In this document: in pieces, positions 1 to 32,000 of the stretch | How positions within the stretch are numbered: the first letter of the stretch is position 1 | How the letters are laid out: the number at the start of each line of letters is the position of its first letter | Assembly (NCBI GenBank): GCA_031316145.1 | Contig: JALDQZ010000004.1 | Span: 233,958 to 265,957, forward strand | Reading direction: 5' to 3' | Length of the DNA: 32,000 bases | Source of the DNA: Candidatus Brocadiaceae bacterium | GTDB taxonomy: Bacteria > Planctomycetota > Brocadiia > Brocadiales > Brocadiaceae | Translations under genes and position numbers: made by a program | The notes under the pieces: model-generated | What the model was told of the DNA's origin: nothing | What the model saw: the letters and a program-made list of their open reading frames with translations, nothing else | Databases searched by the model: none

Positions 1-723
1 GTTAAACTCCTGTGGTGTTTCTATCCTGCCAAGAGTCCTCACGGTCAACTCGGTGTTGTTCCCTTCAATACTGCCGGAAGGCAACTCGATGTTTTCACGT
101 AATAATGCATTTTGAACATCCAGTGGAGTTAATTGATATGCCGCAAGACGCGATGCATCCATCCATAATCGCATGGCATATTTCTTTTGTCCCCATATTC
201 TGATTTCGCTTATTCCCGGTATCGTTTGCAAACGTTCCTTGAATGTTCTTTCTGCAATATCAGAAAGCTCAAGTAACGAGCGTTTCGTACTTTTAATATT
301 GAGATAGAGAATGGGGGTCGCGTCGGCATCCGATTTAATCACCACAGGTGAATCTGCATCAGGTGGAAGGTTCATTACCGTCCGGGAAACTCTGTCTCTT
401 ACGTCGTTCGCAGCGTTTTCAAGATCTACTTCCAGATCAAATTCCACCATAATGGTGCTTCTCCCGTCACGGCTGACGGAAGTAAGTGACCGTATGCCTG
501 CAATCCCGTTAATGGATTCCTCTAAAGGCTCTGTAATCTGCGACTCTATTACGTCAGAATTCGCGCCTGTATAATTCGTGCTTACGGTAATAATTGGTTT
601 GTCAACACCAGGATATTCACGCACTCCCAGATACCGGTATCCAATAATACCGAATAAAAGGATCGCGAGAGACATCACAATGGCAAGGACCGGTCGGTTG
701 ATACTAATGGAAGAGAGACTCAC
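1..723 (-). CDS. RND-family efflux permease (AcrB/HAE1-like), N-terminal 241 codons; gene runs off the left edge
   Basis: Absent from the ORF track because it is open at the window edge. Own minus-strand translation from GTG at 723 gives VSLSSISINRPVLAIVMSLAILLFGIIGYRYLGVREYPGVDKPIITVSTNYTGANSDVIESQITEPLEESINGIAGIRSLTSVSRDGRSTIMVEFDLEVDLENAANDVRDRV... This is the canonical AcrB-type N-terminus (TM1 then periplasmic porter subdomain). An AGAGGA SD-like motif lies upstream. The gene sits directly downstream of the adaptor gene. Confidence 0.85.
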   Translation of the reverse strand, partial: MSLSSISINRPVLAIVMSLAILLFGIIGYRYLGVREYPGVDKPIITVSTNYTGANSDVIESQITEPLEESINGIAGIRSLTSVSRDGRSTIMVEFDLEVDLENAANDVRDRVSRTVMNLPPDADSPVVIKSDADATPILYLNIKSTKRSLLELSDIAERTFKERLQTIPGISEIRIWGQKKYAMRLWMDASRLAAYQLTPLDVQNALLRENIELPSGSIEGNNTELTVRTLGRIETPQEFN

Positions 724-824
724 GTTCTAAAATCCTCTACAAAACAATTGAAGCAAAAAAAAGTATTCCTGCATATACTCTGTAAAAATGGTAAAGGATT
801 ATATGGATGTGAGCATAAAGGAAA

Positions 825-1895
825 TTAACGGATATCAGAGAGTTCTACAGGCATGCCTGGTCTGATTTGTAACATACCAGTTGTTATCAGGATATCTCCA
901 GGCTGCAAACCATCCACTATCTGAATGCTTCCGGCAGTACGGATCCCCGTTTCAACGAAAACCGGCATAGCCTTTTCTTCACGGTACACATACACCTTCT
1001 GCCTTCCGCTTTCAGGGATAAGCGCCTCCGTAGGTATCTGAATGGTATTCTCAAATTCCCTGAGAATCAGTTCTATCTGAGCAAACGCCCCCGGCAGTAT
1101 TTCGCACTTTGCATTCGGATAGACTGCCCGTATCTGCAATGTTCTGGTTTTGGGATGTATCTTTGGCTCGATGGCATATACTTCAGCTTCATAGTGTTGA
1201 GGGTCTCCTTCCACCCTGAAATAGATTTTGTTGCCGTCATTTACCCTGTTCCAGTATTTCTCCGGGACAGCAAAATCAACTTTTACCGGTGTTATGCTTA
1301 TTAAATTCGCTATGCGCATTTCCGGATACAGGTACGTCCCTTCACTTACGTACCGTAATCCGATAGCGCCGTCAAAAGGCGCTCTTATTTCCGTTTTTTT
1401 GATTCTGGCATTTACCAGATCCAATTCGGCCTGGAATGAATGTGCGCTGGTAAGTACTTTATCATACTCTTCCTGACTGATGATCCCTTTTTTGAAAAGG
1501 TCACGCTGTCGAGCTTCTATGTTGTCTGCTAATTTTTTTTGTGATAGGACTTTTTGCAATTGTGCCTGTAATTCGTCATCATTCATCTTTATCAGTAAAT
1601 CGTTTTTTTTTACTCTGCCTCCCTCCTCAAAGAAAATACGTACAATTTTGCCAGACACCTCACTGGTCAATGTGACTTCTTCATTCGGAAGCACGGTTCC
1701 GGAAACGATAATTTTATCAACGAGCCTGGAAAATTTGACACGTTGCGCACTGACAAACAAACGATCTCCGGATATTGCTGAAATCTCATTGATTTCAGGC
1801 GCAGGAGTTAAAAGCCCTGCTTTCAAAGCGCCCAGCAGGGCAATTATGACAATTACCGAGACAAGGGTAACAATTCTTATCGTTTTCTTTTTCAT
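825..1895 (-). CDS. RND efflux periplasmic adaptor (membrane fusion protein, HlyD family)
   Basis: ORF 825..1922. The probable start is ATG at 1895 (MKKKTIRIVTLVSVIVIIALLGA, an N-terminal anchor). It has a lipoyl-like segment (VTLTSEVSGKIVRIFFEEGGRVKKNDLLIKM), a coiled-coil hairpin (DDELQAQLQ...AELDLVNARIKK) and the EIRAPFDGAIG motif typical of MFPs. Confidence 0.85.
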   Translation of the reverse strand: MKKKTIRIVTLVSVIVIIALLGALKAGLLTPAPEINEISAISGDRLFVSAQRVKFSRLVDKIIVSGTVLPNEEVTLTSEVSGKIVRIFFEEGGRVKKNDLLIKMNDDELQAQLQKVLSQKKLADNIEARQRDLFKKGIISQEEYDKVLTSAHSFQAELDLVNARIKKTEIRAPFDGAIGLRYVSEGTYLYPEMRIANLISITPVKVDFAVPEKYWNRVNDGNKIYFRVEGDPQHYEAEVYAIEPKIHPKTRTLQIRAVYPNAKCEILPGAFAQIELILREFENTIQIPTEALIPESGRQKVYVYREEKAMPVFVETGIRTAGSIQIVDGLQPGDILITTGMLQIRPGMPVELSDIR

Positions 1896-1947
1896 AGTTA
1901 CCGACAGGAGAAACAACGTCACCTAGACATGTGCTACACTCGCTATA

Positions 1948-2835
1948 TTAACAAAATGTTATGGTAAAACATAGGCATTGACATAAAAATAATAACGATC
2001 CGCACTCCATCTTAAAAAAATATTGATAAACCAAAATTTGCCATAATACTGATATTGCCACAGAGGGCACAGAGAGGACAGAGTTGTAAAAAATCTGTTT
2101 TGTCTTCAACAATCTGTTCTTACAAAAATTACAAAACAAATTCTGATTATTACAATCGGTTAGAGTAACTGGAATACTCTGGTATTCCCCTTCATCAGGG
2201 GAATTCAACTGTTTCTTCTGAGAGTGACGCATGGTAATCGGATTACCCCCTCCTTTATCTTCCCCCTCACCAGATGAAGAAACAGGAGCAATGCCTGGCA
2301 ATGATAATTGACGGGAGTCTATGACGGGATACTGATTGGTGAGGACCTGATCCCTGCCATTGTATATCTGAACACATGCTTCATTCAGTCCTATTCCATC
2401 CACTTTTATAAGATCATATTTGCCCCTTCCTTTTCCAATACCCTGTTTTCCCAGTTCGGTAAAGGTATAAATAAAATAGGGGATATAATCTATGGCCTTG
2501 CCAACAAGGATAAGATTGAAGGAAAATGAATCGCCCGGTATAAAAAGGAGCTTTTCGTCCGCAGGTGGTTCTATAACAAACGGATGAGGTACCCTGGGGT
2601 AGAGACGAAGAATTTCCGCATCTTCAGGAAGCGGGGTCTCAAAGGTGTAGGCATAGATGCGCGTATTCTTGAGGAGGCAGCCATCACAGGCCTTCCCTTT
2701 TACCACGCGCACCACACGCTTAAAGGTCTACCCGAAACCGCCCCGAAAGGCAGAGCCCTTATAGGGAGGAAATCGGATGTGTTCCCTGGCACAAATGGTG
2801 AATCTGAACTTTGCCAGACGAAAAGAGAAAGACAT
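1948..2835 (-). pseudogene. Cas6-family RAMP endoribonuclease-like gene remnant (in-frame TAG, aberrant C-terminal half)
   Basis: Own translation from ATG 2835 gives MSFSFRLAKFRFTICAREHIRFPPYKGSAFRGGFG, then TAG at 2730..2728. The same frame continues into track ORF 1948..2715: TFKRVVRVVKGKACDGCLLKNTRIYAYTFETP...RVPHPFVIEPP...FSFNLILVGKAIDYIPYFIYTFTELGKQGIGKGRGKYDL. The GSxFRGxFG N-terminal motif and the glycine-rich G-x-G-K-G-R-G-K loop match what I recall of Cas6/PF10040-type RAMP proteins. The last ~120 codons are low-complexity and look non-homologous. Confidence 0.5.
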
Positions 2836-3335
2836 ATGTTCTTTTAAAACCAAAAAAGGGTTTTGAAAAATAATCACCCCTTATCATAATTTCTTCCCCT
2901 TACCAACAAGTAACACTATAGTGACTGGAAAAAAGAAAATCAACAGAAAAAGATGCCGCCTTTATTTCCCGAAATGTATTGTATTCAGGGAAAAGATAGA
3001 CATTCACGCGCTTTTCCCCTGTTAATCTGTCTACGTCTGGTAAGAAATCCGACATACTTCTCTGTTTAGGAATTTCAATGCTTCGATTCCGCTCCGCATT
3101 ACATCATTCCAAACGGAGTCGAGGAATTAAAGTTGCCAAAAGCTAAGACCCTGTCTGGGAATTTCAAAGTTCGTCATATTCACTGTGCATAAGTACAGCC
3201 CCAAACTTGTGCTGAACTTGATTCAATAATGGCGTGAAGCAACGACAGGGATGTCGTTGTAGCTATTTTGTAAGAGTTGCGCCTGTCTGCATGCGGTTTA
3301 CGAACAGGCAGGCATGATGCGCTAACTCGAATTTT

Positions 3336-3647
3336 TTATTTCATGAGGGAATGAATCCGCTTTGTATCAAGGAGGGCCTTTTCCATTGCTACCAGCGGGG
3401 TGATCTCTATGTCGGTAAAAAACGGAAAGAGTGGTAGTTTGGAGACAATCTCTTCCATCTCCTCATGGGATTCCGCGTCGATGATGGCGGCCGCCCCCCG
3501 CCTTCCAGCCAGTTTTCCCCCTGCCAGAATCTTCCCTCGCCTCTGGAACCGGGAGAAATACTCCCATTCCTTAATCACATATCCCAGAAAATCCTTTACC
3601 GGCATCTGAGGCATCTGTTTTACCTCAACCTTTAAAAGATATAACAT
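3336..3647 (-). CDS. Muconolactone delta-isomerase-like small alpha+beta (ferredoxin-fold) protein
   Basis: 103 aa. It starts MLYLLKVEVK...MP...EWEY...RRGKILAGGKLAGRRGAAAIIDAESHEEMEEIVSKLPLFPFFTDIEITPL. This parallels the MLFxVxMxV...G...DVxSxxELHxLLxSLPLFPYMxIxVTPL pattern of muconolactone isomerases. Confidence 0.5.
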   Translation of the reverse strand: MLYLLKVEVKQMPQMPVKDFLGYVIKEWEYFSRFQRRGKILAGGKLAGRRGAAAIIDAESHEEMEEIVSKLPLFPFFTDIEITPLVAMEKALLDTKRIHSLMK

Positions 3648-3796
3648 AGATTTCTACCCTTCCTAACCTTGCCAAGCTAAGGACCAAAAAAGAATACATT
3701 TCTTCTCTGTACTGGTTCGATCAGGTTCTCAAATGAAAAACCCCTAATTCGAAAGAATCAGAAAAGACACAATCTGTGCCAAGAAAATCATAAGTC

Positions 3797-3829
3797 AACC
3801 CTGTCAGGGTTTTAAACCCTGACAGGGTT
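3797..3829. repeat. Tandem pair of the palindromic motif AACCCTG(T/A)CAGGGTT; able to form a perfect 15-bp stem with a 3-nt loop; possible bidirectional terminator downstream of fabG
   Basis: 3797-3811 AACCCTGTCAGGGTT and 3815-3829 AACCCTGACAGGGTT are exact reverse complements of each other, and each is also self-complementary. The pair lies between the fabG stop (3926) and the start of the next minus-strand gene (3647). There is no adjacent U-run, so it is not a canonical intrinsic terminator. Confidence 0.5.
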
Positions 3830-3925
3830 AATTATATGTCAAAGTGCTTTTTGCAGAAGGGTTATTTACTTGTGCCGGAGAGTCGGCACCATACCATACA
3901 GCAACAACCACGGGTCCCCTGTCCT

Positions 3926-4669
3926 CTACATGGCCAGACCGCCGTCCACCTTGATAACATTTCCGGTAATATATTTTGCGTCATCAGATAACAGGAATCT
4001 TGCAACCCTGGCAACCTCCTCGGGAGCGCCAAATCTTCTCACCGGGACCATTTCGACCATCTTGTCCTTATAATCCTGAGGCAAAACGGCCGTCATATCC
4101 GTTTCGATAAAACCACAGGCAATCGCGTTTACGGTAACTTTGGCCTTTCCTACTTCCTTCGCAAGCGCCTTGGTGAAACCGATCATACCCGCCTTTGAAG
4201 AAGAATAATTTACCTGCCCTGCCATACCCATAATACCACTCACGGAGGAAATGTTTACAATACTGCCTGACTTTTGTTTGATCATTTGCATAATGACCGC
4301 TTTGGAAAAATTGTAGACACTTTTCAGATTCGTATTCATCACATCGTCCCAATCTCCTTCGCTCATCGTGGCAAGCAATTTATCACGGGTAATCCCCGCA
4401 TTGTTTACCAGAAAGTCAACCCTGCCAAAGGTGTTTTTTACTTCTTTTACCATATTTTTGGCATCTTCGAAATTAGCAACATCTACTTGAAACGGAATGC
4501 CCTTTACCCCTAAAGACTCAATTTCTTTTACCAGTGCATCTGCCATATCACCGCTCTTGTTGTAATTGAAGGCAATGTTACAGCCGCTTTTCGCAAGCTC
4601 TAGCACAATTGCCTTGCCTATGCCCCGCGTACCGCCGGTAACAATGGCAACCTTATCCTTTAATTCCAT
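3926..4669 (-). CDS. fabG: 3-oxoacyl-[ACP] reductase (SDR family)
   Basis: 247 aa. It has the TGGTRGIGKAI cofactor motif, NNAG, the catalytic S...YSSSKAG (Y-x3-K) and the end-to-end FabG pattern. A strong AGGAGGA RBS lies upstream of the ATG at 4669. Confidence 0.9.
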   Translation of the reverse strand: MELKDKVAIVTGGTRGIGKAIVLELAKSGCNIAFNYNKSGDMADALVKEIESLGVKGIPFQVDVANFEDAKNMVKEVKNTFGRVDFLVNNAGITRDKLLATMSEGDWDDVMNTNLKSVYNFSKAVIMQMIKQKSGSIVNISSVSGIMGMAGQVNYSSSKAGMIGFTKALAKEVGKAKVTVNAIACGFIETDMTAVLPQDYKDKMVEMVPVRRFGAPEEVARVARFLLSDDAKYITGNVIKVDGGLAM

Positions 4670-4793
4670 TCGATATTCCTCCTGTTTCTGTGTTTCCCCT
4701 TTCGCACAAGTATTGTTTTGCTTGAACGCATAGTAAAGAAATGGCTTTTGAAATGCAAGGCAAAAACCGGTACGTATTTGGCGAAAAAACGTT

Positions 4794-5600
4794 TTATTCG
4801 CCTTCCTTCACCAGCTTTAACCGCATCATCTCAGCAAAGAGTCCAACCTCATATTCAATACCTTTGCGAATGTCATTTTCCATGGCAAAATTGATACACT
4901 TTTTCATCTCTTTGAGCACCCTCGCATCCCGTTCCAGAAGCACCTTTGCCATATCGACGGCATGATGTAACACTTCTTTATGAGGTGATACTTGGTTAAC
5001 GAGTCCCCACTCCAGGGCTGTTTCAGCTCGAATCATCTTGCCAAGAAATAACATTTCTTTCGCACGCGCGGCGCCGACAATACGAGGTAGACGTTGTGTC
5101 GCCCCCAAACCCGGAATAATGCCAAGTTCCGGTTTTGCCTCAGGCAGACTGAAAAAAGATATTTCCGATGCTATGCGTAAGTCACACAACATCGCAAGCT
5201 CCAATCCTGCGCCAATAGTCACTCCGTTAATAGCAGCAATCACCGGTTTTTTACAATTTTCTATTTCTATAAATATCTCCTGAGCACGATGAAAACGTTC
5301 ATAGTTTTTCTCAGCCACAAGACCGGAAATCCATTGACCGAAGAGCTCGTCACGGTCAGCGCCGTCACTGAAAACCCCCCTGAGCTTGCTAGCAATAATA
5401 ATGACACCGATTTTGTCATCGCCTTCATACTGATCCATCTTGTCATAGATAGCATCCAGAAGCCATGAACCAATGGAGTTCCTGGGACTCTTCTTCATAT
5501 ATATAACACCAATGGCCTTACCAGTATCAGCCATGATTTCTTCGTATTCAATGTGGTCATAACCAGAGTTATCACCACGGTTCATGCGTATATCTTTCAT
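4794..5600 (-). CDS. Enoyl-CoA hydratase/isomerase (crotonase) family protein
   Basis: Crotonase fold motifs are present: FSDGAD oxyanion segment, NGVTIGAGLELAMLCD, LPEAKPELGIIPGLGATQRL. Both canonical catalytic Glu positions appear retained. Start chosen at ATG 5600 (MKDIRMN...), which overlaps the upstream gene's TGA as ATGA. The track ORF extends to 5663 only by read-through into the upstream gene. Confidence 0.85.
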   Translation of the reverse strand: MKDIRMNRGDNSGYDHIEYEEIMADTGKAIGVIYMKKSPRNSIGSWLLDAIYDKMDQYEGDDKIGVIIIASKLRGVFSDGADRDELFGQWISGLVAEKNYERFHRAQEIFIEIENCKKPVIAAINGVTIGAGLELAMLCDLRIASEISFFSLPEAKPELGIIPGLGATQRLPRIVGAARAKEMLFLGKMIRAETALEWGLVNQVSPHKEVLHHAVDMAKVLLERDARVLKEMKKCINFAMENDIRKGIEYEVGLFAEMMRLKLVKEGE

Positions 5601-7639
5601 ATTTTCAATGCGGTTTGAAACCCCTCGTGAACTGCTTCCAGCGCCGTGCGCACCTTGACACAATCACCGATACAATACATCTCCTCAAATTTGCCCTCTA
5701 TCTGCCTTCGCAAATCTTCGTTCGGGCAATACCCCACGGCAATGATGATTGTATCCGCCTTAACCGTATGGTCCAGGCCGCCCTTTTCATAGACAACCTG
5801 GCTCATGGTTTTTCCATTTTCTTTATGGTTACTGATTACTTCTTTCACTTTTACCTCAGTAATTTCTTTTATTCCCGCGGATTTTAACTCGTCGAGAATA
5901 ATCCATCTTGTAGAAATGCCAAATCCACCACCAAGCTTCTTTTTCATTTCAAGAACGGTAATGTTTCTGTTTCCCTTTGTTGTAAGCTCCACGACATCCT
6001 GTGCATTGATAACGTCGTGTTTTAGAAGAAAACAGGCCACATCCGGAGTCATTGCCCCCTGTCTGGCAATATGTAAGGCAACCTCGCTCCCTATCGTACC
6101 CCCCCCAATTATGACCACGTCTTTACCAAGGTGTACTTTCCCTTCCAGTACTGAACAGGCAAGACATACGCTCTTTTCGTTCATTCCTGGCAGATCGAGC
6201 ATTATGGGATTACCGCCGGTAGCAACAACTACCGCATCGGGACGTTCTTTTTCCAGCGTATGCAAATCCACCTCTTTTCCCAATATGATATTCACCTTTA
6301 GCTTCGTTATCTGCCGCTCCAGATAGGAAATCATATGTTGTATTTCTTCGCGTCCCGGAGGAATAAAGGCAAAACGCAATTGTCCTCCCAGTTGATTATT
6401 CCTATCGTATAGCGTTACATTGTGTCCCCGTAACGTTAAAACACGTGCCGCTTCCATACCTGCTGGTCCTCCTCCTACGACCACAACCTTTTTTTGTTTG
6501 TCCGTTTTGGCTATTTTGTATTCCCCTTCATGTCCTGCCCTTGCGTTATAGGTACAGGATATCGACTTAAAACTCAATAGAGAGTCAAAACATCCCTGAT
6601 TGCAGGCAATACAAGACCTGATATCATCCAATTGTCCACCTTCATATTTCTTCGGTAACTCCGGGTCCGCAATAAGGGGTCTGCCAATGGACACCATATC
6701 CGCCTGTTCATTGTCTAAAATTTCTTCTGCCAACGTAAGGTCGTTAATGCGCACAGAAGCAAGCACCGGAACGTTTACCTGCGATCGGATTCTATCTGAT
6801 AAAAATACATATGCCATACGGGGAATGATCATCGACATGATGGGCGTCCTGCTTTCATGCCAGCCGGGAGAAACATTAAATGCGTCGGCGCCTGCCTGTT
6901 CCAATATTCTGGCAATTTCAAGACTCTCATCCAGTTCAAGCCCATCCTTCACGAAATCATTTCCTGAAAGCCTGAAGATAACCGGATAATCATCACCCGC
7001 CGCGTCCTTGATCGCTATAATTATTTCCCTGGCAAATCGAACCCTGTTTTCAAGGGTTCCCCCATATTCATCACTTCGTTTATTCGTTGCCGGCGAAAGG
7101 AACTGATTAATAAGGTAACCCATCCCTCCATGTAATTCCACCGCGTCAAACCCCGCCTTCTTTATCCTGACTGTGGCATTGACATATCCGTCAATAACCT
7201 TTTTTATCTCCGGAACCGTTAAGATATGGGGCTCCTGCTTTATGTTCTTGTGAGCCAGTGATGACGGTGCAATGGGCTGCATCTTTGTAAAAAAAGAGGA
7301 CGCGCTTCTTCCGCCATGAAGCAATTGCGCTGCAATACGTGTGTCATATTCGTGAACAGCGTCAGCAAGCCTTTTTAATTCCGGAATGAATTCATCCTTA
7401 TCCAATCCGATGATACTCTTCCATACCTTGCCACCCATTTGCGGATAGCACCCTCCAATAACAATGAGACCTACCCCCCCCTTTGCCCTTTCCACATAAA
7501 AATTAATAATACGATCGTTTATTGCCCCATCAGAAGTAAATCCCAAATCCATGGCGGACATGGAGATCCTGTTCTTTACGATCATTTTGCCAATCGTTAT
7601 GTGAGTAAATAATTTGCTCATAACTTTATTCTGGATCAC
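5597..7639 (-). CDS. 2,4-dienoyl-CoA reductase-like / enoate reductase-like flavoprotein (OYE TIM barrel + 4Fe-4S + FAD/NAD(P) domains)
   Basis: 680 aa. The N-terminal Old Yellow Enzyme-like barrel shows HGGMGYLINQFLSP and NKRSDEYGG. A Cys cluster CIACNQGC...C is present. Two Rossmann GxGxxG motifs follow (VVVVGGGPAGMEAA, VVIIGGGTIGSEVA). This is the FadH architecture. The start is GTG 7639, preceded by a TAAGGA SD; an alternative ATG lies at 7621. Confidence 0.85.
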   Translation of the reverse strand: MIQNKVMSKLFTHITIGKMIVKNRISMSAMDLGFTSDGAINDRIINFYVERAKGGVGLIVIGGCYPQMGGKVWKSIIGLDKDEFIPELKRLADAVHEYDTRIAAQLLHGGRSASSFFTKMQPIAPSSLAHKNIKQEPHILTVPEIKKVIDGYVNATVRIKKAGFDAVELHGGMGYLINQFLSPATNKRSDEYGGTLENRVRFAREIIIAIKDAAGDDYPVIFRLSGNDFVKDGLELDESLEIARILEQAGADAFNVSPGWHESRTPIMSMIIPRMAYVFLSDRIRSQVNVPVLASVRINDLTLAEEILDNEQADMVSIGRPLIADPELPKKYEGGQLDDIRSCIACNQGCFDSLLSFKSISCTYNARAGHEGEYKIAKTDKQKKVVVVGGGPAGMEAARVLTLRGHNVTLYDRNNQLGGQLRFAFIPPGREEIQHMISYLERQITKLKVNIILGKEVDLHTLEKERPDAVVVATGGNPIMLDLPGMNEKSVCLACSVLEGKVHLGKDVVIIGGGTIGSEVALHIARQGAMTPDVACFLLKHDVINAQDVVELTTKGNRNITVLEMKKKLGGGFGISTRWIILDELKSAGIKEITEVKVKEVISNHKENGKTMSQVVYEKGGLDHTVKADTIIIAVGYCPNEDLRRQIEGKFEEMYCIGDCVKVRTALEAVHEGFQTALKI

Positions 7640-7689
7640 TGATCCTTACCTACCATTCCCGGATTTACATTGGTATTTTGTTCTAATTC

Positions 7690-7890
7690 TCAGTTTTCAA
7701 ATGCGTTACGATTATAAGTTGCACATCTAAATTTGTCAAGCCTATCCCCCTCTTGAATGCGCATCCTCCGCCACTCTTGCAAAAAATCTACAAAAAAATC
7801 CATGTCGTTGCTTCTCGCCATTTTGTATAGATACTTGTGCGCAGAAGGCCGTAGTATACATTTACACCAACCACAATCACACAGTATCAC
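7690..7890 (-). CDS. Hypothetical 66-codon ORF (doubtful)
   Basis: Its GTG start overlaps the stop of the upstream Mut7-C gene (GTGA). No recognisable motif. It fills the gap between the Mut7-C and FadH-like genes on the same strand. Confidence 0.2.
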   Translation of the reverse strand: MILCDCGWCKCILRPSAHKYLYKMARSNDMDFFVDFLQEWRRMRIQEGDRLDKFRCATYNRNAFEN

Positions 7891-8690
7891 ATAAATCGAG
7901 TGACTCTTTCTTTATAGTCTCTATGAAACCGACGAACCTTTTCCAGACGAATTTGTATCCGATCATGATGAGAACCCTTCCAATAAATCCTGTTACATCC
8001 TTCACATAAAAAGAATTCATTGAAATAGGCCTTTGTCTTTGGTTCCAAACGATGGATAATTAAAGATTTATCAATTTTCCTTATTTTACCGTTGCAAATC
8101 ATGCACCGATAAAACGGTCTTATTTGGGAATAGAGATCATAGCGATCAAGCACTTCCTGGAGTTGCTCCTCAGAATTCATTGAACGGATACAATATCCAT
8201 GGACAATAACCTTTACGTATAACAGTCGCCGATCTCGTGTAACGATTATGCGTTTTTCCTCCAAGGACCGGCGAATAATTTCAGGGTCGTCATAATCATT
8301 TTCATAGACGACATCAAATCCAAGCATCCTGAGCATTTTGGCTAGCTTACCAAGATGAACATCGAGGATAAATGCATGCTTTTTCAGTGGTTCATCCCTA
8401 AGCTTCACTCTGGGAAAAATATCAGTAGAAACCTTCTCCGGATATACCGCTACCTGGTCACCGTGCTGCAATCGATACTCAAAAGACACAGAATGCCCAT
8501 TGACGACAATCAGGTCAACTTCAGTATGGGGTACTCCGATTGCTTCTATCGGATCTTTTATAGAAGGATTACCACGAAATTGATAGGAATAGTTCTTTTC
8601 TCTTTTCTCCGAAGGGAAAAAGTCGTTCAGTTTTTCATAAAAATGAAATTGTGCCACATTTTCATACGAACTCCATATTTTTTTCTTCAT
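7887..8690 (-). CDS. Mut7-C RNase domain (PIN-like, DUF82) protein with N-terminal ubiquitin-like beta-grasp domain and C-terminal zinc ribbon
   Basis: HTEVDLIVVNGHSVSFEYRLQHGDQVAVYP is ThiS/Ub-Mut7C-like. DVHLGKLAKMLRMLGFDV...IVTRDRRLL is the Mut7-C nuclease core. CMICNGKI...CEGCNRIYWKGSHHDRI is the zinc ribbon. ATG 8690 (MKKKIW) is preferred over the TTG at 8735. Confidence 0.75.
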   Translation of the reverse strand: MKKKIWSSYENVAQFHFYEKLNDFFPSEKREKNYSYQFRGNPSIKDPIEAIGVPHTEVDLIVVNGHSVSFEYRLQHGDQVAVYPEKVSTDIFPRVKLRDEPLKKHAFILDVHLGKLAKMLRMLGFDVVYENDYDDPEIIRRSLEEKRIIVTRDRRLLYVKVIVHGYCIRSMNSEEQLQEVLDRYDLYSQIRPFYRCMICNGKIRKIDKSLIIHRLEPKTKAYFNEFFLCEGCNRIYWKGSHHDRIQIRLEKVRRFHRDYKERVTRFM

Positions 8691-9127
8691 GATTATTAGG
8701 ATTATTCCGTACCAAAATAGCGTACTACAGGTCAATTCTCCGAAATACCGTATTTCCTACATTGAAACCCTTTAAAAAAACTCCTTTATGGCACTCTATC
8801 AGGATAAAGATACCGTGGACCAAATAGAATGGAGCTTAAAAAACCTCATGTTATTATTAAAATTATATGGTATAATGTTATTTCATATTTCAGCATTATC
8901 CAGTAAAATTTGTACGTAAGCATTCAGTTTCTTTATAGTTTTCACAACGTACCGTAGATGTGAATATTGGAAGGGAGGTGAGGATTCATAATTATAGCAA
9001 TGGTATGCTTAAGATGAGGGGATTTATTTTTTTCTAATTTTCAAACGCGAGTGTATGTGAGTACTTTTAGAAGAGAGGTTTAAAGTTTTAAAGGCAGGTA
9101 TTGTTATTTTTCTAAGGAGAATAAGAT

Positions 9128-9547
9128 ATGAAAAAGTATGTATTAGGTATTTGTTTTGCTCTGAGTGTTGCAATGGTTTCCTGGACCACGGTTTCCGCAG
9201 AACCTACAGATGGTACGTTTACCGTTGTAGGTGATAATACTTCCTTTATGGGGGCAACGGAAGGGAAACAATTACCGTTGCTTTGTGACGGTTTTGGCTA
9301 TGTATGGGATCTTGAAGTTGTAAGCGCCGGTCAATTGCAGGGTACGGTAGATACCGGTACTTGCGGAATTTATCGCGTAACTGGTACATTTGACGCCGTG
9401 AATGTCAGGTTAAGAGCTCAAGGCGGTGATGGTGTACGTTGCGTAAGTTTCACCTATACGGGAACACACTCAGGGACAAATGGTTCGGGTACCTGGACAA
9501 ATGATGCAGGTGGCTCGGGTACCTGGTCAGCGTCAAAGTGTAATTAA
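9128..9547 (+). CDS. Secreted hypothetical protein, Gly/Thr-rich, 4 Cys
   Basis: AAGGAGA RBS 7 nt upstream. Signal peptide MKKYVLGICFALSVAMVSWTTVSA|EP. The mature part is rich in G/T/V, with four Cys and a duplicated GSGTW motif near the C-terminus. No family recognised. Confidence 0.6.
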   Translation: MKKYVLGICFALSVAMVSWTTVSAEPTDGTFTVVGDNTSFMGATEGKQLPLLCDGFGYVWDLEVVSAGQLQGTVDTGTCGIYRVTGTFDAVNVRLRAQGGDGVRCVSFTYTGTHSGTNGSGTWTNDAGGSGTWSASKCN

Positions 9548-9679
9548 ACCATGAGCGTTTGATCCGGGTATCTTGCCGAACCAAACAGAGCAACGATACT
9601 GTGAAGGTGATGATGATCTCATAGAAGCACGTATGAACCTTTCAAGTGAACTCTGTTAAAGGTGTATATACTGTTTCAA

Positions 9680-9717
9680 GAAGGGGTGGCAAACGGTTTT
9701 GCTACCCCTTCTTTGTT
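9680..9717 (+). terminator. Rho-independent terminator
   Basis: GAAGGGGTGGCAAA-cggt-TTTGCTACCCCTTC forms a 14-bp stem with one G-U pair, followed by TTTGTT. It lies 133 nt after the stop of the 9128..9547 gene. Confidence 0.6.
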
Positions 9718-9813
9718 AAACAACATTGGTGTTGTAAGATTCGTTCCTTTACAGGAATTTTCTTCTCCCTTCTTTTTAAACGATTAAATAAGTACTACTA
9801 CTAAAGAGTAATC

Positions 9814-10095
9814 ATGCCAAGAAAAGAAATACATACGTTTTCGGAGAATGACATATCGAGGATATTTATTGCCAGAAATGTAAGAGAGGCAAAGTTTATT
9901 GAAAGGATTTTCGCTCAAAACAAAATAGACTATTCAATAGAGCTGGAATCTTACGTCTCAACAAGATTTTTTGGCAGCTCAAATTATATCGGAGCCACAT
10001 TTTACGTACGGACAGAAAAAAGTGCTTTTTGCAAGGAATTGCTTACCTCTCATGGTTTACATTCAGGGATCATAGATGAAGAAAATAGTGTATAA
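9814..10095 (+). CDS. Hypothetical protein (93 aa)
   Basis: The only long ORF in this interval. No motif that I can assign confidently, and the RBS is weak. Confidence 0.4.
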   Translation: MPRKEIHTFSENDISRIFIARNVREAKFIERIFAQNKIDYSIELESYVSTRFFGSSNYIGATFYVRTEKSAFCKELLTSHGLHSGIIDEENSV

Positions 10096-10186
10096 ACCAC
10101 CCGTTTGAAATACTGGAATGCCTGCAACTATTTTTTTCCGGTGTGCTTACCACAGTGAGTAGACCGTAACGATAACACGTTTATTT

Positions 10187-11425
10187 TTATTTATTGAACG
10201 TGCTAACAATCAGGCAGGAATTATTCCCATCATAATCCATGTTGTGGACCGCAGCATGATTAATTTCTTTTTTGAGGGGCTTTTCCAAGACGAGATTCAG
10301 ATTATTCTCTTGATCTTGTTCCTTGTGATTTATGATGTGAGGAATGGTACCGGTATTTATCGACATCACCGCAGAAATGATCTGGGCAGCGCCCGCAGTA
10401 CCATAACTCTCGCCCACATTCGATTTGATTGCAGAAATTGGGATATGAACAGCGTTTTCACCGTATAGGGATTGAATCGCCATGAATTCAATGTAGTCCT
10501 GTGTTTTACATCCATTAGCACCGGCGTTGATACAATCAATGTTTTCTTTTGTAAGCCCTGCATCTTCCAAGGCATAATGCATGGCTTTTTCCACGCGTCG
10601 TACCTTTTCTTCCATGGAATATTTTTTACCACCCGCAAAAGTATTGCCAAATCCTTTTACCTCTGCATAGATACGAGCTCCTCTGTCCAGGGCATGTTGC
10701 AGTTCTTCAAGGACAATAACTTGACTTCCTTCGGCCATTACAAAACCGTTTCTTTCCCTATCAAATGGCGCGCAAACCTCACTTGTTCCATCCAAACCGG
10801 ACAGTAAACCCCTCAGATAAAAAATCAGGTACAGGTCAATAGAGATTTGCTCCACGCCACCGGCCACCATAACCTTCGCCATACCACGCTTTATCATCCT
10901 ACAGGCATCCCCTATGGCATCTGTACTCGATGTAAAACCGGCAGAAAGCGTGCGCACAGGCCCCTTGATCTTAAAGGTGACTGATACATAATTGATGGAT
11001 GAGTTTAATGCTACATCGTAGCTGCACATCGGTGAAAGTTCCGACGGATTATTCCTGATAATTTCAAAAAAGTAATCTGTTGTCTCCGAAAAATTCCCCA
11101 ATGACGACCCAATCACCATTCCCATCTGATCAGCTAAGGATCCATCCTCCGGCGAAAGGTTTGCATCGTCCAGAGCCATTTTAGCCGCTGACCCCAGGAA
11201 CCGTGTTCCCTTATTCAGATATTTTAGGCCTTTTTTACCAAGGTGGGTTTCAACGGAAAGACCTCGTACCTCGCCACCCAATTTGCATGTATAGGGAGAA
11301 AGATCCAGGGAAGTCATTGGCGCAATGCCCGATTTTCCTTCTACAAGGTTGTCCCAGAATTCCTCTTTTGTTGACCCAAGAGGAGACACAACCCCCATAC
11401 CAGTAATAACAACTCTTTTTTTCAT
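10187..11425 (-). CDS. Beta-ketoacyl synthase-like protein lacking the Cys-His-His triad (chain-length-factor-like KS partner)
   Basis: 412 aa with a full KS fold (MKKRVVITGMGVVSPLG..., C-terminal thiolase half). When aligned by eye to the neighbouring KS, the active-site residues are replaced. ACSSG becomes AGFTSS (Cys to Phe164). INAHGTGT becomes INAGANGC (His to Gly). GHLMGAAS becomes GESYGTAG (His to Glu). Confidence 0.85.
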   Translation of the reverse strand: MKKRVVITGMGVVSPLGSTKEEFWDNLVEGKSGIAPMTSLDLSPYTCKLGGEVRGLSVETHLGKKGLKYLNKGTRFLGSAAKMALDDANLSPEDGSLADQMGMVIGSSLGNFSETTDYFFEIIRNNPSELSPMCSYDVALNSSINYVSVTFKIKGPVRTLSAGFTSSTDAIGDACRMIKRGMAKVMVAGGVEQISIDLYLIFYLRGLLSGLDGTSEVCAPFDRERNGFVMAEGSQVIVLEELQHALDRGARIYAEVKGFGNTFAGGKKYSMEEKVRRVEKAMHYALEDAGLTKENIDCINAGANGCKTQDYIEFMAIQSLYGENAVHIPISAIKSNVGESYGTAGAAQIISAVMSINTGTIPHIINHKEQDQENNLNLVLEKPLKKEINHAAVHNMDYDGNNSCLIVSTFNK

Positions 11426-11561
11426 AAAGCTTTTTTCATAATCAACGTTCGTATTCTCATTTTTGTCTTTATTCCACCATACCCCTTGTGCCCAATCTAG
11501 AATCTGGAATAAGCTTTTTTACGGGGAATTTTCTCAACGAAATTCTTCTGGCAAGCATCGA

Positions 11562-12773
11562 TCATTCCAGCTTAGTAAATATCGTCGTAGCATTATTGCC
11601 ACCAAAGGCAAACGAATTATTAACAATACTCCCTACCTTTGCTTCACGCGCCTTATTGGGTACAATGTCAAGATCACATTCCGAGTCAGGTGTTTCATAG
11701 TTTATTGTCGGAGGTATAATTCCATGTCTGAGCACCAAACAGCATATAATTGATTCCACGGCGCTCGCCGCACCCATAAGATGCCCAATCATTGATTTTG
11801 TCGAACTGCAGGGAATTTTACAGGCATATTCCCCGAAAACATGTTTTATAGCAAGGGTCTCTGTCTTATCATTATGCGGTGTACCTGTACCGTGCGCATT
11901 AATATAATCGATATCCGCGCAGGAAAGTCCAGCCATTTTCATGGCGTTGCTCATGCATTTTATTGCGCCTTCTCCTTTTGGATGCGGCGCTGTCATATGG
12001 AACCCATCGCAACTTAACCCATAACCAGCCATCTCCGCAATAATCTCCGCCCCGCGATTTTTCGCGAACTCATACCGTTCCATAATCAGTATTCCAGCCC
12101 CTTCTCCTATCATAAGTCCTTTGCGATTTTTATCAAAAGGCTGGCAACGGTCGGGGGCCAACGCCTTAAGGTTATGGAAGTGGGTAAATTCTGTTTGCGG
12201 AATCATGTCTCCTCCGCCAACCATGATCACATCCATCTTGTTTTCTGCAAGAAGGTCATAGGCCCAGGCAATGGCATGATTCCCTGAAGAACAGGCGTTG
12301 AGAGATACCATCGTCGGACCTTCAAAATCAAAATGCTGAGCTAATACGTTTGTAATGGAATTCGGAGGATAGACAGCCGCAACGATCGTATCAAACCCAT
12401 TATCCTTTTTTAAAGTATACCGCCTCAAACGTCTCTCAAAAGGTGTTAACTCTGCCGCAAGCGTACCAATGGTGATACCGAAGCGTTCTCTGTTAAACCC
12501 TTTTGCCTCTAATAAACCACTTTCCTGTAATGCCTCCCGAGCAGCATAATAAACATATTTATGGATGGTATTTTCTTTTATCTGATTTTCAAGCCCCACC
12601 TCCAAATCAAAATCCTTTACCTCACAAGAACGATGAACCTTATATTGAGAAGTATCAAAGGACTTCATTTCATTGGCGCCATCACGTCCACCGATAAATG
12701 ATTCCCAGCTTTTTCTTACACCTATTCCAACAGGTGTGACCAAACCCATACCGGTAATAACGACTTTCCGCAT
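11562..12773 (-). CDS. Beta-ketoacyl-[ACP] synthase (FabF/FabB family) with intact catalytic triad
   Basis: 403 aa. MRKVVITGMGLVTPVG, active-site LNACSSGNHA (Cys161), INAHGTGTPHND, KSMIGHLMGAASAVE and the NSFAFGGNNATTIF C-terminus. Confidence 0.9.
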   Translation of the reverse strand: MRKVVITGMGLVTPVGIGVRKSWESFIGGRDGANEMKSFDTSQYKVHRSCEVKDFDLEVGLENQIKENTIHKYVYYAAREALQESGLLEAKGFNRERFGITIGTLAAELTPFERRLRRYTLKKDNGFDTIVAAVYPPNSITNVLAQHFDFEGPTMVSLNACSSGNHAIAWAYDLLAENKMDVIMVGGGDMIPQTEFTHFHNLKALAPDRCQPFDKNRKGLMIGEGAGILIMERYEFAKNRGAEIIAEMAGYGLSCDGFHMTAPHPKGEGAIKCMSNAMKMAGLSCADIDYINAHGTGTPHNDKTETLAIKHVFGEYACKIPCSSTKSMIGHLMGAASAVESIICCLVLRHGIIPPTINYETPDSECDLDIVPNKAREAKVGSIVNNSFAFGGNNATTIFTKLE

Positions 12774-12832
12774 GATTTTATATCTTCAAAAGTATCATGT
12801 TAATTCACCAACGCGCCAGGAATGCATAAAAT

Positions 12833-12879
12833 AAGAGAGGCCAACTATTCGCCCGAAACGAATATGTTGACCTTCTCTT
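12833..12879 (-). terminator. Imperfect hairpin between the radical SAM gene and the KS gene (possible attenuator/terminator)
   Basis: The minus strand reads AAGAGAAGGTCAACATATTCG-tttcggg-CGAATAGTTGGCCTCTCTT followed by ATTTTAT. The stem has mismatches and bulges. Confidence 0.3.
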
Positions 12880-12948
12880 TTCTTGCGAGCAGCCCCGCGC
12901 ACTCACACCATGTAACTACTTTTCCTTATTTTTGAGAAAAGATAGATA

Positions 12949-14430
12949 TTACGTTGAGACCTCTATCGGCGTCAAGTCAGGTTTTTCCCCATGCTTTTTT
13001 GCATACTCGTAGCGCTGTAAAGCATCGTCATAATATCCGGAGGTCTGTAATTCTTTTAAATTCTGAATCAAGTGTTGATAGACACTCTGCCAATCCAGAT
13101 TTACCCTGAAAGCAAACATTGCAGCATTCATATTATTATTCAATTCATCCTTGGCGCTGTGAAATCTTTTTCGAAGTATCTCAGTGGAAAAGATCTTATC
13201 ATATAAATACTGAAAACCGTTGATAAGGTCCTGAAGTGACAAACTTTTCAATATATAGGTAAGATGATGCGACGTATAATATTTCCAGTCTTCGGGAAAA
13301 TTTGTCCTAAAAAGCCTGCCATCTCTCTTTAATCGGTTGTATAGAGGCGTATTGATAAAAGGACATAAGATGCCACACGTCATGATGTCAATGTGGGAAT
13401 TTAAAATAAAATCGGCAACCTTTTTAAACGTGTCTGGAGTATCGGCATCGTTTCCAAATACCATAGTACCCCATACCGCAAGTCCATGCTTCCGAATATT
13501 TGCAATAGCTTCAAAATAATTTTCAGTGGAAATTCGCAGGTTAACATTTTTATTCATCGTCTTAAGCGCTTCTTCTTCAATAGATTCGATACCGATCAAA
13601 ACTCCCACGCACCCGCTCTTTGCCATATACTCAAGAGTTTCATCGTCTTTATATATGTTAAGAGAGGTAAAACCAAACCAGTTCTGATAAATACCTCGTT
13701 CTACCATGCCTTTAAAAAGGTCTCTCACACGTTCGTTGGATTTTTTACTATGCCCGTAAAAATTCTCATCCGTCAAAATCAAACCACGATATTGCCCGTT
13801 AATGGATTCGAATTCGTCTAAGACGTCCTCTATCGGTCTTTCACGATATTTTCTCCCCTGGAACTGAGGTACTGAACAAAATTCACAACTGAACGGACAC
13901 CCGGCTGTTGTTATAATTCCGGAGTATCGATATTTATATTTATCCTTTAAAAACTTCCTATCAGACCGCAAGCCATGGTAAATATCCATAGAGGTAAGAC
14001 CGCCGTCATATCTCTTTTGGAGGCAACCATTTTCAAAATCATCAAGGATTTTTTCCCAAAGGGTCACCGCTTCCCTGATTACAACGCAATCAACATATTT
14101 TTCTACCTCTTCGGGAAAGCTCGTGGCATGAATACCCCCCATAATTACCGGAATCCCTCGTTTTTTACACGCAGCAGCAATCTTATATGCACGGTGGGCC
14201 TGATAACTAACGGAAGTAATACCAACCAGGTCAGCGCCTTCAAAAGTAATATCCCCGGTATTTTCATCTATGGCATATTCCTGTGTTTCATCTATAATAT
14301 CAACTTTCCAGTGTGCCGGAGTTAACGCTTTCAGATAACCCAGATTAACCGGCATTTGATTTAACACAGAAACGTTTTCCTCTCCAACATTGCCAATCGG
14401 ATGAGGATTAATAAGAACCAGTTTTTTCAT
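12949..14430 (-). CDS. B12-binding-domain radical SAM enzyme (class B rSAM)
   Basis: 493 aa. The N-terminal cobalamin-binding-like Rossmann segment reads DLVGITSVSYQAHRAYKIAAACKKRGIPVIMGGIHATSFPEE. It is followed by the radical SAM cluster motif CPFSCEFC (CxxxCxxC) and a GVLIGIES-type barrel strand. The ATG at 14430 overlaps the acpS stop (ATGA). Confidence 0.85.
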   Translation of the reverse strand: MKKLVLINPHPIGNVGEENVSVLNQMPVNLGYLKALTPAHWKVDIIDETQEYAIDENTGDITFEGADLVGITSVSYQAHRAYKIAAACKKRGIPVIMGGIHATSFPEEVEKYVDCVVIREAVTLWEKILDDFENGCLQKRYDGGLTSMDIYHGLRSDRKFLKDKYKYRYSGIITTAGCPFSCEFCSVPQFQGRKYRERPIEDVLDEFESINGQYRGLILTDENFYGHSKKSNERVRDLFKGMVERGIYQNWFGFTSLNIYKDDETLEYMAKSGCVGVLIGIESIEEEALKTMNKNVNLRISTENYFEAIANIRKHGLAVWGTMVFGNDADTPDTFKKVADFILNSHIDIMTCGILCPFINTPLYNRLKRDGRLFRTNFPEDWKYYTSHHLTYILKSLSLQDLINGFQYLYDKIFSTEILRKRFHSAKDELNNNMNAAMFAFRVNLDWQSVYQHLIQNLKELQTSGYYDDALQRYEYAKKHGEKPDLTPIEVST

Positions 14431-14864
14431 GTATAGACCTCTGCATTCTCAGTGGTTAATTTGTTTTCGCAAAATTTCTGCACCGCCTTGGGAATTAATA
14501 ATACCTGAGCAATAGCATATTCTTTACAATGAGATAAAGAGACCTTCGCATTGCCAATATTTTTTTTCTCCACTAATTCTTTCACCATCCCATAGAAATT
14601 CAAATATGGTTTCCCTTTTTCATTATTTAAAAGTTCTATATCCGTCCATTTCATGGCACCAACCCATCCGGTGCCTAATGCCTTAAACATGGCTTCCTTT
14701 GTGGCAAAACGCGCAGCATAATGCTGAAACCTGTTCTTCTTTGGGTTACAGTATTGTATTTCTTTTTCCGTATAGATTCTTTTTAAAAATGCCTCATTTG
14801 CAGAAAACAATCTTTCAATACGTTTTATTTCTATTATATCTATACCAATATCCATACGATGCAA
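14427..14864 (-). CDS. acpS: Holo-[ACP] synthase (4'-phosphopantetheinyl transferase, AcpS type)
   Basis: MDIGIDIIEIKRIERL..., FTEKEIQYC, ARFATKEAMFKALG and SLSHCKEYAIAQVLL match the AcpS pattern. The likely true start is ATG 14855 (MDIGID). The C-terminal ~15 aa extension overlaps the rSAM start. Confidence 0.8.
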   Translation of the reverse strand: MHRMDIGIDIIEIKRIERLFSANEAFLKRIYTEKEIQYCNPKKNRFQHYAARFATKEAMFKALGTGWVGAMKWTDIELLNNEKGKPYLNFYGMVKELVEKKNIGNAKVSLSHCKEYAIAQVLLIPKAVQKFCENKLTTENAEVYT

Positions 14865-15075
14865 TCGTTGCTAAATGATTGTAACTACTTATTACATAAG
14901 TATCTGTTACCGTAAACTGGCATTGTACAAGTTTACAAAATCAATGTCAATGACAAATTCATCCATGAGCACATATATACTGCTCTTTTAGCGGATATCA
15001 TGAGAAGTATCCGAAAAAGTTCTCTATTCGTGAATGTTTAACTGGCAAGCATCACTCTATCTGTTCCATTCTACC

Positions 15076-16062
15076 TTAAGAACCAAGAAATCGTATAAAA
15101 TGCATTAAGAGTTTCTCATTGAAGCTCCCTTCCATCTCATTTTTCATCATTTTCAATGCAGTAAAAGGTTTTCTCGCATCGGAATAAGATCTTCTTGTCG
15201 TCAAGGCATCATACACATCCACAATACACGCAAGCTGCCCGTATTTATGGATATCCTCCCCTTGTAACCCGCGTGGATAACCTTTGCCACTGTATTTCTC
15301 ATGATGTTGTGCAACTGAATACAATGAACGAGTATCCAGACCACCAACATTTTCTAGAATTTCAACGCCAAATGCTACATGCTCTTTCATTTTTTCAAAC
15401 TCCTCTTCCGTGAGACTTCCTTCTTTATTAACTATTTCTGATACAATCCGGGTTTTCCCTACGTCATGCAGCATCATTCCAGTCCCTACGGAGTAGAGTT
15501 CATCAATAGAAAATCCCAGATATCTTGAGAATGCCAAACCTAAAACAGACACATTCACTGAATGTGTATAGGTATAATAATCATACGAAAGTACGTTTAT
15601 CAAAGAACGAGATGCATCCTTATTGTTTATAATAAACTCTACGGTATTTGAGATCAATTCCCTGGAATGCGCTATATTTTCACCAGAACGCGGATTTTTC
15701 AAAACATCCACCATAATATTTTTTGCTAGGTCATAGACAATACCTGCCTTTTCCTCGGTTTTCAACGTACCATCGTGAATTATCTTCTTTAAAGACGATT
15801 CTAAATACTGGAAAAATTTTTGGCAATCTTCCTTGCGTATATACAACCTTTCAACGTGTTCCTTTAACAATCTATCGATTTTGCTTGTATTAATAAGGGT
15901 TTCACCACTTACATAGAGTACAAACTGTTCCTTGTTGTTTACACAAAGTTTAAGAAAAATATCACACCCTACACAGGTATTACAACGTATGGTTTTCAAC
16001 AGTATGGGAATATAATTATCCGTAATGCTTACACTTATCTGCGTGTCTCTTTTATTCTTCAT
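15076..16062 (-). CDS. HD-GYP domain protein (probable c-di-GMP phosphodiesterase) with uncharacterised N-terminal domain
   Basis: Contains the HDVGK and HHEKYSGKGYPRGL motifs. The ~140-aa N-terminal region has no motif I recognise. Confidence 0.8.
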   Translation of the reverse strand: MKNKRDTQISVSITDNYIPILLKTIRCNTCVGCDIFLKLCVNNKEQFVLYVSGETLINTSKIDRLLKEHVERLYIRKEDCQKFFQYLESSLKKIIHDGTLKTEEKAGIVYDLAKNIMVDVLKNPRSGENIAHSRELISNTVEFIINNKDASRSLINVLSYDYYTYTHSVNVSVLGLAFSRYLGFSIDELYSVGTGMMLHDVGKTRIVSEIVNKEGSLTEEEFEKMKEHVAFGVEILENVGGLDTRSLYSVAQHHEKYSGKGYPRGLQGEDIHKYGQLACIVDVYDALTTRRSYSDARKPFTALKMMKNEMEGSFNEKLLMHFIRFLGS

Positions 16063-16465
16063 TTTTCCGATTATTCGTTAAACATATAGGACATAGACAA
16101 AGTACCATACGGTGAGCGAGCTTGTCAACTTCAGCCTTTCTTACGGCAGGGCTTTTTTACACAGAAAAACTATATAATAATTCCTTTAAAATATTTTGTT
16201 TGAGTTTGTATCATACACAATCTAATATATTCCCTGTGAGATTTTTGTTGATGTTCTGAACATTTTATTACCCAAACATGGTCTCTTTTTCGATGAAAGC
16301 AACGATAATTACAGGGAAATTTTCATACGTTATCCGTACAGACAAGACGGGAGGGAGATTTCCCTTGCGAAAACAACTGTTCAGTTTGTAACAAAAATCT
16401 CATCCATTCTTATTCACTGTTACTGCAAATCCCTGTAAAATCCTGCTATTGAAAGATAGTATTCG

Positions 16466-18880
16466 ATGATATTTGTTATCCTTTTTATAATTATTTCAAC
16501 AATAACAGGATTTTTACTTACGTATTTTCTTGCATCTTCGTACTCATTGTTTGAAAGGATTGCCTATGGTTTAGTTATTGGTCTGGGTCTTCATACCTGG
16601 GTTGTTTACCTTTTTTCATTTCTTTGGGGACTCACGTTCATAAGCATATTCATTACCATTGCTGTATCACTTGTGTTTTGTTCACTATTTACAACCGTAC
16701 AATGGAGTAGCTTTAAACGTGATGTCCTTTTTGAACTGAGACGCACAAAAAATGATTTCCTTTTAAACAAAAAATCCTGCTTTGTCCACATTGCAGTCTT
16801 TTCCTTCTTTACTACGATCTTTTACCGTCTGTTTTACAGAATAATACTCTGGAAAAATGATGGAATGTACATCGGACTGCCAAATAATTACGGTGATTTA
16901 CCCCTTCATTTGGGTTATATCACATCCTTTGTGTGGGGAAATAACATTCCCGCGCAAGATCCTTCGTTCGCAGGCGAAAAACTGAAGTATCCCATCCTCT
17001 CCGATTTTTTGTCCGCCGTATTTCTTACCATGGGCGCTGACTTCAAGCAAATACTCTTCATCCCGGGACTCTTGTTAAGCATTGGTTTTTGCTGTGTTCT
17101 CTATTACTTTACGTATCGTCTGACAAAAAGAAGGCTTGCGGCAATTGTTTCATTGTTTTTATTCTTTTTTTCCGGCGGGTTTGGCTTTTACTATATCATT
17201 CAGGACTTTACAAATTACTCACATGGTTTTTGGTCGTTCCTTACCCATTTACCACGAGACTATACAAAAATCACATCCTTTAATTACCACTGGATTACAC
17301 CATTAACATGCCTTACTATACCCCAGAGATCATTTCTTTTTGGATTTCCTTTTACGATTTTAATCTTTTCTTTGTTATACACAGGTATTGAAGAAAAAAA
17401 CCGGAGAGAATTTCTCTTTGCCGGTATCCTTGCCGGTGCGCTTCCTTTCCTTCATACCCATAGCTTCCTTGCCATGTTAATGGTTACCATACCCCTGGGC
17501 TTCATATTTTGGAACTGGAGGAATTGGCTTGCATTCTTTCTCCCCGCTTTTGTCCTCTCGTTTCCTCAGGTATATTGTCTTTCAAGCAACGTTCGTGGTG
17601 GAAGTTTTTTTGCATTACACACGGGATGGATGGCGGGAAAAGAAAATTTTTTTTGGTTTTGGTTAAAAAATACCGGTCTTTTCTGGTTCGCGGTCTTCGG
17701 TGGATTTGCAATTGTTTTTACCGCAAACAAAAAATTAACCAACCGGGTCCTGATGCGTACGGGACTATTCTCACTACCATTTTTATTCCTTTTTCTCTTA
17801 CCGAATTTTCTCCTTTTTGCTCCATGGGCATGGGATAATATAAAGATTTTCATTTATTGGTTTCTCGGTACCAGCCCGCTTGCGTCTCTCGCTCTAATTC
17901 GCCTATATGAGTACAAACGCCTTACAATTATCTCGAAAACATCCTTTTGTATTCTCATGCTTTCTTTAACCGCTGCGGGAGGAGTTGATATTTTCAAATA
18001 TGCCATTGTCCCTGTTAACGGATGGAAAGAATTTAGCCGTGAAGAAATAATGCTTGCAAAACGTATTTCAGAAGAAACCCCTGTAAACGCGATTTTTCTC
18101 AATGCTCCCATATTCAATCACCCTGTGTTTCTCTCCGGAAGGATATCATTGATGGGCTACATGGGCCACATATGGAGCCACGGCTACAAGGATGGTTCCG
18201 GTCGCGAGCAAGATATCAAAAAAATGCTCCGTGGTTCACCCGAAGCGCTATCGCTTATTAACACATATAAACCTCACTATGCGATCCTAGGTCCGCATGA
18301 AAAACGCGTCGGGGCAAAAAGAATATTTTTCGACAAAAATTTTACGTGTGTTATTACTACAAAAAAATATAGAATTTACGATCTTACTAAAAAGAACCAA
18401 TTTAGCACGCAAAAAAACGAAGGGTTTTCCGATAAGACTGAGCACCATTCTTTAAACCAAAATAATGGACTTCTCGTTTGTTATTATGATACGATATCTT
18501 GGGAAGGTGATCCCATATTTGAAGAAATTAACCCGTCTATTACTATTAATTATTCTGATGAAGATGAAAAACCGATCAATAGCCCTTTTAGTGTAATCTG
18601 GAAGGGATATATAGATGTTGATGTTTCCGGCAAGTATACATTCAGGCTGACCTCCGACGATGGCTCCTGGCTTTACATTGATAATACCATGGTGATAAAT
18701 AACGGCGGACATCATAGCAGGAAAACTCTCGAAGGAACCATAACCCTGAACAAGGGCAAACACACAATTATGGTTAAATATTTTGATGCCGGGGGAGGCG
18801 CCATTCTCAGTCTCTTATGGAAACCACCAAATGCCTCAGAATCAGAGATTCCTGCGCATGTTTTGTCTCCATCTCAATAA
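16466..18880 (+). CDS. Polytopic membrane protein (GT-C-like glycosyltransferase suspected) with C-terminal PA14 domain
   Basis: 804 aa. The first ~510 aa are a run of hydrophobic helices (judged by eye), with a loop motif NNYGDLPLHLGY. A soluble region follows, and the last ~137 aa are PA14-like. The GT-C assignment rests on architecture and on paralogy of the C-terminal module with the next gene. Confidence 0.65.
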   Translation: MIFVILFIIISTITGFLLTYFLASSYSLFERIAYGLVIGLGLHTWVVYLFSFLWGLTFISIFITIAVSLVFCSLFTTVQWSSFKRDVLFELRRTKNDFLLNKKSCFVHIAVFSFFTTIFYRLFYRIILWKNDGMYIGLPNNYGDLPLHLGYITSFVWGNNIPAQDPSFAGEKLKYPILSDFLSAVFLTMGADFKQILFIPGLLLSIGFCCVLYYFTYRLTKRRLAAIVSLFLFFFSGGFGFYYIIQDFTNYSHGFWSFLTHLPRDYTKITSFNYHWITPLTCLTIPQRSFLFGFPFTILIFSLLYTGIEEKNRREFLFAGILAGALPFLHTHSFLAMLMVTIPLGFIFWNWRNWLAFFLPAFVLSFPQVYCLSSNVRGGSFFALHTGWMAGKENFFWFWLKNTGLFWFAVFGGFAIVFTANKKLTNRVLMRTGLFSLPFLFLFLLPNFLLFAPWAWDNIKIFIYWFLGTSPLASLALIRLYEYKRLTIISKTSFCILMLSLTAAGGVDIFKYAIVPVNGWKEFSREEIMLAKRISEETPVNAIFLNAPIFNHPVFLSGRISLMGYMGHIWSHGYKDGSGREQDIKKMLRGSPEALSLINTYKPHYAILGPHEKRVGAKRIFFDKNFTCVITTKKYRIYDLTKKNQFSTQKNEGFSDKTEHHSLNQNNGLLVCYYDTISWEGDPIFEEINPSITINYSDEDEKPINSPFSVIWKGYIDVDVSGKYTFRLTSDDGSWLYIDNTMVINNGGHHSRKTLEGTITLNKGKHTIMVKYFDAGGGAILSLLWKPPNASESEIPAHVLSPSQ
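18467..18877 (+). other. PA14 domain-coding segment of the 16466..18880 gene
   Basis: GLLVCYYDTISWEGDPIF...PFSVIWKGYIDVDVSGKYTFRLTSDDGSWLYIDNTMVINNGGHHS...GKHTIMVKYFDAGGGAILSLLWKPP. This is the classic PA14 pattern: W-G-Y, tandem-Asp DDG segment, Y-I-D-N, and G-G-x-x-x-L-x-W. Confidence 0.8.
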
Positions 18881-18897
18881 ATTTATAAAGAAATTCT

Positions 18898-19010
18898 GTA
18901 ACTATTCAGCGTAATATATCAAACTACCAGAATACGCATTCGGGTAAGAAACCAGACAGAACCCTGTCAGGGTTAAAACACAGACTGAAATGTTTGCGCT
19001 GAATAGTTAC
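18898..19010. mobile_element. 113-bp MITE-like non-autonomous element (14-bp perfect TIRs, 8-bp target-site duplication GAAATTCT)
   Basis: GTAACTATTCAGCG (18898-18911) is the exact reverse complement of CGCTGAATAGTTAC (18997-19010). GAAATTCT directly flanks both ends (18890-18897 and 19011-19018). The element has no coding capacity. Its interior carries the AACCCTGTCAGGGTT palindrome (18960-18974). Confidence 0.75.
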
Positions 19011-19092
19011 GAAATTCTTTTATTTCATTACTCCTTAAAATACGTATGACTACATTGAAGCCATTTTAAAAAAAGGAACCGGACCTTAATTC

Positions 19093-21087
19093 ATGGAAAA
19101 GTATAAAAAACAAAATATTTATGTATGTATCTCTTTTTTTGTGCCCGTATTCATTGCTTCTTTCATTCGCTTCTGGGATCTGGACCTCAGGCCTTTTCAT
19201 GCCGATGAAGGCGTAAACAGCAATTTTTTATTAAATTTATATAATAAAAACTACTATCACTATAACCCTGCTAATTACCACGGACCATTCCTTTATTATA
19301 TTGGATTAATTCCTTTCTATATTTTTGGAATTTCAGACTTCTCTTTTCGGCTTATGCCGGTTCTGTTTGGCATTATGAATGTTGCCCTATTGTATCCTTT
19401 AAGGAGAAGACTGGGGAATATGGGCATTTTGACGGCGGGATTGCTTGTTGCCCTGTCTCCTGCGATTTCTTTTTTTTCAAGAGACACCATCCATGAAACA
19501 TATTTGATCTTTTTTTCACTATCGGTAATTGTTTCATTCTTTCTTTATTCGGAGACAAGGAAATCACTATATATCTATTTCGCGGTTTCGAGTCTTGCCT
19601 TCATCATCACGATAAAAGAAACGTATATAATTACTTTTGCTGTTTTTATACTATCGTTAGCGCTTGCATATTGTTATGAAATTGCATTCCTTTCAACAAA
19701 AGGAACCAGAGTCTTTGCGATAAAAAACATACTCACCGCATTTGTCACAAACTGCAAGCAGCATACATACACTATAGGAATAAGTATCGGCATTTTTCTC
19801 CTGATCAATTTTTTATTGTTTTCCTCTTTTTTTACATATTTTGAAGGTATTACCGGTATATTAACTACCTTGAAAATCTGGACAAAGACAGGCACTCATT
19901 CCGGCGGGCATGCCAAACCATTCATTTACTATTTTACCTTACTGCGTAAATTTGAACTCCCCATACTGGTTATGGGTATTATGGGGTTTTATTATGCCTT
20001 CCGGCAGGGAAATAAATTTACCACATTCTTATCTTTTTGGACTATTTTCATATACGTTATCTACTCCTTCATTCCATATAAAACACCCTGGTTAATTGTA
20101 AACATTCTTCTGCCATTGTCTATCATGGGAGGTATTTTTATTCATGGCGTTTTCAAAACAATCAGGAAAAAATGGCATTATGTGACCTTTTATTCACTCT
20201 ATGTATGCATTTTTGGGTTTTTTGCGTATCAGTCCATTCTATTGAATTTTGTCAATTATGATGACGAACGCTACGAATTGGTATATGTTCAAACCAAAAG
20301 AGATATCTACAACCTCATAGACAGAGTGGAATCCCTTGCCAAAGCATATGGAAACGATTTGACTATTAACATTGCCTCAAAATCATACTGGCCGCTACCC
20401 TGGTATTTCAGGAACTATAAAAATGCCCAGTTTTGGGGTCGTACTATCAGCAATCCAAATGCACCAATTATTCTTGTAGACAAGAATAATGAAGCAGAAT
20501 TAAACAAACGATTAAAAAGCGAATACGTAAAAGAGCGTTTTGTTTTGCGCCCCGGTGTTTGGATCACCGCATATTTCCAGGAGGGCCTTTACGAGGCAGT
20601 ATTTGGAAAAAAATCCACAAAAAAGGAGGAGGACCTACCGATTATTATATCGGAAAGAGAACTGACTCAAGGATTAAGTGTAAGGCGTTTTTATAATATC
20701 GATTGTATCGGAACGCCTTTCTCTTCAGGAATAGAAAAAGAGTCTATTTCATTTTCCTATAATGACGAAACAAAGAAACCGTATAGATCACCTTTCGCCA
20801 TCGAGTGGGAGGGTTATCTTTCCGTTCCAAGAAAGGGTCTATACCAGTTTGCGACAAGGTCTGACGACGGTTCTGAAGTTTATATTGATAATAAACTGGT
20901 TGTTGATAATGGCGGGCCTCACGCATTACGCTATATTTCAGGGATTGTACCACTGGACGCGGGTTTTCATGCGCTCAGAATAAAATACTTCGATATAGGA
21001 GGCGGTGCTGTTATGGAATTTTTATGGAAACCACCTGAGGAAAACGAAACGCGGGTGCCACATACAGTACTCTTTCACAGGAAATGA
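19093..21087 (+). CDS. GT-C-fold glycosyltransferase-like membrane protein (PMT/ArnT-like, TIGR03663-like) with C-terminal PA14 domain
   Basis: 664 aa. The N-terminus reads RFWDLDLRPFHADEGVNSNFL...YNPANYHGPFLYY, an acidic first-loop DE motif typical of GT-C enzymes. Many TM helices follow. The soluble C-terminal part contains YWPLPWYFRNY, and the last ~138 aa form a PA14 domain. Confidence 0.7.
   Translation: MEKYKKQNIYVCISFFVPVFIASFIRFWDLDLRPFHADEGVNSNFLLNLYNKNYYHYNPANYHGPFLYYIGLIPFYIFGISDFSFRLMPVLFGIMNVALLYPLRRRLGNMGILTAGLLVALSPAISFFSRDTIHETYLIFFSLSVIVSFFLYSETRKSLYIYFAVSSLAFIITIKETYIITFAVFILSLALAYCYEIAFLSTKGTRVFAIKNILTAFVTNCKQHTYTIGISIGIFLLINFLLFSSFFTYFEGITGILTTLKIWTKTGTHSGGHAKPFIYYFTLLRKFELPILVMGIMGFYYAFRQGNKFTTFLSFWTIFIYVIYSFIPYKTPWLIVNILLPLSIMGGIFIHGVFKTIRKKWHYVTFYSLYVCIFGFFAYQSILLNFVNYDDERYELVYVQTKRDIYNLIDRVESLAKAYGNDLTINIASKSYWPLPWYFRNYKNAQFWGRTISNPNAPIILVDKNNEAELNKRLKSEYVKERFVLRPGVWITAYFQEGLYEAVFGKKSTKKEEDLPIIISERELTQGLSVRRFYNIDCIGTPFSSGIEKESISFSYNDETKKPYRSPFAIEWEGYLSVPRKGLYQFATRSDDGSEVYIDNKLVVDNGGPHALRYISGIVPLDAGFHALRIKYFDIGGGAVMEFLWKPPEENETRVPHTVLFHRK
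20671..21084 (+). other. PA14 domain-coding segment of the 19093..21087 gene
   Basis: GLSVRRFYNIDCIGTPF...PFAIEWEGYLSVPRKGLYQFATRSDDGSEVYIDNKLVVDNGGPHA...GFHALRIKYFDIGGGAVMEFLWKPP. It aligns residue-for-residue with the PA14 segment at 18467-18877. Confidence 0.8.
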
Positions 21088-21134
21088 ATTACATCTGACA
21101 ACTAGATATTTCCTTATTTTCGTGTTATAAAAAT

Positions 21135-21878
21135 TTATTGATAGTGCCCCTGATAATCTTTGATCCTTATATTGACCAGGTCCTTAAACATCTGTAAAGA
21201 GTGTTTTATTGGGCTAACTGTGCTTAACGCAGAATTTTCCCAACGAATGGGCACTTCTTTGATTTTATAATGATGTTTTTGCGCAAGATACAGGGCTTCA
21301 ACGTCAAAGGAAAAACCGTGAATCCTGCATCTGTTAAATACCTTTTTCGCAACATCCTTCTTGAATCCTTTAAACCCGCATTGCGTATCTATAATCCCTT
21401 TAAACAATAGTAAATTCACCATACCGTTAAAAATTTTCCCCATTTTTTCTCTATACCAGGGTTGACGAATGATAATATCAGCCCCTTTTTTACTTCTGGA
21501 CCCGATTACTACATCATAACCATTTATAAGATACAACAGACATTTATCAATTTCTTCAATTGGAGTTGAGAGGTCCGCATCGGTAAAAAAAATATATCTT
21601 CCCTCTGCCGATAACATGCCTCTTCTGACGGAGTACCCTTTTCCCATATTCCTCCTATTCGGGAAAACAACTATGTGTTCCTTTAAACGCATATAATCAT
21701 GTATCACCTGTAATGTATTATCCGTGGAACCATCATCTATAATGATAATTTCGTAGGAAAATTGTTGTTTGTCAAGATACTCGCAAATCTTCTCCAGGGT
21801 GGGTAGGACCCTCTTTTCTTCATTATAAGCAGGTATAATTAATGAAAGATAACAGGTGGTCAATGTTTGTATACCCAT
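21135..21878 (-). CDS. GT2 polyprenyl-phosphate glycosyltransferase (dolichyl-phosphate beta-glucosyl/mannosyltransferase-like)
   Basis: 247 aa. LSLIIPAYNEEKRV, IIIDDGSTDNT, FFTDADLSTP (the DxD region) and QCGFKGF. This matches the DPM1/ALG5/ArnC/GtrB-type soluble GT2. Its ATG shares one base with the gspF stop (TAATG at 21880-21876). Confidence 0.8.
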   Translation of the reverse strand: MGIQTLTTCYLSLIIPAYNEEKRVLPTLEKICEYLDKQQFSYEIIIIDDGSTDNTLQVIHDYMRLKEHIVVFPNRRNMGKGYSVRRGMLSAEGRYIFFTDADLSTPIEEIDKCLLYLINGYDVVIGSRSKKGADIIIRQPWYREKMGKIFNGMVNLLLFKGIIDTQCGFKGFKKDVAKKVFNRCRIHGFSFDVEALYLAQKHHYKIKEVPIRWENSALSTVSPIKHSLQMFKDLVNIRIKDYQGHYQ

Positions 21879-23080
21879 TAAAATTTTAGATCGTTGACAC
21901 TGAGTATTGCGGTTAACATGGAAATTACGATTACACCAATAACAGCGCCCATCAACAATATAAGCACCGGTTCCACCATGGTAACAAGTCGTTTCATTCT
22001 CTGTTCCACATCAGCATCAAAATTATCCGCCACTTTGAGAAGCATCTGGTCAAAAGTACCTGTTTCTTCACCTACCTTCAATAAATGAACTGCAAGTTCT
22101 GGTAAATAACCCCGCTCTGCAAGTGAAACAGTAAGGCTTGCGCCTTCTTTCACATTCGCCTTAACATTTCCCAGAATATTCACCAGATGTTGATTGGATA
22201 GAACATCTTTCACAATATCCATTGATTTAAGCAAAGGCACGCCGTTTTCCAATAAAGTGCCAAGGGTTCTGGCAAACCTTGCTATTTGCATTCTCCACAA
22301 AAGATCGCCGAACAGTGGTAATTTTAATTTTTTTTGATCTATTTTAATGGCCGTTTTACGCTCTTTCATAGCTCTTTTATATAAAAAAACCGCAGCAATA
22401 AGCAGAACAATTGCCATCCAGCCATATTTTATAGAGTACTGACTTACTCCCATGAGGAGCATTGTCGAAAAGGGAAGCGCAATCCCCATGCCTTCAAAAA
22501 TTTGTGTAAATTTTGGTATAACATAAACAATGAGAGCCCCCACTGAAATAATACCCGTACTACTCAATAAAAGCGGGTAGATCATTGCAGAAATAATTTC
22601 ACCTTTTACTTTTTGCAATCTTTCCTGAAATGACCCCAACCTTTTCAATACCTGAGGCAACACACCGCCTTCTTCTCCCGCGCGTATCATATTAATATAG
22701 ATAGTAGAAAATAGTTTGGCATGGTTCTCAAGCGCTTCGGCAAAGGGCTTCCCCGATTTAATACCCTTCAGAAGATCCTCGATAACGGTTTTCAATGCAA
22801 TTTTATCATTACCGGCCACTAATATGGACAAACTTTTATCGAGAGGGATACCACCTTCAAGTAAAGTTGACAATTCCTGAGTAAAGGGTAATATAGCTTT
22901 TTTATTGGCACGATTCAGGAAAAAACCAAATTTTTTATGCTTATCTACCTGATAAATATGTAAAATAATATGACCTGATCTACGAAAATCCTTGATCAGA
23001 TCGGTTTTATTATCAGCCTCTTTTTCCCCTTCAACAATGCCGCTTGAGTTTGTCAATAATTTATATTTATAGGTATGCAT
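21878..23080 (-). CDS. gspF: Type II secretion / type IV pilus platform protein (GspF/PilC family)
   Basis: 400 aa with two T2SSF repeats (FTQELSTLLEGGIPLDKSL... and FARTLGTLLENGVPLLKSM...) and three TM segments. Confidence 0.85.
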   Translation of the reverse strand: MHTYKYKLLTNSSGIVEGEKEADNKTDLIKDFRRSGHIILHIYQVDKHKKFGFFLNRANKKAILPFTQELSTLLEGGIPLDKSLSILVAGNDKIALKTVIEDLLKGIKSGKPFAEALENHAKLFSTIYINMIRAGEEGGVLPQVLKRLGSFQERLQKVKGEIISAMIYPLLLSSTGIISVGALIVYVIPKFTQIFEGMGIALPFSTMLLMGVSQYSIKYGWMAIVLLIAAVFLYKRAMKERKTAIKIDQKKLKLPLFGDLLWRMQIARFARTLGTLLENGVPLLKSMDIVKDVLSNQHLVNILGNVKANVKEGASLTVSLAERGYLPELAVHLLKVGEETGTFDQMLLKVADNFDADVEQRMKRLVTMVEPVLILLMGAVIGVIVISMLTAILSVNDLKF

Positions 23081-23086
23081 ACACCA

Positions 23087-23728
23087 TTATTTCTTTATAT
23101 TTGAACGCATAACGACAACATGCTCTTCACCATACCAATCAAGTAAAATACGATCCTCTTCTATATTCTTTACCTTGTAGTCTGCGATCTCTTCTCCTTC
23201 CTCAATAAAGACAAAGTTTTTATTGTTATTTTTCTTGTCAGGATTAACAATTAACGCTTTTTTGGTATCACCAAAAATTACAATTCCGTGTAATGTAATC
23301 TCCATCGGTTTCCCTTTCGGTTTCTCTTTCGGTTCTAATGTTTGTTTCGATTTTGCTAGATTGTTTTCTTTTTTTTGCGACACTTCAAGTGGTGGAATTT
23401 TGCTTTCTTCAGGAGCATGCCATGTTTGGCGGCCTGGAGAAAAAGGATTGTGCGTCAGAATACCTTCATACTGATCAATCAATTTCCTGTCTTCTTCTAA
23501 AAATATTAACGACGTTTGATCTTTAGAATGCTCTCCACTATCCTTTATTGATTCAATTGTATCTGTCGGCGGATAATAAACAAACTTTACACACAAAACA
23601 GCAAGACCAACGACACAAACAAGTAAAACAAGATTTATAATGGGCAAATAGTGTTTCCAGCGTCTCAACTGTTTCCCGGCATCTCCCATGAAACGCAACA
23701 GCGCTGTTTTATTTATGGTGAATTTCAT
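23087..23728 (-). CDS. GspC/PilP-like bitopic protein of the secretion operon
   Basis: 213 aa. It has an N-terminal TM anchor (LPIINLVLLVCVVGLAVLCV), a Lys/Glu/Pro-rich linker and a C-terminal small beta domain (ITLHGIVIFGDTKKALIV...EIADYKVKNIEEDRILLDW). The beta domain resembles the secretin-interacting HR/PilP domain. Confidence 0.4.
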   Translation of the reverse strand: MKFTINKTALLRFMGDAGKQLRRWKHYLPIINLVLLVCVVGLAVLCVKFVYYPPTDTIESIKDSGEHSKDQTSLIFLEEDRKLIDQYEGILTHNPFSPGRQTWHAPEESKIPPLEVSQKKENNLAKSKQTLEPKEKPKGKPMEITLHGIVIFGDTKKALIVNPDKKNNNKNFVFIEEGEEIADYKVKNIEEDRILLDWYGEEHVVVMRSNIKK

Positions 23729-23733
23729 GTTTT

Positions 23734-24336
23734 TTATAATTTTTTTTCTATGGCGGCGATCGCAGTTAATGTAGAACTCATAGATGCTCCTTTTATTACA
23801 TTCAATCCTATGGTTTTTATTCTAAGGTTGTTGAGAAAAAGAAGTTTTTCATTATTGCATTCTATATCGTATAAGAATTTCTGCATTTTCTGTATGCTAT
23901 CCAAATCGCGTATTTCAAAATTAATTGATAAAGCAATCAGGTAAGGCGCTTTGTTAATTACCTCTTTTTTTAATGATGTACTCCTGGAAACACTCAATCC
24001 ATTCTTCTTTGCCAAAGTATTGACTATTTCCTGCAACTTCGCGGAAGCAAGCTCTTCTGTTTCTTCAAACAAAAATTTATCTTGCAATTGCGCATAATAG
24101 TGTTCCAGGTCTTTCACTCGTTCCTCATAGTGTTTTTTCTGTGCGACAAAAGCGTGGTATTTCCCCAACAGCTTTTTTTGTGTATCTAGCAGCTCTCTCG
24201 TCTCGTTAATTGACTTAAAAAACGGACTTATTGCAAACCTGTCAACGCCAAAATAAAGTACGACAACGGATGCGGTAACTATTAATATTTTTTCTCGTAG
24301 GTTATATTTTCCAAATATCTCAAAAAGTCTTTCCAT
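23734..24336 (-). CDS. GspM/PilO-like inner-membrane assembly protein
   Basis: 200 aa. It has a short cytoplasmic N-terminus, one TM (ILIVTASVVVLYFGV), a coiled coil and a C-terminal alpha/beta domain. Its position after the GspL-like gene supports the call. Confidence 0.5.
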   Translation of the reverse strand: MERLFEIFGKYNLREKILIVTASVVVLYFGVDRFAISPFFKSINETRELLDTQKKLLGKYHAFVAQKKHYEERVKDLEHYYAQLQDKFLFEETEELASAKLQEIVNTLAKKNGLSVSRSTSLKKEVINKAPYLIALSINFEIRDLDSIQKMQKFLYDIECNNEKLLFLNNLRIKTIGLNVIKGASMSSTLTAIAAIEKKL

Positions 24337-24339
24337 GCT

Positions 24340-25608
24340 TTATTGTTTTACCAGATTTCCTTTTATTCGAAAACTTTCCTCATCATTCCGTGTTTTTGTA
24401 ACGGGGGAGGACAAACCCACACCTGAAAAAAGCGGTGAATTTTCCAGTATTGGGATCAGGTTCGCGGAAGATTCTGCAATGCCCTCTATTTCAAAAGTAT
24501 TGTGTGTGAGGTTAATGGCCTTTGTCCATGCATTATCCGGCAACTTCTTTGCCAATTCTGAGATCGCATCAATTCTTGGAACATGTTTTTCTCTTAATTC
24601 ATTGACGTTTCTGACCGTTTCTTCAAGTATTGACATTCGCTCTTTTATTCTATCAACAACAACAACATTTCTTTTCACCGAATTTATACGGGTCTTAACC
24701 GTTTGCAAAAGAGACAGATCATTACATTTCTGGATATAAGGAATAAGAAATACAAAAAATATTAGTATCCCCGCAAGAAAACACAACAACGTCATTTGAG
24801 GGTTTAATCGCCTGTTGCGTGACTTAATCAGGCTGAGGCCGCAATGGTACGATGATAAACCATACAGCGCCGCGCCATATGATTCGGCCCCTTCATCCAA
24901 CACCCGTACCTTCTCTTTATATTCAGCGGATAAAAAATTGCCTTCGACGCCTTCTAAATAAATTACGCTCGGAGCATTTGTTTCCAAATGAGTAACCAAC
25001 CCTTCACGTTTTTTAACAACTGAAGTGCAAACCAAATGACCGTGTTCAAAAATATTATAACAATAATTGTTTGGATTCTTCGTAATCACGGCGACAGATT
25101 CATTATTTTCACCAAGAATCGGCAAAAAAGCAAATGAGGATATAATTACCCTTGAAGGTGTAATTTCCATCAGCTTCAACTTTGACAGGATGCTATCCAA
25201 CTCAATTTTTTTTACGGCAACAATGAGTACATTTGTTTTTCGTCCTATATGAGACAAGGAGTGAATATCATAATACACGTCTTCATTCGTAAAGGGAATA
25301 AAGCTGTCTAATTGATATTCAAGTGCATCCCTGAATTCTTTAAGATTAGCATGCGGACATTCTATTTCCCGTATGATACACCTGCTTCTCGGTAATGAAA
25401 GGATTGTCTCTCCAACAGGTATTCTTTGCTGTATTAATGCATGGCTTAATTGAAAGTCTTCTTTTAATAGAAAATCTTTCACCCTGAACGTAAAAGGTAA
25501 ATAGGTAATCAATTTTTTCCTGACGATTGTTAGTACAAGATCATTTCCACAGATAGACAAACCTGTAGCGCTGGGAAAAAACATATTAACAAATGGTACA
25601 TTTTGCAT
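24340..25608 (-). CDS. GspL-like protein (PilM-like cytoplasmic domain + TM + PilN-like periplasmic domain)
   Basis: 422 aa. The N-terminal actin-like PilM/GspL region is followed by a TM segment (MTLLCFLAGILIFFVFLIPYI). Then come a coiled coil and a C-terminal PilN/GspL periplasmic-type domain (NTFEIEGIAESSANLIPILENSPLFSGVGL). Confidence 0.6.
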   Translation of the reverse strand: MQNVPFVNMFFPSATGLSICGNDLVLTIVRKKLITYLPFTFRVKDFLLKEDFQLSHALIQQRIPVGETILSLPRSRCIIREIECPHANLKEFRDALEYQLDSFIPFTNEDVYYDIHSLSHIGRKTNVLIVAVKKIELDSILSKLKLMEITPSRVIISSFAFLPILGENNESVAVITKNPNNYCYNIFEHGHLVCTSVVKKREGLVTHLETNAPSVIYLEGVEGNFLSAEYKEKVRVLDEGAESYGAALYGLSSYHCGLSLIKSRNRRLNPQMTLLCFLAGILIFFVFLIPYIQKCNDLSLLQTVKTRINSVKRNVVVVDRIKERMSILEETVRNVNELREKHVPRIDAISELAKKLPDNAWTKAINLTHNTFEIEGIAESSANLIPILENSPLFSGVGLSSPVTKTRNDEESFRIKGNLVKQ

Positions 25609-25729
25609 TCAGCAGCACCTTATTACCTTAAAACAAAGAAAAGACGTTATTCATTTGTGTATAACAATGACGAAATTTCTATCGTTTTTCCGTATTCAGC
25701 CGGATAAATATTGTAGTGCAATGTAACGA

Positions 25730-26791
25730 TTATTCCGGGTATACGGCAACGATTCTAAAATGTTGTATCCCCTTTAAAACAATCATCTTGTATGAATTTT
25801 GTATGCCGTCTGCGGAAGATATTGAATTGATCGTTACATAATTTGAATCGTATACCGTCAAAAAGTCCAGTATTTTGTGAAAATTCGATCCAACAATACC
25901 AAAACTTCTAAATAACTCCTTCAGTTCACCAAATTCTTTAATTTTTCCCTGTTCCTCTCTGAGTGTTATTATTCCTTCGGCTATTTCCGGAGTAATCAAA
26001 GGCACGTATTGTAACACCTCCCTGGAAGCGTAGTTTACATTTATTTTTCCAGACCCATACATCGTTACATGTTCCCGTAGCATTTCATATATTTTTGGTG
26101 TAACACCTTTCACAAGGGCTAATTCCTCAATAGTTTCAAAGGGACCATTCTTCGCTTCGTATGGATCTGGCAGCGTCGCATAATAATCACTCTCCGCACC
26201 GTTGATATGGTGTAAGCTGTCCTTATCTACCCAATCTAATATAGAACCTGTTATCGTATCAGCATCGATTTCGCTGATAGTTAAAGAAGTAAGAAATTTG
26301 ATAAACCCTTCTCTTGTATCATCTTTTATTCCATTTATATTTATTTTTCCATTTTCATCACTAATGTATACATCGCAATTCCCCCCCCCTATTTCAACAG
26401 AATAGGGATTACTGCTCGGCCCCCACGGTTTATTTTTCAATCTTGAAAAAAGGTCTTCCTCATCCCCTTCTTTCTCTATTATGGCATCCCCCCCATCGTT
26501 TGTTTTCTTTTCCTGCTCTTCCGGTAGTAATATCATCTGTGTTGCATATAAACAAGCGCCTCGTGCGGCGTATATATTTTTTATACGCTCCGAATATGCA
26601 ATTTCTGTCTTTATCGCTATACCCGTATCAAGGGAAAGATTTAAGGAAATAAAGCCTAATATGACTATTGCCCATAAACTAAAAATGAGTACATAGCCAT
26701 GATTGGTGACAAAAATTCTTGATCCTCTCCGTTTTTTGATATGGACAATTTTATCGCCACAGGAATTTTTTCGATGATTTTCTCTTTCCAT
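25730..26791 (-). CDS. gspK: Minor pseudopilin GspK
   Basis: 353 aa. It has an N-terminal hydrophobic helix (GYVLIFSLWAIVILGFISL) and a helix-hairpin-helix-like segment (KINVNYASREVLQYVPLITPEIAEGIITLREEQG) characteristic of T2SS protein K. The only canonical start upstream of the helix is ATG 26791, which gives a 127-nt overlap with the preceding gene. Confidence 0.7.
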   Translation of the reverse strand: MERENHRKNSCGDKIVHIKKRRGSRIFVTNHGYVLIFSLWAIVILGFISLNLSLDTGIAIKTEIAYSERIKNIYAARGACLYATQMILLPEEQEKKTNDGGDAIIEKEGDEEDLFSRLKNKPWGPSSNPYSVEIGGGNCDVYISDENGKININGIKDDTREGFIKFLTSLTISEIDADTITGSILDWVDKDSLHHINGAESDYYATLPDPYEAKNGPFETIEELALVKGVTPKIYEMLREHVTMYGSGKINVNYASREVLQYVPLITPEIAEGIITLREEQGKIKEFGELKELFRSFGIVGSNFHKILDFLTVYDSNYVTINSISSADGIQNSYKMIVLKGIQHFRIVAVYPE

Positions 26792-27441
26792 AGTAAATCT
26801 GTACCCTGTATAATTTCGGCGCTTAACTTATTAGCAACCAAACTGTTCCCATTCTGAGATGCTTCTTCCAACACATCCAGATATGCGAATACAATTTTAT
26901 CACAATCTTTGAAAAACAGTATCTCATCATCTTCAGCAATGAATATACTTTGAAATTCTTCAGCTATTTTCTTCACTGCCGTCGGATGCACCCTCTTCTC
27001 AGAATAAATAAGATCCCATAAACCATCATCGTTTATTTTAACTTTATAAAATGCAAATACCAAACCTTGTGCATAATGCTTCTTTAACGAAAGAGGCGAA
27101 ACAAATGTCACAGCATCCTTTTCTCCCAGAAAGTAAGTGGTCTTTGCCTCATCCGTGGTCAGAAGATTAGTTTTTGAAAATTTCTGCGCATATAAGGAAG
27201 AAGATTGTTGCCAGAAAAAATCATAGGCAGCCTTTTCTCTGGTAGAATCATTAAACCACTCTTCCTCCCTACCCATTGAAAACAGTCCGATTCTTATTGC
27301 ATAGGCCCCTGACAGAATCAATAGAGTGCCGATAAAAATGGCTATGAGGAGTTCGAATAATGTGAAACCATGCTTGTGCTGAGTGAAGCAGTGTGTGGCC
27401 TCAGAAGTTTTGCCGACTGTTTGATGATTCTCCATGCACAT
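26665..27441 (-). CDS. Pseudopilin with prepilin-type N-terminal cleavage/methylation motif (GspJ-like)
   Basis: HKHG|FTLFELLIAIFIGTLLIL has the G|FTLxE signature with Glu at +5. Size (258 aa) and position before gspK fit GspJ. The leader is unusually long (~25 aa). Confidence 0.6.
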   Translation of the reverse strand: MCMENHQTVGKTSEATHCFTQHKHGFTLFELLIAIFIGTLLILSGAYAIRIGLFSMGREEEWFNDSTREKAAYDFFWQQSSSLYAQKFSKTNLLTTDEAKTTYFLGEKDAVTFVSPLSLKKHYAQGLVFAFYKVKINDDGLWDLIYSEKRVHPTAVKKIAEEFQSIFIAEDDEILFFKDCDKIVFAYLDVLEEASQNGNSLVANKLSAEIIQGTDLLWKEKIIEKIPVAIKLSISKNGEDQEFLSPIMAMYSFLVYGQ

Positions 27442-27925
27442 CCTTTTCGCCGTCTTCCCGGTCCAATTCCGATGCTGAATCCTCCTCTGTATCCGAAAAA
27501 AACAGCGTGTTTATGTTTATCCCTTCGATATGTGTACGTAATGAGATGATACCCCCGGGTGGTGTATTATTTATCAAACTCTTTTCCATGAAGACTGGAT
27601 CTACAAGTAATTTTTGCTTAAACTCCTTTAATGTATCAATTTCTACTACTTCCCACTGAACACCATCTTTTGTTATACCCTTATAAACCTTTCTCTCGTT
27701 TAAAGGTATAAACTGTTCTCCCAGTATTCCCAGGAACGCTTCTTCCGTTTTTAATCGAGCGAAAAGCAGAGATTTTGCGTGTGAATCCATTTTGCCCTTT
27801 AACCTGGCGGAATTCCCTATCAAGTTAAAAAATATGCCTAGGGAGATACCGACAATCGCCAGCGTAACCATAACCTCAAGGAGGGTAAATCCATATCGTT
27901 CCTTTATCACAATCCATTCAGTCAT
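27401..27925 (-). CDS. Pseudopilin with prepilin-type N-terminal motif (GspI/H-like) and acidic C-terminal tail
   Basis: KERYG|FTLLEVMVTLAIVGISLG matches the prepilin motif. A small globular part follows. The C-terminal tail DTEEDSASELDREDGEKD is atypical. The ATG overlaps the gspD stop (ATGA at 27925-27922). Confidence 0.6.
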   Translation of the reverse strand: MTEWIVIKERYGFTLLEVMVTLAIVGISLGIFFNLIGNSARLKGKMDSHAKSLLFARLKTEEAFLGILGEQFIPLNERKVYKGITKDGVQWEVVEIDTLKEFKQKLLVDPVFMEKSLINNTPPGGIISLRTHIEGININTLFFSDTEEDSASELDREDGEKDVHGESSNSRQNF

Positions 27926-29958
27926 AATTTAGCCGATTGTACTAACAACGGTTCTATCTGTCTCAATTTTTTTTGAAAAGCGCTGGTAAGAGAATCCGCT
28001 TCCTCCGCGGTGTTTGCAATGTATGGTGTTATCAACATTATTAATTCAGTCCTTCTTTGAGAAGTGCCTATTGACTTAAAGAGATATCCCAATAACGGAA
28101 TGTCGCCCAGGACCGGTATCTTACTGATGCTCTTTTCGGTCTTTTGTTCGATGATGCCTCCAAGGCTTATTGTATGGCCGCTTTTTATCACGAGGGAGGT
28201 TTCCGCCTGACGGGTTGTAAATGTCGGTGAATCGGCTACTCCTGTTGTTGTTGTCTCCGCGTTGCTCACTTCCTGATTCACATCCAACGTAATAAAACCA
28301 TTCTCCGCGATATGGGGAGTCACCGTAAGGATAATCCCCGTATCACGGTATTGAACCTGTTCAAATGTTACAGTCGTACCTGATTGTTGCCCGGAACTCG
28401 AAAGGATGGGAACCTCATTACCAACCTGTATGCTTGCAGGTTGTTCATCCCGAACAAGGATGTGTGGCGCCGACAATATCCTCGTATTAGAATTTGTCGC
28501 AACGATATCTAATAAAATCTCATAATTACTTTTAGAAAATGATAAAGAAGGCACTCCGCTTGTCTGTTGCAATTCTCCCAATCCCTTTAATTTTAAGCTT
28601 CCCATATCCCACGACCACGAAGAGTTGTACTGCAAAGTATCATTCAAGTCAACTTCAATAATCAGAACTTCAATAAATACCTGTTGTGGGGTAGCATCTA
28701 ACGCCTCGATGATTGCTTTTAGCCCCTTATATTGACTGGGCAAAGATTTAACAACGATTGAATTCGTTTCTGGATCGGTAACGATCTTCATCGATTCAAT
28801 CTGTTCCTTCCCTAGAAATTTCGGCTGTGCCGCAATTTCCTCTCTATACATTTGTGTTAATACCGCTAAAATTGTTTCCGCCTTTTGGTGTTGCACTTTA
28901 TAAATAAAGACCTTTGATTTTTCGTCCAATGCCATAGGAGGAACATCTATGTTATTTATCCAAAGATCAATTTGTGGGAGGAGTTCCGGCAATCTCGTAA
29001 CCGCGAGCAACTTGTTTGTATCAGAAAAAGGTATGAAGTTAAACTCACCATTGTCACCAACCGATGCACCCAGCGCTTTTGCAAAGCTGACAAGATCTTT
29101 TGCCATATTTTTTGCATCAACATGCTTGAATTCATAAAATTTCAGCGCTTTCCCCGCAAAAAAGGGAACATCAAAGGTCTTAATAATAGTCAAAAGCTTT
29201 TCTATATTCGATGCATCTTCCACAATAATGAGATACTGAGAATCCTTCTGAGCAACAACATTTCCAATACCGGTCATAAACTGCTTTAACGTGCCGCTTA
29301 ATTTACCCGGATCTCCATATTGAAGCGGTACTATCTGTACGATAATATCGTGGGACCATTGAGGAATTTTATCTCCGTGAATTACTATGTTCGTTTCTCT
29401 TCGCGCTTCCGCTTTCGGTAGTACCCGGTATAAATTCCCTTCTTTTACTATCGCAAAGTTATAGATATAGAGTAATGTATTCAGCATCGAAAGGAGTTCT
29501 TCCTTATATACCTGCCCGGTAGCATGAAGATTGATTTTCCCTCCAACCCTGTTATCCAAAATATAATTTTCCTTGAGAATCTCACCTAATATAATGTGTA
29601 AAACATCTTTTAATTCCGCGTTATCAAAATTAAAGGCAATATTTACCTTATCTCCCTTATATCCTGGTTTAACAAGGGCCGGCTCCGGCTTATTATACTC
29701 TTGCGGATAAATAAATTCCTTCTGGCCAATACCCTCTTTTTTCTCATCTAAACCATCTGCTTCCGGAGAAACTTCATATTCCCATGCCTTTCTTTCAACC
29801 TCCTGCGTTGTTGTGGAAAGTGATACCGGGCTTTTAAATGGGGCATAATCAGAATGTCTTATCTGAGTTTCTTCACACCCATTAAGAACAACGATTAATA
29901 CAGGCAAACCAATGCAGAAAAAGTATTTATTCATAGACATAATGAGTAATCTTTTCAC
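27922..29958 (-). CDS. gspD: Secretin (GspD/PilQ family), probable lipoprotein
   Basis: 678 aa. N-domains are followed by the secretin core: ILSAPHILVRDEQPASIQVGNEVPI, VQYRDTGIILTVTPHI, TSLVIKSGHTISLGGII, IPVLGDIPLLGYLFKS and RRTELIMLITPYI. The N-terminus ...GLPVLIVVLNGC resembles a lipobox. The GTG start is preceded by AAGGGA. Confidence 0.9.
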   Translation of the reverse strand: MKRLLIMSMNKYFFCIGLPVLIVVLNGCEETQIRHSDYAPFKSPVSLSTTTQEVERKAWEYEVSPEADGLDEKKEGIGQKEFIYPQEYNKPEPALVKPGYKGDKVNIAFNFDNAELKDVLHIILGEILKENYILDNRVGGKINLHATGQVYKEELLSMLNTLLYIYNFAIVKEGNLYRVLPKAEARRETNIVIHGDKIPQWSHDIIVQIVPLQYGDPGKLSGTLKQFMTGIGNVVAQKDSQYLIIVEDASNIEKLLTIIKTFDVPFFAGKALKFYEFKHVDAKNMAKDLVSFAKALGASVGDNGEFNFIPFSDTNKLLAVTRLPELLPQIDLWINNIDVPPMALDEKSKVFIYKVQHQKAETILAVLTQMYREEIAAQPKFLGKEQIESMKIVTDPETNSIVVKSLPSQYKGLKAIIEALDATPQQVFIEVLIIEVDLNDTLQYNSSWSWDMGSLKLKGLGELQQTSGVPSLSFSKSNYEILLDIVATNSNTRILSAPHILVRDEQPASIQVGNEVPILSSSGQQSGTTVTFEQVQYRDTGIILTVTPHIAENGFITLDVNQEVSNAETTTTGVADSPTFTTRQAETSLVIKSGHTISLGGIIEQKTEKSISKIPVLGDIPLLGYLFKSIGTSQRRTELIMLITPYIANTAEEADSLTSAFQKKLRQIEPLLVQSAKL

Positions 29959-30196
29959 TTATCCCTTCTTGTGATAAATAATCACATCCTGCGTAATATA
30001 AAAGGCCTATCGTTAAGATTTTGATTTTGTCAGGAGATAGATACTTTTATATAAAAAAGATTTTTGAAATGGTCATCTGATAGAAATATTCAGGTTTCAA
30101 AATTTTTTCTCCAGTACCAATTTTTTCCTACCTCTTTTTGGATAAAGGCACGTATTTTTTCTTATTGAAATCCTTTTTTTGTGGATGTTAACTGGT

Positions 30197-30286
30197 TGGT
30201 GCGGAAGGGGGGATTCGAACCCCCACCCCGGTATCAGCGGGACTAGCCCCTCAAACTAGCGTGTCTGCCGGTTCCACCACTTCCGC
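30197..30286 (-). tRNA. tRNA-Leu (anticodon GAG), class II with long variable arm, CCA encoded
   Basis: The minus strand reads GCGGAAG-TG-GTGGAACCGGCAGACAC-G-CTAGT-TTGAGGG-GCTAG-TCCCGCTGATACCGGGGT-GGGGG-TTCGAAT-CCCCC-CTTCCGC-ACCA. It has a 7-bp acceptor stem, a TTCGAAT T-loop and the anticodon loop T-T-GAG-G-G. Folded by hand. Confidence 0.85.
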
Positions 30287-30457
30287 ATATTCGTTGAATT
30301 GGGCATAACTGCTCAATATTTCATGGGTTTAAACATCTACGCTCCCTATCGTTTATGCAGGAAGGTAAATAATTTTCTTTTATACGGTTAATCAATCGTA
30401 TCTAATTAAATAAACAGCACTTAATTCTAACATTATACAATAAAAAGTCAAACATAT

Positions 30458-31396
30458 TTACTCATCTTCCATTACGGGATTTTGCCATCGTTTTCCCGAA
30501 GGTTTATTCCAGCGAACGTCAATGCTCTTCATCCTTCTCAAATGTATTCCCTCAGATTTCGCGATACTTAACAAGTTCTGTAATTTCTCTTCATCGGATA
30601 ATTCCTTAAATTTATTACAGAGAGGTGAACAACCCCAAAGTATTTGTGTGTTGTTTTTTGTTCTCAAGACAATATCACTCTTGCCGGAATTACTTCTTTT
30701 ACAAACATTAGAAACATCAACACATATAATATTTAATATAGTATGAATATTATTTTCTCTTAAAAATTTTACCAATAGTATACCCGCCTCAATTCTCTTA
30801 TCATTCCACTTACTTCCATATAAGGGTATTTTAGATAATTTACTGCTTGTAATATAAGGACTATCGTACTCTTTATTCGGTAATGTATAATATTCCATTG
30901 GCAATAAAACACACTCGTCGTCTAAAAGATAACTATTATTTTTGCTTTTAACCAGTACAACAGGTTTTCGTAATACAAATTTTATATTGATTTTATTGGG
31001 AAATATCCTTTTTATCGATTCTACTTTTTTAACCAAAATAATTTCCTCATAAATACTTGCGATTTTATGAGTTAAATTATTTTCATACATACGGTAATGG
31101 GTATTCAAAGCAGATAAATCCTTGATATCATCAGAAAAACGACTTGTCATCCAGGAAGGAACATGAAATGAAAATGTTGACGGGCTGATTTTAAACACGC
31201 TTAAATCCGTTACAGAGTACCATATCTTCTTACACCCCCACGTTGCAAAAATTATTATGCATATCAACACAATACATTTCAACAAAAAGGGTTGTAACGC
31301 TTTTTGTAATTTATTTGTAGTCCCGAAAACACGATATATTAATTGCCTGACGTTGATATTGCCTTTTATGCTATCTTTATTTTTTTGCTGACTCAT
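30458..31396 (-). CDS. ftsQ: FtsQ/DivIB-like cell-division protein (TM + POTRA-like domain)
   Basis: 312 aa. A basic N-terminus is followed by one TM (FLLKCIVLICIIIFATWG). A POTRA-like segment follows (VKKVESIKRIFPNKINIKFVLRKPVVLVKSKNNSYLLDDECVLLP). Its position immediately after ddl, with a 20-nt overlap, matches dcw-cluster order. Confidence 0.55.
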   Translation of the reverse strand: MSQQKNKDSIKGNINVRQLIYRVFGTTNKLQKALQPFLLKCIVLICIIIFATWGCKKIWYSVTDLSVFKISPSTFSFHVPSWMTSRFSDDIKDLSALNTHYRMYENNLTHKIASIYEEIILVKKVESIKRIFPNKINIKFVLRKPVVLVKSKNNSYLLDDECVLLPMEYYTLPNKEYDSPYITSSKLSKIPLYGSKWNDKRIEAGILLVKFLRENNIHTILNIICVDVSNVCKRSNSGKSDIVLRTKNNTQILWGCSPLCNKFKELSDEEKLQNLLSIAKSEGIHLRRMKSIDVRWNKPSGKRWQNPVMEDE

Positions 31397-32000
31397 TCAT
31401 TTTCACAAAGCTATTTTGAAGAGCAAGATCAACAATTTTCTTACACAAGGAAAGAAAAGAAATATTCGCTGCCTTTGCTGCCAGAGGAAGCAGGCTTTTT
31501 TCTGTAAAACCAGGAATAGTGTTTACCTCTAATATGGAGAAATTATCCTTATTATCCATCAACATATCAACCCTTGAGAAATCCCTACACTCAAGAACCC
31601 TGTGGGCACGTAACGCTAATTCTTGTGCTTCATTGTATTTCGAATGGGAAAGGGTCCCTTTTCCCAGACAGGAACTATCACCATGAGAAGATTCCTTCCC
31701 ACTGTTTTGCACCATGCAATGATTTACTCCCCCATCTTCATATTTAGCATTATAATTGAAAAAACCCTTTGTTGGTATGATCTCAATAATAGGTAATGCC
31801 TCGCCACCTAAAATACCAACGGTAAACTCTCTGCCACTGATATATTTCTCAATAAGCACTTCAGTTCCATACTCAAAAGCTTTTTCCAAACCTGTTTTCA
31901 ATTCATCAATATTTTTAATGATCGAGACCCCTAAACTAGAGCCAGCGCCTGTAGGCTTTAACACAATTGGCAAGCCCAGTTCATTTACTTCTGAGGTTAT
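31377..32000 (-). CDS. ddl: D-alanine--D-alanine ligase, C-terminal ATP-grasp part; gene continues beyond the right edge
   Basis: The frame stays open to position 32000 (...ITSEVNELGLPIVLKPTGAGSSLGVSII...). The motifs EKYISGREFTVGILG, YNAKY, RVDMLMD and LEVNTIPGFTEKSLLP match Ddl. Confidence 0.85.
   Translation of the reverse strand: MTSEVNELGLPIVLKPTGAGSSLGVSIIKNIDELKTGLEKAFEYGTEVLIEKYISGREFTVGILGGEALPIIEIIPTKGFFNYNAKYEDGGVNHCMVQNSGKESSHGDSSCLGKGTLSHSKYNEAQELALRAHRVLECRDFSRVDMLMDNKDNFSILEVNTIPGFTEKSLLPLAAKAANISFLSLCKKIVDLALQNSFVKMNESAKK

Follow-up and report, generated by a model that had tools for sequence, protein, structure and literature searches.

A gene block orthologous to Kuenenia kuste2802-2805 in a Candidatus Brocadiaceae genome, a candidate part of an anammox fatty-acid pathway

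The Kuenenia genes kuste2802-2805 form one of four clusters proposed as ladderane-lipid candidates by Rattray et al. 2009 (PMC2649909), in whose Table 1 kuste2802 is the sole acpS of that organism. The cluster was later tested by Javidpour et al. 2016 (PMC4790861), and E. coli carrying kuste2802-2805 together with other candidates made no new fatty acids, most of the proteins being insoluble. Its last gene, kuste2805, is among only four of 34 candidate genes potentially acquired when anammox arose (Liao 2022). A second system, Cluster I (kuste3603-3608; amxACP-amxFabZ-FabF2-FabFmut-PDH-rSAM), includes the amxFabF2/amxFabFmut heterodimer, and heterodimer formation and decarboxylase activity have been reported for this pair only (bioRxiv 10.64898/2026.05.19.726425).

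We analysed a 32,000-nucleotide stretch (the window) from a Candidatus Brocadiaceae MAG. On sequence and gene order, its locus is the orthologue of kuste2802-2805, and beyond a short insertion four more genes are still linked to it; since the candidate status of the gene set is already in print, the locus is a rediscovery and not new in kind. An earlier note on this DNA had cautiously read it as an accessory lipid locus resembling FAS/PKS, such as has been proposed for ladderanes in anammox bacteria, and the orthology of the first four genes to kuste2802-2805 supports that description. As in Kuenenia, acpS, a B12-type radical SAM (rSAM) gene, a FabF-like ketosynthase (KS) gene and a non-canonical KS gene follow in the same order, and the two dead ketosynthases share the same Phe/Lys/Glu substitutions; the window differs in that FadH-like, crotonase, FabG and muconolactone-isomerase-like (MIase-like) genes lie 2.5 kb downstream.

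Layout of the block and its conservation

All of the genes named in the earlier note lie on the minus strand at the coordinates it gave. They do fall within 11 kb, as it claimed, but they form two units rather than one uninterrupted operon, the division being a stretch of about 2.5 kb (7640-10186). The first gene, acpS (14427..14864; ACPS domain; TIGR00516 98.5, cutoff 59.8), is the kuste2802 orthologue and probably has its true start at the ATG at 14855. It is coupled to the rSAM gene by an ATGA overlap that can be read directly (...tatacATGAaaaaa at 14430-14427), as is that between the FadH-like and crotonase genes (...aaatATGAaagat at 5600-5597). Each unit has its own near-consensus predicted sigma-70-like site on the minus strand, found by consensus scan only: TTGACA-17-TACAAT (11/12; 14922..14950) 5′ of acpS and TTGACA-17-TATAAT (12/12; 7711..7739) 5′ of the FadH-like gene. 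By Pfam, none of the window ORFs of at least 80 aa is a fabD, fabH, fabZ, fabI, acpP or plsX, in agreement with the earlier note, and tblastn of the window with amxACP, amxFabZ and PDH found nothing.

The stretch at 7640..10186 is a lineage-specific insertion that splits an ancestral block. It holds three genes unrelated to the block, namely a Mut7-C/Ub-Mut7C RNase (7887-8735, minus strand; Pfam) and, on the plus strand, two orphan ORFs, one of 139 aa with a hydrophobic, signal-peptide-like N-terminus (9128-9547) and one at 9814-10095. Jettenia, Scalindua and basal lineages have the dead KS gene immediately beside the FadH-like gene; across related Brocadiaceae MAGs the two lie about 0.7 to 5 kb apart, with no match to Mut7-C in between. 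Both this insertion and the MIase-like gene had been missed in the first reading of the window.

The second unit opens with a FadH-like FMN/[4Fe-4S]/FAD-NAD(P)H oxidoreductase (5597..7639, minus strand; Oxidored_FMN and Pyr_redox_2), which probably starts at the ATG at 7621 to give 674 aa. Along its whole length it can be aligned to E. coli 2,4-dienoyl-CoA reductase (1PS9, 380 bits); it falls short of all equivalog cutoffs in NCBIfam (mycofactocin OYE2, BaiCD, BilR) and is 55-77% identical to its orthologues across anammox lineages. With E. coli FadH it shares the three-part architecture, the four conserved [4Fe-4S] Cys (CIACNQGC...C), the Tyr (GYLINQF) and the His (GWHESR), whereas its context is biosynthetic and of ACP type rather than beta-oxidation. 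It is followed on the same strand by a crotonase-fold enoyl-thioester hydratase/dehydratase (4794..5600; ECH_1) that keeps both catalytic Glu (GLELAM, LPEA), and by a FabG-type 3-oxoacyl-ACP reductase (3926..4669; TIGR01830 320.8 bits, cutoff 297.75) that is syntenic in Scalindua, Jettenia, basal lineages and three non-anammox loci (L070, L134 and L135). The ancestral block ends in a conserved gene, just outside the coordinates of the earlier note, that encodes a small MIase-like protein (3336..3647, minus strand; PF02426, 55.6 bits, cutoff 26.7), which is syntenic in anammox loci with 63-90% identity; for L070 and L134 the identity is 46-60%. A palindrome with a 17-bp stem between it and FabG (3795..3831), one 15-mer of which recurs at 18960-18974, might be a terminator working in both directions or a REP-like element.

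Conservation was assessed over 80 genome and 74 metagenome loci, the sampled lineages spanning three orders. Among these, every Brocadiia locus that reaches past the rSAM gene runs on into both KS genes, and acpS lies 5′ of rSAM in nearly all of these, directly so in about 70 anammox loci (52-79% identity). The run from the dead KS through FadH, ECH and FabG to MIase is contiguous in Scalindua, Jettenia and metagenome contigs, and basal anammox lineages carry FadH-FabG-MIase. The four downstream genes are dispersed in K. hertensis and B. pituitae, with FadH and ECH of K. hertensis on the same contig as the cluster at a distance of more than 50 kb; a Kuenenia locus (L161) shares the acpS-rSAM-KS-KS arrangement and lacks the FadH-like, crotonase, FabG and MIase-like genes. 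It is because of this dispersal in Kuenenia and Brocadia that the published cluster ends at kuste2805; the extension of the block goes beyond the literature searched and makes the locus larger than published. Rather than being widespread among makers of ordinary fatty acids, the set occurs almost only in anammox lineages, apart from a few rare relatives elsewhere.

The ketosynthase pair and the radical SAM enzyme

The active ketosynthase, KS_A (11562..12773, minus strand; both KS domains), is orthologous to kuste2804 and a paralogue of amxFabF2. As the earlier note stated, its triad is intact: it retains Cys-His-His and the Lys (C-H-K-H). It passes the cutoff of the broad NF005589 subfamily and falls under that of the fabF equivalog (419.5 against 493.75 bits). 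Its top PDB match is 9s5h_B at 402 bits, canonical FabFs reaching at most 316 bits, and it is 45% identical to FabF2 of K. hertensis. Its neighbour, KSdead_A (10187..11425, minus strand; both KS domains), is the kuste2805 orthologue and an amxFabFmut paralogue. Alignment to B. subtilis FabF (4ls5) confirmed that all three catalytic residues are replaced (Cys to Phe, His to Gly, His to Glu) while the Lys is kept. The corresponding residues in 85 orthologues are F-N-K-E, the published Kuste2805 signature; KSdead_A has Gly in place of their Asn298, so that the signature reads F-(N/G)-K-E. Its top PDB match is 9s5h_C (284.6 bits). The two proteins thus find their best matches in two chains, B and C, of one entry, a finding that goes beyond the literature searched and at the level of sequence supports a heterodimer, and KSdead_A is probably a chain-length-factor (CLF)-like partner of KS_A. 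We infer that 9s5h, like 9s5i, is probably a structure of the Cluster I amxFabF2/FabFmut KS/CLF-like heterodimer (bioRxiv 10.64898/2026.05.19.726425).

The kuste2803 orthologue rSAM_A (12949..14430, minus strand; B12-binding 40.5 bits, Radical_SAM 74 bits, DUF4070) carries the cluster motif C178-x3-C182-x2-C185 and is 83% identical to Kuenenia kuste2803 (CAJ73554). It is the best-conserved protein of the block: its identity to Scalindua is 75-77%, that of the KS pair 54-66%. No defined NCBIfam subfamily cutoff was reached: curated subfamily models gave 61-101 bits against cutoffs of 360-650, the highest, 100.7 bits, coming from the PhpK P-methyltransferase family, and scores lay far under the BchE, HpnJ, HpnR, PhpK and TIGR04072 cutoffs, which speaks against an enzyme of the BchE/HpnP type. 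The rSAM A/B/C family has about three representatives (at least 46% identity) among 1.84 billion entries, with the next relatives at 44% or less. Like the class B enzymes TokK, CysS, TsrM, MgmA, OxsB and BchE, rSAM_A has an N-terminal Rossmann-type B12-binding domain and a radical SAM barrel with CxxxCxxC, but it is at most 20% identical, with TM at most 0.65, to every solved member, and the nearest structures are AprD4, MgmA, TokK, OxsB, CysS and TsrM. AprD4 is not known to need cobalamin, although its N-terminal domain is similar. With AprD4 as its nearest structure, the domain of rSAM_A is of B12-binding type and its cobalamin use putative.

Relation to Cluster I and non-anammox relatives

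Like the window block, Cluster I pairs an active KS with a triad-less one and includes a B12-type rSAM, and KSdead_A is 40% identical to FabFmut and rSAM_A 54% identical to rSAM_B of K. hertensis Cluster I. It differs in having its own ACP, FabZ and phytoene-dehydrogenase-like gene, in lacking acpS, FabG, crotonase, FadH and MIase, and in the Cys position of its dead KS, which is Val rather than Phe. Neighbour-joining trees of the rSAM, KS and dead KS proteins each separate clades A and B, both of which contain anammox and non-anammox members. Orthologues of both clusters are contiguous, as a supercluster, in four loci (L082, L159, L070 and L135) from rare high-GC non-anammox contigs (a Myxococcales MAG, one Acidobacteria-like contig and others), and the two are adjacent in a basal anammox MAG (L063); a Blastocatellia MAG has a smaller homologous cluster. 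Several non-anammox superclusters also carry aminotransferase and AMP-ligase genes, as specialised-metabolite clusters do, and the non-anammox versions of the block have no FadH-like gene. Judged by sequence, the block and Cluster I appear to be paralogous modules of an older, bigger pathway, a reading that goes beyond the literature searched.

Candidate pathway, alternatives and comparison with known systems

We consider it reasonably probable that the locus is part of an anammox-specific, probably ladderane, fatty-acid pathway, and ladderane-type fatty acids are then most likely the product of a two-module, ACP-dependent route. The steps are inferred from orthology, synteny, domain content and active-site conservation. 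AcpS would convert the carrier protein amxACP, encoded elsewhere, into its holo form; KS_A and its triad-less partner, as a KS/CLF-like heterodimer, would extend the ACP-bound chain with malonyl units; FabG would reduce the 3-keto group, and the crotonase, with both catalytic Glu in place, would dehydrate. Since the block has no enoyl reductase, conjugated unsaturation might accumulate, which would parallel highly reducing type II PKS. The FadH-like enzyme might then reduce 2,4-dienoyl thioesters and the MIase-like protein move double bonds, while the cobalamin-type rSAM could carry out a radical step on an ACP-bound intermediate, either C-H activation leading to a C-C bond or methyl transfer. 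Several observations count against this reading: the E. coli expression experiment gave no new fatty acids, albeit with mostly insoluble proteins, the non-anammox superclusters occur in bacteria not known to make ladderanes, no ACP is encoded in the block, the FadH-like gene is missing from the non-anammox versions, and FadH, ECH, FabG and MIase are unlinked in Brocadia and Kuenenia. In addition, acpS encodes the sole Kuenenia PPTase and FabG scores above the housekeeping equivalog cutoff, so either could be a shared housekeeping gene.

An unlikely alternative is that the cluster makes another anammox lipid feature, the likeliest being methyl-branched acids such as 10-methylhexadecanoate, in which the class B rSAM, as a C-methyltransferase, would methylate an unactivated carbon. 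In its favour, methyltransferases make up most of the characterised cobalamin-type rSAM enzymes, the PhpK family is the top NCBIfam match, and the nearest folds include the methylases MgmA, TokK, CysS and TsrM. Anammox bacteria, moreover, are not known to possess FabA or O2-dependent desaturases, which makes the usual olefin-methylation route less obvious. Yet every methylase family score is far under its cutoff, and a syntenic KS/CLF pair, ketoreductase, dehydratase, dienoyl reductase and isomerase would be needless for simple methylation. In other bacteria the module is physically joined to Cluster I, with PDH and two further rSAM genes, and, as a weaker point, close homologues are nearly all from Brocadiia and none comes from other known makers of 10-methyl-C16.

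We regard as improbable a type II PKS-like specialised-metabolite cluster making a polyene or other small molecule unrelated to bulk membrane lipids. The combination of KS/CLF, ketoreductase and dehydratase without an enoyl reductase does resemble highly reducing type II PKS; 6kxd, which we take to be the ishigamide ketosynthase, is among the PDB matches of KS_A (280.6 bits), the FabZ of the fused clusters matches ApeI/ApeP-like families, and non-anammox relatives have aminotransferase, AMP-ligase and Zn-ADH genes. However, the cluster is present in every sampled anammox lineage with its synteny kept and an unusually conserved rSAM, which is not the pattern of an accessory biosynthetic gene cluster; it is headed by the sole Kuenenia acpS, and the non-anammox locus L134 lies back to back with phosphatidylserine decarboxylase and CDP-alcohol phosphatidyltransferase genes.

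That ordinary housekeeping genes (acpS, fabF, fabG) and beta-oxidation auxiliaries (fadH, ech) merely lie side by side fits the single Kuenenia acpS, the FabG and KS_A scores over the TIGR01830 and broad NF005589 cutoffs, and FadH and crotonase being classical auxiliaries with intact active sites, but is very improbable given that KS_A is under the fabF equivalog cutoff and resembles 9s5h chain B (probably amxFabF2) more closely than any canonical FabF, that a catalytically dead KS and an rSAM enzyme are integral and co-conserved, that three orders, and in part other phyla, share the gene order, and that the model organism Kuenenia has its canonical fabF-acpP-fabD-fabH genes elsewhere (kustd1386-1389), this not being its only fab locus.

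The ladderane-type pathway that we favour has parallels in two further kinds of known system. One is jawsamycin biosynthesis, by an iterative PKS and the rSAM cyclopropanase Jaw5, which it would resemble in the action of an rSAM on enoyl-thioesters during chain growth and in the formation of small rings. Jaw5 is a HemN-like rSAM without a B12 domain that works with a type I PKS, and no sequence relationship between it and the window locus was found. Chemistry of the jawsamycin type is one of three models for ladderane formation (review, PMC13459092). The other comprises the highly reducing type II PKS KS/CLF systems (ishigamide Iga11/Iga12, aryl-polyene) and the actinorhodin system (1TQY), in which, as in the block, an active KS stands beside an inactive homologue, ketoreductase and dehydratase are stand-alone, the chain is ACP-bound and there is no enoyl reductase; both 6kxd and 1tqy are among the PDB matches of the KS pair. 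Classical CLFs carry Gln at the Cys position, which KSdead_A does not. The block departs further from type II PKS systems in that its dehydratase is a crotonase rather than of FabZ/ApeI type, and in that its integral members include a radical SAM enzyme and a FadH-like reductase.

Gene content and predicted enzymes of the lipid block

The lipid block occupies the minus strand of the window in two units, each with a near-consensus promoter-like site by consensus scan. The upstream unit consists of acpS (14864..14427; TIGR00516, 98.5 bits against a cutoff of 59.8), rSAM_A, encoding a B12-type radical SAM protein of 493 aa (14430..12949; PF02310 B12-binding, 40.5 bits against a cutoff of 32.1; PF04055, 74.2 bits; DUF4070), and two ketosynthase (KS) genes, KS_A (12773..11562) and KSdead_A (11425..10187), each with both KS domains. 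The downstream unit consists of a FadH-like gene (7639..5597; Oxidored_FMN and Pyr_redox_2), a crotonase gene (ECH, 5600..4794; PF00378, 170.5 bits), fabG (4669..3926; TIGR01830, 320.8 bits, above the cutoff of 297.75) and a muconolactone-isomerase-like (MIase-like) gene (3647..3336). An earlier note on this DNA had described a single 11-kb set; the genes it named, their positions and their strand were all recovered, as were, by direct reading of the sequence, both ATGA start/stop overlaps (acpS/rSAM_A and FadH-like/crotonase), but a 2.5 kb insertion makes two units of the set and the MIase-like gene, which belongs to it, had been overlooked. The G+C content is 0.41 in the acpS-to-KSdead half, 0.45 in the FadH-to-MIase half, 0.39 in the insertion and 0.38 in the flanks.

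The insertion (7640-10186) carries three unrelated genes: a Mut7-C RNase that carries a ubiquitin-like Ub-Mut7C domain at its N-terminus (7887-8735, minus), a 139-aa ORF rich in Gly and Thr whose N-terminus resembles a signal peptide (9128-9547, plus) and a 93-aa orphan ORF (9814-10095, plus), neither small ORF having a Pfam or NCBIfam match. The KSdead-FadH junction is also interrupted in related Brocadiaceae MAGs, by insertions of varying size. Two copies of the palindromic 15-mer AACCCTGTCAGGGTT form a hairpin with a 17-bp stem at 3797-3829, in the gap from fabG to the MIase-like gene, which looks like a REP-like element; a third copy lies at 18960-18974, downstream of a PA14 gene, and the window holds 6 strand-matches against 0.06 expected.

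Directly upstream of acpS is a gene for an HD/HD_5-domain protein (15076-16062, minus), and two Brocadia loci, L006 and L010, have weak homologues of it (30-34%) upstream of their acpS genes. Beyond it are two large PA14-domain proteins side by side (16466-21087, plus), the second carrying a PMT_2 glycosyltransferase domain at its N-terminus, a GT2 glycosyltransferase on the opposite strand, a type II secretion/type IV pilus-like set (21878-29958, minus; GspF, a T2SSM_b protein, a PilM/PilN fusion, GspK, two prepilin-type N-methyl proteins and a secretin) and a C-terminal fragment of D-Ala-D-Ala ligase (31377-31973). A tRNA-Leu(GAG) at 30197-30286 (minus) was the sole Rfam or ARAGORN match in the window, and the Rfam scan found no riboswitch there (e.g. 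cobalamin or SAM).

KS_A retains Cys-His-Lys-His, as expected of the triad-intact ketosynthase first described, and in KSdead_A all three catalytic residues are indeed replaced (Cys to Phe, His to Gly and His to Glu relative to B. subtilis FabF), with the Lys retained. Alignment of the FadH-like protein to E. coli 2,4-dienoyl-CoA reductase (1PS9, 380 bits) spans its entire length, the protein keeping the four [4Fe-4S] Cys and the Tyr and His proton donors; with its OYE domain, [4Fe-4S] motif and FAD/NAD(P)H domain it is predicted to be a 2,4-dienoyl-thioester reductase, and it reached no curated equivalog cutoff. Inspection of alignments to crotonase-family structures showed that the crotonase keeps two catalytic Glu, in GLELAM and LPEA. 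The MIase-like protein scored above the cutoff of Pfam PF02426, yet is only weakly similar to solved isomerases.

By its domains, an N-terminal B12-binding domain and a radical SAM core with a CxxxCxxC motif (C178-x3-C182-x2-C185), rSAM_A has a class B-type architecture and is a putative cobalamin user. The folds nearest to its AlphaFold model (pLDDT 78) were AprD4, MgmA, TokK, OxsB, CysS and TsrM (TM at most 0.65, identity at most 20%), and sequence and fold searches of the PDB returned only distant class-B and MiaB-type neighbours and no functional assignment. AprD4, the nearest structure, is reported to work without cobalamin, so a B12-binding domain by itself is no proof of cobalamin use. 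The protein scored far below the curated cutoffs for TIGR04072 rSAM_ladder_B12 (78.2 against 360) and for BchE-type (75.4 against 481), HpnJ-type (77.2 against 578), HpnR-type (61.3 against 650) and PhpK-type (100.7 against 600) enzymes, and an HpnP-type identity was likewise rejected on curated cutoffs; membership of a BchE/HpnP-type family, which the earlier note had named as a case against its reading, is not borne out.

Correspondence to kuste2802-2805 and conservation in anammox bacteria

The rSAM_A protein is identical to MDR4508795.1 from a Candidatus Brocadiaceae MAG and shares 409 of 492 residues (83%) with CAJ73554.1 of Kuenenia stuttgartiensis, which can be equated with kuste2803 because CAJ73556 has been assigned to kuste2805 (Rattray et al. 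2009, PMC2649909). The K. stuttgartiensis locus (CP049055, L161) has the same order as the window, acpS-rSAM-KS-KS, with nothing further, and in a neighbour-joining (NJ) tree rSAM_A was placed in clade A, outside clade B. The non-canonical KS signature of Kuste2805, Phe163/Asn298/Lys328/Glu333 (Rattray et al. 2009, Table 2, PMC2649909), reads F-N-K-E in 85 orthologues and F-G-K-E in the window, with one of four positions changed (Asn to Gly). Since gene order, rSAM identity and dead-KS signature agree, the first four genes of the block are a further member of a known cluster, kuste2802-2805, one of four published candidate ladderane/fatty-acid clusters (Rattray et al. 2009, PMC2649909). Expression of kuste2802-2805 in E. 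coli gave no new fatty acids and most of the proteins were insoluble (Javidpour et al. 2016, PMC4790861); a hydrazine transcriptome paper merely lists the genes as a known cluster. The hedged description of the locus in the earlier note, as a candidate for ladderane-type lipids, is therefore supported, for a cluster already in print. A probable anammox host is indicated by the depositor's label, Candidatus Brocadiaceae bacterium, and by the similarity of the window proteins to those of Brocadia, Wujingus and Wunengus; no hydrazine synthase (hzs) gene lies within the 32 kb window.

The window proteins were mapped by tblastn to two sets of loci, 80 in GTDB species genomes and 74 in metagenomes. 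The order acpS-rSAM-KS-KSdead was present in Brocadia, Jettenia, Kuenenia, Loosdrechtia, Wunengus, Scalindua, Anammoxibacter, Subterrananammoxibius and the basal Hypogeohydataceae/JP1 group, all described in the literature as anammox bacteria; about 70 Brocadiia loci begin acpS-rSAM, and those that are long enough run on into KS-KSdead. The rSAM is the best-conserved member (75-77% identity to Scalindua, 67-72% to basal lineages), with 54-66% identity to Scalindua for the KS pair. No gap separates KSdead from the FadH-like, crotonase, FabG and MIase-like genes that follow it in Scalindua, in Jettenia ecosi (L021) and on metagenome contigs without a label (e.g. L124), and basal lineages have FadH-FabG-MIase. 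K. hertensis carries FadH-ECH on the same contig more than 50 kb distant, and B. pituitae carries FadH alone about 1.4 Mb away; this dispersal of the extra genes in model organisms explains why the published cluster stops at kuste2805. Among the papers open to searching, none was found that ties the FadH-like, crotonase, FabG and MIase-like genes to kuste2802-2805, and these genes go unmentioned in a 2024 preprint about high-temperature ladderanes.

Cluster I and superclusters outside anammox bacteria

Anammox genomes carry a second rSAM, 54-57% identical to rSAM_A, which in Kuenenia, Brocadia and Subterrananammoxibius is part of Cluster I (kuste3603-3608; amxACP-amxFabZ-FabF2-FabFmut-PDH-rSAM). 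Neither amxACP nor PDH was found in the window. The best PDB matches of KS_A and KSdead_A, which are 27.5% identical to each other, were chains B and C, respectively, of 9s5h/9s5i (9s5h_B, 402.6 bits; 9s5h_C, 284.6 bits), which we take to be the amxFabF2/FabFmut heterodimer. The window pair thus has the features of the amxFabFhet type, an adjacent intact and triad-less KS each nearest to the corresponding subunit. KS_A scored below the canonical FabF equivalog TIGR03150 (419.5 bits against a cutoff of 493.75; KSdead_A, 321.8) and above the cutoff of the broader NF005589 subfamily (413.5 against 387). Phylogenetic placement of the two KS proteins, proposed in the earlier note, agrees with their assignment to the two subunits: NJ trees resolved four KS clades (KS_A, KS_B, KSdead_A and KSdead_B), and the rSAM sequences likewise divided into a clade A and a clade B. 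Every one of these clades mixes anammox and non-anammox sequences, and the duplication is therefore older than the spread of the genes among phyla.

In the basal anammox MAG CSMAG_693 (L063, 9586-21222) a window-type cluster ends convergently against Cluster I PDH-rSAM_B, and the two clusters are therefore neighbours there. The JP1/Hypogeohydataceae basal lineages have a distinct second rSAM clade, B' (L071, 7248-11425; L080, 10001-11443; L073 and L074), which adjoins menaquinone (Mqn) and unrelated genes and no lipid genes, in L071 directly after MqnA-like and MqnC-like genes. One further rSAM, 61% identical (P0064, locus L081), has GCV_T and acyl-CoA dehydrogenase as neighbours and no KS, and was uninformative on the cluster.

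On a few high-GC contigs (0.50-0.70), orthologues of the two anammox clusters lie next to each other. L082 (2119-14797), where a neighbouring gene is Acidobacteria-like, has ACP-FabZ-FabF2-FabFmut-PDH-rSAM_B-rSAM_C-rSAM_A-KS_A-KSdead_A-ECH up to the contig end; L159 (644-13560) has the same order followed by Zn-ADH, aminotransferase and AMP-ligase genes. On a 506 kb contig of a Myxococcales MAG, L070 (3900-20005) reads ACP-FabZ-FabF2-CLF-rSAM-rSAM-rSAM-KS_A-KSdead_A-MIase-ECH-FabG-FabH-like-AcpS-KS-CLF, where CLF is a chain-length factor, and L135 (1-7974) reads FabFmut-PDH-rSAM-rSAM-KS-KSdead-FabG. In these four loci the anammox clusters are fused and the B12-type rSAM genes stand in tandem, two or three in number; a cut between the rSAM genes yields exactly the two anammox clusters. 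No other evidence speaks as strongly for a single pathway served by the window block and Cluster I as this clean split, and the fused arrangement also indicates that ECH, FabG, MIase and AcpS belong to the set and are not there by chance; only anammox versions had the FadH-like gene. Two further non-anammox high-GC contigs carry window-cluster orthologues: in L134 (9995-16107) genes for phosphatidylserine decarboxylase and a CDP-alcohol phosphatidyltransferase stand back to back with the order rSAM-KS_A-KSdead_A-ECH-FabG-MIase, and L160 (5422-13164) adds aminotransferase and AMP-ligase genes. The order in L069 (a Blastocatellia MAG) and L088 is KS_A-KSdead_A-rSAM_A-rSAM_B.

Such relatives are rare: in a set of 5.8 billion proteins non-anammox sequences formed about 11 clusters at 90% identity, they accounted for 2 of the best 80 loci among 185,579 species genomes, and the whole rSAM A/B/C family had about 3 representatives at at least 46% identity among 1.84 billion, the next relatives reaching at most 44%. 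The occurrence of the same gene set in many organisms with ordinary lipids, which would have spoken against the earlier note, was accordingly not observed. Cluster I has been described as encountered exclusively in ladderane producers (Dietl et al. 2023), a statement that the non-anammox loci qualify; antiSMASH-type "ladderane" calls in other phyla are on record, reported without orthology of this kind. We tentatively suggest that the window block and Cluster I could be halves of one ancient supercluster of about 15 genes, still whole in a few uncommon bacteria outside the anammox group (a Myxococcales MAG and high-GC contigs without a label, of which one is Acidobacteria-like), although we would not yet rank this above its opposite.

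Proposed function and comparison with Cluster I

Involvement of the window locus in an anammox-specific (ladderane-type) fatty-acid pathway is the reading we favour, with moderate confidence. The module may form an ACP-dependent, ER-less elongation cycle, with the KS/CLF-like pair, FabG as KR and the crotonase as dehydratase; the dienoyl reductase and candidate double-bond isomerase would suit conjugated unsaturated thioesters, with a radical enzyme added. Cluster I would supply FabZ and the carrier protein, another KS/CLF pair and another rSAM, and a PDH that resembles a desaturase. Together the two modules would fit models in which radical chemistry reshapes unsaturated ACP-bound intermediates during or after chain growth (review PMC13459092; Dietl et al. 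2023).

Some other lipid modification, such as methyl branching, would accommodate a class B-type radical enzyme; set beside the fusion with Cluster I, it appears unlikely. A specialised-metabolite type II PKS would likewise use a KS/CLF-like pair, and with the block present across the anammox lineages we consider it more improbable still. That these are housekeeping genes merely lying close together is hardly credible: a housekeeping fab operon is rejected because fabD, fabH, fabZ, fabI, acpP and plsX are all absent from the window, as first noted, and KS_A falls under the FabF cutoff with 9s5h_B as its nearest match.

The structure of ladderanes, fused cyclobutane fatty acids, was reportedly published in 2002; we know of no enzyme tied to the ring-forming step and, to our knowledge, genetic manipulation of anammox bacteria is impossible. 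Under the ladderane-type reading, the result is a defined, larger gene list for reconstitution, the FadH-like, crotonase and MIase-like genes having been absent from the lists of earlier E. coli attempts. The compact non-anammox superclusters would offer an alternative source of soluble enzymes, some lineages probably being more tractable. Should the supercluster reading be true, the ladderane pathway would include four unlisted enzymes (the FadH-like and MIase-like proteins, the crotonase and the FabG of this block), the published anammox-exclusivity of the pathway genes would be wrong, a compact, complete gene set would be at hand for heterologous reconstitution, and ladderane-like or precursor polycyclic/polyunsaturated lipids might occur outside anammox bacteria. 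The standing of ladderanes as a biomarker exclusive to anammox will need re-examination if related lipids prove to be products of the non-anammox clusters.

Recent structural work has focused on Cluster I, and the kuste2802-2805 module has been less studied. Together, amxFabF2 and FabFmut make up a KS/chain-length-factor-like complex that has malonyl-ACP decarboxylase activity and appears to prefer C6-C8 substrates, a physical heterodimer with this activity being established for the Cluster I pair only, in a 2026 preprint that does not mention kuste2804/2805 (bioRxiv 10.64898/2026.05.19.726425). The kuste2802-2805 module is the twin of Cluster I, fused to it in other bacteria and accompanied by four further conserved enzymes; new here are the extended ancestral block of 8-9 genes, its paralogous twinning and physical partnership with Cluster I, and the rare non-anammox superclusters. 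Compared directly with the window pair, FabF2 of K. hertensis Cluster I is 45% identical to KS_A and its FabFmut 40% identical to KSdead_A.

Follow-up and report, generated by a model that had tools for sequence, protein, structure and literature searches.

The synthesis of ladderane lipids in anammox bacteria, on which the locus described here may bear, has a single characterised condensing enzyme, the amxFabF2/amxFabFmut pair. Co-purification, crystal structures and tunnel mutants have shown that this pair, whose Brocadia fulgida heterodimer is available as PDB 9S5H and 9S5I, resembles ketosynthase/chain-length factor (KS/CLF) couples. The enzyme is active only when both proteins are co-expressed, amxFabFmut alone being inactive, and residues Phe135, Thr138 and Val139 of amxFabFmut (in this source, the numbering equals the chain index + 1) tune its chain-length preference. 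It prefers short chains (C6–C8) and does not elongate past acetoacetyl-ACP in vitro. The amxFabFmut of Scalindua was crystallised as a homodimer whose interface motif is disordered, for which the authors invoke charge repulsion (for all these data, see bioRxiv 10.64898/2026.05.19.726425). Therefore, dead subunits can self-associate in vitro.

Another anammox cluster, which is FAS-like and includes the genes kuste2802 to kuste2805 of Kuenenia stuttgartiensis (Rattray et al. 2009, Javidpour et al. 2016), has long been proposed to play a role in ladderane lipid synthesis. In K. stuttgartiensis, kuste2804 is described as a FabF and kuste2805 as a 'non-canonical FabB'. Numbered as in E. coli FabB, the residues listed for Kuste2805 in Table 2 of Rattray et al. 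(2009) are Phe163, Asn300, Cys302, Lys328 and Glu333. In the single published attempt, kuste2804 and kuste2805 were expressed in E. coli from separate synthetic operons, and their products were recovered exclusively as insoluble protein (PMC4790861).

A ketosynthase gene and its triad-less neighbour

The window, i.e. the whole stretch of 32,000 nucleotides that was analysed, originates from an anammox bacterium (Brocadiales). Its reverse strand carries two adjacent genes that encode KS homologues, a catalytically complete KS of 403 aa (11562..12773, hereafter the active KS) and, downstream, a homologue of 412 aa devoid of the catalytic triad (10187..11425, hereafter the dead KS). Both match the N- and C-terminal ketoacyl-synthase domains of Pfam (PF00109 and PF02801) from end to end, with E-values of 1.8e-34 and 1.3e-39 for the active KS and of 9.3e-41 and 4.2e-24 for the dead KS. 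They share 28% identity over 407 columns (BLASTP, E-value 5e-50), which indicates homology far beyond chance.

The active KS carries the catalytic Cys161 (codon 12291-12293), His294 (codon 11892-11894) and His331 (codon 11781-11783), as well as Lys326 and the gate residue Phe390. The residues C/H/T/T/K/H/F are invariant in the 70 orthologues of this protein included in a MAFFT alignment. It passes the NCBIfam subfamily model PRK07314 (413.5 for a cut-off of 387) and stays under the cut-off of the FabF equivalog TIGR03150 (419.5 < 493.75). Its top PDB match is 9s5h_B, i.e. amxFabF2 (HMMER, E-value 1.3e-119, 46.8% identity).

A preliminary description, made by eye, had proposed that the downstream protein lost the Cys and both His. 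Three independent alignments agree with this: a pairwise BLASTP comparison, HMMER alignments with solved FabF structures and a MAFFT alignment of the window proteins with FabF of B. subtilis and 83 orthologues (the 9S5H and 4LS5 sequences in these alignments were rebuilt from HMMER output and miss a few terminal residues). Cys161 is replaced by Phe164 (codon 10934-10936), two residue numbers that were already exact in that description, His294 by Gly302 (codon 10520-10522) and His331 by Glu339 (codon 10409-10411). The triad is thus absent rather than present at shifted positions, and both proteins retain the Lys found ahead of the second His (Lys326 in the active KS, Lys334 in the dead KS). The dead KS is below the cut-offs of every NCBIfam KS model (321.8 bits against the FabF equivalog, whose cut-off is 493.75). 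Its top PDB match is 9s5h_C, i.e. amxFabFmut (HMMER, E-value 1.1e-83, 37% identity), FabF of B. subtilis being nearly as similar (251 versus 278 bits). Thus, the solved structures closest to the active and the dead KS belong to a single heterodimer, 9S5H, of which they are chains B and C, respectively. An AlphaFold2 model of the dead KS monomer computed from 32 orthologues has a mean pLDDT of 45.9 (below 50 for residues 1-246), the fold being settled by full-length homology to solved structures (E-value 1e-83).

The Phe found at the Cys position, where classical CLFs have Gln, as had been rightly pointed out, is a signature of the family since it is present in 82 of the 83 dead-KS orthologues. 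Lys334 and Glu339 are conserved in all of them (83/83 each) and Asn304 in 75/83. The first His position varies freely (N/H/A/S/C/G/T); it is occupied by Asn in 74 orthologues, and the Gly302 of the window is the sole Gly among the 83. Within the dead KS, entropy is lower in the interface and tunnel segments (0.63) than elsewhere (1.25), and conservation is lowest around the two lost His, in the C-terminal half. The pattern is reversed in the active KS, with an entropy of 0.2–0.3 in the catalytic blocks and of 1.02 in the helix-loop-helix.

The loss of all three catalytic residues, together with a 136-nt gap upstream of the gene and no obvious Shine-Dalgarno sequence, would fit a decaying duplicate, i.e. 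a functionless pseudogene in the making. However, the 412-codon frame is intact, the median dN/dS is about 0.09 (versus 0.05 for the active gene) and some 75 species of Brocadiales have orthologues with near-invariant Phe, Lys and Glu (82–83 of 83). Decay, which retains hardly any likelihood, is refuted by this purifying selection and by the conserved residues.

Another alternative is that the triad-less protein is an independent enzyme with another chemistry or substrate, for example one that links a short acyl chain with a ladderane unit made beforehand, a role first suggested for non-canonical FabF/FabB paralogues of anammox bacteria. Phe164, Asn304, Lys334 and Glu339 are strongly conserved and could mark a new active site, in which the Lys-Glu pair could do acid/base chemistry; a different substrate and function were also proposed for Kuste3606, Kuste2805 and Kuste3348 by Rattray et al. 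(2009). However, no nucleophile stands in place of the Cys, the residue at the first His position is free to vary across the family and the former active-site region is the least conserved one. Furthermore, the paralogue amxFabFmut is active only in complex, and the strict adjacency, translational coupling and fusions described below point to a two-subunit unit. An independent activity is thus considered unlikely.

Orthology and distribution of the pair

The dead KS is 68–77% identical to proteins from Brocadia, Jettenia, Kuenenia and Loosdrechtia. Its best 120 matches are all Brocadiales proteins within this range of identity, and the next representatives of 50%-identity clusters reach at most 52%. 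Compared with species representatives, the window protein shows a maximum of 77% identity (75% with Kuenenia hertensis), the window coming from a Brocadiaceae lineage other than Kuenenia. Its orthologues are distributed over about 75 species of Brocadiales, which represent all known families of the order.

At the positions of the Kuste2805 signature of Rattray et al. (2009), the window protein displays the same Phe, Asn, Cys, Lys and Glu. Judging from these residues and from the gene order, the window pair is the orthologue of kuste2804/kuste2805. The replacements of Cys by Phe and of His by Glu are therefore a rediscovery, both having been tabulated in 2009. The pair is a paralogue, and not an orthologue, of amxFabF2/amxFabFmut (kuste3605/3606, the Cluster I pair), because the identities are only 47% and 37% and because the proteins lie on separate branches of the tree. 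In this tree, which is a neighbour-joining (distance) tree only, the active partners and amxFabF2 form one clade (bootstrap 100) and the dead proteins and amxFabFmut form another one, with weak support (bootstrap 59). Both clades lie outside the FabF of E. coli and B. subtilis. In both subtrees, the window proteins are placed among the Brocadiaceae orthologues, beside those of Kuenenia.

Gene order, spacer and fused homologues

The gene located directly upstream of the KS pair (12949..14430, reverse strand, like all the genes described below) encodes a cobalamin-binding radical SAM enzyme of 493 aa, orthologous to kuste2803, with the Pfam domains B12-binding, Radical_SAM and DUF4070. This protein scores 78 bits against TIGR04072 ('rSAM_ladder_B12'), whose cut-off is 360, and is therefore not of the Cluster I type. 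Its start overlaps by 4 nt the 3' end of the gene encoding the holo-ACP synthase AcpS (14427..14864, 145 aa, kuste2802 orthologue; Pfam ACPS; NCBIfam TIGR00516, 98.5 for a cut-off of 59.8). The order AcpS, radical SAM, KS, dead KS (14864..10187) is that of kuste2802-2805, and is also found in Brocadia, Loosdrechtia, Kuenenia, Jettenia and Scalindua. Among the species loci, the active KS gene lies directly upstream of the dead one in 57/60, the radical SAM gene is upstream of the pair in 57/60 and the AcpS gene is upstream in 47/56.

Four other genes of the window complete the set. The first one (5597..7639) encodes a flavin/FeS enoate reductase of the FadH/Old Yellow Enzyme type (2,4-dienoyl-CoA type; Pfam Oxidored_FMN and Pyr_redox_2). 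Its counterpart directly follows the dead KS gene in Scalindua and in basal lineages; in the window, it is displaced by an insertion. Overall, it adjoins the dead KS gene in 34 of 64 species loci and lies within the flank in 6 more. The second one (4794..5663) encodes a crotonase-family enoyl-CoA hydratase/dehydratase, which matches Pfam ECH_1 from residue 48; the TTG listed as its start overlaps the FadH-type gene, and translation probably begins further downstream. The crotonase gene also follows the FadH-type gene in orthologous clusters, and the position of the third one, a FabG-type 3-oxoacyl-ACP reductase gene (3926..4669; Pfam adh_short_C2; NCBIfam equivalog TIGR01830, 320.8 for a cut-off of 297.75), is conserved. 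The last one (3336..3647) encodes a muconolactone-isomerase-fold protein of 103 aa (Pfam MIase, E-value 6e-15) that is below the NCBIfam TIGR03221 cut-off, and is kept at the end of the cluster in Scalindua, in basal Brocadiales and on one Blastocatellia contig. Comparison of these gene orders indicates that the ancestral cluster comprises eight genes, from AcpS to the MIase-fold gene, and that an insertion has split it in the window. No ACP gene is present between the edges of the cluster in Scalindua. FadH- and crotonase-type enzymes usually use CoA thioesters.

The two KS genes are separated in the window by exactly the 136 nt initially reported (11426..11561), without translational coupling. 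In Scalindua and basal lineages, the spacing is –4 or 0 nt, with start/stop junctions such as TAGATG and ATGA, whereas it is 13–334 nt in most Brocadiaceae (values beyond about 400 nt may result from frameshifts or insertions within draft genomes). From this distribution, the 136-nt spacer is seen as a derived state of Brocadiaceae. A regulatory element within the spacer was considered and rejected, as it contains no Rfam family and no terminator-like or promoter-like site, and is not conserved among Brocadiaceae beyond its coding flanks.

The uncoupled arrangement of the window could suggest that the dead protein acts apart from its neighbour, either on its own, as a homodimeric scaffold or a docking factor for carrier proteins, or as the partner of another KS (for example amxFabF2 or the housekeeping FabF). 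The homodimeric crystals of Scalindua amxFabFmut go in the same direction, and about eight FabB/F paralogues per anammox genome (Rattray et al. 2009) make cross-pairing conceivable. However, the interface motif is disordered in these crystals, with charge repulsion according to the authors; the two genes are still neighbours in 57/60 species, with contiguous or overlapping ends in many of them. Furthermore, the active subunits of the two anammox clusters fall together in the tree, and so do the dead ones, as expected if the pair was duplicated as a unit. Both variants of this explanation are thus quite improbable.

Fused homologues also associate the two types of proteins. Among the proteins of about 800 aa retrieved by the search of representatives, 27/27 join an active KS and a KS-like domain in a single chain, arranged as the genes are in the window, and the C-terminal domain lacks the Cys in 26 of these 27.

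Proposed heterodimer and comparison with known systems

Considering the conservation pattern, the dN/dS, the active KS encoded just upstream, the coupled junctions of other lineages and the fusions, the best-supported reading is that the dead gene encodes a functional structural subunit that would depend on its partner. The association of an active KS with a non-catalytic KS-like partner according to a CLF logic, already put forward in the preliminary description, is also favoured by synteny and by homology to the 9S5H chains. We consider it likely that the window genes, as kuste2804/kuste2805 orthologues, encode the halves of an obligate heterodimer built like amxFabF2/amxFabFmut. For the window pair, we infer by analogy with this enzyme the formation of the heterodimer, the control of the tunnel and of chain length, and the product. 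The insolubility of the kuste2804 and kuste2805 proteins expressed separately is an anecdote consistent with such a heterodimer.

In this proposed heterodimer, the active subunit would carry the sole Cys-His-His site and catalyse malonyl-ACP decarboxylation and Claisen condensation, whereas the dead subunit could not be acylated because of Phe164 at the nucleophile position. The helix-loop-helix of the latter (about residues 102-149) would pack on the partner, close the acyl tunnel and set its size, and we propose that the dead subunit has been retained for this reason. A simple count of net charge over the helix-loop-helix and the interacting helix gives +2 for the active KS and –4 for the dead KS, but this proxy yields –3/–3 for 9S5H itself; it does not reproduce the reported asymmetry and is thus uninformative as to how homodimers would be avoided. 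In window-type dead KS, the positions of Phe135, Thr138 and Val139 of amxFabFmut are occupied by conserved Ser, Val and Ala; on the basis of these three aligned positions only, the tunnel is predicted to be roomier and the acyl specificity to be unlike that of the Cluster I enzyme. The pair would carry out the condensations within a vertically transmitted cluster that also encodes AcpS, the B12-radical SAM enzyme, the FadH-type reductase, the crotonase, FabG and the MIase-fold protein.

A more speculative and rather doubtful extension is that these eight genes form a self-contained module that goes back to the anammox ancestor. Using AcpS, the B12 radical SAM enzyme, the KS/CLF-like pair, FabG, the dehydratase of crotonase type, the dienoyl reductase of FadH type and the MIase-fold isomerase, it would build the strained ladderane (or another radical-modified) portion of the lipid stepwise during elongation, the small Ser, Val and Ala leaving space for a bulky polycyclic chain, and Cluster I would make only the short linear part.

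By homology, the window pair would thus be a second anammox condensing enzyme of the same build with different tunnel residues, present in every anammox family sampled and linked to a cobalamin radical SAM enzyme other than that of Cluster I. If the heterodimer model is true, it gives a reason to co-express both proteins, the earlier separate expression having yielded insoluble products, and provides three concrete tunnel positions to mutate and a set of eight genes to reconstitute.

Type II polyketide synthases (actinorhodin, 1TQY; ishigamide Iga11/Iga12, 6KXD) also combine, with a heterodimer logic, a catalytic KS and a homologue without the Cys, whose gene comes directly after that of the KS. 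In classical CLFs, the Cys position is occupied by Gln, which is reportedly implicated in malonyl decarboxylation, and the dead subunit shapes the acyl cavity. The gene order and overall logic of the window pair, as well as the presence of the actinorhodin KS/CLF (1tqy_A/B) and of the ishigamide KS (6kxd_A) among the PDB matches, could suggest a classical KS-alpha/KS-beta couple that makes a pigment or an aromatic compound. However, the actinorhodin KS and CLF match with only 166 and 149 bits, versus 254–285 for FabF and 9S5H, and the dead KS carries Phe164 instead of Gln. Furthermore, type II polyketide clusters include a dedicated ACP and cyclase/aromatase or aryl-polyene genes, all lacking in the window cluster, which has AcpS, B12 radical SAM, FadH-type, crotonase and FabG genes, and the host is an anammox member of the Brocadiales. 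Both the type II polyketide and the aryl-polyene readings, which are very improbable, were thus rejected on cluster content, Phe, sequence distance and taxon; the KS/CLF-type logic of the analogy initially drawn is supported, but within a FAS-like anammox cluster.

The homodimeric FabF (KAS II) has the same fold and length as the window proteins, and the active KS keeps all the catalytic and gating residues of FabF; however, neither window protein reaches the FabF equivalog cut-off and one of them is catalytically dead. The fused KS-CLF proteins (about 800 aa, PUFA-synthase-like) share the order of the window, and their halves mostly resemble the active and the dead KS, respectively. They differ from the pair by being single polypeptides, by an identity of 25–43% and by a Cys position that varied residues occupy (Q, G, Y, V, F, etc.).

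Like the window pair, amxFabF2/amxFabFmut combines an active KS with a triad-less partner in which the Lys is retained and Glu replaces the second His, belongs to the same phylum and is associated with a B12 radical SAM enzyme. However, amxFabFmut has Val or Thr, and not Phe, at the Cys position, its tunnel residues are Phe135, Thr138 and Val139 instead of Ser, Val and Ala, and its radical SAM enzyme (TIGR04072-type) is of a different family. The gene sets also differ, since none of the Cluster I neighbours amxACP, amxFabZ and the phytoene-desaturase homologue is present within the 32-kb window, where AcpS, the FadH-type reductase, the crotonase, FabG and the MIase-fold protein are encoded instead. 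The closest known system is kuste2802-2805 (Rattray et al. 2009, Javidpour et al. 2016), which displays the same order, the same proteins and the same dead-subunit signature, the window protein differing from kuste2805 by a Gly instead of an Asn at the first His position.

The ketosynthase pair and its orthologues

Two adjacent reverse-strand genes in the ORF listing encode ketosynthase (KS) homologues, an upstream active KS (11562..12773, 403 aa) and a downstream homologue lacking the catalytic triad, the dead KS (10187..11425, 412 aa). N- and C-terminal beta-ketoacyl-synthase Pfam domains span the full length of both proteins, which share 28% identity (BLASTP, E 5e-50). Their catalytic sites were read from three alignments (pairwise BLASTP, HMMER against solved structures, and MAFFT with Bacillus subtilis FabF and many relatives), and the three agree. 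The active KS carries Cys161, His294, Lys326 and His331 as well as the gate residue Phe390, and the equivalent sites of the dead KS are Phe164, Gly302, Lys334 and Glu339. The replacements of Cys by Phe, His by Gly and His by Glu that the preliminary description had read by eye are thus upheld by three independent alignments, which show a real loss of the triad and not the shifted triad that it had envisaged as a refutation. The 136-nt gap between the genes is also exactly as it stated, and its sequence observation on the pair is confirmed in all details.

The pair is preceded on the same strand by genes encoding a cobalamin-binding radical SAM enzyme (12949..14430) and the holo-ACP synthase AcpS (14427..14864). 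This order is that of kuste2802 (AcpS), kuste2803 (B12 radical SAM), kuste2804 (FabF) and kuste2805 ('non-canonical FabB') from Kuenenia stuttgartiensis. For Kuste2805, Phe163, Asn298, Asn300, Cys302, Lys328 and Glu333 have been tabulated (Rattray et al. 2009), and the corresponding residues in the window are Phe, Gly, Asn, Cys, Lys and Glu. Gene order and residues therefore identify the window pair as the orthologue of a pair known since 2009, an assignment that is close to certain, and every feature of the anammox kuste2804/2805 family that was tested is present. This type of pair has been a candidate for ladderane biosynthesis since then. With the Phe and Glu replacements already in the 2009 table, the preliminary description rediscovers them.

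The best 120 database relatives of the dead KS are all 68-77% identical to it and belong to Candidatus Brocadia, Jettenia, Loosdrechtia and unnamed Brocadiales. When one genome of each GTDB species was scanned, orthologues turned up in about 75 species of Brocadiales, from Brocadia, Kuenenia, Jettenia, Wunengus, Loosdrechtia, Scalindua, Anammoxibacter, Subterrananammoxibius and basal groundwater lineages, and the closest representative reaches 77%. These relatives place the window in an anammox bacterium. Outside Brocadiales, the scan returned only a handful of remoter relatives, on a Blastocatellia contig (46%) and on Thermodesulfobacteriota/'delta proteobacterium' contigs (about 40%).

Linkage and constraint of the dead subunit

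The active KS gene lies immediately 5' of the dead KS gene in 57 of the 60 species loci with sufficient sequence. In Scalindua, the stop codon of the former and the ATG of the latter abut (TAGATG), and in basal lineages they overlap (ATGA). In Brocadiaceae, spacer length varies between 0 and a few hundred nt, without sequence conservation; the window spacer is free of terminator- or promoter-like sites and matches no Rfam family. The lack of translational coupling noted previously thus holds for the window genes, 136 nt apart, but not for the Scalindua and basal junctions, and the uncoupled state of the window is therefore derived and lineage-specific. Furthermore, the best 150 representatives include 27 proteins of about 800 aa, and all of these are fusions of an N-terminal active KS (C/H/T/K/H) with a C-terminal KS-like domain, which is devoid of the Cys in 26 of them; the domain order is the gene order of the window.

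The dead subunit is itself under constraint. Among 83 orthologues, the Phe is kept in 82, and the Lys and the Glu in all. Variation is evidently tolerated at the first His position, where 74 orthologues have Asn and the rest His, Ser, Ala, Cys or Gly, with Gly302 found in the window alone. Three dead KS proteins (loci L007, L009 and L066) have a His at this position, yet in them too the Cys is replaced by Phe and the second His by Glu. In the active partners, all seven catalytic and gating positions are invariant (70/70). Calculated from gene pairs with unsaturated dS only, dN/dS has a median of 0.09 in the dead gene versus 0.05 in the active one. The possibility that the dead KS is a pseudogene, which its missing triad might evoke, is ruled out by this residue conservation and by the dN/dS of 0.09.

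Sequence entropy of the dead KS is lowest in residues ~102-149, a helix-loop-helix, and 189-210, the helix that it contacts (0.63 versus 1.25 elsewhere), and variability is greatest in the C-terminal half, around the positions where the His residues were lost. The active KS displays the opposite pattern: its Cys, His and Lys/His blocks are the most conserved (0.2-0.3) and its helix-loop-helix is average (1.02). The profile of the dead KS is what one would expect of a subunit retained for what it contributes to the interface and tunnel of its partner.

The eight-gene cluster and its surroundings

Window proteins were compared with the ORFs of 84 related loci. In Scalindua, basal Brocadiales and part of Brocadiaceae, the dead KS gene is directly followed by four genes encoding a FadH/Old-Yellow-Enzyme-type reductase, a crotonase-family hydratase, FabG (above the equivalog cut-off) and a small muconolactone-isomerase-fold (MIase-fold) protein. 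In Scalindua and basal Brocadiales, all eight genes from AcpS through B12 radical SAM, KS, dead KS, reductase, crotonase and FabG to the MIase-fold gene are contiguous (loci L035, L037, L040, L047-L050, L058, L065 and L081), and the Scalindua run is bordered by unrelated genes. The FadH gene adjoins the dead KS gene in 34/64 species loci and lies within the flank in 6 further ones. Genes of the kuste2802-2805 type thus make up the first half of an ancestral eight-gene cluster. The window has all eight genes on the reverse strand (14864..3336), split between dead KS and FadH by three inserted genes (7887..10095). These encode a 93-aa protein without family match (9814..10095, +), a 139-aa protein rich in Gly and Thr whose N-terminus is hydrophobic (9128..9547, +) and a protein that combines a Mut7-C RNase domain with a ubiquitin-like Mut7-C domain at its N-terminus (7887..8735, -).

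The KS pair and the four downstream genes together cover a full elongation cycle, from condensation through ketoreduction and dehydration to the reduction of enoyl or dienoyl groups, and the cluster adds a radical SAM enzyme to it. The product in anammox bacteria may be the ladderane part, a branched chain or something else. Two enzymes of the cluster belong to families that normally act on CoA thioesters, and the cluster contains no ACP gene, though AcpS is encoded. A search of the accessible literature returned no paper that ties the four downstream genes to ladderane candidates or describes the eight-gene extension.

Related modules occur outside anammox bacteria. An acidobacterial contig (Blastocatellia, L074, 6688..13319) carries KS, dead KS, FadH, crotonase, FabG and MIase-fold genes in the order of the cluster; upstream, aspartate kinase, HU and M50 peptidase genes take the place of radical SAM and AcpS. 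A similar core (KS - dead KS - crotonase - FabG) is present on Thermodesulfobacteriota/'delta proteobacterium' contigs (L077, 268..8737; L079, 827..12264; L080; L082), where it lies between three or four B12 radical SAM genes, joined in L079 by a phytoene-desaturase-family gene. These latter clusters are 'ladderane-like' and their hosts are not known ladderane makers. Judged from all these contigs, modules of this type are not confined to ladderane producers. In L060, labelled Thermodesulfobacteriota, the dead KS, FadH, crotonase, FabG and MIase proteins are 55-76% identical to those of the window, as in Scalindua loci, and this contig may be a mis-binned Scalindua fragment.

Just upstream of AcpS, the window encodes an HD/HD-GYP-type (HD_5) protein (15076..16062, -), and Brocadia loci have at a comparable place a PAS-HD_5 protein 30-33% identical to it. 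Further away lies a type II secretion/type IV pilus-like operon (21878..29958, -) with secretin, two N-methyl-motif pseudopilin, GspK-, PilN-, GspM- and GspF-like genes and a family 2 glycosyltransferase gene. It is adjoined by genes for two large PA14-domain proteins (16466..18880 and 19093..21087, +), one of which has a PMT_2 glycosyltransferase domain. A tRNA gene (30200..30286, -) is the sole Rfam match in the window at the gathering threshold.

Comparison with known ketosynthase systems

The pair scores below the FabF equivalog threshold. Classical type II polyketide chain-length factors (CLFs) have Gln at the Cys position. The KS/CLF logic proposed in the preliminary description is supported, in that the pair most likely functions like a KS/CLF heterodimer, but a classical type II polyketide KS/CLF is ruled out by the Phe instead of Gln and by a cluster without ACP or tailoring genes.

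The top solved-structure matches of the active and dead KS are chains B (E 1.3e-119) and C (E 1.1e-83) of 9s5h, i.e. amxFabF2 and amxFabFmut from Brocadia fulgida (kuste3605/3606 type, 'Cluster I'). These two proteins co-purify, each is inactive alone and malonyl-ACP decarboxylation occurs only when they are together; furthermore, mutants of Phe135 and Val139 of amxFabFmut have altered chain-length preference (2026 preprint, 10.64898/2026.05.19.726425). The preprint makes no mention of kuste2804/2805. With 46.8% identity between active subunits and 37.2% between dead ones, the window pair is a paralogue, not an orthologue, of the Cluster I pair. In a neighbour-joining tree, the active partners and amxFabF2 form one clade (bootstrap 100), and all dead proteins group with amxFabFmut and some 20 representatives of other 50%-identity clusters in a second clade (bootstrap 59); the two clades are placed outside Escherichia coli and B. 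subtilis FabF. The Lys is retained in all dead proteins of the second clade, the second His is replaced by Glu, and most have Phe at the Cys position. With weak support from the tree, this suggests a single ancient KS/dead-KS duplication, after which the pair was duplicated together.

From this paralogue, which strongly backs such a reading, we infer heterodimer formation, activity and chain-length control for the window pair: it would function as a KS/CLF heterodimer, and quite probably an obligate one. The AlphaFold monomer model of the dead KS is of low confidence (pLDDT 45.9), and counting charges, as a proxy for the electrostatic asymmetry reported, did not recover it in the positive control. 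In the sole heterologous-expression study of kuste2804 and kuste2805, the two genes were put in separate synthetic operons and both proteins were detected in the insoluble fraction only (PMC4790861, Tables 2 and 3), as one would predict for partners that depend on each other to fold. The tunnel sites differ between the two pairs: Phe135/Thr138/Val139 of amxFabFmut correspond to Ser135/Val138/Ala139 in the window dead KS, conserved in 79/83, 79/83 and 83/83 orthologues, respectively, and the window pair is predicted to have a wider or longer acyl pocket than the Cluster I enzyme.

Follow-up and report, generated by a model that had tools for sequence, protein, structure and literature searches.

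Two adjacent genes of a Candidatus Brocadiaceae bacterium, here called A and B, encode membrane proteins that sequence profiles and structure models assign to two different GT-C-fold families, and each ends in a PA14 domain predicted to lie in the periplasm. With a neighbouring GT2 glycosyltransferase gene they seem, on balance, to form a periplasmic glycosylation module dependent on a polyprenyl-phosphate-linked sugar, in which the PA14 domains would capture an envelope glycan acceptor. The window analysed is the whole 32,000-nt stretch of contig JALDQZ010000004.1 (positions 233,958 to 265,957), and its relevant features, numbered from its first letter, are as follows.

16466-18880, + strand: ORF A, 804 aa; membrane protein of 14 helices with a predicted GT-C fold, followed by a periplasmic alpha/beta domain, a flexible linker and, at the C-terminus, PA14
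16466..18004, + strand: membrane domain of A (residues 1-513), from the helix list of the AF2 model and positive-inside analysis
18005..18400, + strand: periplasmic alpha/beta domain of A (residues 514-645), from AF2 secondary structure
18461..18853, + strand: PA14 domain of A (residues 666-796; PF07691, E 8.8e-24; Foldseek)
19093-21087, + strand: ORF B, 664 aa; membrane protein of 11 helices with a predicted GT-C fold, TIGR03663 (Agl23) family, followed by a periplasmic domain and, at the C-terminus, PA14
19093..20253, + strand: membrane domain of B (residues 1-387), from invariant columns and topology
20254..20607, + strand: periplasmic alpha/beta domain of B (residues 388-505), which holds YWPLPWY, from AF2 secondary structure
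20650..21084, + strand: PA14 domain of B (residues 520-664; PF07691, E 1.6e-16, the model matching residues 554-654)
21135-21878, - strand: GT2 glycosyltransferase, 247 aa (PF00535, E 3.6e-32), without membrane helices
21878..29958, - strand: type II secretion (T2SS) operon with secretin GspD, pseudopilins, GspK, L/M-like genes and GspF (Pfam matches); the GT2 is its last gene

Both frames had been placed at these coordinates by the sequence-only reading and are present in the ORF list; their start codons are sound, same-length orthologues aligning over 100% of each. A pseudogene or chance ORF is ruled out for either, as each is full-length, with identities of 49-71% in many anammox genomes (49-66% for orthologues of A). 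Promoter and terminator scans of positions 15900-22000 gave counts at background level only, and Rfam and tRNA scans of the window found only a tRNA-Leu, far from the A-B locus. The window holds no S-layer gene, and no GtrA- or ArnE/F-type flippase gene was found at the A-B-GT2 locus.

The proposal that A and B are tandem paralogues holds for their PA14 domains and fails for their membrane parts. The C-termini are 42% identical over 155 aa (BLASTP, E 5e-36) and carry all of the motifs quoted for them, namely W(K/E)GY, SDDGS, YIDN, NGG, KYFD-GGGA and LWKPP. The membrane parts gave no BLASTP match to each other, and profile-profile comparison with hhalign returned a probability of 0.8%. The motifs by which they had been told apart are likewise in place, NYGDLPLHLGY at residues 141-151 of A, and PFHADEG and YWPLPWY at residues 34-40 and 432-438 of B.

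A GT-C fold is nevertheless predicted for both membrane domains from AF2 models and Foldseek comparison. For A (pLDDT 88.5, pTM 0.80), matches include STT3 8age_A (E 9e-8, TM 0.41/0.50), DPY19 7zlg, PglB 3rce and AftA 8if8 (TM 0.50), all with probability 1.0 and modest TM-scores of 0.41-0.50; Emb is also among them, and no non-GT-C membrane fold occurs in the 50 matches listed. The AF2 model was needed for this assignment, because the A-family profile gave no meaningful match when compared by sequence with solved structures. Helices of the AF2 models combined with the positive-inside rule give 14 transmembrane helices in A and 11 in B, with the Lys/Arg-rich loops all cytoplasmic and the C-terminal domains, PA14 included, in the periplasm, as had been supposed. 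Nearly all invariant residues of both families fall in periplasmic loops or at periplasmic helix ends in these models, as expected for a putative outward-facing active site. In A they include N141, G143, D144, L145 and H148 of the NYGDLPLHLGY motif, within a long loop (residues 125-192) predicted to be periplasmic; these columns do not vary among 48 homologues, and D144 is a candidate for the catalytic-loop Asp of GT-C enzymes. A low-confidence linker (residues 647-665) joins PA14 to the alpha/beta domain.

The membrane part of A has no Pfam or NCBIfam match, and the whole protein matches neither TIGR03662 (Chlor_Arch_YYY) nor DUF2298 (PF10060) at E <= 0.1. Weak matches to these models appear in some of its 48 homologues (TIGR03662 in 9, best 2.4e-6; DUF2298 in 5, best 2.1e-6). 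A single-target search aligned positions 463-638 of the A-family HMM to residues 532-731 of a Spartobacteria DUF2298 protein (E 2e-10); default filters gave nothing against this genuine DUF2298 protein, and with --max only the C-terminal domain aligned. The alpha/beta domain (residues 514-645) is thus the sole part of A detectably similar to genuine DUF2298 proteins. A also holds the position of DUF2298 genes, directly upstream of, and often overlapping, a TIGR03663 gene. On this profile evidence A is best described as belonging to an unnamed sister family, a remote relative of TIGR03662/DUF2298 and not a member.

Protein B was correctly placed in TIGR03663 (261.8 bits against a cut-off of 126.25, E 1.2e-77), residues 15-445 covering model positions 4-433 of 435, and its PMT/ArnT-like character is supported by PMT_2 (38.4 bits against a cut-off of 26.1). 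Its AF2 model (pLDDT 90.8, pTM 0.87) has ArnT 5f15 as best structural match (E 1.4e-9, TM 0.61) and also matches ALG12 9s6t (TM 0.65), AglB and Pmt4, with probability 1.0. In alignments of 22 and of 42 sequences, the first periplasmic loop shows invariant H36, D38, E39 and G40, together with H63-G64-P65; other invariant motifs, R130/H134/E135, K175-E176-T177 and Y329-K330-T331-P332-W333, all lie at predicted periplasmic helix ends, and P434, L435, W437, Y438 and R440 are invariant around YWPLPWY in the alpha/beta domain. R26, D38-E39, H63-G64-P65 and R86, invariant in the 22 diverse sequences, match the TIGR03663 family signature, which we take to be a DE dipeptide, an HGP tripeptide and two Arg near the N-terminus. 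The B profile matches ArnT with E 1.5e-4, and an alignment with a weak E-value pairs D38-E39 with the PDEG (Asp55) of Cupriavidus ArnT and YKTPW with ArnT SKLPGY.

The convergent GT2 gene, 47 nt from B, is real by its PF00535 match and, as suggested earlier, resembles the polyprenyl-phosphate type: its closest solved relatives are all polyprenyl-phosphate glycosyltransferases, the best being Pyrococcus DPMS 5mlz (7.9e-19), ArnC 9hwj and GtrB 5ekp. It reaches none of the NCBIfam equivalog cut-offs, all far above its scores. The best match is the PgfS model (6.5e-21; 74.8 against 500 bits), with ArnC at 71.6 against 529 bits and NF041391, a haloarchaeal dolichyl-phosphate hexose transferase, at 63.8 against 375 bits over 3-210 of 213 positions (1e-17). 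We regard it as a candidate polyprenyl-phosphate sugar synthase. The ATG of the GT2 and the stop codon of the T2SS-F gene upstream overlap, and since the GT2 is the last gene of the T2SS operon, part of the layout described as a trio is common to that operon. The trio stands insofar as the GT2 stays beside A and B in anammox genomes: a GT2 orthologue lies downstream of B in all 12 anammox loci with room for it, one of them without the T2SS operon. Brocadia and Kuenenia loci retain the GspF neighbourhood; Anammoxibacter L017 lacks it, and there too the GT2 follows B. Because it scores below every equivalog cut-off, has no membrane helices like those of GtrB and ArnC, and belongs to the T2SS operon, the GT2 could owe its link to A and B partly to position.

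A precedes B directly in 13/13 anammox loci, both proteins bearing PA14 in every one, and in 54 of 67 loci from Acidobacteriota, in which overlap of the two ORFs is usual; the gap in orthologous loci ranges from -64 to 473 nt. No orthologue of the window GT2 was found near the A-B pair in the Acidobacteria loci. In a Spartobacteria locus, a genuine DUF2298 gene overlaps a gene for a TIGR03663-PA14 protein. A represents an unnamed family with a predicted GT-C fold, defined here, whose genes by profile evidence occur in pairs with TIGR03663 genes in at least three phyla. The A-B pair is an old two-gene module that occurs without PA14 and without the GT2, and anammox bacteria added PA14 to both members; the new element is this addition and not the pairing.

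In the reading that we favour, the soluble GT2 would load a monosaccharide from a nucleotide sugar onto polyprenyl phosphate at the cytoplasmic face, in the manner of DPMS, ArnC, GtrB and Agl22. The lipid-linked sugar would reach the outer leaflet, possibly with help from the Agl23-family protein B, and the periplasm-facing pockets of A and/or B, with invariant Asp38-Glu39 in the first loop of B and invariant Asp144 in the equivalent long loop of A, would transfer it to an envelope glycoconjugate. On each protein the flexibly tethered PA14 domain would serve as a lectin, capturing the acceptor glycan and keeping it close to the active site. The identity of the donor and acceptor, and the choice of A or B as transferase, we infer from the genes and models; a lipid-phosphate-linked donor is suggested indirectly, by the conserved adjoining GT2. 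As to the acceptor, our guess, and the most plausible candidate, would be the heavily O-glycosylated anammox S-layer/EPS glycoprotein, or else another envelope polysaccharide. The S-layer protein of Kuenenia is heavily O-glycosylated, and PMC5088730 and bioRxiv 2020.12.03.409086, which describe it, do not name its glycosylation enzymes.

The sequence-only reading of B had left out an experimental precedent, that of Haloarcula Agl23, which rescued a yeast rft1 deletion and in purified form translocated the lipid-linked oligosaccharide M5GN2-PP-Dol in proteoliposomes (PMC11182771). In view of this, B may flip or hand over the donor, instead of or besides transferring sugar. A possible, if rather doubtful, alternative is accordingly a division of labour like that of Gtr systems, with B flipping or scrambling, in the manner of Agl23, the polyprenyl-phosphate sugar that the GT2 makes, A alone acting as the glycosyltransferase, and the PA14 domains holding the two on the same glycan substrate. 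In NCBIfam, TIGR03663 bears the name "flippase activity-associated protein Agl23", the sole experiments on the family point to a flippase or scramblase (PMC11182771), and the tight, often overlapping arrangement of A and B across phyla fits two proteins working on one substrate stream. These experiments, in yeast and liposomes, nevertheless used a non-native substrate, and flipping and transfer can coexist. A pure scramblase, moreover, would need neither the invariant ArnT/PMT-like Asp-Glu loop nor the near confinement of invariant residues to the periplasmic side, and on a flippase a lectin domain in the periplasm would be hard to explain. The predicted periplasmic sugar-binding domain and the invariant ArnT/PMT-type catalytic loop together argue for transfer over flipping in the Agl23 family.

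The comparison with Haloarcula is close in other respects. According to PMC11182771, citing Lu et al. 2020, Agl22 (a GT2) and Agl23 (TIGR03663) make, then flip or use, hexose-P-dolichol for extracellular N-/O-glycans. B is likewise a full-length, above-threshold TIGR03663 member adjoining a GT2 similar to polyprenyl-phosphate-hexose synthases, and in both systems a lipid-phosphate monosaccharide would be made inside the cell and used outside, as far as the genes of the A-B-GT2 locus indicate. Unlike the Haloarcula pair (Haloarcula hispanica), the A-B-GT2 system is bacterial and would use bacterial polyprenyl phosphate in place of dolichol, B is coupled to a second GT-C-fold protein, and it has a C-terminal PA14 domain, which is absent from most TIGR03663 members found. 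Agl23 has been described as a flippase, whereas the Asp-Glu loop and lectin domain of B, both predicted to be periplasmic, suggest transfer.

ArnC/ArnT and GtrA/GtrB/GtrV likewise combine a GT2 synthase with a GT-C transferase active on the periplasmic side, the orientation predicted for A and B. B is closest in structure to ArnT, with the PDEG loop aligned, and the GT2 matches ArnC and GtrB. The A-B locus differs from these systems in having no GtrA- or ArnE/F-type flippase gene and two GT-C-fold proteins instead of one, its GT2 differs from GtrB and ArnC in having no C-terminal membrane helices, and neither ArnT nor GtrV carries a lectin domain. One GT2 with two GT-C membrane proteins is found in the Pgf system of Streptococcus mutans, where PgfS (GT2), PgfM1 and PgfM2 (GT-C) act in O-glycosylation of surface glycoproteins. 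The PgfS model is the top NCBIfam match of the window GT2, at a score far below its cut-off, and the Pgf proteins, unlike A and B, have no PA14.

Another type of acceptor, whether a lipid (as in ArnT-like modification of lipid A or LPS core), peptidoglycan or exopolysaccharide, with PA14 as a polysaccharide anchor or sensor, appears unlikely to us. It would agree with the best structural match of B being ArnT, a modifier of lipid A; with the closest solved relative of the PA14 domains belonging to the polysaccharide-sensing dyad of the anti-sigma factor RsgI3; and with the wide occurrence of the A-B pair in Acidobacteria, which are not known for S-layers. It shares the mechanism of the favoured reading, however, and differs in the acceptor alone, between which the data do not discriminate.

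The PA14 assignment itself is firm, with PF07691 scores of 84.4 bits for A and 60.8 bits for B against a gathering cut-off of 24. For the C-termini, Foldseek returned PA14 lectin or CBM structures only, A matching the PA14 domain of RsgI3 (6qe7) and the sugar-bound MpPA14, and the B-alignment profile matches RsgI3 6qe7 with E 1.5e-36. SDDGSW, NGG-H and YFD are invariant in 20 orthologues of A. In the A and B sets, conservation is complete or at least 90% at the D of YFD and at the DD of SDDGS, which presumably corresponds to the DcisD calcium site known from PA14 domains of lectin type. From these conserved motifs, the PA14 domains of both proteins would be expected to bind sugars. That they serve instead as structural or protein-interaction modules, docking to the S-layer lattice or to each other, with the activity of A and B independent of them, is very improbable: other phyla evidently have working A-B pairs that lack PA14, and the PA14 domain of anthrax protective antigen, among others, has no known lectin function, but there is little or no variation at the DD and YFD positions, weak matches to GLEYA, a fungal lectin domain, occur in 9 of 48 family members, and PA14 domains on GT-C proteins cluster together in a crude tree, which suggests a shared ligand class.

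The sequence-only reading was aware of no characterised fusion of PA14 to such a transferase. The PA14 version is indeed uncharacterised, in that full-text literature searches turned up no paper on it, whereas the concept has more precedent than that reading implied, being familiar from the mycobacterial EmbA/B/C and AftD proteins, which have periplasmic CBMs, and from eukaryotic PMTs with their luminal MIR beta-trefoil. The PA14 fusion is thus a variation on a known theme, a GT-C membrane domain together with a lectin-like module outside the cytoplasm, presumed to hold the glycan acceptor. It differs in the nature of the module, its position at the extreme C-terminus behind a flexible linker, and its presence on several unrelated GT-C families within one lineage. 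A homologue search with PA14 alone returned just 10 short fragments, in which no domain architectures were visible. A two-sequence PA14 profile retrieved 31,107 representatives from a representative library, the best 150 being mostly multi-repeat secreted proteins; 10 shorter proteins from these best 150 contained no GT-C fusions by Pfam and were secreted, by T9SS or otherwise. By this search, which is no census, only a small minority of PA14 proteins are GT-C fusions. The observations named beforehand as telling against the fusion proposal, namely a missing GT-C fold, a cytoplasmic PA14 domain or a common and already annotated architecture, were thus not made outright.

Anammox bacteria play a central part in the nitrogen cycle and in wastewater treatment, and they need a heavily glycosylated S-layer and EPS glycoprotein in order to aggregate. 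A, B and the GT2, found in every anammox locus sampled, are candidate envelope-decorating enzymes, a putative sugar-lipid synthase with two outward-facing GT-C proteins. As the Agl23 family has recently been used as a model flippase for lipid-linked oligosaccharides, whether its members are flippases, transferases or both is also a question for archaeal and eukaryotic glycobiology. In Brocadia genomes, PA14 is found on at least three further GT-C-type proteins (PMT/PMT_2) beside the A-B locus, which suggests that the domain recurs as an accessory to periplasmic GT-C enzymes throughout the anammox lineage. It is tempting to speculate, tentatively, that this reflects a lineage-wide toolkit for "lectin-guided" periplasmic glycosylation, in which one PA14 subfamily was copied onto unrelated GT-C enzymes (A, a paralogue of A, B and several PMT/PMT_2 proteins), each recognising the envelope glycan as it grows and extending it processively. 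If so, the toolkit would represent the missing machinery for the unusual S-layer O-glycans, for instance oligo-heptose chains or additions to complex HexNAc-core chains, and the PA14 fusion would be a "Rosetta stone" identifying Agl23/TIGR03663 proteins as outward-facing glycosyltransferases and not dedicated flippases. Related gene groupings were seen at two other loci: a GT2 lies directly 3′ of another TIGR03663-PA14 gene in L087, and a homologue of A occurs among three GT2 genes, GtrA, PMT and PMT_2 in L003.

The core genes of the locus lie exactly where the sequence-only reading had placed them, the third convergent with the second:

window 16466-18880, plus strand: ORF A, membrane protein with a C-terminal PA14 domain, 804 aa
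window 19093-21087, plus strand: ORF B, neighbouring membrane protein with a C-terminal PA14 domain, 664 aa
window 21135-21878, minus strand: GT2 ORF, 247 aa, convergent with B

Searches against Pfam matched a C-terminal PA14 domain in A (E 8.8e-24) and in B (E 1.6e-16). B additionally matched PMT_2, and the third ORF matched Glycos_transf_2. The C-termini of A and B share 42% identity over 155 aligned residues (E 5e-36). The two proteins had been described as tandem paralogues, which these results bear out for the PA14 domains, with all of the motifs noted in them (W(K/E)GY, DDGS, YIDN, NGG, KYFD-GGGA and LWKPP) present. The description fails for the membrane parts, as BLASTP found no match between A and B outside PA14 and a profile-profile comparison of the membrane domains gave a probability of 0.8%. 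B is a member of TIGR03663 (261.8 bits against the NCBIfam cut-off of 126.25), at present named "flippase activity-associated protein Agl23" in NCBIfam. The gap between the two ORFs (window 18881-19092) measures 212 nt, and consensus scans detected nothing beyond background in it; at orthologous loci the genes overlap or are spaced, with values from -64 to 473 nt.

The AlphaFold2 models are confident: that of A, built from 48 homologues, reached pLDDT 88.5 and pTM 0.80, and that of B, built from 42, reached pLDDT 90.8 and pTM 0.87. Foldseek searches of the PDB matched A with yeast OST STT3 (E 9e-8), the C-mannosyltransferase DPY19, PglB and AftA, at TM-scores of at most 0.50, and B with ArnT (E 1.4e-9, TM 0.61), AglB, ALG12 (TM 0.65) and Pmt4. 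Because the models match GT-C structures, A and B are predicted to be GT-C-fold proteins of two different families, as had been proposed for the fold of both membrane domains. Their C-termini matched the RsgI3 sensor dyad, the sugar-bound PA14 domain of a Marinomonas adhesin, and the Epa and Flo adhesins. Protein A of the window showed no match to the DUF2298 (PF10060) or TIGR03662 models; weak matches to these occur in five to nine of its 48 homologues, and its similarity to a genuine DUF2298 protein is confined to the C-terminal periplasmic domain. A is only a remote relative of DUF2298/TIGR03662.

Topology was mapped from the AlphaFold2 helices and the positive-inside rule. In B, 11 transmembrane helices are predicted, with the Lys-rich N-terminus and all Arg/Lys-rich loops (101-107, 156-158, 201-223, 305-308 and 355-360) in the cytoplasm, and the C-terminal alpha/beta domain and PA14 outside. 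For A the prediction is of 14 helices, with a strongly basic amphipathic helix (80-100) in the cytoplasm and the loop 125-192, the C-terminal domain and PA14 outside. The periplasmic placement suggested earlier for both PA14 domains is therefore also predicted here. Each PA14 domain is preceded by a linker modelled with low confidence (residues 647-665 in A, 509-514 in B). The invariant residues of the two families nearly all fall in periplasmic loops or at periplasmic helix ends, namely N141/G143/D144/L145/H148, Q287-R288, H330, P367-Q368 and W456-D457-N458-K460 in A, and H36/D38-E39/G40, H63-G64-P65, R130/H134/E135, K175-E176-T177 and Y329-K330-T331-P332-W333 in B. The PDEG loop (Asp55) of Cupriavidus ArnT aligns with D38-E39 of B (profile match to ArnT, E 1.5e-4), and its SKLPGY motif with YKTPW. 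On the predicted models, this distribution is what outward-facing active sites would lead one to expect.

The closest homologues of A and B are found in anammox Brocadiales (Brocadia, Kuenenia, Wunengus and Anammoxibacter), with 49-71% identity over the full length and PA14 in all, which identifies the window as anammox DNA. Homologues of A from other bacteria, mainly Acidobacteriota (Pyrinomonadaceae, Blastocatellia), show 31-38% identity and end before PA14. Most TIGR03663 proteins have no PA14 domain; one or two are present in a few members from other phyla (Spartobacteria, Elusimicrobiota and unassigned metagenomes). The gene order was surveyed at 80 loci, obtained by scanning species-representative genomes and annotated with purpose-built HMMs. 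A with PA14 followed by B with PA14 was found at all anammox loci (13/13), and at 54 of the 67 non-anammox loci a TIGR03663 gene directly follows A, usually with overlapping ORFs and with PA14 in neither. Since the pair recurs in this form without PA14, A and B represent an old, tightly coupled two-gene module, and the anammox peculiarity is the addition of PA14 to both proteins. On a Spartobacteria contig, a TIGR03663-PA14 gene is overlapped by a genuine DUF2298 gene (PF10060, E 3.4e-85).

Further PA14 fusions accompany the pair in Brocadia loci, where up to three lie immediately upstream of A; no such upstream genes were found in the window. The additional proteins are:

Brocadia, 829 aa: PMT_2 protein with two N-terminal PA14 domains
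Brocadia, 692 and 1168 aa: PMT_2 proteins with C-terminal PA14
Brocadia, 713 aa: paralogue of A with PA14
Brocadia, 699 aa: PA14 protein, no other domain identified
Brocadia loci L005 428-7916, L007 3719-9728 and L019 8369-10447: extra PA14-bearing membrane proteins

Orthologues of A in Kuenenia have a tandem of two PA14 domains in place of the single one (947 aa; L006 8001-10844, and loci L011, L013 and L016). In a crude neighbour-joining tree without bootstrap, with the outgroup picked by summed score, GT-C-attached PA14 domains (those of anammox A and B, non-anammox TIGR03663 fusions and two Brocadia PMT_2 fusions) mostly form one cluster apart from secreted multi-repeat PA14; PA14 from the 1168-aa and 699-aa proteins groups with the outgroups. 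In the A set as in the B set, the motifs SDDGS and YFD show no variation or a conservation of at least 90%. The DD of SDDGS presumably corresponds to DcisD, the site at which lectin-type PA14 domains bind calcium and sugar. PA14 proteins are very numerous (31,107 representatives) and for the most part secreted repeat proteins; fusions to GT-C make up only a small share of them. In this lineage, PA14 appears to have been attached repeatedly to GT-C proteins as an accessory domain.

The solved structures nearest to GT2 belong without exception to polyprenyl-phosphate glycosyltransferases (Pyrococcus DPMS, 7.9e-19; ArnC; GtrB). The protein has no predicted membrane helices and spans the whole model of haloarchaeal dolichyl-phosphate hexose transferase, with a score below the model cut-off. 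In the window, the start codon (ATG) of GT2 overlaps the T2SS-F stop codon, and GT2 closes a GspD-to-GspF operon:

window 21878-29958, minus strand: complete-looking type II secretion (T2SS) operon with secretin, two pseudopilins, GspK, PilM/N-like, T2SS-M-like and GspF genes

Brocadia and Kuenenia retain this neighbourhood; Anammoxibacter does not. ORF searches located a GT2 orthologue convergent just downstream of B at 10 of the 13 anammox loci, and tblastn two more, at a contig end (L011) and split over two frames (L018); GT2 follows B at all 12 informative loci (12/12), with L009, which has no room for it, left out. The split orthologue, from a Planctomycetia MAG (L018 14445-15153, minus strand), consists of two tblastn segments in different frames and has lower similarity (43-49% identity); the split may stem from an assembly error or a frameshift, or the gene may be decaying. 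Since the Anammoxibacter locus L017 retains GT2 after B in the absence of T2SS genes, GT2 appears to go with A-B rather than with the secretion operon alone. At another locus (L087), a GT2-type gene directly follows a TIGR03663 gene with two PA14 domains. On a non-anammox metagenome contig (L003 2500-12955), a homologue of A that weakly matches DUF2298 sits in a dense cluster with three GT2-type genes, one GtrA-like gene, one PMT gene and one PMT_2 gene, which provides independent support for a role in lipid-linked-sugar glycosylation.

As the most likely mechanism, it may be proposed that GT2 would charge polyprenyl phosphate with a monosaccharide at the cytoplasmic face, that the lipid-linked sugar would reach the outer leaflet, possibly assisted by B, and that A and/or B would move it onto a glycan of the envelope, while PA14, flexibly tethered, would bind the acceptor as a lectin. 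We hold this pathway as a whole to be just on the probable side. Its synthase-plus-GT-C logic is classical, and carbohydrate-binding modules outside the cytoplasm are already familiar from other GT-C enzymes (the CBMs of Emb and AftD, the MIR domains of PMT). The main alternative, in which the pathway is unchanged but B serves only as an Agl23-type flippase and leaves transfer to A alone, draws on the only experiments on the Agl23 family: purified Agl23 translocated lipid-linked oligosaccharide in liposomes, and it rescued a yeast rft1 deletion (PMC11182771). We nevertheless consider it rather improbable: a pure flippase fits poorly with the ArnT/PMT-like Asp-Glu loop that is invariant in B, with the predicted periplasmic placement of the conserved residues of B and with the putative lectin domain on it. 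For Agl22 (a GT2) and Agl23 of Haloarcula hispanica, the passage of PMC11182771 that cites Lu et al. 2020 describes hexose-P-dolichol as made and then either flipped or used for extracellular N-/O-glycans. Candidate acceptors are a glycoprotein of the S-layer or EPS, a polysaccharide, and lipid A or LPS. In Kuenenia, the S-layer protein bears heavy O-glycosylation, which comprises oligo-heptose chains as well as complex chains that have a HexNAc core and carry nonulosonic acids; neither source names the glycosylation enzymes (PMC5088730; bioRxiv 2020.12.03.409086).

Full-text literature searches retrieved no paper mentioning PA14 together with GT-C or with anammox, and almost nothing on TIGR03662, TIGR03663 or DUF2298, in agreement with the earlier impression that the fusion is uncharacterised. 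The existence of such proteins is not new, because public annotations already carry the names "PA14 domain-containing protein" and "TIGR03663 family / Agl23"; it is the fusion that is undiscussed and uncharacterised in the literature searched. Its conservation in every anammox locus sampled gives it significance, to which the spread of PA14 over several GT-C families adds, and it bears on whether Agl23 proteins are flippases or transferases.

Elsewhere in the window, a gene on the minus strand (15076-16062) divergent from A, across a 403-nt intergenic region, encodes an HD_5/HD-domain, HD-GYP-like protein of 328 aa; it is not kept in the Brocadia or Kuenenia loci. Beyond it lies a run of lipid-biosynthesis-type genes (window 3926-14864, minus strand), a set that resembles those proposed for anammox ladderane lipid synthesis. 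These and the remaining features are, all on the minus strand:

window 3926-4669: SDR/FabG-like protein
window 4794-5663: enoyl-CoA hydratase
window 5597-7639: OYE-type FMN oxidoreductase fused to Pyr_redox_2
window 7887-8735: Mut7-C RNase domain protein with N-terminal ubiquitin-like Ub-Mut7C
window 10187-11425 and 11562-12773: two ketoacyl synthases
window 12949-14430: B12-binding radical SAM enzyme
window 14427-14864: phosphopantetheinyl transferase
window 30197-30286: tRNA-Leu (anticodon GAG), the sole RNA gene found in the window

Follow-up and report, generated by a model that had tools for sequence, protein, structure and literature searches.

The eight genes at 21878-29958 of the 32,000-nucleotide stretch analyzed here (the window) very probably belong to a single, complete type II secretion system (T2SS) whose genes are spread across at least three loci of the genome. 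The machine is split rather than reduced, because the genes for its motor, its principal filament subunit, and its leader peptidase lie at two other places, and the operon in the window is its larger part in this anammox bacterium.

Gene order and boundaries of the operon

The order of genes from the secretin to gspF on the minus strand, described in an earlier note made from the DNA letters, was borne out by ORFs and family scans (Table 1). That note had found no genes for an ATPase, a major pseudopilin, or a prepilin peptidase in the window, and profile scans gave no T2SSE, GspG, or A24 peptidase match anywhere on the contig that holds it (C10). The four tight junctions listed there were also recovered, namely, an ATGA overlap at D/I and gaps of 3, 5, and 6 nt at L/M, M/C, and C/F. 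Besides these, the I-like and J-like genes overlap by 41 nt, the J-like gene and gspK (which has a single possible start codon) overlap by 127 nt, and a gap of 121 nt that the note did not mention separates K from L. The tblastn ranges of the J-like pseudopilin and GspK overlapped in 16 of 16 loci of relatives containing both genes, by approximately 50 to 130 nt overall and 105 to 125 nt within the anammox family. At the distal end, gspF and the glycosyltransferase (GT2) gene share a 1-nt TAATG overlap, a sequence suggestive of possible translational coupling.

The flanking tRNA and downstream GT2 were as previously described, the tRNA being tRNA-Leu(GAG). The upstream gene called ftsQ could not be upheld under that name; this 312-amino-acid (aa) gene matched no model in Pfam and NCBIfam scans, even at an E value of 1. 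It lies downstream of ddl, and 8 of 11 loci inspected in the family keep the order ddl, 312-aa gene, gspD.

Table 1. Features of the window in and around the secretion operon
Feature	Coordinates	Strand	Length or source
gspD, T2SS secretin, probably a lipoprotein (liposecretin)	27922-29958	-	678 aa
Minor pseudopilin, GspI-like by size and position, acidic C-terminal tail	27401-27925	-	174 aa
Minor pseudopilin, GspJ-like by position	26665-27441	-	258 aa
gspK, minor pseudopilin of the filament tip	25730-26791	-	353 aa
GspL-type assembly protein, PilM-PilN fusion	24340-25608	-	422 aa
gspM	23734-24336	-	200 aa
GspC-like protein, membrane helix plus HR/PilP-type beta domain, without PDZ	23087-23728	-	213 aa
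gspF, inner-membrane platform protein	21878-23080	-	400 aa
GT2 glycosyltransferase, polyprenyl-phosphate-sugar-synthase-like	21135-21878	-	247 aa
Two convergent membrane proteins	16466-21087	+	804 and 664 aa (ORFs)
tRNA-Leu(GAG), upstream operon boundary	30197-30286	-	ARAGORN

Secretin and assembly platform

The secretin exceeded the cutoff of the GspD equivalog (TIGR02517, 401 bits versus 351) and fell below that of the PilQ model (188 bits versus 284), with an N0, two Secretin_N, and one Secretin domain recognized by Pfam. Its signal peptide terminates in the lipobox L-N-G-C, and a cysteine occupied the lipobox position in 15 of 16 GspD orthologues spanning five families. GspD is probably a lipoprotein (liposecretin), with lipidation predicted from sequence. 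In this predicted N-terminal signal it resembles HxcQ, the liposecretin of the Pseudomonas aeruginosa Hxc system, in which, according to the passage of PMC12475490 that cites Viarre 2009, the lipoprotein signal makes a pilotin unnecessary.

The GspL-type protein contains Pfam domains PilM_2 (residues 67 to 195) and PilN (residues 350 to 416). In a profile built from 20 orthologues, the N-terminal half matched PilM structures (2ych and 3jc8_M) and the C-terminal half a PilN structure (3jc8_N), placing the protein closer to type IV pilus PilM and PilN than to any solved GspL. GspM was recognized by T2SSM_b (29.8 bits; threshold, 21.7) and scored slightly below the cutoff of NF040576 GspM/XpsM (55.7 bits versus 60). 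Sequence matches of the GspC-like protein were weak (TIGR01713, E = 2e-4; PDB 2lnv, E = 0.08); its modeled C-terminal domain (residues 146 to 206; pLDDT above 90) superposed on the HR domains of GspC (3oss_C; TM score, 0.76) and PulC (6hcg_e; TM score, 0.70), as well as on PilP. GspF has two Pfam T2SSF domains (192 bits), and its best model was TIGR02120 (369 bits, below the cutoff of 424), with PilC models at 268 to 275 bits. Its sole paralogue in the genome is on contig C12.

Pseudopilins

The I-like protein carries an N_methyl motif at residues 10 to 32, and its AlphaFold model (pLDDT, 78) has a generic pilin fold in which a long N-terminal helix packs against a small sheet. Foldseek returned no significant PDB match for this model that would favor I over H, and the protein is termed GspI-like by size and position. 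The strongly acidic tail previously ascribed to it is present (11 D/E among the last 40 residues) and is kept within the family as a compositional feature.

In the J-like protein, the N_methyl motif lies at residues 22 to 43. A long leader of about 25 aa had been noticed; it measures approximately 24 aa because in-frame ATG codons occur at codons 1 and 3 only, and the ORFs of some relatives permit leaders of 5 to 10 aa. The gene is directly upstream of gspK in 17 of 17 relatives aligned, and its assignment to J is positional, since a profile search of the PDB matched the N-terminal helix alone. GspK was identified by T2SSK_1st (77 bits; threshold, 26) together with an HHH_3 match and scored 83 bits against NF037980, below the cutoff of 130. 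For I, J, and H alike, the assignment was made by position only.

Components encoded elsewhere in the genome

A genome-wide search recovered the components that the window lacks. Contig C1 groups genes for GspE, GspG, and a third protein, a GspH-like pseudopilin (H by position). The C1 ATPase was the only one of the genome's three assembly ATPases to pass the GspE equivalog cutoff (632.5 bits versus 630.25); the other two, on C12, scored best as PilB and adjoin a PilC, the paralogue of GspF. The GspG of C1 was the only one in the genome above its cutoff (165.8 bits versus 88.85), and the single A24 prepilin peptidase is on contig C14. With three assembly ATPases, two platform proteins, two secretins, and one A24 peptidase in the inventory, the T2SS of the window is the only one in the genome, which also encodes a separate type IV pilus set consisting of a PilM-like protein, a secretin, PilC, two PilB-type and two PilT ATPases, and pilins.

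Twelve component types were found in total (C, D, E, F, G, H-like, I-like, J-like, K, L, M, and a prepilin peptidase). Among the three readings offered in the earlier note, a system split across the genome is the one that agrees with these locations. The system does not need to borrow an ATPase and pilin from a type IV pilus, given a C1 ATPase of GspE type and a C12 pair of PilB type, and the reduced-variant reading is incorrect because none of the twelve canonical types of component is missing.

Module arrangement and descent in relatives

The D-to-F and H-G-E modules adjoin in other families of the order. All genes lie on one strand as D-I-J-K-L-(M)-C-F-H-G-E in genome G016, and (H-)G-E converges on F-C-M-L-K-J-I-D in G013, G010, G001, and G011. 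In the anammox family, gspE and gspF are 0.4 to 3 Mb apart in complete genomes. The noncanonical gene order that had been remarked upon was real, and it is conserved across the order. Across 41 genomes of the order, orthologues of both GspE and GspF were present in 26, GspE only in 1, GspF only in 2, and neither in 12; in the lone GspE-only genome, the gene is at a contig end. All well-supported clades were common to the GspE and GspF trees, in which the family backbone was unresolved. The system, found in 11 of 12 genera and in other families, is inherited vertically, and its modules were pulled apart by rearrangement in the anammox (Brocadiaceae-like) family. A gspE-gspG module elsewhere in the genome with matching phylogeny amounts to simple rearrangement.

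The anammox system has the same twelve component types as the canonical proteobacterial T2SS (Gsp/Pul/Eps/Xcp), and, likewise, its secretin, ATPase, and major pseudopilin pass NCBIfam equivalog cutoffs. It differs in gene order (D-I-J-K-L-M-C-F plus H-G-E, versus C-D-E-F-G-H-I-J-K-L-M), in its distribution over three loci, in a GspL nearer to PilM/PilN in sequence, in a GspC without PDZ, in a secretin with a lipobox, and in the 1-nt overlap of a GT2 gene with the end of gspF. The Lsp system of Legionella pneumophila is a functional T2SS with genes scattered over several loci, cited as an exception to the single-locus rule (10.1101/576694). Both systems are scattered, but the partition of the genes and the lineage differ, and, in contrast to Lsp, the anammox split is specific to one family whose sister families keep the modules adjacent.

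Proposed mechanism and alternative pilus assignment

By established T2SS biology, the C14 peptidase would process G, H, I, J, and K, and GspE, docked on GspL and GspF, would power the assembly of a short pseudopilus, built of GspG and with I-J-K as its cap. This pseudopilus would drive folded, Sec-exported periplasmic proteins out through the GspD channel, with GspC as the link between the platform and the N0 domain of the secretin. GspD may reach the outer membrane by its own lipid anchor, which would make a pilotin unnecessary, and the MshEN motif of GspE suggests control by cyclic di-GMP.

The same genes might instead form a type IVa pilus alignment complex (PilM, N, O, P, and Q plus minor pilins) that builds a pilus without secreting, partnered by PilB-type ATPases and pilins encoded elsewhere. 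Homologous parts are shared with PilMNOPQ, namely, the PilM-PilN fusion, the PilO-like GspM, the PilP-like HR domain, and the secretin; the matches of the L-like protein to PilM/PilN structures rather than GspL and the superposition of the C-like domain on PilP agree with such a complex. Scores below NCBIfam equivalog cutoffs for GspF, GspK, and GspM count against the T2SS reading, that of GspF also favoring the pilus, and the purely positional assignment of I, J, and H is a further point against it. However, the secretin is of GspD and not PilQ type, GspM and the T2SS-specific tip pseudopilin GspK are present, the operon is contiguous in relatives with a cutoff-passing GspG and a GspE-type ATPase, and the genome's separate pilus set has its own ATPases, PilC, secretin, and pilins. 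The pilus assignment is largely refuted and highly improbable.

Candidate cargo and the neighboring glycosyltransferase genes

The H-G-E module of C1 lies beside a gene for a Kustd1514-type S-layer glycoprotein (NF052345, 2083 bits), whose translation shows a Sec-type signal peptide. In 14 of the 22 family genomes with this gene, representing 6 genera, it directly precedes H-G-E on the same strand. The GT2 scored 112 bits with Pfam Glycos_transf_2, and its best NCBIfam matches were to types ArnC, dolichyl-phosphate hexose transferase, and AglJ; it is the next gene after gspF in 30 of 31 family genomes with a GT2. In genera g2, g3, and g4, GT2-gspF has orthologues of the 804- and 664-aa membrane proteins (60 to 71% identity) as neighbors, and none were found in five genomes of g5, g6, g7, and g23. 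The genera with the GT2 orthologue coincide with those that have the S-layer family, with 7 containing both and 5 containing neither; in four of these five, the neighboring PA14-type membrane protein was not found either.

Export of the Kustd1514-family S-layer glycoprotein by the T2SS is a tentative proposal, with somewhat less than an even chance of being correct. The coupled GT2 and the neighboring putative membrane glycosyltransferases might then glycosylate this candidate cargo in the periplasm. About evenly balanced is the case for a general-purpose T2SS that exports exoproteins such as hydrolases, with the proximity of S-layer and glycosyltransferase genes an inherited, functionless synteny. 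This alternative is compatible with a split, complete T2SS and differs in cargo only. Four T2SS-bearing genera lack the S-layer family, and the presence of the T2SS in 11 of 12 genera, these four included, and in other families marks the system as older and broader than that cargo. A terminator with a 16-bp stem separates the S-layer gene from H-G-E, and the two are far apart in G018 (a Kuenenia-like complete genome) and G039. Since the whole stretch is syntenic (dnaA, [S-layer], H-G-E, uvrA, pepA), the adjacency could reflect descent or gene dosage near the replication origin. Against a general-purpose role, the S-layer precursor, which carries a Sec signal peptide, has to pass the outer membrane in a genome without a second T2SS, two independent neighborhood links exist (S-layer with H-G-E, and GT2 and membrane proteins with D to F), and the S-layer family and GT2 coincide at the genus level, a co-occurrence that may represent as few as one or two events because the family backbone is unresolved.

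In filamentous cyanobacteria, the hps locus combines pseudopilins with glycosyltransferases. By that likeness, the T2SS, GT2, and membrane glycosyltransferases could secrete a polysaccharide or glycoconjugate instead of proteins, or the glycosyltransferases could modify the pseudopilins. The TAATG overlap of gspF and GT2 and the conserved position of GT2 after gspF are in keeping with this. So are faint matches to Hps proteins, HpsC for the J-like protein and HpsE and HpsN for GT2, but these are far under their cutoffs (15.8 versus 200 bits and 52.6 versus 300 bits). Secretins are required for slime secretion in cyanobacteria and myxobacteria (PMC12475490). The full set of protein-secretion components, the GspC HR domain included, argues against a glycan exporter, and the T2SS is kept in four genera without GT2 and the neighboring membrane protein genes, which makes the glycosyltransferases an accessory rather than a core part. 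Glycan secretion is accordingly considered unlikely.

A precedent for S-layer export exists in Aeromonas hydrophila, in which an S-layer-dedicated T2SS (spsD-M) lies beside vapA within a glycan gene cluster (PMC4413209). As in the anammox genomes, T2SS genes of the Aeromonas Sps/Aps systems adjoin the S-layer gene among glycan synthesis genes, and the S-layer protein is Sec dependent. The Aeromonas system is a dedicated one besides a general T2SS, with the whole set contiguous with vapA, whereas the anammox bacterium has a single T2SS of which H-G-E alone abuts the S-layer gene, with a terminator between them.

Secretion system components across the genome

By gene content, the window operon (gspD-I-J-K-L-M-C-gspF), a module on contig C1, and a peptidase gene on contig C14 formed one full type II secretion system (T2SS), the machinery that carries folded proteins from the periplasm through the outer membrane. 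Nothing was left over, because the remaining inventory formed a separate pilus system. An earlier note had correctly observed that the operon contains its listed genes and that the window lacks an ATPase, a major pseudopilin, and a prepilin peptidase, and had proposed a system split across the genome, a borrowed type IV pilus ATPase and pilin, or a reduced variant. The whole genome (3.9 Mb, 15 contigs) was searched and contained six T2SSE-family matches, none of which were on C10 (the contig of the window, which spans C10:233958-265957), and a single GspG above the cut-off. GspE, GspG, and the peptidase were all recovered, and the split-system reading proved right. Four consecutive C1 genes share a strand, in the order S-layer gene, H-like pseudopilin, GspG, and GspE (the latter three are referred to as H-G-E). 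The C14 peptidase is presumably common to the T2SS and the pilus system.

The reduced-variant reading was wrong, as the gene set is complete and scattered. The finding of a GspE-type ATPase next to GspG led to rejection of a borrowed pilus ATPase, and nothing is borrowed except the shared peptidase. The other two assembly ATPases, on C12, scored best as PilB and adjoin PilC, while the pilus genes on C9 encode two PilT ATPases and two pilins and those on C8 encode a PilM-like protein, two unknown proteins, and an 817-aa secretin containing tetratricopeptide repeats (TPR). Assignment of the window operon to a type IVa pilus alignment complex was likewise rejected, based on family scores (188 bits for the window secretin on the PilQ model, below the cut-off of 284), the presence of GspK and GspM, synteny, and the separate pilus set on C8, C9, and C12. 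The C8 cluster resembles the type of pilus system known from Akkermansia, and C12 would supply its ATPases and PilC.

An MshEN-type motif, of the kind that binds c-di-GMP, was found on GspE and also on both PilB-type ATPases; its presence on all three suggests that c-di-GMP may control both the T2SS and the pilus machine.

Table. Locations of features in the window and elsewhere in the genome (G000, the genome of the studied bacterium; L013, the C1 locus holding the S-layer gene and H-G-E)
Feature	Location	Strand	Details
gspD-to-gspF operon	window 21878-29958	minus	Eight co-directional genes
Overlap of J-like gene and gspK	window 26665-26791		127 nt
Genes upstream of operon	window		tRNA-Leu(GAG), then 312-aa gene, then ddl
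312-aa gene	window 30458-31396		Between ddl and tRNA gene
GspE	G000:C1:71872-73530		TIGR02533, 632.5 bits (cut-off, 630.25)
MshEN-type motif of GspE	residues 9-57 (L013:7870-9531)		NF053729, 50 bits (threshold, 38)
GspG	G000:C1:73559-74005		TIGR01710, 165.8 bits (cut-off, 88.85); Pfam T2SSG, 142 bits
Likely start of H-like gene	L013:10759		GTG preceded by AAGGAAG (ribosome-binding site)
Intrinsic terminator	L013:10813-10848	minus	16-bp stem with 8 G-C pairs, T-run; 28 nt past S-layer stop
S-layer C-terminal region	L013:10876-11850		About 300 residues
Prepilin peptidase (GspO/PilD)	G000:C14:123475-124329		A24_N_bact, 120 bits; Peptidase_A24, 55.6 bits; sole copy in genome
Second secretin cluster	G000:C8:453635-459521		Four genes: 817-aa secretin with TPR region, 589-aa Amuc_1101-type PilM-like protein, two unannotated proteins

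Proteins encoded by the window operon

The secretin was identified as GspD (TIGR02517, 401 bits versus a cut-off of 351.35) and contained the Pfam N0 domain, two Secretin_N domains, and the Secretin domain. Its signal peptide ends in a lipobox with the cysteine present in 15 of 16 orthologues, which predicts a self-piloting liposecretin resembling HxcQ (as cited in PMC12475490). GspF contained two Pfam T2SSF domains, and its best equivalog model was GspF (369 bits, under that model's cut-off of 424); its orthologues adjoin GspE and GspG in relatives. GspM was above the Pfam T2SSM_b threshold and scored 55.7 bits on NF040576 (cut-off, 60).

Among the minor pseudopilins, GspK, which is the tip subunit in a T2SS, was assigned by Pfam (T2SSK_1st, 77 bits versus 26). 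Three more prepilin-type proteins were found, one encoded on C1 and two in the window (174 and 258 aa, both with a prepilin N-methylation motif). The labels I, J, and H given to them reflect position only, since profile searches against the PDB and Foldseek gave nothing specific: the I-like and J-like profiles matched only the shared N-terminal helix in the PDB, and the model of the I-like protein, a generic pilin fold, had no significant match in Foldseek. The strongly acidic tail that had been pointed out on the I-like protein is conserved in composition, and only among members of the family (the anammox, Brocadiaceae-like family).

The 422-aa window protein is PilM-like in its N-terminal half and ends in a PilN domain. 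It is classed here as a GspL-type fusion that is nearer in sequence to pilus proteins, because its profile matched PilM structures with the N-terminal half and PilN with the C-terminal half. Similarity of the 213-aa protein to GspC was weak in the family scan. Its structural model contained a membrane helix and a confident beta domain, without a PDZ domain, and the beta domain superposed on the HR domains of GspC (TM 0.76) and PulC (TM 0.70) and also on PilP; by this fold match, the GspC-like protein is predicted to carry a secretin-binding HR domain.

Gene junctions and surroundings of the operon

The tight junctions reported previously were confirmed: D and I overlap at ATGA, and only 3, 5, and 6 nt separate L/M, M/C, and C/F, respectively. 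The K/L gap is 121 nt, the I/J overlap is 41 nt, and gspF overlaps the downstream glycosyltransferase gene (GT2) by 1 nt (TAATG). The J-like gene and gspK overlap further, and their tblastn match ranges also overlapped in all 16 of the relatives' loci with both genes (by approximately 50 to 130 nt overall and 105 to 125 nt within the family). Because the overlap is kept in all of these loci, it looks like a real conserved feature rather than a start-codon artifact. Upstream, the label ftsQ given earlier to the 312-aa gene was not borne out, as the gene matched nothing in Pfam or NCBIfam at E values up to 1; it occupies the same position family-wide, with 57 to 65% identity.

Arrangement of the T2SS genes in related genomes

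Orthologues of GspE and GspF were tallied in 41 genomes sampled from the same order, which holds several families. Both occurred together in 26 genomes and neither in 12; 2 genomes had only GspF, and 1 had only GspE, which lay at a contig end. Comparison of 20-kb loci by tblastn revealed adjacent modules in other families of the order, with D-I-J-K-L-(M)-C-F-H-G-E on one strand in one genome (G016) and (H-)G-E convergent on F-C-M-L-K-J-I-D in four (G013, G010, G001, and G011). The H gene has switched modules in the course of evolution, because in two genomes from a different family of the order (G017, locus L112; G020, locus L114) an H-like gene sits between gspK and gspL, inside the D-to-F module. 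In complete genomes of the anammox family, gspE and gspF are separated by 0.4 to 3 Mb.

Maximum-likelihood trees built independently for GspE and GspF contained the same well-supported groups. The gspE-gspG module thus lies elsewhere in the genome with matching phylogeny and by simple rearrangement, an outcome that the earlier note had listed as refuting its observation. Rearrangement in one family has parted the genes of a complete T2SS. The T2SS occupies three loci in the studied genome. In the complete, Kuenenia-like genome G018, a further break, between gspM and gspC, divides the D-to-F module (D to M at 3.63 Mb of contig C1, C-F-GT2 at 0.49 Mb, and H-G-E at 3.55 Mb), which places the T2SS at no fewer than three loci plus the peptidase.

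The noncanonical gene order that the earlier note had described was upheld: D-I-J-K-L-M-C-F is conserved across the order, unlike the canonical arrangement. A single locus with a conserved order is typical of T2SSs and not obligatory, and here there is neither a single locus nor the canonical order; the Legionella T2SS is the textbook exception to the single-locus rule (10.1101/576694). No comparable gene order was found by tblastn at five GspD loci of planctomycetes outside the order. Among 201 genomes sampled from the phylum, GspD-type secretins were common in Planctomycetota (73 above the cut-off), and the profile of the L-like protein matched only Brocadiaceae.

The puzzle of a machine apparently without a motor or filament is therefore resolved as a complete system with scattered genes, a condition already known for T2SSs. 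It provides a clean case of a split confined to one lineage, the sister families having kept the unsplit arrangement, and the first explicit parts list of an anammox T2SS, no description having been found in the literature searched.

S-layer gene neighborhood

The S-layer gene beside H-G-E encodes a 1,624-aa protein of the Kustd1514 glycoprotein family of anammox bacteria (NF052345, 2,083 bits), which marks the studied bacterium as an anammox planctomycete. As read from the translation, its precursor has a Sec-type signal peptide, so the protein must cross the outer membrane from the periplasm. The family was matched in 22 of 47 anammox family genomes. In 14 of these 22 (six genera), the S-layer gene is directly upstream of H-G-E on the same strand, with a gap to gspE of 1.3 to 3.5 kb; it is elsewhere in 2 (G018 and G039), and contigs end too soon in 6.

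A single operon of the S-layer gene and H-G-E was ruled out by the strong terminator between them. The longest open reading frame (ORF) call for the H-like gene runs through this terminator; the real start is likely the GTG downstream of it, which would give a 218-aa pseudopilin. The S-layer gene is considered its own transcription unit, because the terminator follows it and the H-like start lies beyond. The region containing dnaA, the S-layer gene, H-G-E, uvrA, pepA, iscU, and iscS is syntenic in the family, next to dnaA, and descent alone, or gene dosage at the origin, may explain the adjacency.

Codistribution with glycosyltransferase genes

A GT2 orthologue was found in 31 of 47 family genomes, directly downstream of gspF in 30 of the 31. 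Seven genera had both GT2 and the S-layer family, and the other five had neither. Two membrane-protein genes (GT-C-PA14) are convergent on the window operon and GT2, with which they span window 16466-21878 when GT2 is included. A search of five genomes, representing four of the five genera lacking GT2 and the S-layer family, did not recover one of the two GT-C-PA14 products. With the backbone of the anammox family weakly resolved in trees, as few as one or two gains or losses might account for the perfect match at genus level. The T2SS occurred in 11 of 12 genera and is older and more widespread than the Kustd1514 S-layer family. Since the genus-level distribution matches that of the S-layer family, the GT2 and GT-C-PA14 glycosyltransferases are candidates for S-layer O-glycosylation.

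Possible export of the S-layer protein

Kustd1514 is heavily O-glycosylated (PMC5088730) and varies between strains (PMC7709395). Neither of these papers names an export route for it, and the literature search returned no paper tying the anammox S-layer to a secretion route. In Aeromonas hydrophila, a T2SS dedicated to the S-layer protein is encoded beside vapA in a glycan gene cluster (PMC4413209). The T2SS genes there are contiguous with the S-layer gene, whereas here only H-G-E adjoins it, with a terminator between, and the D-to-F module is elsewhere.

Export of the S-layer protein via the T2SS is put forward tentatively, at somewhat less than an even chance, because of the terminator, the wider synteny, the weakly resolved backbone, and the broader range of the T2SS. 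The fuller proposal is on balance doubtful: the sole anammox T2SS would export the abundant, O-glycosylated Kustd1514-type S-layer protein, and GT2 and the two lectin-tagged membrane glycosyltransferases would glycosylate it in the periplasm as one step of that pathway. The two gene neighborhoods, S-layer gene with H-G-E and D-to-F module with GT2 and the GT-C genes, would then be two halves of one S-layer biogenesis system. This possible coupling of the T2SS to S-layer export and glycosylation is the best lead from the analysis, and a testable one in industrially important organisms, as it concerns both the passage of the S-layer glycoprotein across the outer membrane and the enzymes that glycosylate it.

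The C-terminal part of the S-layer protein (model positions of about 1050 to 1596), which includes CarboxypepD_reg-like repeats, is also present in many other proteins. G018 contained 33 matches to it, and in the studied genome a tandem array lies at the end of contig C11. This part may serve these proteins as a common module for sorting or for anchoring at the surface.
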